A stretch of DNA of 55,981 bases from Nemertoderma westbladi (taxonomy: Eukaryota > Animalia > Xenacoelomorpha), in the NCBI GenBank assembly GCA_032718475.1, contig JAUCBJ010000841.1, positions 1 to 55,981 on the forward strand. The letters are read 5' to 3'. The notes below the pieces were generated by a model, which saw only the letters and a program-made list of their open reading frames with translations, was not told where the DNA came from and searched no databases. How positions within the stretch are numbered: the stretch's first letter is position 1; every line of letters begins with the position of its first letter. Shown here in pieces: positions 1-55,981 of the stretch. The position numbers and the translations under genes were made by a program.

Positions 1-713
1 TGTGCGGTACCGATTAGGTCTGACCGGGTCTGATGTGGTAGCGATTAGGTTCGATGTGAACCCGATTGGGTCCGATGTGGTACCGATTTGGTCTGATGTG
101 GTACCCATTTGGTCCAATGTGGTACCCATTTGGTCCGATGTGGTACCCATATGGTCCGATATGGTACCCATTTGATCTGATTTGGTCCAATGTGGTACCG
201 ATTTGGTCCGATGTGGTACCGATGTGGTACCGATTGGGTTCGATGTGGTACCGATTGGGTCCGATGTGGTGCCCATAAGGTCCAATGTGATACCGATTAG
301 GTACCGATTGGGTCCGATGTGGTGCCGATTTGTTCCAATGGGGGTACCAATGTGGTACCGATTCACGATTGGGTCCGATGTGGTACCCATTTGGTCCAAT
401 GTGGTGCCCATTTGGTCCGATGTGGTACCCATATGGTCCGATATGGTACCCATTTGGTCCAATGTGGTACCGATTTGGTCCGATGTGGTACCGATTGGGT
501 CCGATGTGGTACCGATTGGGTCCGATGTGGTACCCATAAGGTCCAATGTGATACCGATTTGGTACCGATTGGGTCCGATGTGGTACCGATTGGGTCCGAT
601 GTGGCCCCGATGTGGTCCGATGTGGCCCTGATGTGGTCCGATGTGGCCCCGATGTGGTCCGATGTGGCCCCGATGTGGTCCGATGTGGTACCGATTGGGT
701 CCGAATTGGTACT
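1..713. repeat. 21-bp tandem array (GGTCCGATGTGGTACCGATTG-like), probably subterminal repeats of a non-autonomous DNA element
   Basis: About 30 degenerate copies, with shorter variants near 600-690. Same unit recurs at 1070-1172, 3750-4115 and 4875-4962. The ORFs here are repeat translations. Confidence 0.9.
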
Positions 714-919
714 GATTTTCTTATTATTTTGGTTAATGCAGCATACATGTAACTGTAAGCGTAACGTGTTATTTTACTTTAGTTTGTTTTATTTATTTAT
801 GTTTATTAATTTGGCATAATGATATAATGTAATACCAAAAAAAATACCAACATCTAGGAGGAGAAGAGTGTTTTGTACGCTTGATGACAATTGAATTCCC
901 AATAGACTGTATGGTTTAT

Positions 920-1172
920 GAATGCCATGGCAGTTTTATCACCGAACATCTAACTGTCAATCGAAAGAGACATTGTAGTAACACGATATGCGATCCGAGG
1001 ATTCAATCATGCAACATATTCTTCCACCAATCGGAATGGACTGTGGAGTCGTCTGGGATCTCTGGACCATGTGCGGTACCGATTAGGTCTGACCGGGTCT
1101 GATGTGGTAGCGATTCCGTCCGATGTGAACCCGATTGGATCCGATGTGGTACCGATTTGGACCGATGTGGTA
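920..1172. repeat. Dispersed copy of the same repeat family (unique segment plus short array)
   Basis: 1070-1115 repeats bases 1-46 (TGTGCGGTACCGATTAGGTCTGACCGGGTCTGATGTGGTAGCGATT). 920-988 is the approximate reverse complement of 3680-3747. Confidence 0.75.
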
Positions 1173-1835
1173 ACTCTATCCTACACACTTATTTTAATTT
1201 ATTTTGTGTATTTTACGATCACTATTCTAGGTACTTATTTTACATTGTATATCAGTATATTGCATACTTTCAGTACATATTTACTAATATTGTAATTAAT
1301 TGATATTGGACTTGTTTTATATCGTGTATACTGTATGTTAAGTTAATATTAAACTATGTTGATGGATTTTATTGTGTGTAAGTGATACTTTCACAAAAAT
1401 ATGTTAAAAATGGTTCCTACGTCCTGGTCATTCATTATTATTTAATTTTTACTTTATTAAACTTGGATTTGTCCCATACTGTATACTTCGCTAAACGGAC
1501 CCAAAGCACCCGGTTTCTACCTTTTCCTCATCCCAGAGGTTTTTCTATGGTGTTACAGTACACTATTTTTTATATGTCAGAAGGAAGCAATATACAGTAA
1601 CTATTTGGGAAGAACAGAAAATCACTGTGTTTTTGTACTATACTAAAAGGTTGTGGATGTCCGTAAATAACAAGTCATTGAAGGACCATGTTCTAGTGGA
1701 AAATATTTTATGTTAGCCGGAAAACCAAAACACTAAGCGAGGTAAAGCCTCGCTTAGTAAAACCTGGAACCTTTTTGAGATTCAAATCCGTTTTAGGGGC
1801 TTATCGTGCCAAGGAGCACGAGAAATCCATTACAC

Positions 1836-1962
1836 AAATGTCATGGGTGAAAGGGAGTTGTGGCGGGGCAATTTTGTCGACAAACCTGAACAGCATTCTT
1901 AATATATATGTAATATATATAATGCAGCTGCAATGCAGCATGCCGATCGTAGTAGTAGCTCT
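1836..1962 (+). mobile_element. Short 3' end of RTE-clade LINE (family B) with (TAG)n tail
   Basis: AAATGTCATGGGTGA..GGGAGTTGTGGCGG..AATGCAGCTGCAATGCAGCATGCCG..TAGTAGTAG matches the 3' ends at 36847-36946 (+) and 35000-35140 (-). Confidence 0.75.
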
Positions 1963-3678
1963 CTAAGCAATAATCCAAACGGAATGAACTCAATGAAGAT
2001 ACACTACTGTATAGAATATCAAGCTAACAGTCGGCCGAGGATGGAGGCGTCCCGAATTCTCCTCTTTCAATTGCTGCAACCCGAAGGTGGGGGTGGGTGG
2101 GCGCTTCTCCTTTCCCAAGTTTTGCTCCAAGTAAGTCAACTGGTCCGCATTTTATCGACCTGGAATGACCACAAAAACGACCAAGATTGCCTTAAACCAT
2201 GGCAAACTTAGTCAACTTAGCTGATCCTAGACTCTGTCAATCTTCTTGGCAAACGAGACAACTGTTGCATTGCTATTGCACACTTTATCTTGGATTTACA
2301 GTACTGTATATTTATTTACAGTATGAGTATTTTGCTTACAAAAGCTTATGTACTGTAGCAGTGTATATTTTCGTATCATAGAAGCAATGTTTCGATTATT
2401 GAGATGCTTCTATTGTGTGCCGGTTCGCACCCGTCACAGAGACATACAGTATATAGTATACGACATCGATTGGCATAGTATGGCAGGGCCCTAGACTTAC
2501 TACTGTACAAATTATTATAGTTACTTTTTAAAGTTTCATTTCCCAATTATTATAATGCAGTATGTTATTCTTTACATGAACCATTTCGACTCCCTACAGT
2601 ATCCCCAACTTGGCTAGACTTTGATTATTCTTTTTTGACTTCTGATTATGTAAATTATATTAATATGAGTTTTGGTACTTTTAGCAATTAGCTCTTTCGC
2701 ACAGGAAATTGTATGGCGCAGCACAACATGTGAAGGCCTTTCTGAACTTTGTTCCACGTGGTACCTACCTACGCCGCTGTTACATCCAGCGATGGAAAAC
2801 TAGCTACGATAAAGCCCAAATTGACAGGTGGTAAAAAGAAGGGGCAAAAGGCGCGTAAACGGACGGGGAAGAAGTAAATATAGTGTATAGGTCAACTTTA
2901 TACTGTATTATATGATATTATGTTCTGATTATAAAACTTATAAACTTCAAATAAAAACCACCTGTAACATTTAATTGAACTAGGCCTACGGTAAGTACAC
3001 TACACAGTATATGGCCCAAATTAAATTTGGATAAAATAAGAATTAATTTTATCGAAAGACCAGATCAGTGACCAACAAAATCATCATACTTTTGTAAAAG
3101 TAGCCCACTTAACAGAGTGTGTTATACAGTATATAAGCGAGGGTTATAATATACAGTCTTATTGAAACCTACTCAAAAGTATGTTATTAATAATTTAATA
3201 CAATTATAATAAATATATTTTACGAAATTCTACTAAAAATACTTTAAAATTTGTTATCTTTGCTTTTTGTGCCGGGCCGGAAATGAGTAAAATCAATGCA
3301 ATATTTTTTCCTTAGGGAAAATAGTGCCCATCTCGTTATTAATCGATAATTTTCTCAGCGCAAAAACTATGTAAAAAATATAAATAAATGTATAACTAGA
3401 GTAATGTATAATAATATGAAATACAGTATAAATAATATGCAATGATCTGGGATTGTTTGAGAAATAAATTATATAAGAAATTGAAAATATTTATTTACTT
3501 CCTAAGTAAAAACGCAGCGACATGCGCACACCACAATAGATTAAAACAATTCCAACGGTCAATAATGGCTGATAGTGGCCGTAACTAAATAATATAATAT
3601 ATATTATCTATAATTTGATCTTCAAAAAGTTGATAATTTATAATTAGATAAAATGTACTGTGTAGGAGGCCTACAGTA

Positions 3679-4115
3679 CATCGTGTTACTACAATGTCTT
3701 TTTCAATTGACAGTTAGATGTTCGATGATAAAACGCCATGGCATTCGTTGGTACCCATTAGGACTAGATGTGGTACCGATTTGGTCCGATGTGGTACCGA
3801 TTGGGTCCGATGTGGTACCGATTGGGTCCGATGTGGTACCGATTGGGTCCGATGTGGTACCGATTGGGTCCGATGTGGTACCGATTGGGTCCGATGTGGT
3901 ACCGATTGGGTCCGATGTGGTACCGATTGGGTCCGATGTCGTACCCATTAGGTCCGATGTGGTACCGATTGGTCCGATTGGTCCGATGTGGTACCGATTT
4001 GGTCCGATGTGGTACCGATTGGGTCCGATGTGGTACCGATTGGGTCCGATGTCGTACCCATTAGGTCCGATGTGGTACCGATTTGGTCCGATGTGGTACC
4101 GATTGGGACCGATGT
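3679..4115. repeat. 21-bp tandem array with flanking unique segment of the same family as 1-713
   Basis: Near-perfect GGTCCGATGTGGTACCGATTG copies at 3768-4112. Confidence 0.9.
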
Positions 4116-4249
4116 ATGAACGTTGTTAACGTTTAAAGTTGGAACATAACCAGATAACAGAACATCAGAATAACAGCATCAAAGGCTTCACTAACTCTCA
4201 GCCAAAGGTGTGGTACTACATATTTGCTCAGCTCAAAATTATTCAGATA

Positions 4250-4494
4250 GGGGGGGGGGGGGGGGGGGGGAACTGGACGCAATAAACATTCCTCCCTCTC
4301 CAGGGGAAATTCGACGCAAATAACAGATGATTAATATCAAAAATAATAATTGTGTTTAGTTTATTGTTTTGGTTAATATAACGTGCCACTGCAACCTGCT
4401 CCTTTCCCTAAATTGAGAATATAACATTGAGGCGGGATATTAATTCGCCAAGATGGGATTTGCGTCCAGTTCCCCCCCCCCCCCCCCCCCCCCG
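4250..4494. mobile_element. MITE with poly-G/poly-C terminal inverted repeats
   Basis: G-run+AACTGGACGCAA ... TTGCGTCCAGTT+C-run. Related internal sequence at about 5265-5405 and in reverse orientation at 34535-34789. Confidence 0.7.
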
Positions 4495-4874
4495 TTTCAA
4501 ATTATTTCAAACAATGCATTGATAACGTTTTCTCTTTCAAACTTCTTGCCTTCCCTTCCGCAGACTGGAGAACTGAAGATTGTCTCTAGTGCATGTGTTA
4601 TATATCAGTCAGTCAGTAAGTACAGTATAGTATAGTATAATTATACAAATACAATAACTGCCAAGCTCATTGTGTATACCTGCAGACGGGTACTGTACTG
4701 TATAAGTAGGGGCAATAGTCTCTGCATTAGATATTCTAGTATCTAGTACCTACTGCAGTGCAGTACCGGTTACCAGCCTGACCTGTTGTCAGAAAGACTA
4801 ACAATTACTGAATTACTGATACGAGTTTGGTCAGTTGGTGCTGGAACTTGTTATTTACATCCTAAATTGCTATT

Positions 4875-4962
4875 TGTGGCCGATGTGGCTCCGATGTGGC
4901 CCCGATGTGGTCCGATGTGGCCCCGATGTGGTCCGATGTGGTACCGATTGGGTCCGATGTGG
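4875..4962. repeat. Short array of the GGTCCGATGTGG repeat family
   Basis: Tandem CCGATGTGG(T/C)-based units. Confidence 0.8.
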
Positions 4963-6326
4963 CTTTTAGACGGACCCGGTTAAGGTTGAAAGCTGGCTGC
5001 ATAGAAATCATGGAAATGACATTTAATAACTAACCCGCAATCTTCAGATCTTTAATCACAATCTTTAAAAATAAACAAGAATCTGTAAATTATTTAAAGA
5101 ACACAAATCATTGTTATATTATATCCACATGCAATTTCGGAACTCAATATCAATACAATTTATGAACCACAAAAGATTAGGACTAGTCACTAGTGCAATA
5201 TAATATATATTATAATGGCTGAATGGTATGAAATGAATGATTCAGAACAGACTACTCAATAAAATTGCATCCCTCTCCATGGGAAATTGGACACAATTAA
5301 CAGTTGATTACTCTCAAAAATTAAACTGTAACCTGTTCTATTGTGTATTGTGTTTAGTTTATTGTTTTGGTTAAAATAATGTGCCTTTGTAACCTGCTCA
5401 TTTCCAGAAGGAATCCGTAATTAAATATCCCATTTTTCACTTCATCAGTTGTCCAGTTTAAAATATAAAGCTATAATAATTAAAATTGATGTTGGATCAA
5501 TTAAACAGATTTAATAATAAACCTTCAACATCAAATCGTCTTATATATTTATACTACTGGTATAATATTATATGTCAAATTTGGAATGTCATGTCAAATT
5601 TGAATCTTGCAGAATTTAAAACGTAATTATTTCAAAAAATTCTTGGTGAATTTCAATTACCCCTGGTGAAAATGTTCAAATGGCAAATTAATGTCTACAT
5701 ATAAAAATTCAGATGCCCAATTAAATAATTGAACTCCCAAAGCACTTTTTCTCTTTTTCCATGTCAAATTTAGCATGAAATGTCAAATTTGAAAAGCAAA
5801 ATGTCAAATTTGACATAATGTCAAATTAAGCTAGGAACCAGACTGCCTGTAGCGCTGTAGGCATAGGCCTACGGTCAGACTGCAGGAAGGTAGCGGTAGG
5901 CAGGTAGGCATATATTATCATAAAATTATTTTATTTACTTAGGCTGTTAGGAGTTAGGCGTTAGGACTATGGACTATGTCTGTCAGTCTGTCTGTATATA
6001 GGATAGGCCTACTGATATACCGGTACAGTTTCAGTTCAGTAGTTAGGCCATACTGCCATAGGCCCTACTTTATTTGTATTTCTGTACTATTCGTAATTCG
6101 TAAACGATACCTAACTGTATAGGCCTAACTTGCCAATGCTTACAGGTACCGATCAGCCGATACCGTATCCCGTATCTGCTTATAGGCTAACCTTTATCTT
6201 TCAATTTACTGATTTATAGGCTATATAATAGCTCAGCATCAGCTGTATAGCAGTATAGGATAGGCCTAGTACAGTAGTATATATTTCAAAACTGTCAACA
6301 TAGTTACATGTACATGATTGCGTGAT

Positions 6327-7532
6327 ATGGCGGCAAAGTTTCAGTACGATGAGAGCGGTGGTACAACTTACTACTTCCTTGCCGCGTTCGCCGGCATTAT
6401 CCTTCTCCCTCTCACCTATTACTACTGGCCCTCGTCCCCCAAGAAGGAGGACCAAAAGAAAAACCTGTGTCACTGCGCGCCGTGCGAAGCTAAACGAAAA
6501 GCCGCTAAAAAACACAACCCCTACGAAACGACGCGGCGTCTCTTCGTGCAATGTGCGTTCGCTGCCGGTTGGCTGCTGTTCGCCTTCCTCGCATACAAAG
6601 CTTCTTTAGTAGAGCGTGATTGGGTAGAATACGATCCCTGGGAGGTCCTACAGATATCGCCGGACGCCGAGCCCAGCGCCATCCGACGGGCCTACCGAGA
6701 ACTCTCTAGGCGATACCATCCGGACAAACCGGAAGGCGACGATAAAATATTTATGCGAATAGCGAAAGCGTACGCGGCGTTAACGGACGAAGACACCCGA
6801 AGGAACTGGGAGGAGTTTGGTAACCCGGACGGGCCAACAGCCACCAGTTTCGGGATCGCTTTACCGTCATGGATCGTAGATAAGGAGAACTCCTCATTGG
6901 TTCTACTCGCCTATATAGTCGCGTTTATGGTGATTCTTCCGTTAGTCGTAGGTATTTGGTGGTACAACAGCCTCAAGTACGCCGGCGATAAGGTTTTAGT
7001 AGACACCACTCGACTCTATTGCGTCTTCATTAATCGGACTCCCAATATGGATCTTAAACGGATTATAATGATTCTCGCTGCTTCCTGGGAGTTTCATCGC
7101 TACTTTAATCCGGAAATTAAACCGCGTCCAACCGACGCCACCGAGGTTCCCCAACTCCTCCGCCGCTGGCCGGCCCTCGGTAAGGTCCACACGCGCCCCT
7201 TCAATAACCCCTTCGCTATAAAAACTCGCGCGTTGTTACTGGCGCATATCGAGCGGGTCCCGTTGCCCCCGGAGAGTCTGGACCTTGACAGACTCTACGC
7301 CTTGCGGAAGTCGGGATTCCTCATACAGGAGATGATCCAGATGGCCACCCAGATCTACGTCATGTCCAACATGGGTCACCAGGGATACCACGCGCCCAAA
7401 CTGCAGTTGTTCGAGTCCATGATGAAACTCAGTCAGATGTTGGTGCAAGCGGTACCGGAGAATAAATCGCCGTTGTTACAGTTACCGGGGGTCCATTCCG
7501 ATATGCTGCGGCTATTCTTCGTTAATAAACGA
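6327..7532 (+). CDS. SEC63: Translocation protein SEC63, exon 1 (TM helices, J-domain, start of Sec63/Brl domain)
   Basis: MAAKFQYDESGGTTYYF N-terminus typical of SEC63; J-domain YDPWEVL...YHPDK...IAKAYAALTD; following FGNPDGP..TSFGIALPSWIV motif. Ends at donor CGA|GTGAGT (7533), phase 0. Confidence 0.95.
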
Positions 7533-8296
7533 GTGAGTTAACTTCCGATGCTAAATTAACTTCAAAATAGGAGTAGATCACATAGTAATATTACACAAAA
7601 GGTGAGGGTAGCCGCACTCAACTCAGCAGTAGCGAAATCCATAATAGGGCCCCGAGAATTTTGATAAAGTTCGAAACAATTTCGAATTCTTGCAAAATTA
7701 TGTAGACGTAGTTAATACATGCAGTTAATCTGAATTTTTGTGATAAGTACGAGGTCGCCTGTCAGATAAAAGATTTTCTAGAATATTTTGTAAATAAATT
7801 GATAGCTTCATGCAGTCGAAATCGTGGAATTTACTAATGCCAAATTTCAACTAAGGTGTCTAGGTTTACCCCAAATAAATCAATCATTGCGGTTCGAATC
7901 AGACTAAGGAAAGAGCTATAGGGCGTACCGGAAGTTGGCCATTTGACCAAACTTAGGGATATGAGGCGCTCATGCCACACACCCGCATCACTTATAATCC
8001 TTCCACTCAGGCACGGCACGGCACGGTATGTCTTCCATAACATATCCGCTAGAAAAGTTTGATATTGCGTTCTTACTTTCATATGACTTCACAACAAAGT
8101 TTCGAAATTCCATCTGAATAGTTGTTAAAAACAAAGCGCCACTTTTGGGGCAGTTGCGAGTTCTATGCAGGATGTGAATTTTAAATGTAAACCAATTTTT
8201 TCATTATTACTTTTTTTTTAAAAGCGCCTCATTTCAACACGTTTCCCTTTTTTCGCATATTTCATAATTAACTTAAAATTTATTTGTTTTTTTTAG

Positions 8297-9406
8297 GTCA
8301 GTATAAAGTCTCTCCGTCAGTTGGCCTCCTTAAAGGACGAGGAACGCCGGCGGATGCTTCGGAATCTTAACGACATGGAATACAGAAACCTTATGGTTGT
8401 CCTTGGCAACATGCCGTTGGTAGACATGGCAACGAGGGTCGAGGTACTGGACGAGGACGACAAGGAGACTGTCAGTGCCGGGGCCGTGGTCACGTTAACG
8501 GTCACACTGACCCGAACATCGATGGACAGTCTGTTCGATAAAGACCCGGTGCGGTACACGGCCGACGATATTGCGGACCGGATCCCGGAAGCGGAACCGG
8601 ATGCGGAGTCGTTAGGTGACGATAAGGAGAACGTAGTCGCCAAAGAGACCAGCAAGAAGTTGTGGCAGAAGCCGAGCAAAGGGGGAAAAAAGGCGAAAAC
8701 AGCGAAACCGAAGAAAAAAATACAGAAAGTAGCGAAAAAAGGCGATGAAACTTCCAATAAATTGGCTGGTGGCGGTAAGAATGGCGATAAAGCTGATAAA
8801 TCTAGCGACAACGTGAAGAAACCCGACAATAATGCGGATACTGGGAAGTCAGATCGCGCGGAAAGCGACACGGAAAGCCGTAGTGACGTCACCGATGGCG
8901 AATCGGGGGCGGATGATGCGGTTGTCGGAAACGGAGATGTCCCGCGAGACGCGGATAACAACGAGGACGACGACCCCGACGATGATTGGGACGATATCAA
9001 CGCGATGCAGCGGAAGAAAGACGCCGCCCTCGAGCCCAAGTGTAAGCTGACCCACGAGGTACATTGCCCCCACTACCCGGAGGTTAAACAGGAGTGGTAC
9101 TGGTTGTACGTGGCAGACCGAAAGAGTCAGAGACTCGTCTCCATGCCCAACCATGTGGTAACCTTGCGAGACAAGGAGGAGGTGAGGTTGCAGTTCCAGG
9201 CGCCTCCTCGTCCCGGTAAACTCGTCTACCAGGTGTGTCTCCGGTCCGACTCTTACATGGACGTCGATGTGGTACAGACCATCAAGCTGGATGTGAAGGA
9301 GGCCACCAAGGTAGACTACCAGGCCCAGTGGGATATATCCGAGGACGAAGACAAGGCAGGGGAATCCGAGTACACCGACACAGAGGATGATGACTCGGAT
9401 GATTAA
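8297..9406 (+). CDS. SEC63: SEC63 exon 2 (Brl domain C-terminal part, acidic tail)
   Basis: Acceptor TTTTTTTTAG|GTC at 8295-8296, in frame with exon 1 (VSIKSLRQLASLKDEERR). Motifs THEVHCPHYPEVKQEWYWLYVAD and CLRSDSYMDVD; acidic C-terminus; stop TAA at 9404-9406. Joined CDS is 771 aa. Confidence 0.95.
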   Translation, partial: VSIKSLRQLASLKDEERRRMLRNLNDMEYRNLMVVLGNMPLVDMATRVEVLDEDDKETVSAGAVVTLTVTLTRTSMDSLFDKDPVRYTADDIADRIPEAEPDAESLGDDKENVVAKETSKKLWQKPSKGGKKAKTAKPKKKIQKVAKKGDETSNKLAGGGKNGDKADKSSDNVKKPDNNADTGKSDRAESDTESRSDVTDGESGADDAVVGNGDVPRDADNNEDDDPDDDWDDINAMQRKKDAALEPKCKLTHEVHCPHYPEVKQEWYWLYVADRKSQRLVSMPNHVVTLRDKEEVRLQFQAPPRPGKLVYQVCLRSDSYMDVDVVQTIKLDVKEATKVDYQAQWDISEDEDKAGESEYTDTEDDDSDD

Positions 9407-10199
9407 AGGAAGACAGGCATGCGGTCGTCCTGGGAGTGCGGGGGGAGGGGGGAGTCATTCACCCTTCCTATGTCCCACTAACTTCAGGCATTTAAATTCT
9501 AAATGTGTGAAAGGTGATAGTTGCACGACATTGATTGATGGGGGACAGTGTGAGTGGTTGGGGTGAATGTCGATGGACTATTTGTGCGCCAGTGAGCGCA
9601 TAAATCCTGGATTCTCTGTTTATTTAACAGAGACAATCAATTATTTTTCAAGATCTTAGTAAAGTTGCAGTTTTCTTTTTTCCTTGTGAGTTTCTATTAA
9701 TGTTTCGACTATTCGTTGTAAGTCGTGTTCAGTCTGTAAATCATTAAACAATGAGTGCTCGCCAACATTTGTGATCGTGGTATATTTATTGTTCGTTTTA
9801 GTTGTGGTGCAATCGAAGACATATATTTGGTATTTATTTCAGATCAACTGTTCATATTTATTAATAAACGTCGTGGCTCATTGATATATTTATATTATTT
9901 GCTTTTCCCACTCCTTCTCATCTCAATCTTCTTATTTTTATTTAATATTTTATCGAAGTCGGCGTGTCGTTCCATTAGTAATATTTTATGACTACCTGAT
10001 TCGATTTCATTATCTGCTTTGCGGGGTCAGAAACACAATAGCTCTCTGGACACAATAACAAACAAACTTTCTGGTGGACTACCCCCTGTCAAGTCTCGCA
10101 TTTTCCTGTCGAGCCCCGGTTCCATAGTTCACCAGTTCCATGTAGTTCATCAGTTCCCTATCGTTCCGTATTTCACTATCATTCCGCTGTTCCCTATTA

Positions 10200-12645
10200 T
10201 TCCCCAGTTACCCAGTTTTCTGTCCTTCCCCAGTTCCCTATCATCCCCACAGTTCCCCAGTTTTCTGTCCTTCCCCAATTCCCTATAGGACCTCAGTTTT
10301 CTGTCCTTCCCCAATTCCCTATAGGCCCCCTGAGTTTTATGTCCTTCCCCCAGTTCCCTATTGTCTCCCCAGCTCCCTATTATCCCTCCAGTTCCCCAGT
10401 TTTCTGTCCTTCCCCCAATTCCCTATAGGCCCCCAGTTTTCTGTCCTTCCCCCAATTCCCTATAGGCCCCCAGTTTTCTGTCATTCCCCAATTCCCTATA
10501 GGCCCCCTGAGTTTTCTGTGCTTCCCCAGTTCCCTATTGTCTCCCCAGCTCCCTATTGTCCCTCCAGTTCCCCAGTTTTCTGTCCTTCCCCCAATTCCCT
10601 ATAGGCCCCCCAGTTTTCTGTACTTCCCCCAATTCCCTATAGGCCCCCGGTTTTCTGTCCTTCCCCAATTCCCTATAGGCCCCCTGAGTTTTATGTCCTT
10701 CCCCCAGTTCCCTATTGTCTCCCCAGCTCCCTATTGTCCCTCCAGTTCCCCAGTTTTCTGTCCTTCCCCCAATTCCCTATAGGCCCCCAGTTCTCTGTCC
10801 TTCCCCCAATTCCCTATATGCCCCCAGTTTTCTGCCCCCCCCCCCCCAATTCCCTATAGGTCCCCAGTTTTCTGTCCTTCCCCCCCAGTTCCCTATTGTC
10901 TCCCCGGATCCCTATTGTCCCTCCAGTTCCCCAGTTCTCTGTCCTTCCCCAATTCCCTATAGGCCCCCAGTTTTCTGTCCTTCCCCAATTCCCTATAGGC
11001 CCCCTGAGTTTTATGTCCTTCCCCCAGTTCCCTATTGTCTCCCCAGCTCCCTATTATCCCTCCAGTTCCCCAGTTTTCTGTCCTTCCCCAATTCCCTATA
11101 GGCCCCCAGTTTTCTGTCCTTCCCCAATTCCCTATAGGCCCCCGGTTCTATGTCCTTCCCCCAATTCCCTATAGGCCCCCGGTTTTCTGTCCTTCCCCCA
11201 ATTCCCTATAGGCCCCCAGTTTTCTGTCCTTCCCCCAATTGCCTATAGGCCCCCAGTTTTCTGTCCTTCCCCAGTTCCCTATTGTCCCTCCAGTTCTCCA
11301 GTTTTCTGTCCTTCCCCCAATTCCCTATAGGCCCCCAGTTTTCTGTCCTTCCCAAATTCCCTATAGGCCCCCAGTTTTCTGTCCTTCCCCCCAGTTCCCT
11401 ATTGTCTCCCCAGATCCCTATTGTCCCCCAGTTCCCCAGTTTTCTGTCCTTCCCCCAATTGCCTATAGGCCCCCGGTTTTCTGTCCTTCCCCCAATTCCC
11501 TATAGGCCCCCGGTTTTCTGTCCTTCCCCCAATTCCCTATAGGTCCCCAGTTTTCTGTCCTTCCCCCCAGTTCCCTATTGTCTCCCCGGATCCCTATTGT
11601 CCCTCCAGTTCCCCAGTTTTCTGTCCTTCCCCAATTCCCTATAGGCCCCCAGTTTTCTGTCCTTCCCCAATTCCCTATAGGCCCCCTGAGTTTTATGTCC
11701 TTCTCCCAGTTCCCTATTGTCTCCCCAGATCCCTATTGTCCCTCCAGTTCCCCAGTTTTCTGTCCTTCCCAAATTCCCTATAGGCCCTCACTTTTCTGTC
11801 CTTCCCCCAGTTCCCTATTGTCTCCCCAGATCCCTATTGTCCCTCCAGTTCCCCAGTTTTCTGTCCTTCCCCAATTCCCTATAGGCCCTCAGTTTTCTGT
11901 CCTTCCCCCAATTCCCTATAGGCCCCCAGTTTTCTGTCCTTCCCCCAATTGCCTATAGGCCCCCAGTTTTCTGTCCTTCCCCAGTTCCCTATTGTCTCCC
12001 CAGATCGCTATTGTCCCTCCAGTTCTCCAGTTTTCTGTCCTTCCCCCAATTCCCTATAGGCCCCCAGTTTTCTGTCCTTCCCCCAATTGCCTATAGGCCC
12101 CCAGTTTTCTGTCCTTCCCCAGTTCCCTATTGTCTCCCCAGATCCCTATTGTCCCTCCAGTTCTCCAGTTTTCTGTCCTTCCCCCAATTCCCTATAGGCC
12201 CCCAGTTTTCTGTCCTTCCCCCAATTGCCTATAGGCCCCCAGTTTTCTGTCCTTCCCCAGTTCCCTATTGTCTCCCCAGATCCCTATTGTCCCTCCAGTT
12301 CTCCAGTTTTCTGTCCTTCCCCCAATTCCCTATAGGCCCCCAGTTTTCTGTCCTTCCCCCAATTGCCTATAGGCACCCAGTTTTCTGTCCTTCCCCAATT
12401 CCCTATAGGCCCTCAGTTTTCTGTCCTTCCCCCAATTCCCTATAGGCCCCCAGTTTTCTGTCCTTCCCCCAATTGCCTATAGGCCCCCAGTTTTCTGTCC
12501 TTCCCCAGTTCCCTATTGTCTCCCCGGATCCCTATTGTCCCTCCAGTTTTCTGTCCTTCCCCAATTCCCTATAGGCCCTCAGTTTTCTGTCCTTCCCCCA
12601 ATTCCCTATAGGCCCTCAGTTTTCTGTCCTTCCCCCAATTCCCTA
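10200..12645. repeat. Pyrimidine-rich ~37-bp minisatellite (CCCCAGTTTTCTGTCCTTCCCCCAATTCCCTATAGGC) with interspersed longer variant
   Basis: Dozens of copies with a CCTATAGG palindrome; periodic insertion of CCCTATTGTCTCCCCAG.TCCCTATTGTCCCTCCAGTT; degenerate units start near 10130. Confidence 0.95.
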
Positions 12646-12821
12646 TATATCATGTTCTGCTTCTGTTTTCTTCTGTAAATTCGGTTATTCTGTAAATAGA
12701 GAAATAAAATAGGACCATACAAAATTCGTATTTTATTGAAATAGTATATGAAGAACTTTAAGGAGCAATTCTAACTTTCTAAACACTTACATTTCTACTT
12801 GACTGAAAACCAAAACTATTT

Positions 12822-14594
12822 GAAGTTAGGACAATTCCGACCCGGACAATTCCGACCCGGATAATTCCGACCCGGACAATTCCGACCCAGACAATTCCGA
12901 CCCGGATAATTCCGAACCGGGCAATTCCGACCCGGACAATTCCGACCCGGAAAATTCCGACCCGGACAATTCCGAACCGGGAAATTCCGACCCGGTAAAT
13001 TCCCACCCGGACAATTCCGACCCGGACAAGTACGTCCCGGACAATTCCGACCCGGACAAGTACGACCCACTCAGAGATCGAATGAAATTTTCATGGCTAG
13101 GAATTGTCCGGGTCGGAATTATCCGGATTCAAATAAATAAAAATAATTAATATAAATTACCGGTAATCAATAACAAAAATTTGTCTTCTAGAACACTAAT
13201 ATTTTTCTTAATTAATAGCTAATATGTTTTAGAACACTTTAAAAATAGTAGCAAAAACTAGTTAGTATTAAACATTTTGTGGGGGTTGGTGTGTTGTGGG
13301 GGTTGGTGTGTTGTGGGGGTTGGTGTGTTGTGGGGGTTGGTGTGTTGTGGGGGTTGGTGTGTTGTGGTGGTTGGTGTGTTGTACGGGTTGGTGTGTTGTG
13401 GGGGTTGGTGTGTTGTGGGAGGTTGGTGTGTTGTGCGGGTTGGTGTGTTGTGGGGGTTGGTGTGTTGTGGGGGTTGGTGTGTTGTGGGGGTTGGTGTGTT
13501 GTAGGGGTTGGTGTGTTGTGGGGGTTGGTGTGCTGTGGGGGTTGGTGTGTTGTGGTGGTTGGTGTGTTGTGGTGGTTGGTGTGTTGTGGGGGTTGGTGTG
13601 TTGTGGGGGTTGGTGTGTTGTGGGGGTTGGTGTGCTGTGGGGGTTGGTGTGTTGTGGGGGTTGGTGTGTTGTGGGGGTTGGTGTGTTGTGGGGGTTGGTG
13701 TGTTGTGGGAGGTTGGTGTGTTGTGCGGGTTGGTGTGTTGTGGGGGTTGGTGTGTTGTGGGGGTTGGTGTGTTGTGGGGGTTGGTGTGTTGTGGGGGTTG
13801 GTGTGTTGTAGGGGTTGGTGTGTTGTGGGGGTTGGTGTGTTGTGGGGGTTGGTGTGTTGTGGTGGTTGGTGTGTTGTGGTGGTTGGTGTGTTGTGGGGGT
13901 TGGTGTGTTGTGGGGGTTGGTGTGTTGTGGGGGTTGGTGTGCTGTGGGGGTTGGTGTGTTGTGGGGGTTGGTGTGTTGTGGGGGTTGGTGTGTTGTGGGG
14001 GTTGGTGTGTTGTGGGGGTTGGTGTGTTGTGGGAGGTTGGTGTGTTGTGCGGGTTGGTGTGTTGTGGGGGTTGGTGTGTTGTGGGGGTTGGTGTGTTGTG
14101 GTGGTTGGTGTGTTGTGGTGGTTGGTGTGTTGTGGGGGTTGGTGTGTTGTGGGGGTTGGTGTGTTGTGGGGGTTGGTGTGTTGTGGGGGTTGGTGTGTTG
14201 TGGGGGTTGGTGTGTTGTGGGGGTTGGTGTGTTGTGGGGGTTGGTGTGTTGTGGGGGTTGGTGTGTTGTGGGGGTTGGTGTGTTGTGGGGGTTGGGGGTT
14301 GGTACAGACTAATACCGAATCCACTCAATTCTAAAATTATTTACTATACAACTATAAAATTACATAGTAAACGAAGAATATCCACGGACACAGCTTATAA
14401 TCTTATGTTGAATAATAAAAAATACAATGTTAAATAAAATTATTATTTATTATTATTATTTTTTAATTATTTGGGTCGGAATTGTCCTATGCTGGATCCG
14501 GACAATTCCGACCCCGGACAATTCTGACCCATGAAAATTTTATTTGATCTCTAAATGGGTCGGAATTGTCCGGGTCGGAATTGTCCGGGACACC
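12822..14594. mobile_element. Non-autonomous DNA transposon (Mutator- or hAT-like) with 15-bp subterminal repeats and 8-bp TSD
   Basis: AACTATTT directly flanks both ends (12814-12821, 14595-14602). GGACAATTCCGACCC repeats lie in inverted orientation at the two ends, and 13060-13095 is the approximate reverse complement of 14530-14562. Terminal bases are asymmetric, so the superfamily is uncertain. Confidence 0.75.
13277..14303. repeat. 17-bp G/T-rich minisatellite (TGTGGGGGTTGGTGTGT)n inside the transposon
   Basis: About 60 near-identical copies; the stop-free ORFs in several frames are artefacts of the repeat. Confidence 0.97.
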
Positions 14595-15789
14595 AACTAT
14601 TTCTAGGGGCCTTTGCGACTCAATGTAACTCACCTTAATATATCCAATATAAATAAAGTGGTTTATTGTAGATTTATTTCGAATTTAATATATGTTGCCG
14701 ACATCTCAATGTTAAATTATAATCTGTCAGAGTTGAACTGGTTGAACTGCAGTTGTAGATTTAATAAACAAGAGGTGATACTTGGCTGAAATATAATAAA
14801 ACGGAAAAATATTACGATATAATATTAAATTTTAATTAGCTTATATAAATTTGTTCAATGAAATTAACGATTTGGTTTATATCATATTTATTTATATAAA
14901 TTTAATATAATCCTAATATTTATCTGAAGTTTGTCTATCGTTCTCTAAATAGAGACAATCTTTATGAGAAATTGTTGTCGAAGTTTTTCAACTCAATGTA
15001 ACTCACCTAGATATATCGAAGCTGTACCACCACATACAGTAGGTAAGGTCACATATATTTTATGTCTAGTTGATCTTTCTGATATTTTGAGTTTATATCA
15101 TTGAGTTGTAGATTTAGAAACTTTCTAGTTAGTTGGCTGAAATATAACAAAAAGGAAACATTATGATGTTAGTTTAACAAACCGTGGAACGTGACCTACT
15201 GTAGATTTTTAGTAATGTTATCAATTCCGAAAAGTGCTGATATGGTACGGGTGCAAGGAACTCCTCATATCTCGAAAACTACTGGAGCTATTAAATTTCT
15301 CCTCTGAAAGAGGATATAATTTTAGTTAGGGACAAGTACTTTCGACGCGCTAGACGTATTGTTTCAGGGATTCTATCTAAGTGAAATAACTGGTCCACTA
15401 AATTTAGGGGCTTTGCAGCAGCTTGGCGGGTCGTATCTATTGTAGGTCATGACTGAAACTTCATAAACACTTAGACTGCTGTTGTTATTTTATAGCAAAA
15501 ACCAATACCGGTTCTGTAGCATTATAAGATGTAGAACAAGTAACGAAATCATTGTATATTTTATGCCCGGCTGTTATACTTACTTTAATATTTAATGAGT
15601 TAGTGGTGACCAACTGGAGTTTGTAAATGTTGAATCATCAAGTTACACGAAATGTTCCAGTTCTTTCATTGAATTTACAAAAGTTTGTTTCTTTTGCGAC
15701 AGACTTTAATCTATTAATAAAATTAGGAATAATAAATTTCATTTTAATGGAAAATTGAAAAAACATAGTAGAACTAGCTAAACATAACA

Positions 15790-15996
15790 TGTCCGAGTTC
15801 GCTCGACCTAGTAGTAGTAGTAGTGTCAACTACAACTGCTTGAACCACCTGTATTAACCTTTGAGTGCAGATTCAGTGGGCACTGCTGGAGAAGTAAACA
15901 TCAGGTCATTCCAGATCTACTTTTCTGGCAACCAACACATGGAAAGCTTAGCCGTGGACGACCGGTTATAAAATTTAAAGACCAGCTTGTAAGGAA
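15790..15996 (+). mobile_element. Two small fragments of RTE LINE family A
   Basis: TGTCCGAGTTCGCTCGACC(TAG)n matches the 3' end of the element at 25769-25793. 15865-15995 encodes RFSGHCWRSK..IPDLLFWQPTHGKLSRGRP, homologous to 25880-25975 (-). Confidence 0.75.
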
Positions 15997-17204
15997 GTTC
16001 CATTTCAGTTCCCAGATTGAGGTTCCTGGTACAGGTAATTATTACTTACCAGTAATTAAGTTCCACTTCAGTTCCCAGATTGAGGTTCCTGGTACATGTA
16101 ATTATTACTTACCAGTAATTAAGTTCCATTTCAGTTCCCAGATTGGGGTTCCTAGTACAGGTAATTATTACTTACCAGTAATTAAGTTCCACTTCAGTTC
16201 CCAGATTGAGGTTCCTAGTACAGGTAATTATTACTTACCAATAATTAAGTTCCACTTCAGTTCCCAGATTGAGGTTCCTGGTACACACCGGGTTCCACTT
16301 CAGTTCCCAGATTGAGGTTCCTGGTACACACCGGGTTCCACTTCAGTTCCCAGATTGAGGTTCCTGGTACACACCGGGTTCCACTTCAGTTCCCAAATTG
16401 AGGTTCCTGGTACACACCGGGTTCCAGTTCAGTTCCCAGATTGAGGTTCCTGGTACACACCGGGTTCCACTTCAGTTCCCAAATTGAGGTTCCTGGTACA
16501 CACCGGGTTCCAGTTCAGTTCCCAGATTGAGGTTCCTGGTACACACCGGGTTCCACTTCAGTTCCCAGATTGAGGTTCCTAGTACACACTGGGTTCCACT
16601 TCAGTTCCCAGATTGAGGTTCCTGGTACACACCGGGTTCCACTTCAGTTCGCAGATTGAGGTTCCTGGTACACACCGGGTTCCACTTCAGTTCCCAGATT
16701 GAGGTTCCTGGTACACACCGGGTTCCACTTCAGTTCCCAGATTGAGGTTCCTGGTACACACCGGGTTCCATTTCAGTTCCCAGATTGAGGTTCCTGGTAC
16801 ACACCGGGTTCCACTTCAGTTCGCAGATTGAGGTTCCTGGTACACACCGGGTTCCGCTTCAGTTCCCAGATTGAGGTTCCTGGTACACACCGGGTTCCAC
16901 TTCAGTTCGCAGATTGAGGTTCCTGGTACACACCGGGTTCCACTTCAGTTCGCAGATTGAGGTTCCTGGTACACACCGGGTTCCACTTCAGTTCCCAGAT
17001 TGAGGTTCCTGGTACACACCGGGTTCCACTTCAGTTCGCAGATTGAGGTTCCTGGTACACACCGGGTTCCACTTCAGTTCCCAGATTGAGGTTCCTGGTA
17101 CACACCGGGTTCCACTTCAGTTCGCAGATTGAGGTTCCTGGTACACACCGGGTTCCACTTCAGTTCCCAGATTGAGGTTCCTGGTACACACCGGGTTCCA
17201 CTTC
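15997..17204. repeat. Composite minisatellite: four 63-bp units followed by about 22 43-bp units sharing a 37-bp core
   Basis: Core GTTCCACTTCAGTTCCCAGATTGAGGTTCCTGGTACA plus either GGTAATTATTACTTACCAGTAATTAA or CACCGG. Confidence 0.95.
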
Positions 17205-17415
17205 TGTTCGCGCTTTCAGACCTTTGGCAGTTTAACCCGCCAAATTAGAATGTCTTCTAGATAATAAATCGCTTTTTAGTCTATGACAAGTATTTGATTC
17301 ACTACACTAGTCGAAACCAATCCGTGCGCGACCATTCACCCGCTGGATATTCCCGGGAGATTGGGTTCGACGGTTTAATTTTTATTGCTATGTAAGCCTA
17401 ATGTATTATTCGACT
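17205..17415 (-). mobile_element. Truncated LTR fragment of the BEL/Pao family at 41188-55348
   Basis: TGTTCGCGCTTTCAGACCTTTGGCAG...GTATTATTCGACT aligns with 41188-41395 and 54148-54356, with scattered substitutions. Confidence 0.9.
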
Positions 17416-17737
17416 AGAATTGTGTGGCAATGGGGCTGAATATATAGGAATATGCAAAGACGGTACTGCTGTACTGTCTGACTGTGGTCCTTTCACTGTA
17501 CTGCTGTACTGCTGTACTGCTGACTTCTGGACCGTATTGTTCACCTGCTACACCATGAGCTGTTGGTTGCACTGATGCCAACCTAACGCCCTCCACCATC
17601 CTACATCGCAGTTAAATAATCCGTTCAAAGGCCTAACTTCAATCCTGTAATCACACAGAAATAATCCCTATCCTATAGGCCTACGCCCGCTCAGAGTGGC
17701 TATCTACAGTCCCCGTCTTCCTCTAGTATCCACCAAC

Positions 17738-18580
17738 ATGGGTCCAAAATCTGACAACTGGAATACGGCCATGGAGAAACTAAAAGACCTAATCGAAACT
17801 AAGTTCGAAACTCTAGATGAAGACATGAAACTCATTAAAACACAACTAGAAAATATCCCACTCCTTATCAACGAGAATGACCACTTAAAGAAAGAAAACG
17901 AAATCCTAAAGGAGAAACTCGACGAACAAGCGATGACGATAGATGAACTAAACCAATATGAGCGGCGTCACTCGATTCTCATTCACGGCATCCCGGATAT
18001 TAACAATGACAAAGACGACGACCGACAAAGTATTACAGATATCCTATCCAAATTAGACATTAGCTTCAACTCGGTCGATATTTTCCATCGCCTTGGTAAA
18101 CCGAAACCCCCTGTTAGCGGTAATAAAAAATCTTCCCGACCAATCATCGTGCGTTTCTACGGACATTCATCCCGATGGATCGCGTTTGGCAACCGCAAAT
18201 CGCTTCCCCCAGGTGTATACCTAACAGACCACCTCACTCCGCAACGGTCCGCTCTCCTCCGCTATGCCCTAAAGTTGAAACGCTCAGAACGTCTCCACGC
18301 CGCCTATTCGTATAATGGCGTGGTAACGGTTCGATTATCGCCAAGCGGCCAACCGATACCAGTTCACTCTACTGCCGAAGTCGATAAGGTCTGTATCTCC
18401 GAAGTGAACCCCCAAAATTCGGACACCCGTAGCCCCCACGGAAGCGATCCTAAAATAACCAGCGGATCTACATCCAGCTATACTCATCGCCCACGACGCA
18501 AGGCTACCGGAGCCGTAACGACGATAGAAAACTCGAACCAATATGCTGTATTGAACGATATCAACCGCGGTAAGGAATGA
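17738..18580 (+). CDS. LINE ORF1 protein (coiled coil + RRM/CTD-like)
   Basis: First ATG gives MGPKSDNW; heptad-rich region; NQYERRHSILIHGIPD, HRLGKP, RPIIVRF and YLTDHLT motifs typical of CR1/L2-group ORF1. Confidence 0.85.
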   Translation: MGPKSDNWNTAMEKLKDLIETKFETLDEDMKLIKTQLENIPLLINENDHLKKENEILKEKLDEQAMTIDELNQYERRHSILIHGIPDINNDKDDDRQSITDILSKLDISFNSVDIFHRLGKPKPPVSGNKKSSRPIIVRFYGHSSRWIAFGNRKSLPPGVYLTDHLTPQRSALLRYALKLKRSERLHAAYSYNGVVTVRLSPSGQPIPVHSTAEVDKVCISEVNPQNSDTRSPHGSDPKITSGSTSSYTHRPRRKATGAVTTIENSNQYAVLNDINRGKE

Positions 18581-18870
18581 TTAATAATTAAAATACTTCA
18601 TCGTTCACACAACTTTTCTGTAAAAATGGCCCTCGCTATGAATTTACTGTCTAAAACATTTCACACCATATATGTACGTACTGGTATATGTTACATTAGG
18701 TTTACCCTATATTATATTATATCATGTAATCTCTAATCCTTTTCTTTTCTTTTCTTAATAATGAAAGAAGTTAGTTAATAATATCGTCACATTCTGAATT
18801 TCAAGTGCTGAATACAGTTATGGTGGTGGGTGTTGAGTTGCTTTTTTGCTTCCAACTACAGCTGCTAGTA

Positions 18871-21800
18871 ATGTTGTTTTCTACCCTTTATAATCCCAAA
18901 CCCCCCAACCTTGACCCCTCCTCCCCATCCCATCCCGTCGCCCTACCCCCTTCTCCCCCATTCTGTACTCATTGCTTTTCAGAGATACTGAACCGTGACA
19001 GATCGATACGCTGTGTGGTATGTGGTGGCGCTTACCATTTGCCATGTGGAACTTACTTATGTGGGCAGGAAGTAACTGACAGTTATGAAATTACTTGCAT
19101 TTTTTGTTATCATGATATTTTTCCTTTTTCAATGGTTGATACTTCTGACAGTGACATTTTCGAAAGAGATATTGTCGATATCATACCACCCAATACAAAT
19201 ACTGATAATTTACTCCGGCATATAGACCCCGATAAGCACATACCATCCTACGTGTGTCAATCAGATTACTACAATGAAACCAATTTTAACGAAGAATTTT
19301 CGACGCCTAATATCCAAAATAAAAATTTTTCCATCTTCAACCTTAATTGCAGAAGCCTTTCTACGAATTTTAGTGACACCATTGATTTTTTGGACCTTTT
19401 AAATTTCAAATTTGATGCGTTGACATTTACCGAAACATTTCTTACAGACAAACATGATTTAAACCAATTCAAAATTAATGGCTATGAAGGCCCTTTTATC
19501 TGCAATAGAAAATACGGCAAACTGTCACGCGGTGGCACTGGAATTTATGTTAGAACTGGTTACTCTGTAGCTCACAGAACAGATATAACACTTGAAGGGC
19601 TTGAATCAACATGGATTGAAATTAAGCGCCCAAACCAAATGAAAAATCTCATCATTGGATCTATTTATAGACCTGATTCTTATTGCCGAGAAAAATTCCT
19701 AGAAGTAATGGAAAAATTATTAAATAATATAACGATGAAAAAGCTTGATATAATTATCGCTGGAGATTTCAACGTTGACCTTCTAACTCCCACAAGTTAC
19801 TCTTTGAAATATCTTAAATTTTTTCAATCCATTGGATTTGAGCAACTAATTGACAAGGCCACGCGCATCACTCAGCATTCCAAATCACTTATCGATCACA
19901 TATTTTCAAATATTTCTGGAGTTATTAAAAAACCAGGTGTGTTTCTTAATGAGATCGGTACAACAGACCACTTACCAACTTTTTATGTTTTAGATAATTA
20001 CGATAATTATTTTGAAAAACATACACACACCAAATTCACACATGACTATAGCAAATTCAAGAACGACATTTTTCAGCGTGACCTAATTGAAGAATTGTCT
20101 TGGAACTATGCAGACCCGGCTGTGCCAAATAAATTAAAGTTCTCGCAGTTTTATGCAGATTTTGAAAAAATATGTAATGAAAACTTGCCATTGAAAAAAG
20201 CCTCTACTTTTCCAATAATAAAAAAGCCCTGGATGAATCAAAGTTTAGTAAACTGCGCTATAAAAAAAAATAGAATGTATCGAGATCTAATGGAATACCC
20301 ATCTCATAAGAAACAAGTGGATTATAGGAATTACAGAAACTTCCTAACAAAAACTTTGCGTTCGGCCCAAAAGCAATACTATCATAAAGAATTTACTAAT
20401 AACTCCGGAAATATCAAAAAAACATGGCGCACCATTAACTCCGCAATAAACCGACGAAACCAAACAAATATACCAAAAAAATTACTCATTCCATCACAAA
20501 TCGGCAAGACAGAAATAAGTCAACCGCGAGATATTGCCACTGCATTTAATTCTCATTTTGGTTCAATTGGCCCAACGCTAGAAAAGGCTATACCGATATC
20601 CAACCGGTCCCCAACAAGATATATAAATAATAAACACCCAAAATCATTTTCACTAATCGGTACTTGTACCGCTGAGATCTCCCTTTTTATTCTAGAATTG
20701 GACAACTCCTGCTCAACCAATGACAATTTCCCACTAAAATTAGTAAAATTAGCTGTTAAACAAATTGCACCTCGATTAGCCGCGCTTATAAATTTATCCA
20801 TTGACCAGGGTTTCTTCCCAGATGCCCTAAAGTGTGCAAAAATTATCCCCGTTTACAAAAATGGTGACCCTTTTGATGTAAACAATTATAGACCTATATC
20901 CATTTTGCCAGTTTTCAGTAAATTGTATGAACGTCTCATAAATAACCAATTATTATCATATCTGGACAAATTCTCCCACCTCTCTGAATCACAGCACGGC
21001 TTCCGTAAAAAAAGGTCCACTACAGACGCGATATTAATTACCACAGAAAAAATAAGGAACTGTCTCGATAATCACAACACTGCTTGTCTCATCAGTCTGG
21101 ACCTTAAAAAAGCGTTCGATACGCTTAACCATAATATTTTGTTGAAAAAATTAGAATCATACGGTATCAGGGGTCTCCCGTTAAAACTAATTGCTGACTA
21201 TCTAAAGGATCGGCAGCATGTAGTTAGTATTAATAACGTCCTGTCAGATCCTTTAATCTTGCTTTGCGGTATTCCACAAGGGTCCCTAATCTCCCCTACT
21301 TTGTTTTTAATATATATAAACGACCTTCCCAACTCCACAAAATTAATCACCACTCTTTTTGCAGACGATACCACACTTCTCCACTTTGATAGAAATCCAC
21401 ATAGGTTGATACAAACAGTAAATGATGAATTAAAGAATATTGACCAATGGTTAATAGACAATAGGTTATCCTTAAATCTCACAAAAACAGAATATATTTT
21501 TATCTCCAGTACTTATGACAACCATCCAACAACTCATCCAATCAAAATCCGTGACCAACTTATAAAAATGAAACCATCTACTAAATTTTTAGGAACATTA
21601 ATCGATAATAAATTATCTTGGAAACCACACTGTGACTATATCCTGTCAAAAATATCTAAAACTATAGGAATTTTTTATAAATTGCGATACATATTTCCTT
21701 TAAATATACTTAGACTTCTTTACTACTCCCTGCTATATCCTTATATATCCTATGGAATAATTCTCTGGGGAAATACATGCAAAAAATATTTAAATCCAAT

Positions 21801-22200
21801 CCAAATAAAAATAAATAAGGTCATCCGCGCTATAACATTCAACCACTACCAGGCACACGCCGCCCCTATCTATAAGTCCCTACATATCCTTCCTCTAGAT
21901 CTACTATACAAACAAGAAGTAGCAAAATTCATGTTTTCAATACATCATGGCAACAAACCAGTAGCATTAAAATCTTTATTTCAAAAATCCTCGCAAATAC
22001 ACGAACATTACACTCGATCTAGCTCGCGAGGAAACTACTTTATTCCATCTACAAGATTAGTAGTTGCACAAAAATCAATACACTACGACGGGTCAATAGT
22101 ATGGAATAACCTTCCCCAAAATATTAAATTACAAAAATCTCGAAGCAGTTTTATAAAGTACCTAAAAAATCACCTCTTCTCACTGCTTGATCGTATTTAA
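18871..22200 (+). CDS. LINE ORF2: PHD-like finger, APE endonuclease, reverse transcriptase
   Basis: CTHC..CVVC..YHLPC..CIFC; EN motifs NLNCRSL, TET, IYRP, AGDFN, IDHIF, TDHLP; RT motifs QHGFR, LDLKKAFDT, GIPQGS, LFADD. Uninterrupted frame; the start codon is uncertain (frame open from 18805). Confidence 0.93.
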   Translation: MLFSTLYNPKPPNLDPSSPSHPVALPPSPPFCTHCFSEILNRDRSIRCVVCGGAYHLPCGTYLCGQEVTDSYEITCIFCYHDIFPFSMVDTSDSDIFERDIVDIIPPNTNTDNLLRHIDPDKHIPSYVCQSDYYNETNFNEEFSTPNIQNKNFSIFNLNCRSLSTNFSDTIDFLDLLNFKFDALTFTETFLTDKHDLNQFKINGYEGPFICNRKYGKLSRGGTGIYVRTGYSVAHRTDITLEGLESTWIEIKRPNQMKNLIIGSIYRPDSYCREKFLEVMEKLLNNITMKKLDIIIAGDFNVDLLTPTSYSLKYLKFFQSIGFEQLIDKATRITQHSKSLIDHIFSNISGVIKKPGVFLNEIGTTDHLPTFYVLDNYDNYFEKHTHTKFTHDYSKFKNDIFQRDLIEELSWNYADPAVPNKLKFSQFYADFEKICNENLPLKKASTFPIIKKPWMNQSLVNCAIKKNRMYRDLMEYPSHKKQVDYRNYRNFLTKTLRSAQKQYYHKEFTNNSGNIKKTWRTINSAINRRNQTNIPKKLLIPSQIGKTEISQPRDIATAFNSHFGSIGPTLEKAIPISNRSPTRYINNKHPKSFSLIGTCTAEISLFILELDNSCSTNDNFPLKLVKLAVKQIAPRLAALINLSIDQGFFPDALKCAKIIPVYKNGDPFDVNNYRPISILPVFSKLYERLINNQLLSYLDKFSHLSESQHGFRKKRSTTDAILITTEKIRNCLDNHNTACLISLDLKKAFDTLNHNILLKKLESYGIRGLPLKLIADYLKDRQHVVSINNVLSDPLILLCGIPQGSLISPTLFLIYINDLPNSTKLITTLFADDTTLLHFDRNPHRLIQTVNDELKNIDQWLIDNRLSLNLTKTEYIFISSTYDNHPTTHPIKIRDQLIKMKPSTKFLGTLIDNKLSWKPHCDYILSKISKTIGIFYKLRYIFPLNILRLLYYSLLYPYISYGIILWGNTCKKYLNPIQIKINKVIRAITFNHYQAHAAPIYKSLHILPLDLLYKQEVAKFMFSIHHGNKPVALKSLFQKSSQIHEHYTRSSSRGNYFIPSTRLVVAQKSIHYDGSIVWNNLPQNIKLQKSRSSFIKYLKNHLFSLLDRI

Positions 22201-22943
22201 AACTCCGAAAACTAGTTTTCCCAAAAAATTTATTCTTATCTAAATTGTTATTATTTAAATAATTATTTCCCCATAATTTACTTATTATTCGCGCATAATT
22301 TCATAACTAGATGTTAGTAACTATAATTTGTAAGCATCTATGACGCGGTGAAAGCCCATCGTCCTCATTTCGTGTTCGCCGTCGCCCTTCATGTCTCTGA
22401 TTAGTAAATCCACCCCTTGCCCCCCCCCCCCCCCCCCCCCCCCCCTATATTCCCCACTACATCTTCCTCCTGTCATCTACCGTTATAATTACATCTAAAA
22501 TTACATTAATACCGAAATATTTACATTTCATCACCTGTTATAATTTGGCCGCACTAGCTCTGTAGAGCTATGGCCTAGTCTAAACTGTGCTATGGTTTGT
22601 GCTTACGTGAGAAATGTAAAAAAATGTAAATTAAATTGAAATTGAATTGAATTGAAAAAATGAGAGAACCTATTAAGCGAATCCCGAGGGAGGAGTAGTG
22701 ATAAATAAATAGCCAAAAAGGCTCCAAAACGGACTACATAAACTATTTAAATACAGATTGTGAATTTTTGTTCTGTAGTGAATATCAGGACCAGAAAGTT
22801 TATGTAGCTAAAGATAAAAACAAAAATAAAGATATTGACTATAACTAACCCAAAAATATAGAATTTGTGAATGATCAGGCCAGAACAACTATACCGTGCA
22901 TACGCAATCTAAATTAAACACTCCAACTCTGCGCGAAATGCCA

Positions 22944-23716
22944 GCAGCTCATAAACACTCCGGCAAACTAACCTGCAGCTCATAAACACTCCGGCAAACT
23001 AACCTGCATCTCATAAACACTCCGACAAACTAACCTGCAGCTCATAAACACTCCGACAAACTAACCTGCAGCTCATAAACACTCCGGCAAACTAACCTGC
23101 AGCTCATAAACACCATGGCAAACTAACCTGCAGCTCATAAACACTCCGGCCAACCTGCAGCTCATAAACACCCCGGCAAACTAACCTGCAGCTCATAAAC
23201 ACTCCGGCAAACTAACCTGCAGCTCATAAATACTCCGACAAACTAACCTGCAGCTCATAAACACTCCGGCAAACTAACCTGCAGCTCATAAACACTCCGG
23301 CAAACTAACCTGCAGCTCATAAACACTCCGACAAACTAACCTGCAGCTCATAAACACTCCGGCAAACTAACCTGCAGCTCATAAACACCCTGGCAAACTA
23401 ACCTGCAGCTCATAAACACCCTGGCAAACTAACCTGCAGCTCATAAACACCCTGGCAAACTAACCTGCAGCTCATAAACACCCTGGCAAACTAACCTGCA
23501 GCTCATAAACACTCCGGCAAACTAACCAGCAGCTCATAAACACTCCGGCAAACTAACCTGCAGCTCATAAACACCCTGGCAAACTAACCTGCATCTCATA
23601 AACACTCCGGCAAACCAACCTGCAGCTCATAAACACCCCGGCAAACTAACCAGCAGCTCATAAACACCCTGGCAAACTAACCTGCAGCTCATAAACACTC
23701 CGGCAAACTAACCTGC
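22944..23716. repeat. 31-bp minisatellite (CAGCTCATAAACACTCCGGCAAACTAACCTG)n overlapping the EHD exon-3 donor
   Basis: About 25 copies. The minus-strand unit is CAG|GTTAGTTTGCCGGAGTGTTTATGAGCTG. Confidence 0.95.
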
Positions 23717-23877
23717 ATTTTTTCGCGGTCAGGGAAATCTCCCGGGGAGATGAAGTGATCTCTCTGGATTGACGTGTAAATTGACCCCAAGTCCTTTATA
23801 GCGTGCTGTTTGGCTTTACCTTTACCAAATATAGAAGGCATGGATTTCTTCACGTAACTAATGATATAGGCATGAAC
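23713..23877 (-). CDS. EHD1: EH-domain-containing protein (EHD/Past1/RME-1), exon 3
   Basis: Acceptor TTCGCAG|GTT; 55 codons VHAYIISYVKKSMPSIFGK...ISPGDFPDREKMQ matching the EHD helical region; donor CAG|GTTAGT. Confidence 0.9.
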
Positions 23878-24302
23878 CTGCGAATAATTAATTAGTGTCG
23901 ATGTGTCGGTAGATCAACATTATATACACATCAGATAACTAGAATTTTAGATTTTCTCTCAGATATATACATAAGCTTTAATCGGTTAGTCAATTTCTTG
24001 CTTGTTACCATGATGCAAAGCTTCAACATTGTTAAGTCAGATAAATTATGAAAGAATCAGCTTTCCAAATTTAGCCTATGAATTCCGAAAGAAAATTGAG
24101 CCATTTTCGAAAAGGAAACTTCTCATAAGAAATTATACTATTCGAGAACGACATGTGGTACTTGATAATAACTTACAAGACAGGTTTTGGGGTTTTAGAA
24201 CAAAAACAACAATTTGAATACTTCTAAAAAATTTCAAAACCCAATCAAGCAGGTTCTTAGCGACGTCATGGAAACAATGAATAAATTAGTAACATCGTCA
24301 GC

Positions 24303-24518
24303 GGGTTGGGTGAATTCTTAGCCCTCGGGTATTCTTAGCCCGCGAGTTAGTAAAGGAGCAGGTTAGTAAAGGAGCTGGTTTCAGAGGCGTATTGGGGGAA
24401 TCAAAACAATAAACCTTATTGCTTTGCGGGCTAAGAATACCCACGGGCTAAGAATACTCGCGGGCTAAGAATACTCGCGGGCTAAAAATACTCGCGGGCT
24501 AAGAATTCCTTAGACCCG
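24303..24518. mobile_element. Small MITE-like element with inverted 17-bp subterminal repeats
   Basis: ATTCTTAGCCC repeats on the left and GCGGGCTAAGAATACTC repeats on the right; no clear TSD. Confidence 0.6.
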
Positions 24519-24815
24519 TCAAGAGTGATATTTATTGGGGTAAAGAACGCGAAACAGACAGCTGAAAAAAAAGCCCGGCCCCGCAGTCCTCCAGCAGGCG
24601 GCGAAATGGGCTGGCCGCTACAGTGTTTCTATAAGCCTAACTAACACCTGATCATACAGTACCATTGGTGTTGCATGTGAATTTGAGTTCCCTCAATAAC
24701 TCAGTTTGTTCTTGAAACCCGACACTCGGGTCACCATGCTGCATAAAGTGCTAATTTAGATACAGTAGTGTTCGTTATTGTATTACAGTATCAAATTAAA
24801 ATTAAATTAACTCAC

Positions 24816-25009
24816 AATCGCTGAACGCGTTCGTTTAATAAGCTCATTTAGTTTCCTCACAGCCGATTCGCCCGGTAGTTTTTGTAAGTCGTCGAATAAA
24901 TCTTGAGTTTCACTCTCAAATAATTTTCTCAACTCATCATTTTGTAATTGTTTGTCCCAGAAACTGCCCACGTAAACCCTGGCTACCTCCGGTGTATCAA
25001 GTACTTTAC
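24816..25009 (-). CDS. EHD1: EHD family protein, exon 2
   Basis: Acceptor TATTTTAG|GT, phase 1; GKVLDTPEVARVYVGSFWD...LFESETQDLF...AVRKLNELIKRTRSAI; donor ATT|GTGAGT; 194 bp. Confidence 0.92.
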
Positions 25010-25768
25010 CTAAAATATATTCATAATTTTTATTATTTTATTTGATAGTTGTAAACGTTGTTACACATAATTAGGGAAAAATACAAATAATTGACTCCTA
25101 CGAAACAATTAATACGCAGAAATTGATTTACTGGTCGACTTGGTTGAATTAAAATTACTCTGTTGTGTAGGTCTGTAGATCGAGTACTAAGCATGAGTGT
25201 TTGAGCATGAGTAAGTGAGTGTGCATATTATTAACTGGTAATTATTAACGGACTTTAAATTTACAATACCAACATACAACCGAAAATAACCTGTGATTAT
25301 GAAATGAATATAAAACTATAATTACTGTATATTCATACTACATATAAAACTATAATTACTGTATATTCATACTACAGTAATTAACCAAATAATCACCTGT
25401 AATAATTAAACTTAAGACTATAACCGAAGCGTCCTCCTAAGCTATATTTTATGACGCTACTAACCAATCACTAACCTGTGATTATGAAATTAACTATCAA
25501 TTATGATACTACTACTGTATACACGTTCGTGGGACCTTCGCGCAGCACGAGGCTCAGTTATGAGATACAAATTAAATTTGAGTAATTCTATCACAAAATC
25601 GGTATTTAAGAAATTTAACCAAATCGCAAATAAGTCAAAGAAGAGAGCAACGTTCCCCCATTCAACCCCCTCTTAATTTGCACCACCCCAACCCACAAAG
25701 GCGCATAGAGGATTGATGAAAGGCAGGTATTAACATAAATTAACATATAAATAAAGTAACAAATACTA

Positions 25769-28700
25769 CTACTAGGTCGAACGAACTCGGACAGTGGAAA
25801 TGAGATCCTTCCAAGCTTCCCGATTCTCCATAGTTGTCGCAATTTCGTTTCTCCCAAGTTCAGATTCCCTTTCAAGCTGGTCTATATATCTTATAGCCGG
25901 TCGACGATTGGTTGCCAGAAAAGTAGATCTGGTATGACCTCGTCTTTACTTCTCCAGCAGTGCCCACTGAATCTTAATCTGCGTTCACGGAGGGTGGTTG
26001 TTACATGTGGTATAGTACCATAGAGCTCGGCGTTTGTCATGTGTTGTCTCCAGCTGATGATTAGGGCTACCCTTTTAGTAGTCTTTTGTAGCAACCATCA
26101 ATTCGGTGTTCAAGTGATTTCGTCAGTGTCCAGGTCTCACCCCCATATAAAAATACACTTTCCACTGTGGCTCGAAAGAACTTAGTCTTCAGGTGCCTGG
26201 AGAGATCTGATTTCCAGATGGTATCCATTTTTGATAGAGCTACCCAAGCCTTTGCTTTCCTAACTTCTATGTCATTTTTGCTACTCTCTATCCATGATCC
26301 AAGGTACTGGAAGTCATCGACCTTCCTTAGTTGATTATTATCAATGGTTGTCAAGTTTCCATCAACATTAAAGGTCATGAATTCGGTCTTTGTAGCATTT
26401 ATATGCAATCCAACCTCCTTAGCAGCCCTCTCCACTTTATTTAGTAGAAGCTGTGCATCTGTTAGGGTATTAGAGAGCAGGGCGATGTCATCCGCAAAGT
26501 CGGTGTCTGTGACTGTAGTTGCCGGATATCTACTACTTCTGCGTTCTTGAAGTGTGAATCCCAGGTCTTCACCCTTTGTGGCCGTCCTCATTGCGTAATC
26601 CAGCACAATTACAAATAGTAATGGTGCTAATGTGTCACCTTGCAGTACGCCAGCCAGGATTGAGAAAAACTCAGTTTCACCATCTGCTGATAGTACCTGC
26701 GCTTCTGTGTCACAATATAACAATCCAATGCCAGCAACAATTACTTCTGGTATTCCATAAGCTCATAGCATTTCAAGCATTTTACCTCTATGGATGGAGT
26801 CGAATGCCTTCTTGAAGTCCACAAAAGTCATGACAGCGGGGAGATTCTTTGACTTAATTCCTTCAATCAGTCTCCGTAGTGTCACAATATAACAATCCAA
26901 TGCCAGCAACAATTACTTCTGGTATTCCATAAGCTCTTAGGATTTCAAGCATTTTACCTCTATGGATGGAGTCGAATGCCTTCTTGAAGTCCACAATGTC
27001 ATGACAGCGGACTTAACCCACGATAGTTTGTTGGTATGCCGAGGTCTCCTTTCTTGGGGAAAGGCTTCAGTTGACCTTTAGTCCAAATTGGTGGTGGCTT
27101 TTCCCCTTTTAACATCCGGTTGCAAACATTCAATAATGGTCTGTTTAGCACTTCGGTTTTCCATACCTCCGCTGGGATTTCATCTAATCCACTTGCTTTA
27201 TTATTGGACATACTTTTAATGCTTCTTTGGAGTTCGGCAGGTGTGAAGTCCCCTGTTTCTATAGGTAGTGTCTTGTCATATATTTTCCTTGTAGGGCTGA
27301 CCTCGATGTTTGGTGGCTGCCCAAGCAAGTTGCTGAAGTGATTTTTCCACTTCCCAACACGTTCTTCAGGACTATCGGCTTTGAGGCGCCCCTTTGCACA
27401 ACTTTTCCGACCAGATACCTCATTTACAGTTTGCCAGGTAAGTCTTGATTGTTGCTGTATGTGAGCAGTTGTAATTGCTTCAGTTTTATCCTGTATGTAC
27501 TTTTCCTGGCTGATGTTGTAGGCCAATTTAAGATCGTCCTTAGCTTTCTCAACCTTGTTAATGTTTTCGGTTGTTGGTTGTTCGGTTTTAACTTTGTAGG
27601 CTATCTTAAGATCTTCTCTTTTACAAGTAACCTCAGAGTTTTGCCATGGCACATATTGTTTTCGTTTGGGTTTCTGGGGGATATGCCTCTTAGCTGATTC
27701 CGTGTGGGCTGTTATTATATTCTGGTATATTGAATTGGTGGATTGGTCTTCATCCATTGACTGAAGTGCTTCAAAGCGGTTTTGAACTTCTACTGTATAA
27801 GCATCCTTTACAGCATTGTCAGTTCTGAGTTTTGCCCAGTCATATTTGATTTGCTTGCTTGTCCTGGGTTTGCTGGCTCTCAAACTGAGTCTGATCTCTG
27901 CAGTCACAATTATGTGGTCCGAACCATTAGGTTGAACGAGCTGTATGCCTCGCAGTTGATCATGCGGTTTCTCCACTTTTTGTTTATGAGGATGTAATCC
28001 AGTTGTGCTTTGGTTCCATTAGGGTATTGAAAGGTCCATAGCTTCCCCTTACTCTTTTCGAATGTGTTGTTTGTTGGTATCAATTCACATTCTTCCATTA
28101 GGTCTAAAAGTAAGTACCCATTTCTGTTAGAACTGGTGTTATAGGTGTAACCTTTGATGTCTTCTGGGCCAATTTGGGCATTCAGGTCACCAGCAATGTC
28201 TTTAACATTGTGTTTCGGATGTCCTTTATAAGTCCAGTCAGTTCTTCATAAAACTTGACTGCTTGTTCTGGCTCTGAGGCATTGGTTGGACTGTAGCAAC
28301 ATATAACTGTTGCCTTGGGATTCCCATCAAATGTTGCGATCATAGCTTATAGATTCGATGTTGTTTAGGGTCTTAAGTGCAAATGGGCTTAGCAGAATTC
28401 CTACTCCACCAATTGATGCATTGGCCGAGTTTCTTACTGCTGAGCTTGTTACTAACGTCCATCCATTTCCAATGTCATTGTACTTCATGGCAGTGTCATC
28501 ATGACAAATCCGATGTTCTTGGATGCAGATGATGTCGATATTATATTCCATTGCCAGAGCGACCATGTCACCCTGTTTGGTATGTGCTTTCAGCGTGCGT
28601 GCGTGCGTTCATTGTAGCAATCTTTAGTGTCTTTTTACATTTCAACAGGTTGGTTCTTCTTTCTTCTCGGTCTTCTGTTCCAGTAGCCAATTTATCGACC

Positions 28701-29280
28701 CCAGCCTGGTGTACCACTGGGGGACGCGGTCCTTGTTGATCCGGGCGACGACCGAGCCGGTATTTCTCCTGGAGGGTTCTCATACTCATATCTTTCAGTT
28801 GCGGGAGTAAACCGCTTGTGGTCGCAACTCCTACAAGCGTCTTCGCAGTAGGTCGCCGTTGGTTGATTACCTTCCGCCGACCTTGTCAGCATGTCGAGCC
28901 GTTGGCTGATTACCTTCCGTCTATCCATGGCCTACAGCCCTGCTGCCGACTGTAGGGGTCCTTTTGTTACACCCTGAACCAAGTGTGCCTCCTGGGTTAG
29001 GTTACCTAACACTGGTAGAGGATCATCCAGTATAGACAGGGCGGGGCGTGTATCATCTCTAATGCAGATGCGTATCAAGCCTTTGCCTTCAATGGTGCCC
29101 TAGGCGCTATAGCCCTCAATGACTTATTTAGTTGACGGGGCTGAACCAACCCACTCTTGATCACTAAATAATGAATAGGCTATGCTTATCGGGCCTGCCC
29201 GACTGGGCTGGTAGCTACAGGTAGTACCACATTACTGCCATAGTGGAGTGGTAGCAGGATCTGGGGACCTGACCTGACCA
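25769..29280 (-). mobile_element. Near full-length but decayed RTE-clade LINE (family A) in EHD intron 1
   Basis: Frameshifted EN (LKIATMNART, CIQEHR, GGVGILLSP, AQLDYILIN) and RT (KKGDLGIPTNYRG, FVDFKKAFDS, GVLQGDTLAP, DFADD); C-terminal RRLRFSGHCWR..FWQP; (TAG)n tail. 5' boundary is approximate. Confidence 0.88.
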
Positions 29281-30056
29281 TATCACAAAAAATAATTTGA
29301 CAATATTGCAATGTTCTAGAGTTAATATACGGAAATAATAACCTGATGCGAATAAAAGTGAATTATCATTGATGCCGTTCCAGAAGCAAATTAAATTGTA
29401 TAATGCTAGGCTATTTGCTGAAGGATTAGGCAGAAGTGATTATTACAGTTTTATTCGCTGACGGTTTTCATTTCCCTACTGCTGTATATTAACTGTTACG
29501 TTTCGCACGAATGCTTTAAAGGGACTAGCTAAGCTAGGGCGATCTCTGCTTTGCATCCTTAAATGGTTGTTAAATGAGTACCAGTTTTCTCAGGGGAGTA
29601 TAGTTCTGGGGGTATATTCTGGAAATAAATGAGACGTTGAGCCTCCCACACCTGCGAACGCAATTTTCTATTTTTTTATTGTTGTAACGGCCTTTCCTTG
29701 TTATTTTTTCGATTCCGCACTCATATTACCTAAAATATAAAGTTAAGACGACTAAATAAACAATAAACGGAAGTCAATAGGGCAGCATGTGTTACAGTTT
29801 AATGAATTTTTGCCAATAATCAGCTGTTACAGTATTTACGCCGATTTTTCACTGGATGGAGAGGGAAGAATTTTGATTGAGCCAAGAAGAGTAGAGTCCC
29901 CCTCAATTTGGGTTTCCTGCGTATCTACTGTACTATTATTTTTAATATTGTTTAATTTAATATAAAAAATTTGTAAAAATACTGACATAAAGGCTGCTTG
30001 TACTGTTCTGTTGGTGTCCACAGGTACCAAGTAGGAAAACAATATTACTAACTAAC

Positions 30057-30783
30057 CTAGGTACCACATTAGAGCTCCGTATACTCTCATCAGCTGTTGT
30101 GGACTGATTTTATCGGCTTTATTGAGAACAATTCGTATTTTATCGTCGTTACCTTTTAGCGCGCCAATCGCACTGCGAAATTCATCAGAAATATCAAGTT
30201 TGTGCGCGTCGAATAGGAGAATAATTCTATCCACCCGGGAAGCAAACCATTCTAGAACGCCTACGAAGTCGTATCCACGGGAACTGCGCTGTTTCTCTCC
30301 TGACAGGATGCCTGGCGTGTCGACGAATGTGACGGCCTCCAGTACGGGACTGGGGAGGAGCGAGCACTGGAGTCGGGATAGGAAGGTGTTGCCGAACCGG
30401 GACAACGTTCGGAACTGGCGGTCCGCGTCCATAATCAATGCGTTCCCCGGGATCGAACCCTCGCGGTCCCCGTGCATCAAGACGACGAAGTTATCCGTCG
30501 TCGGCTCTGGGCCAATCCGCATTCCCGGGAAGTCGCATTCCAGCAAATACTGCAGGAAGGACGTCTTACCCGTAGAGTATTGACCTACGACGATGACCAT
30601 CGGTTTAGCCTTGAAATCCGCGTCGCACAGAGGCGAGGAATGGAACTTGTGGAAGTCATAATGTTCTTCGAGAGGAAGGATTTTCTTTTTATAAATATCA
30701 CTTACGGCTTCCGTAACTGTGGCGAACGTTTGTTGAACTGGCTCCTCAATTTGTTCCTTACGTTTCAGTAAATAGTTCAACAT
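30057..30783 (-). CDS. EHD1: EHD family protein, exon 1 (N-terminus and dynamin-like G domain)
   Basis: P-loop [58 protein letters not shown]; donor CTAG|GTTAGT, phase 1. Paralog number cannot be resolved. Confidence 0.95.
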
Positions 30784-31069
30784 TTCGATAATAATATGTA
30801 AGGAAATTAATTTGTTACCTACTGTTAGCGTACCGGCAAATTTAAATAAACTATTATTTCATAACGGTGACGTTATTTCTGCATTCAGGTACCATTCAGG
30901 TACCATTCAGGTACCATTCATGACTATTTTATTATACAGCGGGAAAGTAGCAGTAATTTTTTTAATAATACTTGTCGAGTCGAATGTGTGCTAATATAAT
31001 AGAAAACTGCTAGTACGTAGTAGTGAGATGTTGATGATATTAAAAACTATATTGGAAACAATAATTATT

Positions 31070-31202
31070 TATTACATGGGAAAAAAGTAGAACTTTTTTT
31101 CATTATTCTCGAGGCATTTTATTTACCGAGCGTCAGCGAGGTTAATAAAGGGTCGAGAGAATATTGAAAAAAAATGTTCTACGTTTTTCATCCCATGTAA
31201 TA
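31070..31202. repeat. Long imperfect palindrome/hairpin, likely from a non-autonomous DNA element
   Basis: ATTACATGGGA..GTAGAAC..ATTCTC pairs with GAGAAT..GTTCTAC..TCCCATGTAAT around a GC-rich loop. Confidence 0.6.
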
Positions 31203-31885
31203 CGTAATTTTATTCTTAAATAGGTACTTTTTTGTTGCTAAATTATCTAATTATGTAATAAAACATAGCGATATACTACAGTACAGTTGTGTTACAAAAT
31301 AAATTATTAAGCAGTATTTTACTATATTGCTTCCATAGTTACTGTAATTCAAATTACTGTACTCTTCAACTCCTGATTCTGCCTTACTCAATGTTACAAT
31401 AATTTAGTGTTCTCGAATATTTATTACGTAACTAGAGAGCCGCTTAACAACATAAACCAATATTGGATATTGAGTTTCGTTTTGGAGTTCGCCTTGCAGA
31501 CACTAAAGTTGCAATAACTTGAATTTTGCTCAATTTACTTTAAAACCTTTTCTACGTCGATGTTCTTTCACCACATGTAATAAAATTTAAAAAATTCCAC
31601 CGAAAATATTTTACTTTACTTTTTTCGCCGGGAAAAAAGTAAAATCAATGCATTCATTCCTATTGATTACTTTTTTCCCTAGGGAAAAAAGTGAAACTTT
31701 TTCTCCCGATTTTGGAGTATATTCGAACGAAAAATTAACAATTTAAGAATAAAAATATTAATATTACAACAAGTACTTGTTCTAGAACATCAATTCATTT
31801 ACAACTGAGCTACCAGGATGGATGAAGAATTTTTCGCTATCATAATTATTTTGGCTAGGGCCTAGATTATAAAATATTAACTATT

Positions 31886-31969
31886 TATTATATTATGTAT
31901 AATGTACGACTTTATCTCACGCCGGAAGCACCGAAGTGAGATAAAGGTACATTAATACACAATATAATA
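31886..31969. repeat. Imperfect hairpin
   Basis: TATTATATT.TGTAT.AATGTAC..CTTTATCTCAC / GTGAGATAAAGGTACATTAATACACAATATAATA. Confidence 0.6.
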
Positions 31970-32783
31970 TGTTGTTTTATTGTAAAATTTCTGGATTACT
32001 AATCAAGAGATGTATAACATTAGAGATGTACAAAAGATGTATAATAGATAATATTGGCATTTCTTATATTTGTATGTTTTGTTCACAATTCACGAACATT
32101 TTCGCTATTATATACTAAATTTCTAGCACTATGTTCTACTGTAGACCTCTTAAAAAGGGTTCCAGAAAAAAATTCTGGAACATTTATATAAACCAGCAAA
32201 CATGTTCTAGAACAACAATTTCAAAATAACAAAAATTAGCTAGTAGGCCTATATTAATTTTGAACTATTTAAAAAAAATGTAATATAATTATAAAAATAA
32301 TAGCTAACATGTTGACGAACATACTAGCTAGTATTATGGTAATTTATTATTAGTAATTATTAGGTAATTTCCTATATTAGGTAACTGTAACAAGAAATAG
32401 TTAATAATGCACTCTATTATTAATTGTAACCAAGACAGTACGAGTGAGAAATAAATAGGTGGATTATTTACTACTCGTTAGACGAGCGTTAAGTATTTCA
32501 GAAAATGAACAATATAAACTATTATAAATTATTATAAAATATTTGAAGACCCTCCGAAAACATATATTTAAAAAATGAGAATAAAAGGCATTATAAAAGA
32601 GAAAAACCATGCGTTATTATATTATTCAGTTTAAATAAATGTTGCTGGTTTTATTGATTATTTCAATTACTCTAGCTACTATAACAAACATCAGGTAGTA
32701 TTAGATAACGCGAGATTTAAACGTTTTGAGTAAGCATTTTGTTCTAGAATGTTCTTTTGTAACAAGAAAGGTGACTTGGAGTA

Positions 32784-33331
32784 CACCATGTCCTGGAATA
32801 TAGTGTCGTTATTCTGGTACATGCCGCCCCCCCCCCCCCCCCCCCTAAATTTTTCTACAAATCTTAATGAGATTGCATGAAATTTGAAACAGAGATAGTT
32901 TCACCTCCCGACCACTGACTGGGTGAGCCAGAATTTTTATTTTCGCTTTCATTCTTTAGCTACAAGCTTTTGAAAATAGTGTCTCCGGCGAAATTGCACC
33001 AGTCACACCGCAGTTATTCTTCAACCTTATTATGATTTGTTAGTACTAATTTAAAGCTAGTCGTGCAAGGATTCCAAAAATGTAAAAACATTTGAATTTG
33101 GTAGAGAAATAGCCGAGATATGGGCATGGAGACACCTTTTTCAAACGCTTGTTGCTAAAGATTGAAAGCAAAAATAAAAATTCTGGCTCACCCAGTAAGG
33201 AGGAGGGAGGTGAAACTATCTCTGTTTCAAATTTCATGCAATCTCATTAAGATTTGTAGAAAATTTGGGGGGGGGGGGGGGGGCGGGGGGGCATGTACCT
33301 GAATAACGACACTATATTCCAAGACATGGTG
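32784..33331. mobile_element. Tc1/mariner-type MITE with about 200-bp TIRs and TA TSD
   Basis: TA|CACCATGTC.TGGAATATAGTGTCGTTATTC ... GAATAACGACACTATATTCCA.GACATGGTG|TA. A partial related copy lies at about 38525-38715. Confidence 0.85.
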
Positions 33332-34534
33332 TACATTAGTAGTTTTGGTTTTGTACACCCAGGAATGTACTACAGTAGGCCTACATGTATGCACTCTAGA
33401 CCTATTTATATTCAGTAAATAGTAGTCTAGCTACTGTTGTAGAGACTTTATATAATAATAAGTTGTTGAGAATTATTGCTTTAGTAACGCTTAATTATAG
33501 TCTACCTGCCAACTCCCGAAAATGAAGTTAAAGATGGCATTTTTTGTTAATGGTTGGCATCCACCTGATTTTTGTACTTCAAGAAATGGCGAATCTAGCT
33601 AGGCCGGATGCCACCTCTGCATTTTTGATTTAATGCCTTTTTTGGGGCTTCAAAGTTTTTTTGCTCAAAAATGGGTTTTTTCGATTTTAGGATACATGTT
33701 CATGGTGAATGTTAGTGAATATCGTCTCTTAACCAGTATTTATATTGAAAGTTAATCAAAATGCATCAATGTTGTCCTGAAACTGTTATAAACATTTTGG
33801 TAAAGATAATTTCTGAAATTATCTTCCAGTCCGCCAACCCGGCCCTAGTAACCGCCTTAGCAACAGATTTATGAAATTTAAATTAATAATTGTTTGTCTC
33901 ACCTTTCCTTTTCCTGAGAAAATCAACAAACAGTTTTAAAAATTAAGAAACCCATCACACAACTTAAATAACATCTTGGGAACATATCACGGGCAATATA
34001 AAATCAAATAGAGTCTAATGTCGCAGACACAGGCCCATTATTTGGACCAGAGTAGTTTACACAAGTATCAAAATATTAAGTTTAAGTGGAGAATTCGTGT
34101 ACCTTTACTCAACTATTTGCTCCCATATTTGTAATTATTTAAAAAGTATCACTTCAGCTGAGTAGCATTGTGATACTTCCCGTCATTCGTGTGACATTTA
34201 CAGTCCACGTTACTATAGCAACAGACCAAATAAGACAATTTAACAAATATAAGGGAATTTAATTTACAGAGTAACTATAAAGCAGTTTTCCCTAGGTCTA
34301 CTTTACCAGAGTTTTGAGAGATTAAATGTGACACACGTCGCATAGCGATAACCTTCGACTATTAGTCAACATCCTATCGTGGCTTAGGGAATATTGTTTA
34401 ATACAAATATGAATTTTAAAGTATCTCGGGCGTTTATCGAGACATGCAGTTAATAGTTAACGTAAAACTTTAATAAGTACCTTACTTAAGCAGTTAATAG
34501 TTAACGTAAAACTTTAATAATAACCTAACTTTAA

Positions 34535-34573
<39 letters not shown>

Positions 34574-34789
34574 ATTCCAATTTTGGCGAATTATTATTTT
34601 GTCTCAATGTTAAATTATTAATTTAGGGAAATGAGCAGGTTGCAGTGGCACGCTATTCTAACCAAAACAATAAACGAATCTCAATAGAACAAATTACAAT
34701 TTTATTTTAGAGAGTAATCAGCTGTTATTTGGGTCGATTTTCCCCTGGAGAGGGATCTATTTTAGACTGCGTCGATAGTCCCCCCCCCC
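34535..34789. mobile_element. Poly-G/poly-C-ended MITE, reverse copy of the 4250-4494 family
   Basis: GAGCAGGTTGCAGTGGCACG..AACCAAAACAATAAAC and TTTCCCCTGGAGAGGGA are reverse complements of the 4280-4405 interior. Confidence 0.7.
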
Positions 34790-34999
34790 ATCTGGCACCA
34801 TATCATTTCGACCTACCTAACAGTACTGCTTCTTTCACTTTGAGAATGATTTTCACTATCACTTTCATCTGCCTATTATTTGCACTTGCCCCGAATGTGG
34901 TTTGTGAAGAGACATGCATGCATATTATGTGGAGCAAAGAAAAATGGGCCATTAAGAATGGCTTCAGTTGACGGAAAGTTAAAATAAAAGGTGTCAGCA

Positions 35000-35670
35000 C
35001 TACTACTACTACTACTACAATCGGCATGCTGCATTGCAGCTGCATTATATATATATATATTACATATATATTAAGAATGCTGTGCCGGCTTGTCGACAAA
35101 ATTGCGCCGCCACAACTCCCTATCACCCATGACATTTGCTAGATCATCCGACATCTTCAAGGCCAGTGTCCTTTAAGATGCGTCTCAAGAAAGTCATGGG
35201 CTGTCCACCATGCTTATTCACTCCATGAGGCTGCCAAAATACAAGATTATGCACTGGCTGGTCCTCACGGCGAAAGCAATGTCCTGCAAAGCGGAGGCGA
35301 TTTTGTTCTAGTGTCAAGCTTGGGGGAACCAATGAGACACCTCCAATATTATATAGTGTCTGGTTGGAGATGTGTGCATTGTACTTGACACAATGAACAA
35401 TTTGGTGTCCTCAGCAGTTAAAGCCCGACATGGACTCCCATAGAGTAGTACTGGAACTACTGCTGCTCTAAATAATCGGACCTTTTAATCGGACCTAACC
35501 GTTTCCTATTAATTCTATGTAACTTAAATATCCTGGAAAGCCTATTCAAGGCTGCCCATGCCTTTCCATTGCGTATTCGAAGGTCCTCACCTGTTTTCCG
35601 GATCCATGATCCCCCCAGGTAACAGAAGTCGTCCACATGCTCAAGCATACCAACCTTTGAGCTTATACTC
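35000..35670 (-). mobile_element. 5'-truncated RTE LINE family B
   Basis: LEQNRLRFAGHCFRREDQPVHNLVFWQPHG and VDDFCYLG.SWI; (TAG)n tail at 35000-35018. Confidence 0.85.
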
Positions 35671-35689
35671 ATTCCTATACCGCTTCCGG

Positions 35690-35925
35690 TCGGTATCCAA
35701 CAGCATAAGACCCATAAATTGATCGTTGCTGAATGGCTGGCTGTCAGGATGCCGCCCATACAATTGATCCGCAGCAAGCTGCACTGCCTCCCTCAGTGGG
35801 ACGTTAGTGAATAAACTCATGACTTCCAGGGAGTAGAGGCAATCCGTGGGATCTACCTCTAGTTGGCGAGACGATCAACAAACCCAGTGCTGTTTGTAGA
35901 TATCTTACCCTCGGGTAGCACATCC
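35690..35925 (-). mobile_element. Penelope-like RT fragment (middle part)
   Basis: Manual translation with a frameshift: DVLPEGKISTNSTGFVDRL..LEVDPTDCLYSLEVMSLFTNVPLREAV, matching the PLE motif S.DV.SLFTNVP. Confidence 0.75.
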
Positions 35926-36946
35926 TTTGCAGTAATCAGATCAGTATACGATGGTTCGACAGCATTTGTGTCTACTGTTGACGGTGACACAGAACCATTT
36001 GAGGTGTTATGGGCGTCCTCCAGGGAGACACACTTGCACCATTCTTGTTCATAATTGTTGTTGACTAAGTTCTACGCATGTCCTTAGATCATCATAATGA
36101 TGATGGGGTGATGATAACTCCACCTACTGGCTCCAGAAGTCGAGGAAATCCTGCCAAGTACCTAACTGATCTAGTCTTTGCTGATGGACTATCACAGGAG
36201 GGAGCCCAACGGCTCATGAGCTCATTAGAACAGGCTGCTTCTTGTGTTGATCTTTTTGTTAGGAAGACCTAAATTTTACGTCGGATCGTATGATCATAAG
36301 CTCTAAGGATGGTATGCTTGAGCATATGGATGACTTCTGTTACCTTGGATCATGGATCCGGAAGTCAGGTGAGGACCTTCGAATACGTAAGGAAAGGCAT
36401 TGGCAGCATTGAATGGGCTTTCCAGGATTTGGAAGTCACACAGAATATCATCGGAAAGTTAAGGTCCGATTATTTATACCAGCAGTCAGTTTAGTACCAG
36501 TACTCCTCTATGAGAGGCCGTGTTGGTCTCTAACTGCTGAGGACACCAAATATCTAGTTGGCAAATTCACAGTAATGCTATGCCGGATTAATTGTGTCAT
36601 AGTACAAGGGACACATCTCCAAACATACAATATGCAGCATTGTGGGTTTCTAATTGGTTCCCCATGCTTGACACTAGAACAAAATCGCCTCCGCTTTGCA
36701 GGACATTGCTTTCGCCGTGAGGACCAGCCAGTGCATAATCTTGTACTTTGGCAGCCTCATGGAGTGAATAAGCATGGTGGACAGCCCATGACTTTCTTGA
36801 GACGCATCTTAAAGGACACTGGCCTTGAAGATGCGGATGATCTAGCAAATGTCATGGGTGATAGGGAGTTGTGGCGGTGCAATTTTGTCGATAAGCCGGC
36901 ACAGCATTCTTAAAAATGCAGCTGCAATGCAGCATGCCGTAGTAGC
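35926..36946 (+). mobile_element. 5'-truncated RTE LINE family B inserted in the Penelope element with a 10-bp TSD
   Basis: TAGCACATCC at 35916-35925 and 36947-36956; decayed RT (GVLQGDTLAP-like, TDLVFAD) and RLRFAGHCFRR. Confidence 0.88.
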
Positions 36947-37560
36947 TAGCACATCCAACATATCTCTGAGAAATCCAGCAATAGGATGGCATATGCTGCC
37001 AGGTATAGAGGTTATTGGACATAGCGGGAACCAGCCTTGTGGACTTTGGCGAGGCCATAAAGTCTAGGAGGAGTGGCATCCTTACGAGGTAGTAACCTCG
37101 CTAAGAGTTCCCCATTCTCCTTGCCCACAATGCTCCTGACCTCATCACGAATAACCTCCACCCTTCGTCGGCAAACATCTATCTTTATAGCACTGGGACG
37201 ACCGGGAGGGGGACCAAACTTAGTCGGGTCGGCGATGATCGAGGCTGCCTTGGTGAGGTACGACTCCTTCTTCATAATTCAGTACCCGTTCCTCTTGTCG
37301 AATGGCGCAATCAAACCCTGCTGCTTCGGTTGTAGCGACAGCATCAGACTGGCTCTGAAGACGCATTAACCGAGCGTAGATCTGAGCATGGTGGGACACA
37401 CTTAATTTGTCTGCCTCGGTGGTGTGGGTGAAGTAGTCCACATGATAGTAAAAGAGTATGGTGTCAAACTTGGTTTTGACTGGATTCTTGGCCCCAAGTC
37501 TGAGCACCGACTCAACAGTCTCAGGTAGGACTATTCCATCCTCACACCGAACTGTGCCAC
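36947..37560 (-). mobile_element. Penelope-like RT fragment (N-terminal part)
   Basis: VLRLGAKNP; PFDKRNG..MKKESYLTK..IIADPTKF; PRLYGLAKVHK followed by PLCPITSIPGS after a frameshift. Confidence 0.8.
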
Positions 37561-37654
37561 TAACGTTTACTAAGGGAGTCCCTTGGCTCCCAACCCACCA
37601 CCTAAACTTCTCATCCTAATCAGACCTCCGTCGCTCATCTGTCTACATCATCAA

Positions 37655-37990
37655 TACATCAAACTACATCTGTCAGAAAGATGGTGTCACTATGGGGTCT
37701 CCACTGGGCCTCGTACTCGCCAACATCTTTCTGTCACAGTTCGACGGGAGGAATGCTGCGGGCACTAAGCTTAGTGATAGATATGTCAATGACGTATTTA
37801 GCGTTGGCAGCAACGACCCTACTGAGAAGCTGAGAGAGGTGAATGCCCTCCATCCTAATCGCAAGTGTACCCTTGTGATGGAGGTGGAGGGCCGCTTGTC
37901 CTTTCTTGATTTGGTTCTCACTCGGGTTGATTATGCTCTTTCAACGGCGTGGTATCGCAAGCCTACAGATACTGGGCTCGTTCTTTACTT
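37655..37990 (+). mobile_element. Penelope-like RT fragment (C-terminal part)
   Basis: QKDGVTMGSPLGLVLANIF, RYVND (decayed RYVDD), NALHP, LSFLDL, WYRKPTDTG. Confidence 0.82.
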
Positions 37991-38074
37991 AACGTACTTG
38001 ATAAATAAATAAATTTAATTCGTAATTAAATAAATATTTAATTGTAAACTACCAAGGCAGGACATAGTATCTTA

Positions 38075-38445
38075 CAGATGAACTGTTATCTGCATTTATC
38101 TCGATGAGAAGGGACCATGTTGCAGAATGCCTTGCTGAAGAAGCTCTGGCCTACCTTTCAATCTATGTTATGAAGGCACTTTATTCCTCCAATCCTCGGC
38201 GATAACATCGTACTATCAGCTGATGGCTTCAAGCAATGTGATCCTCTGGCCGTCTTGGAATTTTGTGAAGGTCTCCATCGAAAGCTAGCCATCTTCCAAA
38301 CTGAGTTGAAGGTGGATTATATACAGTGTAGATTATGTAAACTCTGATAGAAATTGGAAGATAGTCCTTTCCAGCTTTTCTAAGTTTCGTTAATCATGCG
38401 TTAATCATTGGACTGTATCTGAATGAGGAAAAGTGTGACCTATGT
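38075..38445 (+). mobile_element. Highly decayed non-LTR RT fragment, CRE-like
   Basis: Manual translation: SAFISMRRDHV; LGDNIVLSADGFKQCDPLAVLEFC; IGLYLNEEKCD. These resemble NAFNS.RR, S..G.QQGDPL and GL.LN..KC. Confidence 0.55.
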
Positions 38446-39083
38446 ATTATACACTCAGATGGCTGTGATCAAATACATGAGGCTTTCAAAACTGACATTT
38501 TTGGAATCCTTGTACGGCTAACTTTATATTGGTACCAACTCAATATAAGGTTGAAGAATAACTGCAGAATAATTGGTGAAATTTCACCAAAGACATCTTT
38601 TTCAAAGGCTTCTAGCTAAAGATTGAAAGCAATAATATGAATTCTGGCTCACCCACGGAGGAGGAGGGATGTGAAACTTCCTTGTCTCAACTTTCATGCA
38701 ACCTCATTAAGATGCAACTGTTTGCAACTGTTTGTGCAGCAATCAGCAAAGAGAGTATATTATTAGTTTAATAGTAGTTTATTAGGGACAATGGAGGCAG
38801 ATGGACAATTTTGACAAGGGACATTGTTGCTCTTTATACTGGCTAAACCTTCCCCAAACATGGTGATGTATGTATTTTGGTATTGTAGTATTGCCCAAGT
38901 CAATTTCAATTTTAGATCCATGTCAGGGGATCTAGGTGTATGACGTGTTGGGACCTAGAAACCAAGCTAAGGTTTGTTGTTGGACCCAAACTTAGTACAG
39001 GGCTAATGGTTCTAATAGTTTCTGGATCTTCGGGAAAACTCAGCTAGTTGGTTCTTTAACTTCCACATATATTGTCAATTAAC

Positions 39084-39845
39084 TGTCAACAAAGTTGCAC
39101 CGCCACAACTCCCTATCCCCCATGACTTTCGCGAGACTATCCGCATCTCGCAAGGCCAATGTTCTTTAAGAGGCGTCTCACAAAAATCGTGGGCTGTCCA
39201 CTATGCTTATATTCTCCATGTGGCTGCCAAAGCACGACGATTGTACACAGGCTGGTCCTCACGGCGAAAGCAATGTCCTCAAAGCGGAGGCGATTTTGTT
39301 CTAGTGTCAAGCTTGGGGGAACCAATGAGACACCTCCAATGTTATATAGTGTCTGGTTGGAGATGTGTGCATTGTACTTGACACAATGAACCCGGCGTAG
39401 CATTCTTGTGAATGTGCCATCCAGAGATTTGGTGTCCTCAGCAGTTAGAGCCCAGCATGGACTCCCATAGAGGAGTCCTGGAACTACTCAATCTGGTACT
39501 AAATAATCTGACTTTAAATTACCGATGAATTCTGTGTGACTTCCAATTCCTGGAGAGCCCATTTAATGCTGCCCATGCCTTTCCCTTACGTATTCGAAGG
39601 TCCCTGACTTCCGGATCCATAACAGAAGTCGTCCACATGCTCATCAAGCATACCATCCTTTGAGCTTATGCTCATCCGATCAGAGACTTGCTGAGGACTT
39701 TCAAAGTTAACTGTCAATATTTTGGTCTTTTGGGAGTTAACAAAAAGACCAAAACTAGAAGCAGCCCGTTCTAAGCCGTTGGGCTCCCTCCTGTGATAGT
39801 CATCAGCAAAGTCTAGATCAGTTAGGTACTTGGCAGGATTTCCTC
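39084..39845 (-). mobile_element. Fragment of RTE LINE family B
   Basis: Reverse complement of about 36140-36890; LTLEQNRLRF..WQPHG. Confidence 0.85.
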
Positions 39846-40120
39846 ATTACATTATTATTGTGTAGCATTATTATTATTATTATTATTATTATATTTACAA
39901 TGTACGTAAAAATATATTCCTATTTGAATACCATCAAATGTACGTAATAACAAAGAATCGCAGTACATCTGCACTAGAAATGTACAGTTAAGTCGAATTC
40001 ACATTGAATTTACTTGCGGTGTATCAATTTTCAGATTATGTAATCTCCAGGCGAGTCGTGCTACGAGCTGTAATGTCTCCATAATCGAGGCCGGTTACTG
40101 GTCTGGTAAGGCTTCCGGTG

Positions 40121-40447
40121 GGCACTATGGATCCGCACTATGGATCCGCACTATGTATCCGCACTATGGATCCGCACTATGGATCCGCACTATGGATCCG
40201 CACTATGCATCCGCACTATGGATCCGCACTATGGATCCGCACTATGGATCCGCACTATGGATCCGCACTATGGATCCGCACTATGGATCCGCACCATGGA
40301 TCCGCACTATGGATCCGCACTATTGATCCGCACTATGGATCCGCACTATGGATCCGCACTATGGATCCGCACTATGGATCCGCACTATGGATCCGCACTA
40401 TGGATCCGCACTATGGATCCGCACTATGGATTCGCACAATGGATCCT
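40121..40447. repeat. 13-bp tandem repeat (TGGATCCGCACTA)n
   Basis: About 24 near-perfect copies. Confidence 0.97.
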
Positions 40448-41187
40448 CACATAACGTGTTGTTATCCCGGCCACGTATTGGATACACTGTCTGAAATGTT
40501 AGATTTTGGGACACGTGATGGTTTTCCTATCCTAACAATTAGATCGGATACACCGCAGTCTCTTAATGCTTTCTTTTAACATATCAAAGATATGATAAAG
40601 AATTCATCATGCAGCCTCTCTTTGCACCATAACTGGGAAAGGGAGAGCTACTGGCTATTGGAGAAGTGTTTGAAAAGGGGTTTCAAAAGTTCATATATTC
40701 TCAAATTGTTGAGGTTTGGGTTTCCAGAGTTCCTATCTACTTATACAAATTGATCACGGTTAGTTCATTCAAACATAACAAGCGTGTTTTTAGCTAACTC
40801 TAGCATGCTGTTATTATTTACAGCAACAGTTCAATAAGATTTGTTACAACTGATTAATTTAACTCAAGGTACCGACTGAATAATTTAATTTAAGGACTTT
40901 TCTGTGAACGAATAGAGAAGGGTAGAGAAAATCGGTCCAGCACAGGAAATTACAAAGAAAAGGTTAATCATTACTGGTTCAAATTAACTTTAATAAAAGT
41001 TAAATAATGGCCTCCCAGCTCCCTCCCTGTAAATTTACACTATAAAACATGAAACAATTAAGTCTAAATGGATAATCATAATTAATTCGTTAATACGTTT
41101 GTACTGGTTTCAAAGATGTTACCAGTTTCTAACCTTAAACTTTTTGGAATTTGTGATAAGGTGCAGTAGATCTTTCATTCAGCCTGC

Positions 41188-42396
41188 TGTTCGCGCTTTC
41201 AGACCTTTGGCAGTTTAACCCGCCAAATTAGGATGTCTTCTAGATAATAAATCGCTTTAGCCTCTGACAAGTATTTGATTCACTACACTAGTTGAAACCA
41301 ATCTGTGCGCGATCATTCACCCGTTGGATATACCCGGGAGATTGACTTCGACGGCTTAATCGTATTGCTATGTAAGCCTAATGTATTATTCGACTGACAG
41401 TATTATATAATCTCTGACAATATTATTCACCTTCGGGAATATTAACAGTTCCTTTAGGACGTGGCGCTCTATCTATATAAACAGAGTTATGACTTAAACT
41501 ACTCACAACGATATGGCTTAGTTACAATTCACATATATGGCGCATTCTTTAGGAAATGCTTCGTTATCAGTCTCACTCATACACAATGCTGCACAATACT
41601 GCACACTAATCTGCCGATCTTCACTGATTTTAGTCACATATAAAAGGAACACGGACCGAATCATGTAGGGTCTATCAAATAACATTAGATTCACTTCAAA
41701 CCACTTTAACATAAGTCACAATCGTTATATGTAACCTTTCTCTCTTACCTTCGGTATATCAAGAATATTGGGTTTCGGGGTTATTTCTCGTTATTCCAAA
41801 TATAATAATTCATCAACAAATATAATGAATAACCGACAGCAAAGCAGTAATGTTAAGTTAAGTTGCACAGTATGGGACAGTTAACCAGTGTTAACCAGTG
41901 CAGATAACATTGAGTTACCCAGATAACGGATATATGTCCTTATAATTAAGCCTACTAGTGTTAGGCTAAAGCAGAAAAGCACAAAATACTCCAAAGCCGT
42001 TCTTCCTTGGCTCAGGACTGAATGATAACACTGCCCATAAAGCATTGCGTGATTTCTAGGAAATTTCTGTACAAGAGCAGTAAAAACGCTCTGATTGGTT
42101 GACTGAACTGAGAGACGCCGTAGAACAAAGAAAATCGACACGTATGAATATCAGCTGTTAACCGTCGTCATAGTAACTACTGTTCAAGAGTATCTCGCCC
42201 CTTTTGTGTCACGGAATTGCCATAGAATCATCAACTATGCCTTCCACAGTACACATACGGAAGAAATAGCTCTTAGATCCTCTAAAAACACCGATACAGC
42301 AATAATACGGCCTCTTACGCCTATTAAACCAACTACAGAGTATTTTACGGGAAAAATAAGGAAAAATAACCGGGCAATTCAGCAAAAGCTTTTACA
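41188..42396 (-). repeat. 3' LTR (1209 bp)
   Basis: Near-identical to 54148-55348; preceded on the minus strand by the purine-rich tract. Confidence 0.95.
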
Positions 42397-42407
42397 CCGC
42401 TCCCAGA
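42397..42407 (-). other. Polypurine tract (PPT)
   Basis: Minus strand reads TCTGGGAGCGG directly before the TGTAAAAGC start of the 3' LTR. Confidence 0.65.
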
Positions 42408-45400
42408 AAATGGGATTTTCAGTCTATAAAATATAAAAATCACAGTTTCTAAAACATAAAGATACTCTAAACAGTTAGTTTTTCTTGCGCGGACGGCGTT
42501 CACGCAGTTTCCAGAGGCCAGCAAGAGTCCTTTTCTCTTTGGGGCGAGCCACTTTACTGGAAAGGCTATAACTCCTGGGTAAAGGGTGCAATACAATTGC
42601 ATTATAAGGTTTGGGTTTACGGTCGGTGTCTCGTCCATTTCGATATGCTTCTCCTCGAGCTGATTTTCCTCCGCTTGTCATGGGATACGTTCGTCCAAAA
42701 CTCTCGCAGAGAATAGGGTTTTCTAAGCTTGATATCTTCTTAGAGATTCGAGATTTCCCAATCGAACTGAGATAAGGCCAATTCGTTTATCGATTGGACT
42801 TACTGTTATAACTTACGTTTATCTGAACAAACGCAGGTTTCTTTTTTGATCTTTATAGAATAGCGTTTAACTCGTTTCGTACAACGCTCTCCTTCACCTT
42901 GATGAAGGGTTGTATCGCGTTAAACGGGAACGACCATACGGTTGGATAGTGATATTAGGTGTCCGCGTCACAATCCGGCTAGGTAAGATGGGTGGCTAGC
43001 TAGAAATCACTGTCGGAGTGTTACCGATTAATTGTTAGGGTAGCACTAGATCTTTGAACAGTGAATATAGTCCGCAAGGATCCGCGACACCACCAGGATC
43101 GCAGGTCTGAGGTCCAACTAAGGAATGAGGAGGTTTGACCGAGTATTCCGGGACTCTGATCGTAGGTTTACTCCAGGATCGTTCGAGCCGAGTGAGCATA
43201 GGTGATACGTCAAACAAGTTTCGCTCGAAACTCCAGTAAATATAACGAGCACAACTGTGTTTAACACAACGTTTCCGTGGATGTTTATGTCTTTCCGTTT
43301 ATTGGCTGGGTCTAGGGCATTTATCGTAATAATACCAAAGACGCACGTCTGGTAGGGGAAACGCGGATGATATTTATTTGTTGTTACAATGCTTCTATCA
43401 AGAATTCCAAATATATGTTGGAGTTACCGCGTTTATTTGTTTCTTTAATGTCTTTTCTTTCGAGTCGATTTCGAATAGGATTTTCGCATTAGAATTTTGG
43501 TTTATCGTTTCGACTCCTCTGGGTAGGATATGTTCGACATAGTCCGTATCGTGTAAATCGATAGAATGGCCAATGGTTAAGAAGTCCATATACGTACCAT
43601 TACAATGCGTGTAGCGAGCGGTGAATTTTCCATAGTCCAATTCACGCGTAAGTTACTTCCAGGAAATCGTAGGTTCGATATAACGACCATCATCCTTCGT
43701 AGTAGTTGGACTAGTATCACCGCGTATCAAGCTATCAACAAACGCTTGAAAGTAGAGTATATCGCTCCCTGATACCAAGACCATCTTCTATCAACTCCGT
43801 CATATCTGCTATATATGAGTTTATTAATATTATAATGAGCTTATATTTAGGCTAGCGAGCGTCGCTGCCTACCCCAATCAGCCCCCGGACAGTGCGAGAT
43901 CCTCAGCGCCGATGTGTCGTCGCCGCTGTACTTTCGCCAACGACGTAGCCGCACAACGACAACGACAACCGGCACAAGTCACTCGACTGTCCGTCCCAAA
44001 GGCTTAGATACACCTCAGGTTCTTACTGGAGAGTTAGGGTTACTTTCACAATTGCGACTCGCTACTGTAAACACACCTTAGTAGTAACATTCGCCTATAA
44101 ACTCACAAATACCACACACACAACTTGTCACAAATTACACACACTCGGGCCATTTGTCCGTTAGTCAATGCCTTCCAGAATGTCACTGTATTATTATGTA
44201 TCCTTGGATACTAGCAGTGCGCTATTTATTCCCTATGCTATTCAATGGGACAAGCTTTCTATTGTTCTTTTAACTCAATTCTAATTCTAGCGTGGTTGTT
44301 GCTATGGTGACATTATGCAAAGCTAGCGGTAGAATTAGGGTAATTCCAATGCATACAGATCTGGGATGTTATTTAATAGTAATTCTTTAATGGTCAATGT
44401 CCTGTTTTATACATGACTTTATGAATTTTATCGGCTATTGACTATGTTTGGGAGACTTTCGCACACTCATACGCATAATAAGATAAATCTCCGCTCCCTT
44501 GATCTATTAATTAATGGAATTTTGGGAATGTTATAAATTGCGTAAAAATGGCAATTTATTAAATTCATTAAAAGGCATGAATTTAAATTTATTCCCTGAA
44601 ATTTTATTATTTGATAATTAAATTGACATATTTTGATTCTAGAACATGTCTGGGGACACAAGATCCTTAATTCTATGACAATTGTCTTTTTAAGAATATC
44701 GGTAAATGCTACGATATCTTAATTGACTAGAATTGTTGAAGGATCTGAATTTTACAGATTTTGATTTATTAGATTTGCAAATATTAAATAATTAATATTT
44801 GAGATGGGCACCGATTTATTCCAGAACTTGTCTGGGGACGTTAACCACTGATTCTAGAATTTTGTCTTTCAAGTATATCGGTGGGTGCCGCGATATCTTA
44901 ATCGACTAGAATTACAGATGGTCAAAGGGTTTAACAGATTTATTTTGCGTTATACGCTACTGTTAAAGGGACATCACGCTACTATATGTATTATTTAATA
45001 TACGGTATGAGAGCAATATCGCACGAAGCAATGTCAGTGTGAAGAGGCAAGTCGTTTCCAAGGTCTACCCAGAGCTTGGTTTAGCCGAGACACGAGGATC
45101 TGAACTTTGCATTCCTAATACTCTGCCTACCAATAATACTTGAATATAGTAGTGGCTTTATTGTACTTTAATAAGTACGGACATTTCATCTTACTGTAGT
45201 TACGTATTTGTAATGTAATACGGACAGTAAGGAAGGAGGAAAAGAATTATTTCTCGCCGTCGCACTAAATATAATATAAGTAATTACGTATGCAATAAAC
45301 ACGAATATATTGCACTATTCTACTAAATAATCGCTAAATAAGATTCTACTAAATTAAATAAAACGATTATAATAAAATTACATAGTAATACATACATAAA

Positions 45401-45457
45401 TATAAAAATAATAAAATAATATAAAATAATAGAGTCACACACCCACTCCATATGTTG

Positions 45458-48400
45458 TTACGTTATGGAGTCCCTAGATGTTTGAAGGATTAGGGAGGTG
45501 GTCGTGGGAAGAGAATCTTGCCTTCCACAGTTTCCGGAGAGTCCTCCATTCCCTTCCGGTAAACACAAACGACCAGCTGGGCGATTGAGTCGCTGCATCC
45601 CGAATACAATTCCAGGTTTCCTCTTCGTCCTGGAATAGTGACGATAGAAACATCGCTCTAAGTACACGACGGCCTTACAAAGCCGATTCCAGGAGCTATA
45701 GTGGTCCGTCGCTCCCTGCAGGAGAGGTGAGAGTCCCTGCGAGACGTCTGATGTTCCAGAGCTCCAATCGCTCTCTCTGATCTTCATGAAGGATCCACTC
45801 GCGGTGGGGAGGTCCAGATCCACGGCGTCGTCCCTGGCAATATGTAATACCGACAGATCTATCCCGGGTTCAAATAACTCCGCTCCACCCGTCCGGGTTT
45901 TAGGTTTGACTTTCTCCGCTCCCTTGGCTGGTCTAATCTCAGTCGGAGTAAGATGGGGAGGCCATTCATCCTCCTTACTCAGGAAGTCGGGTTCACCTAA
46001 CCGGTCTGTAGTATCTGTCAGTTCTTGAGGAGTTGCTCCTCTGGAAGCGATGTCAGTTGGATTAAACTTCTTGGGGCAATATCTCCATTGATCTACATTG
46101 GAGCTAATATCGTCATTATCTGAGGAGTATGGTGTTCCCTCAGTTGGGTCGTCTCCCTCACTAGTATCATCTTCCCATTCACTCACCTGGCGGACGCGAT
46201 CTTGAAGCAGTCTTTCTCTGAGCGTTCTTCGGGAAGGTCCAGTAAGGTACCAACCTACTCTAGTTCTTACCGCATAGGTCTGAAGTGGTTGCGGTTGAGC
46301 AGGTCGTTTCTCCAATGTCTCCAGCGCCTCATGCGCGTTTTGACCGATTAATATTTGTACTCCAGGATAATCGGTGTCGAATCTAGGGATGTTAAGTTGT
46401 TGGACATGATCATCTTCGTCCCAATTATAAGGTTCCACTTGGGTGGTAGCGAAGTTCTTTATTGCCACCATTTTGACTGACCTTATACTGTATTCTCCTA
46501 GTTTATCCTGTGGAGTGGACAACTCACCTATATAATAGTCGGCAGCTACAGTAGAATTCCAAACCTGCATGATCCCTGACATGTTTAGCTTGGTTCGGAA
46601 CTTGGGTTGTCCAGCAAAGATGACTTCGGCTAGTTCTTTATCGATGAATGTTCCTGTGCTACCGGAGTCCAGGAGGGCGTTCACTATATAGCTCTTCTGA
46701 GGTCCGTGGACCCGTAACTGGACTACAGGAAATTCTCGGATTCCTATATTGGAAGTTGGCGCTTTCCAAGATGGTTGTTGATCAGAAGTAGTTAAGGTAA
46801 GGTCGCTGTCTGTGTCTTTCTCATGCACGAGTGCTCGATACACTGCGGTGGTGTTTATTAGGTAACAGGATTCGTTTTGGTCGGAGAACTCGTCCGTATA
46901 GAATCCTTCCATCTCAGATTGATCAGTGTCGTTCACATCACTGAATTGGACATGTAGTTCGGACTCACTTACCTGACTCGGGCTGTTTCGTTCGAATTCC
47001 GTGTGCAACAAGATATGATGTTTTGCGCCGCACTTTGCACACCTTGCGTCGGAGTAACAGGTTCGCCGTTGGTGTCCTCGTCTGAGGCAATTATAACACA
47101 ACCACTTATCCCACATGACTTCACGTCTATCCTTTAGTGATTTCCTCAGGAATTTATCACACGCATTTAAACGGTGGGGCCCGTCGCACAGCACACATTT
47201 CGGCTTGATGTTACTTACTTTAACCTGTGCTATGTGGTGCACACTTGTTCTTTCCTCGGGCTTTCTCACCTGAATTCTTTTAGGAGACGTAGGAGGGGTT
47301 TTTTGTACCGGTTCCCTTCTGTCATTGGGTCGAGACTTGGATTTACTTACCTGATCTTTAGGCATTTTATTGACATAATAAGATCTGTCAGTGTCTTTCC
47401 CGCTGTCCTCTCCTTGAGAAGTTTGGCTTTCACCGTCGTCGGTATAACATACTGGTGTTATCCTTCTCCTAGAAACGGGTTTCTCACTTACCTTACTTTC
47501 CGCTGTCTTCTCTCTGGACTGCTTTATGAGCTGTAATTTCACCTCGCTATCCAAGAATGACATGAGATCAGCCATGGTAGGGTCTCGTTGTTGTTGTTCC
47601 ATCATGTATAACACTTTCTTGTCCCAGCGTGTACCTACTCCACCCTTCGGTAAAGTAGAAGCCACTGCTCTAATAACCATAGCACTCTGATACTCATGAG
47701 ACTTACCTAGCCAATCTAATTGTCTGCAGATCTCCTGAATTTCATCGGAAAACTCTATAATCCCGCTGCTAATAAACTTTCGGGGCGCTACCAACTTTGC
47801 ATACAAATACCCAGCTATGTTATTCCTATTACCATACCTGATGTTTAGTGTATCCCAAACTTGTCTTAATCCATCTGGATGTCCAATAAATTTTAACGCC
47901 ATTGACTTGGGAGGTCCTTCCAAACATTCGATGAGGAATCTAAGTTTCTCTCCGTTAGATAGTACAGAGTTCTGTATGTTATCTTTGTAATATTCATTAA
48001 AAGGTAACCATTTCATCTCATCTCCATTGAACTTGACGATCTCTCCAACCTTTACCGCTTGTCGGGCTTCGGTTCTAGCCATTTGGCGTGTAAAACTTTC
48101 TTGAGCCATCGTATTATTGAATAGAGAATTATCGGTATATAATTTTCTCGGATTATTATCAAGTCTAGATGAGATATCATTATCAACAGGTTTATAATTA
48201 CCCTTAATAGGGTTTACTATAGGAGTTTCTACTTCGCTAGCAGTATAGATGCATGTAGGCTCCACACCTTGCGCATGGGATACTTCAGACCTAACAGGTT
48301 GACACATTGTTACAGGGGGTGGTGGTATACCCTTTTGTGTGTTCACTAATTTATCGCGTTCTAACGCGATACTTTGCTGCACCTTTTGCAACTCTAGCCT

Positions 48401-50401
48401 ACTTTCCCTTACTGTGCCCTTGAAATGCTGAACAGTCTCCTGCATCTGCCCGAGCAGGAGATCCATCCCCCGCCGTCTCTCGTCCACCCATTCGACCGCC
48501 GAAGCGGGAGTCGCCAACGTTGTAGCGGGCGGACGAGGGACAACGGGCGACAAATCATGAATATTTCGCTCGGGGTCCAGGACCTGAACTGTCTCCTGGG
48601 CAGTTCTACTGGGCACAGTTAGCTTAGTGCTATGCAGAGGGAATTTAGAGGTAGCTTCAGGGAGCACAGGTGTGTCTATTAACGAAGGGGTGATTTCAAG
48701 AACAGGCCTAATTATTTCAGGCTCATCTACTATAGTAGGGAGTCTTTCTATTTTAATTATTTGGTCTGTGGGTTCTGTACTACCTAAGTTGGTGCTATTT
48801 AGTTGCCTTCTAACAGCTGGAGGCAAATCAGGCAATTTCTGACGGTGGGATGTTCTTCTACGTCTGCTTAGACGAGATCTATTTCCTTTGCCTTCAGTAT
48901 CGGTGGTATCACCTTCCTCAGATGATGTATATCCCTGTCGTTTGGGAGTAGATCGACTCATCATCTGCATATTACTAGCTGTTAACTGTTTATTTATGCA
49001 GTCTTGATTCTCCTGAATGTTTTCCAATTCTAATTGGGTGGTTTCTTCGGAAGCTCTCCGTTCTGCTTCTGCTACTGCCTCGGCCGCTGTTACAGCCGCC
49101 TTTCTTTCCGCTTCGGCCGCTGCCGCTGCCACTTTTCTTTCGGCTTCTGCCTCTGCCTCTGCCGCTGCCACTGCCGCTTTTCTTTCTGCTTCTCCCGCTG
49201 CCACTGCTGCTGCCACTGCCGCTGTCTTTCTGTCTTCTATACGTTTTTCCTTTACTTGTTCTTCTTGAACTCTTGTGATGCGGAGTTGTTCATCAAATTT
49301 AGCTTGATTCGCAGCTAACATTTCCGCATCGATGGCATCCAACACACGCTGAGTTCCTTCACTATTAGGGCTAAGTCCATCTAACCTTCTCCTCAACTCT
49401 TCATCACCTAAAAAACGTTGATAGTCTGACAGATAGATGTCAATGGCATCCCTCTTATGCGGCTTCTCTGCCGTCGCTTCACTTTCCACTTGGGAAAAAG
49501 TAGCGTCTGTTGATTCTCCATGGGTTGAGCGCTCCTCCAGCTGAGCTTTCCACTGAGCTGTTCCTTGAACCTGGAGACTCACCCGTTGAAACCAAGTCTT
49601 TACGGCAACTTGCAACGACGTGTCTTGTCTTCGTTTAGAAGCCTCCTCAAAGGCCGATAATATTAGCCTGATTCGTAGAATTCTTTCTCTAACTTGATAA
49701 AGCAGTTGTCCCTGCTCTTGAGGTCCTTGTGGTTGTTGAAACAGTTGTCCTTTTACTCGCTCCATAGAGCTGAAGAATCCCTGTGCGTATCCGGCTGCGG
49801 ACCTCTTCCACACAGCTGGATCTATGGTTTCCTTGGCTACTCCCATCCGGTGTATGTCTTCCCAGGCAGCTTCTGATAAATCAAACGGGAGTCCGGGTCC
49901 GGGGAAGTTCCATTGCGACTCGACAATAGACTTCAGTTCTTCCCTCGTGTATCCCGCATAACTATCTTTAGTTGATCGCTGACTTCTCGCCCAATCGATT
50001 TGGTGTTCTTCCACCGCAATCAATAACCTAGTGAGTACGGCTGCAGGAAGGATGAGAAGGGGATCCGAATAAACCGCATCCATCATCTTTGCTCCGCGTT
50101 CGGGTGTCAGCTCTACAGTATCCTCACTACTGGAGCTGTTGGGCCGTTGAGAAATAAGTTCTTGGCTCGCGGGTTGTTGCTGTTCTGCTGCTTCTTGGTC
50201 CCGCTTGACCTGAGCTCGAGTGCCTATGATAGACCTACGATGTTGGACCAGCCTAGGTTCTGTTATTACTACTGGAGGGATGATCTTCCTCACAGTAGGA
50301 GGTAAACTGAACTTAGGTCTAGACGGTTCTACACCTCTATCTGAGTCACAGATAGTTACATCTAATAAACTGTCTGACAGGTTCTGCTTAGTATCAGACA
50401 T
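45458..50401 (-). CDS. BEL/Pao Gag-protease polyprotein with internal deletion of RT/RNase H and no integrase
   Basis: DUF1759-like gag (KFNGDEMKWLPF..LSNGEKLRFL..WDTLNIRYGN); BEL triple Cys/His knuckles (CVLCDGPHRLNAC, CYNCLRRGHQRRTC, CAKCGAKHHILLH); protease ALLDSGS and RTRVGWYLTG; then directly the RNase H tail WRYCPKKFNPTDIASRG and YSSWNRL. No YxDD or DDE motifs. Confidence 0.9.
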   Translation of the reverse strand: MSDTKQNLSDSLLDVTICDSDRGVEPSRPKFSLPPTVRKIIPPVVITEPRLVQHRRSIIGTRAQVKRDQEAAEQQQPASQELISQRPNSSSSEDTVELTPERGAKMMDAVYSDPLLILPAAVLTRLLIAVEEHQIDWARSQRSTKDSYAGYTREELKSIVESQWNFPGPGLPFDLSEAAWEDIHRMGVAKETIDPAVWKRSAAGYAQGFFSSMERVKGQLFQQPQGPQEQGQLLYQVRERILRIRLILSAFEEASKRRQDTSLQVAVKTWFQRVSLQVQGTAQWKAQLEERSTHGESTDATFSQVESEATAEKPHKRDAIDIYLSDYQRFLGDEELRRRLDGLSPNSEGTQRVLDAIDAEMLAANQAKFDEQLRITRVQEEQVKEKRIEDRKTAAVAAAVAAGEAERKAAVAAAEAEAEAERKVAAAAAEAERKAAVTAAEAVAEAERRASEETTQLELENIQENQDCINKQLTASNMQMMSRSTPKRQGYTSSEEGDTTDTEGKGNRSRLSRRRRTSHRQKLPDLPPAVRRQLNSTNLGSTEPTDQIIKIERLPTIVDEPEIIRPVLEITPSLIDTPVLPEATSKFPLHSTKLTVPSRTAQETVQVLDPERNIHDLSPVVPRPPATTLATPASAVEWVDERRRGMDLLLGQMQETVQHFKGTVRESRLELQKVQQSIALERDKLVNTQKGIPPPPVTMCQPVRSEVSHAQGVEPTCIYTASEVETPIVNPIKGNYKPVDNDISSRLDNNPRKLYTDNSLFNNTMAQESFTRQMARTEARQAVKVGEIVKFNGDEMKWLPFNEYYKDNIQNSVLSNGEKLRFLIECLEGPPKSMALKFIGHPDGLRQVWDTLNIRYGNRNNIAGYLYAKLVAPRKFISSGIIEFSDEIQEICRQLDWLGKSHEYQSAMVIRAVASTLPKGGVGTRWDKKVLYMMEQQQRDPTMADLMSFLDSEVKLQLIKQSREKTAESKVSEKPVSRRRITPVCYTDDGESQTSQGEDSGKDTDRSYYVNKMPKDQVSKSKSRPNDRREPVQKTPPTSPKRIQVRKPEERTSVHHIAQVKVSNIKPKCVLCDGPHRLNACDKFLRKSLKDRREVMWDKWLCYNCLRRGHQRRTCYSDARCAKCGAKHHILLHTEFERNSPSQVSESELHVQFSDVNDTDQSEMEGFYTDEFSDQNESCYLINTTAVYRALVHEKDTDSDLTLTTSDQQPSWKAPTSNIGIREFPVVQLRVHGPQKSYIVNALLDSGSTGTFIDKELAEVIFAGQPKFRTKLNMSGIMQVWNSTVAADYYIGELSTPQDKLGEYSIRSVKMVAIKNFATTQVEPYNWDEDDHVQQLNIPRFDTDYPGVQILIGQNAHEALETLEKRPAQPQPLQTYAVRTRVGWYLTGPSRRTLRERLLQDRVRQVSEWEDDTSEGDDPTEGTPYSSDNDDISSNVDQWRYCPKKFNPTDIASRGATPQELTDTTDRLGEPDFLSKEDEWPPHLTPTEIRPAKGAEKVKPKTRTGGAELFEPGIDLSVLHIARDDAVDLDLPTASGSFMKIRESDWSSGTSDVSQGLSPLLQGATDHYSSWNRLCKAVVYLERCFYRHYSRTKRKPGIVFGMQRLNRPAGRLCLPEGNGGLSGNCGRQDSLPTTTSLILQTSRDSIT

Positions 50402-51753
50402 GTTTATGGATACAGTTGAATGCCTACTGCTATATTACAGTCTAAGTAAGTCTAGTAATTCAGTATTAACTGCTAGCCTAGTAATTAATTACCGATACTG
50501 CTACTCAGTGTAGCGTGATATATATAATATATTAGAATACCGGTATGCTTATAGTATATATAAGTATTATTACAGACTAGGTTTATCACAGAATACCGGT
50601 ATAATTTTAGCACAAATATATATAAATATATAATAGGCCTATCGGGAATACCGGTATACAGCTTACAGTTTGTAGTATATATAAGTATAATTCTGGACTA
50701 GAATTAATTATAAAGTACCGGTATAATTTCAGCCTAAATTTATAGAAATAAAGATAATAGGCCTATCGTAAATACCGGTATATCAATTATTTTAAATAAT
50801 TGAATTTCTGAATTTTAGGGTTACTTGGTTACTTTACTTACTTTATTACCGTTATTTGAGCAGTAGTCCAACTGATATTGAGACCTAATGGTTGTATGGT
50901 AGGCCTACTATTTATAAATCGTTAGATTTGATTTATAATATATATATATATATACCCGTTTTAATGGGTTTTGTCAATGTTTGAAATAAATGTTATTATT
51001 TCTGGGGAATAATCACTACACAAAGCGGTGCGCTTTCAGTGAAGTGTTACTTATAGGACACTAAAACAAATAATTCTAATTTACCTAAGTTACTTAATAC
51101 TACAAATTACGTACAATTCGGGTGAGATTACAATCTCTAAATAAACACAAAAATTTACAAAAAACACAAAATACGAATTTTCAGGGTAATTTTACAAGAA
51201 GTCTACAAACCAGCCTAACAAAGGGTTAGAAATCTGGTTATTACAACGGACAGGGTACTACGGTATTTGAAAATAATAAGTAGTAGTAAATACACTGCGT
51301 TGTCCAGATAGGAAAATACCACCGCCTGACGACCTATAGCCGTATCGCTATAGGTACTACGTTATGTATCACGGAGTGCAGGAGTGTCCCTACCTAGAAG
51401 TTAATAGAGCTAATCGAACGTGCCTATCAACCACTTTACAACACAAATATAATGCCTACACTAATTACTTTCGGAAAGCACTGTACACTAAACCCTAAAT
51501 TAGGTACGAGTACTTGTACAACAGATAATCAGTAGTTAAATATACTTGAACAGCTAAAAGAACCACGGCATCTGCTGGAGTGACCGGTGCACAAAATCAC
51601 CAGTCTTTACCTACGCCAAGCAGCCCGTGTAGTACCGGGGTTAATTTAACTATAACGGTATGTATAACAAACACAATTACCGTAGGAACAAACTTGGGGA
51701 ATGAATGTTGCGAATAATCGCATAAACTCTGAATAATAAATATTACGCTACGC

Positions 51754-53312
51754 CCCAGGTAGCACAGGACGTCCACGAAAGAAATTGAACGTTCATATTT
51801 GGTACTTTTTTTATGCGAATCTGAACATCAATGAAATATTGTTCAAAATAGGTAACAATTGCTGACGTTGTGAGTAATTTACCAAATTGTGACGTTCACA
51901 TTAGGTAATTTAACGTCCTAACTTTAAAGAAATTTAATATGTACCAAAACAAACAAATATTGAACGTTCAAATTGCGTCCAGTTATGCGTTCATTTCTTT
52001 GTACCTAAATATGTACGTTGTTTGAACATTTATGAACGTTCAAACATAATTTACTTTAACTTGTTATGTCAATGGCATGTTCAAACTTGTTCGTGATACA
52101 ATTATCTGACTATTTATTATTGTGCAATTATTTTTTATGTTGGTTAGCCTATTCCTTGTATGGTTGGTGTGGTTCCGCTTAGTTATATCTGGACTAATGG
52201 TTCATTCTCAATACAAAACAATTACTTTAAGTAATCGAAAAATTATTCACACAACAAAACATTGATAACCAATACAATGCTGACGCATTTTTAAACATTT
52301 TAAACAACAAATAACATCAAAATTAGACAAAGGTGATTCTACTGATTACTAAAGCTAATACACTAGTACCGTATGTCACGAAAAATTGTAATAAAATTAT
52401 TAGAATATATTAGGCCTATTGAACCAAGAAAATAACAAACAAAGAAAACCGCAAAAGTTTGTCTATTTTGATACCAACTGACCAAATACCATTACATTTT
52501 GTTGAGATAAATCGGATATATGGGCGTTGGAATGTTCAAACTTCTATCATGCGTAGGGTAATTTTTTTAATCGCAAAACATTATTTTTTATTTTACAAAT
52601 TTATCATATTATATAAACCTTTCTTACGTTTCAATTGCTTTTTGTATGTATTATTGCCTTATTGCATAGATAAAAAATTTCAAATATCAATTATAAGGTC
52701 ATAAAATTAATGAATTTTTTTAAGATTCATCAATATGAATAATCTATTTTGGCTGGAAATAAGATAAAATACAGAAATCTAACTAATCCAATGCGAATTT
52801 GTGGATCATCACCATAATATATCATGGATACTCTTATATCACTATCGATTAAATAATTTCATATATACTCTGATGCTTCCTTCTCTAAATGTATAGGGTA
52901 TTGTAGGTGTAGGGCCGTAGGATAGGGTGTAGGGATTGGATAAGGTAGGCTAACCCCCCCCCCCCCCCCCTCCCCCCCTCCCCTCTCTACACAGAACATG
53001 CACCAACAAACAGTGATTGGTTGGTCTCACGTTAAATTTTTACGTTTATTCAACCTAATATGGACCTATAACACACCAGAAATGAACGTCTAGTGAACAC
53101 GTCATTTGAACATAGATTGCCTGTGGTCTCTTTTACGTTCAATTGCCCGTTCATATTACGGTACTTCTGACGGCCAACTTTGAACTATTGAACGTTTAGC
53201 ATCAATAGCATCTTATGGGAGAAATACAACGTCATATGAACATAAATCCAGAACGTCTGGACGAATAATGAACGTAAATTTACCGTAAATTTACGTATTT
53301 GTGCTACCTGGG
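51754..53312. mobile_element. Non-autonomous CACTA/EnSpm-type DNA element nested in the LTR element leader
   Basis: TIR CCCAGGTAGCACA...TGTGCTACCTGGG; 2-bp TSD GC (51752-51753, 53313-53314); repeated subterminal TGAACGTTCA-like palindromes. Confidence 0.85.
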
Positions 53313-53315
53313 GCG

Positions 53316-53870
53316 TACAAACTACTCAAACAAAATGCAGACTAAATACTGACAGACTACTATCAAGCCTAAATAAACTACAGGCCATGCAGACTCCGAA
53401 ATGGTTAGGTAGTATGCGTGCTAACCCAGTAGTACGACTTATTCTTTAGATGGGGGTTTACCTTACAGCTTTGGCTGCCCCTACTTCCTAGCCGTTCTTT
53501 ATCGGACAGAGGCTCTACACACACTGCAATCCTTCAGACCTAATAACAGCCAGACAACTATCCAGCCTACAAATTATCTAAATAAATATTATACGCTACC
53601 TGTACAGACTACACAAACAAAGTACAGACTAAACGATGGCAGACTACTCTCAAGCCTAAATAAACTACAGGACATGCAGACTCCGAAATGGTTAGGTAGT
53701 ATGCGTTCTAACCCAGTAGTACGACTTATTCTTTAGATGGGGGTTTACCTTACAGCTTTGGCTGCCCCTACTTCCTAACCGTTCTTTATCGGACAGAGGC
53801 TCTACACACACTGCAATCCGTTCAGACTTAACAACAATCAGACAACAGCTCAGCCTACAAATTGTCTGTA
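53316..53870. repeat. About 287-bp tandem duplication in the retrotransposon 5' leader
   Basis: CAAGCCTAAATAAACTACAGG...CTACACACACTGCAATCC occurs twice (about 53364-53532 and 53651-53819) with few differences. Confidence 0.9.
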
Positions 53871-54135
53871 CAATCTGATCAGGCTTACACGCCTTCTGTT
53901 CAATACTGGCCTACAAACAAATAAAACTTGACAGAAATAAGTAAAAATCTCAATAAAAAACCAGGGCTGCAGTCCCTGATTAATTATTAAGGCCTACCGG
54001 TATATAATTATCAAAATCGAATAATACTGCTGTACCTGTACTGCTGTAGGTACCGGTCCGGGTGGTTAGGTAGTCAGGCCTACTGGGTACCGGTTGCCGG
54101 TACTTCAGCTTTATTGCCTACTGCAATACAGAAGC

Positions 54136-54147
54136 TATATCCGTTAT
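54136..54147 (-). other. Non-canonical primer-binding site, complementary to the element's own LTR
   Basis: Minus strand ATAACGGATATA directly follows the 5' LTR, with no TGG. Its complement TATATCCGTTAT is in both LTRs on the sense strand (54875-54886, 41923-41934). Confidence 0.6.
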
Positions 54148-55348
54148 TGTTCGCGCTTTCAGACCTTTGGCAGTTTAACCCGCCAAATTAGGATGTCTTC
54201 TAGATAATAAATCGCTTTTAGCCTCTGACAAGTATTTGATTCACTACACTAGTTGAAACCAATCTGTGCGCGATCATTCACCCGTTGGATATACCCGGGA
54301 GATTGATTTCGACAGCTTAATCGTATTGCTATGTAAGCCTAATGTATTATTCGACTGACAGTATTATATAATCTCTGACAATATTATTCACCTTCGGGAA
54401 ATATTAACAGTTCCTTTAGGACGTGGCGCTCTATCTATATAAACAGAGCTATGACTTAAACTACTCGCAACGATATGGCTTAGTTACAATTCACATATAT
54501 GGCGCATTCTTTAGGAAATGCTTCGTTATCAGTCTCACTCATACACAATGCTGCACAATACTGCACACTGATCTGCCGATCTTCACTGATTTTAGTCACA
54601 TATAAAAGGAACACGGACCGAATCATGTAGGGTCTATCAAATAACATTAGATTCACTTCAAACCACTTTAACATAAGTCACAATCGTTATATGTAACCTT
54701 TCTCTCTTACCTTCGGTATATCAAGAATATTGGGTTTCGGGGTTATTTCTCGTTATTCCAAATATAATAATTCATCAACAAATATAATGAATAACCGACA
54801 GCAAAGCAGTAATGTTAAGTTAAGTTGCACAGTATGGGCAGTTAACCAGTGTTAACATGCAGTGAGTTACCCAGATAACGGATATATGTCCTTATAATTA
54901 AGCCTACTAGTGTTAGGCTAAAGCAGAAAAGCACAAAATATTCCAAAGCCGTTCTTCCTTGGCTCAGGACTGAATGATAACACTGCCCATAAAGCATTGC
55001 GTGATTTCTAGGAAATTTCTGTACAAGAGCAGTAAAAACGCTCTGATTGGTTGACTGAACTGAGAGACGCCGTAGAACAAAGAAAATCGACACGTATGAA
55101 TATCAGCTGTTAACCGTCGTCATAGTAACTACTGTTCAAGAGTATCTCGCCCCTTTTGCGTCACGGAATTGCCATAGAATCATCAACTATGCCTTCCACA
55201 GTACACATACGGAAGAAATAGCTCTTAGATCCTCTAAAAACACCGATACAGCAATAATACGGCCTCTTACGCCTATTAAACCAACTACAGAGTATTTTAC
55301 GGGAAAAATAAGGAAAAATAACCGGGCAATTCAGCAAAAGCTTTTACA
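54148..55348 (-). repeat. 5' LTR (1201 bp)
   Basis: Near-identical to 41188-42396; main difference is a small indel cluster near 54840-54865. Confidence 0.95.
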
Positions 55349-55464
55349 CCTGCGGTGTGGTGCATACTTTCAGTCCTCAGTGCAGTGGCTCAGACAAGGC
55401 CATCTCAGTGATACTACATACACAGTCTGCATACTCAGTGATAACTGACCAAGCTGCCTATATG

Positions 55465-55600
55465 AAAAGGAAACCTGGTCAGGGGAGACCAGGTGGAAAG
55501 GAGACCTGGTCAGGGGAGACCAGGTGGAAAGGAAACCTGGTCAGGGGAGACCTGTTGGAAAGGAATACTGGTCAGGGGAGACAAGGTGGAAAGGAAACGG
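55465..55600. repeat. About 31-bp purine-rich tandem repeat (GGAAAGGAAACCTGGTCAGGGGAGACCAGGT), about 4 copies
   Basis: Visible tandem units. Confidence 0.8.
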
Positions 55601-55609
55601 GCTGAGACT

Positions 55610-55981
55610 CCTATCTAGGGCGTCACATTTATACAAAATATGACTTTCGACTTCAATTTCGCCCGACTTACATAGACAACATATTCTATCTTCTAAGGGT
55701 TTGCCCTGATATCGACCCACTTCAATACCCAACAGCAAAACACCGGACCGAAAACTGCGCCATGATTGACCGTTCACTGTGGTTGATTTTTGACTTAACA
55801 TAAAGTTCTGTCTTAAAGTTCGTTTTAAATAACTTGTAAGTACGCAGTTTCGGTTTAAGTAATACACTTGACGCCCAGATATTTGAAAAATAGTCTGTAC
55901 AATGCTTATCCAAAATTATCTAGATCACATTAGATACAGCTAGTGTATATGTCATATAAATTCAACAATTTGAATACATTA
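55610..55981 (-). mobile_element. C-terminal fragment of an RTEX-like LINE ORF2
   Basis: KPKLRTYKLFKTNFKTELYV..RSIMAQF (frameshift) RSGVLLLGIEVGRY..RICCLCK..EVESHILYKC, a C-terminal CCHC knuckle region. Confidence 0.75.

Follow-up and report, generated by a model that had tools for sequence, protein, structure and literature searches.

A candidate self-primer in the LTR of a BEL/Pao-lineage retrotransposon of Nemertoderma westbladi, with probable and mostly intron-split counterparts in distant relatives

Self-priming of reverse transcription has been shown for the LTR retrotransposon Tf1 and described for Tf2 and Tj1 (excerpts of PMC4600332 and PMC5341516), and it has been predicted for Tcn1 and for the TAR/Houba/Osr-1 elements (excerpts of PMC6317226). 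Neumann et al. recognize a self-primer by at least 10 bp complementary to the LTR, starting 0-5 bp after the LTR (PMC6317226, same excerpts). For BEL/Pao elements, a major class of animal LTR retrotransposons, tRNA priming is assumed rather than shown: the ICTV description of the Belpaoviridae names tRNA-Arg or tRNA-Gly, whose 3' end is complemented by an 18-nt site, and regards replication as poorly understood (PMC8742986). In the open-access literature searched, part of it as excerpts and with subscription journals, Repbase notes and supplements outside its scope, we found no report of self-priming in BEL/Pao elements or of a primer built by splicing. The main texts on Sinbad (PMC554778) and on a BEL/Pao survey (PMC3118150), as far as excerpted, do not mention primer, PBS or tRNA, and their supplements could bear on the question.

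We analysed positions 1-55,981 of contig JAUCBJ010000841.1 of the Nemertoderma westbladi assembly GCA_032718475.1 (the window, meaning this whole stretch of 55,981 nt), which carries on its minus strand a young, recently inserted, non-autonomous retrotransposon of the BEL/Pao lineage (Table 1). Its LTRs are 98.35% identical and differ by 8 substitutions and by indels at 5 places. The boundary at 54148 proposed in the earlier note on this DNA stands, and the other LTR limits were refined to those of Table 1, the BLAST match between the LTRs being 2 nt too long because the target-site duplication and the polypurine tract both end in GG. As described for the Belpaoviridae, the element has TG...CA-ended LTRs in the 0.2-1.2 kb range, a short target-site duplication and a polypurine tract abutting the 3' LTR (here the 8-nt GGGAGCGG, against about 10 nt in that description), combined with a gag and protease of BEL/Pao type. 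DUF1759 is found in its ORF with a Pfam E-value of 1.4e-11, and PF05380, which we take to be the Pao-type RNase H/peptidase family, is present in all 9 of 9 homologues of the encoded protein. Residues 789-1400 align with the gag-protease part of a full-length BEL/Pao polyprotein and residues 1444-1495 with its RNase H end; in the same alignment about 560 residues, including the RT, are missing in between, and no integrase match was obtained anywhere in the window. As the protease is followed by an RNase H C-terminal remnant, with RT and integrase lost, the element is classed as BEL/Pao-derived by homology and no subclade is named. A search among 1.84 billion representatives returned no close relative of the protein, the best matches reaching 25-37%.

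Some further features of the element were recorded. The roughly 3 kb between the ORF and the 3' LTR (42400-45450, minus strand) hold an imperfect repeat of 100 nt and short frames, 60-110 aa long, with no integrase match. The leader has a 266-nt tandem duplication (53315-53867), and the nested insert sits where its second unit ends. At 54710 on the minus strand, within the predicted R region, a strong donor-like AAG/GTAAGA may serve a spliced gag message. Elsewhere in the window, a LINE-type element with endonuclease and RT (17651-22200, plus strand) adjoins the truncated third LTR piece. A SEC63-like gene with DnaJ and Sec63 domains (6318-9406, plus strand) has two long exons and apparently a single GT-AG intron of about 760 nt; animal SEC63 genes usually have more introns. 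An EHD-family (EH-domain ATPase) exon lies at 30052-30858 (minus strand). Long nested inverted repeats at 35071-36913 and 32781-33334, with arms of 174 nt at 99% and 163 nt at 90%, are probably foldback or MITE-type DNA elements, and minisatellite arrays with units of 13-63 nt occupy 1-820, 10120-14400, 15800-17200, 22800-23900 and 40040-40530.

Table 1. Positions of the features of the element and its family in the window
Feature	Position	Strand	Remarks
5' LTR	54148..55348	-	1201 nt, TG...CA
3' LTR	41188..42396	-	1209 nt, TG...CA
Target-site duplication GCAGG, upstream copy	55349..55353	-	5 bp
Target-site duplication GCAGG, downstream copy	41183..41187	-	5 bp
Polypurine-tract-like GGGAGCGG	42397..42404	-	8 nt, one C; abuts 3' LTR upstream
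ORF, ATG at 50401	45458..50401	-	gag (DUF1759, three zinc knuckles), protease (DSGS), short RNase H C-terminal remnant
Nested insert, MITE-like	51751..53315	.	about 1.56 kb, non-coding, terminal inverted repeats, TA flanks, in element leader
Candidate primer-binding site	54136..54147	-	12 nt, directly 3' of 5' LTR, without TGG
Candidate self-primer in 5' LTR	54875..54886	-	exact complement of the site; unsplit by intron
Candidate self-primer, identical copy in 3' LTR	41923..41934	-	
CA directly before primer; predicted start A 54887	54887..54888	-	predicted
TATA-like TATAAG	54891..54896	-	4-9 nt before predicted start
Acceptor-like pyrimidine tract and TAG	54918..54939	-	best in LTR, 16/20 pyrimidines, 31 nt before primer
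Conserved block	54872..54922	-	about 50 nt, in many family copies; 3' edge abrupt, 5' edge gradual; roughly -35 to +15 of predicted start
Third LTR piece, family of the element	17205..17415	-	last 211 nt, 92% identical; AATAAA at 17386

The earlier note had claimed that the 12 nt following the 5' LTR are the exact complement of a segment within the LTR, and this proved accurate: the complement is present once in each LTR and nowhere else in the window, and the site starts, as stated there, with the first base past the terminal CA. The complementarity is exactly 12 nt long, the flanking base on each side being unpaired. The earlier note gave a rough chance estimate of order 1e-4; in dinucleotide shuffling of the LTR, 3 of 20,000 shuffles gave 12 nt at offset 0 (p ~1.5e-4) and 9 of 20,000 reached 12 nt at any offset from 0 to 5. 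When 11,719 start positions across the internal region were scanned, the LTR-adjacent site was the only one with a 12-nt match. The 12-nt self-complement is thereby confirmed as a real feature of this element, and with 12 bp at offset 0 it lies within the published definition of a self-primer (excerpts of PMC6317226). TGG is indeed lacking from the site, its first occurrence being at 53963, 184 nt past the LTR, so that the 18-nt tRNA-Arg or tRNA-Gly site of the Belpaoviridae is not found here; ARAGORN detected no tRNA genes in the window. The orientation suits priming, as the LTR 12-mer's 3' end pairs with the LTR-adjacent base. When the predicted 788-nt RNA is folded, each of the 12 pairs forms with a probability of 0.85-1.0, a figure for the native sequence only; an 8-bp hairpin in U5 and a hairpin after the site are predicted as well, with z of -1.2 to -1.6, not beyond shuffles. 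A split primer was rejected for this element, the sole split candidate being 11 nt long with a poor donor and a purine-rich acceptor.

Copies of the family were collected as public contigs from runs X1, X3, X4 and X6, with depth summed over contigs, which is not a copy number; X6, tentatively taken for an RNA run, consists of contigs alone, from which no transcript start can be read. The family is very abundant and diverse in the DNA contigs, and many copies share the conserved block in which the LTR 12-mer lies. Within the view 54790-54965, depth in X1 rises from 3,657 (54862-54867) through 37,642 to 220,985 (54874-54879), peaks at 581,671 (54892-54897) and then drops gradually upstream to 26,301 by 54946-54951; the shape is the same in X3 and X4, and the single X6 contig matches 54872-54922 only. 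The 3' edge of the block falls 1-3 nt past the primer, which is also where loose ends and one 8-letter insertion begin in family copies, and the two LTRs of the window element differ most 12-18 nt after the primer. This edge, with copies diverging just beyond it, would be the position at which a self-primer is cut, although the block could also be conserved as a promoter alone. None of the substitutions listed (4 rows) falls inside the block; the pieces overlapping it carry 0-6 other letters whose positions are not given, and invariance of the 12-mer is thus not implied. For the primer-binding site the family gives a single 52-nt depth bin, with 162k versus 316k in the adjacent bin, and one diverged, 88%-like X3 contig spans the junction of LTR and site. 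Some family copy is without this leader, since one contig each in X1 and X3 joins 54000 to 54148 and skips 54001-54147. A conserved splice donor 4 nt past the primer was ruled out, the copies diverging there. A 26-nt family pattern had 0 matches in metagenome contigs, and none of 18 pattern matches in viral contigs was a relative.

Distant relatives were fetched with an alignment of five BEL/Pao polyproteins, yielding 71 metagenome loci and 12 genome-contig loci (83). The scored set consisted of the 11 of 83 loci in which the LTR's 3' end is fixed by an LTR pair. L070 (an ambiguous 68-nt repeat) and L028 (a repeat that is not an LTR end) were left unscored, as were 62 other loci that had no usable LTR ends or were circularly permuted. 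In a first rule, which asked for an offset of 0-5, strong donors, CAG or TAG acceptors and a self-match of at least 10 nt, 8 of the 11 loci were positive, compared with 0/124 cross-family pairs and 2/360 other internal sites as controls. After misses had been seen the rule was relaxed twice (offset up to 7, weaker donors, AAG acceptor), and L012 and L013 were removed as near-copies of L011, leaving 9 elements in 8 families. All 9 then had a self-match of 10-15 nt, with controls at 1/88 and 6/360. Eight of them match only once a GT-AG intron of 76-451 nt is removed, and in L026 the match is contiguous. The pairing in the relatives and in the window element starts 0-6 nt after the LTR, in an orientation fit for extension. 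TGG within the first 6 nt occurs in L015 only (1/9), which also has a 10-nt split self-match.

Covariation points in the same direction as these matches. Between L073 and L074 the site has two differences, each matched by a compensatory change in the first exon, and L020 and L042 have one such matched difference; for L074 the relaxed rule chose an equally long match with a weaker donor. L026 is the sister of L020 and L042 (support 100) and has an unsplit primer in the same register and a 177-nt LTR, which suggests that split and unsplit forms interconvert. On a quick gag-protease tree the two forms do not cluster (133 and 146 of 500 shuffles were as low). Eight further loci with the LTR start alone fixed all gave 10-13 nt (8/8), which weighs little because 4 of 16 matched controls also reached at least 10. 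The loop from primer to site measures 44-149 nt in the relatives versus 727 nt in the window element. Local protein matches between the relatives and the window protein have 20-45% identity, and on the quick tree the window protein sits, with unsure placement, on a branch of length 3.6 outside the relatives' cluster. Given this distance and weak placement, the relatives show the pattern of the lineage, not the history of the window family.

Together these data confirm the intron-split candidate self-primer, as a sequence pattern, across independent BEL/Pao loci. Self-priming is probably widespread within the BEL/Pao lineage, in most cases from a primer that an intron interrupts. The earlier note had proposed that the window family self-primes and would form an independent case in this lineage: the self-primer reading gains from the conserved block and from distant BEL/Pao elements with family-specific letters and compensatory changes, while the single-family part gives way to a trait that is probably lineage-wide. 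Two side observations concern the loci themselves. L072-L083, BEL/Pao elements of which several have a full LTR pair, lie on contigs assigned to bacterial metagenome-assembled genomes, a placement likely due to contamination of the bacterial bins by host-animal DNA; in L033 (1-15887) a 6138-nt unit is repeated at 100% identity, likely as an assembly artefact or a circular one-LTR form.

For the window element we consider a Tf1-like mechanism, in which the predicted 5' end of the RNA would serve as primer and RT/RNase H would act in trans, to be the best-supported and likely account, and we hold it with moderate confidence. Transcription of the element would start at A 54887. A CA at 0 to -2 of the primer start is found in 8 of 10 elements, the window one included, for a background of 0.16-0.21 (binomial ~5e-5, post hoc). 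Placed so, the CA would agree with an initiator of the pyrimidine-purine type. If it marks the start, the relatives would have a first exon of some 5-9 nt and a primer of 11-15 nt, and the window element a leader of 13 nt beginning with A 54887. The TATA-like motif that the earlier note had seen close to its predicted start is present as described, at -9 to -4; if used, it would place the start near 54866, beyond the primer.

A start further upstream, for instance with an intron from a donor-like site at 55270 to the acceptor-like one at 54918, would make the self-primer internal, and use of the 12-mer of the 3' LTR would place it at the other end of the RNA; in these variants only the cut after 54875 matters. 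No TATA box is found at -25 to -30 of 54887, and the best acceptor-like site of the LTR lies shortly before the primer, where the block has its upstream edge, both of which favour an internal primer. This upstream edge is gradual, not sharp, and the CA adjoins the primer in most elements, which argues against it. As to a 3'-end primer, 8 of 9 relatives have a poly(A) hexamer downstream of the primer. The LTR of the window element itself has no such hexamer, having AATACG at 54327 where the third LTR piece has AATAAA, and this family position is about 550 nt downstream of the primer. Such an arrangement suits a primer located where R begins rather than at the 3' end, and we regard an internal or 3' origin of the self-primer as unlikely.

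The pairing could instead be selected for a structural or regulatory role (packaging, dimerisation or masking of the site), with a host RNA such as a tRNA half or a small RNA as the actual primer. This would agree with the ICTV account of the Belpaoviridae as primed by host tRNA-Arg or tRNA-Gly (PMC8742986) and with the half-tRNA priming without TGG known in copia lineages (excerpts of PMC6317226). The letters of the site vary by family, however, each tracking its own LTR, as a shared host RNA would not, the pairing always lies next to the LTR and ready for extension, and the 12-mer is off the canonical anticodon loop register, as reasoned from general tRNA structure; a host-RNA primer is therefore quite improbable to us. 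That the match in this copy arose by chance or as a scar, being a short inverted duplication at a decayed site while working members use a tRNA site, appears slightly less probable still: the element is defective, both a nested insert and a tandem duplication occur in its leader, some copy lacks that leader and a genome scan covers very many LTR ends, but the shuffles make the match rare at this exact position, the 12-mer is part of a family-wide conserved block, the 88%-like X3 copy bridges LTR and site, and the one relative in nine with an early TGG has a split self-match too.

In the favoured mechanism of 5'-end self-priming, the RNA would start at A 54887 and its first ~13 nt would become the primer. 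A loop of 727 nt would bring nt 2-13 of the RNA into pairing with the site that abuts the 5' LTR, and RT/RNase H from an autonomous partner would cut after 54875, as in Tf1; the element encodes no RT, so this cut must occur in trans. The new 3' end would then be extended into U5, and the resulting strong-stop DNA would span 54148-54874 and transfer to the R region at the 3' end, R probably having its end near 54300. Most relatives would obtain the primer by joining a first exon of 5-9 nt to the next exon through splicing, the window element being unsplit. Because the internal and 3' variants are forms of self-priming as well and add to the 5'-end reading, self-priming in some form is, in our judgement, highly probable. 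At the level of the lineage, we see an even chance that a broad branch of BEL/Pao, mostly of aquatic animals, dropped tRNA priming for a self-primer of 11-15 nt made from a 5-9 nt first exon spliced within the LTR. Host splicing would in that case license reverse transcription, the intron would survive via copying of the 3' LTR, and the window element would be an intron-less member with a ready-made primer and RT supplied in trans.

If true, BEL/Pao would be the third self-priming LTR superfamily after gypsy and copia, and a self-primer would bear on the question of which came first, tRNA priming or its alternative (excerpts of PMC3601003). With a split primer, the initiation of reverse transcription would depend directly on splicing, and it gives a sharp prediction: a first exon of 5-9 nt, and an RNA of 11-15 nt on strong-stop DNA. 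An unsplit primer is the plainer form, a lineage-wide intron-split primer the more surprising part, and the very abundant unsplit-primer family of the window element offers a natural control for the split form. Annotation tools that demand a tRNA site would mis-score such elements.

Among the known systems, the Belpaoviridae (Semotivirus) have a tRNA site (PMC8742986) that is absent in the window element and in 8 of the 9 scored relatives, and RT and integrase are deleted in the window copy. The likeness to this family lies in LTR size, TG...CA ends, target-site duplication and polypurine tract, and in a DUF1759 gag with zinc knuckles, a protease and an RNase H remnant, arranged as in BEL/Pao. 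In C. elegans, Cer7-type BEL-like elements reportedly contain a complement to their own primer-binding site, said to lie in a tRNA-like segment of the internal 3' region and not in the LTR; they may be an earlier case of tRNA independence in BEL/Pao, with the complement located unlike that of the window element. For the TAR/Houba/Osr-1 elements self-priming was inferred by the same sequence criterion in an otherwise tRNA-primed superfamily (excerpts of PMC6317226), these elements differing from ours as plant members of Ty1/copia. Similar in arrangement are Tf1/Tf2 of S. pombe, Tj1 of S. japonicus and the Tf1/sushi and Tcn1 elements, which like the window element have no tRNA site but one that complements a short LTR segment; this segment lies at the start of R and yields an RT-cut primer, start and cut being shown for Tf1 and predicted here (excerpts of PMC4600332, PMC5341516 and PMC6317226). 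The window element differs from this group by its 727-nt loop and its non-autonomy, and the BEL/Pao relatives by an intron-split primer, of which we found no description for Tf1-type elements. The Tf1/sushi group are Ty3/gypsy chromoviruses whereas the proteins of the window element are of BEL/Pao type, and the element is thus not a member of that group but at most works alike.
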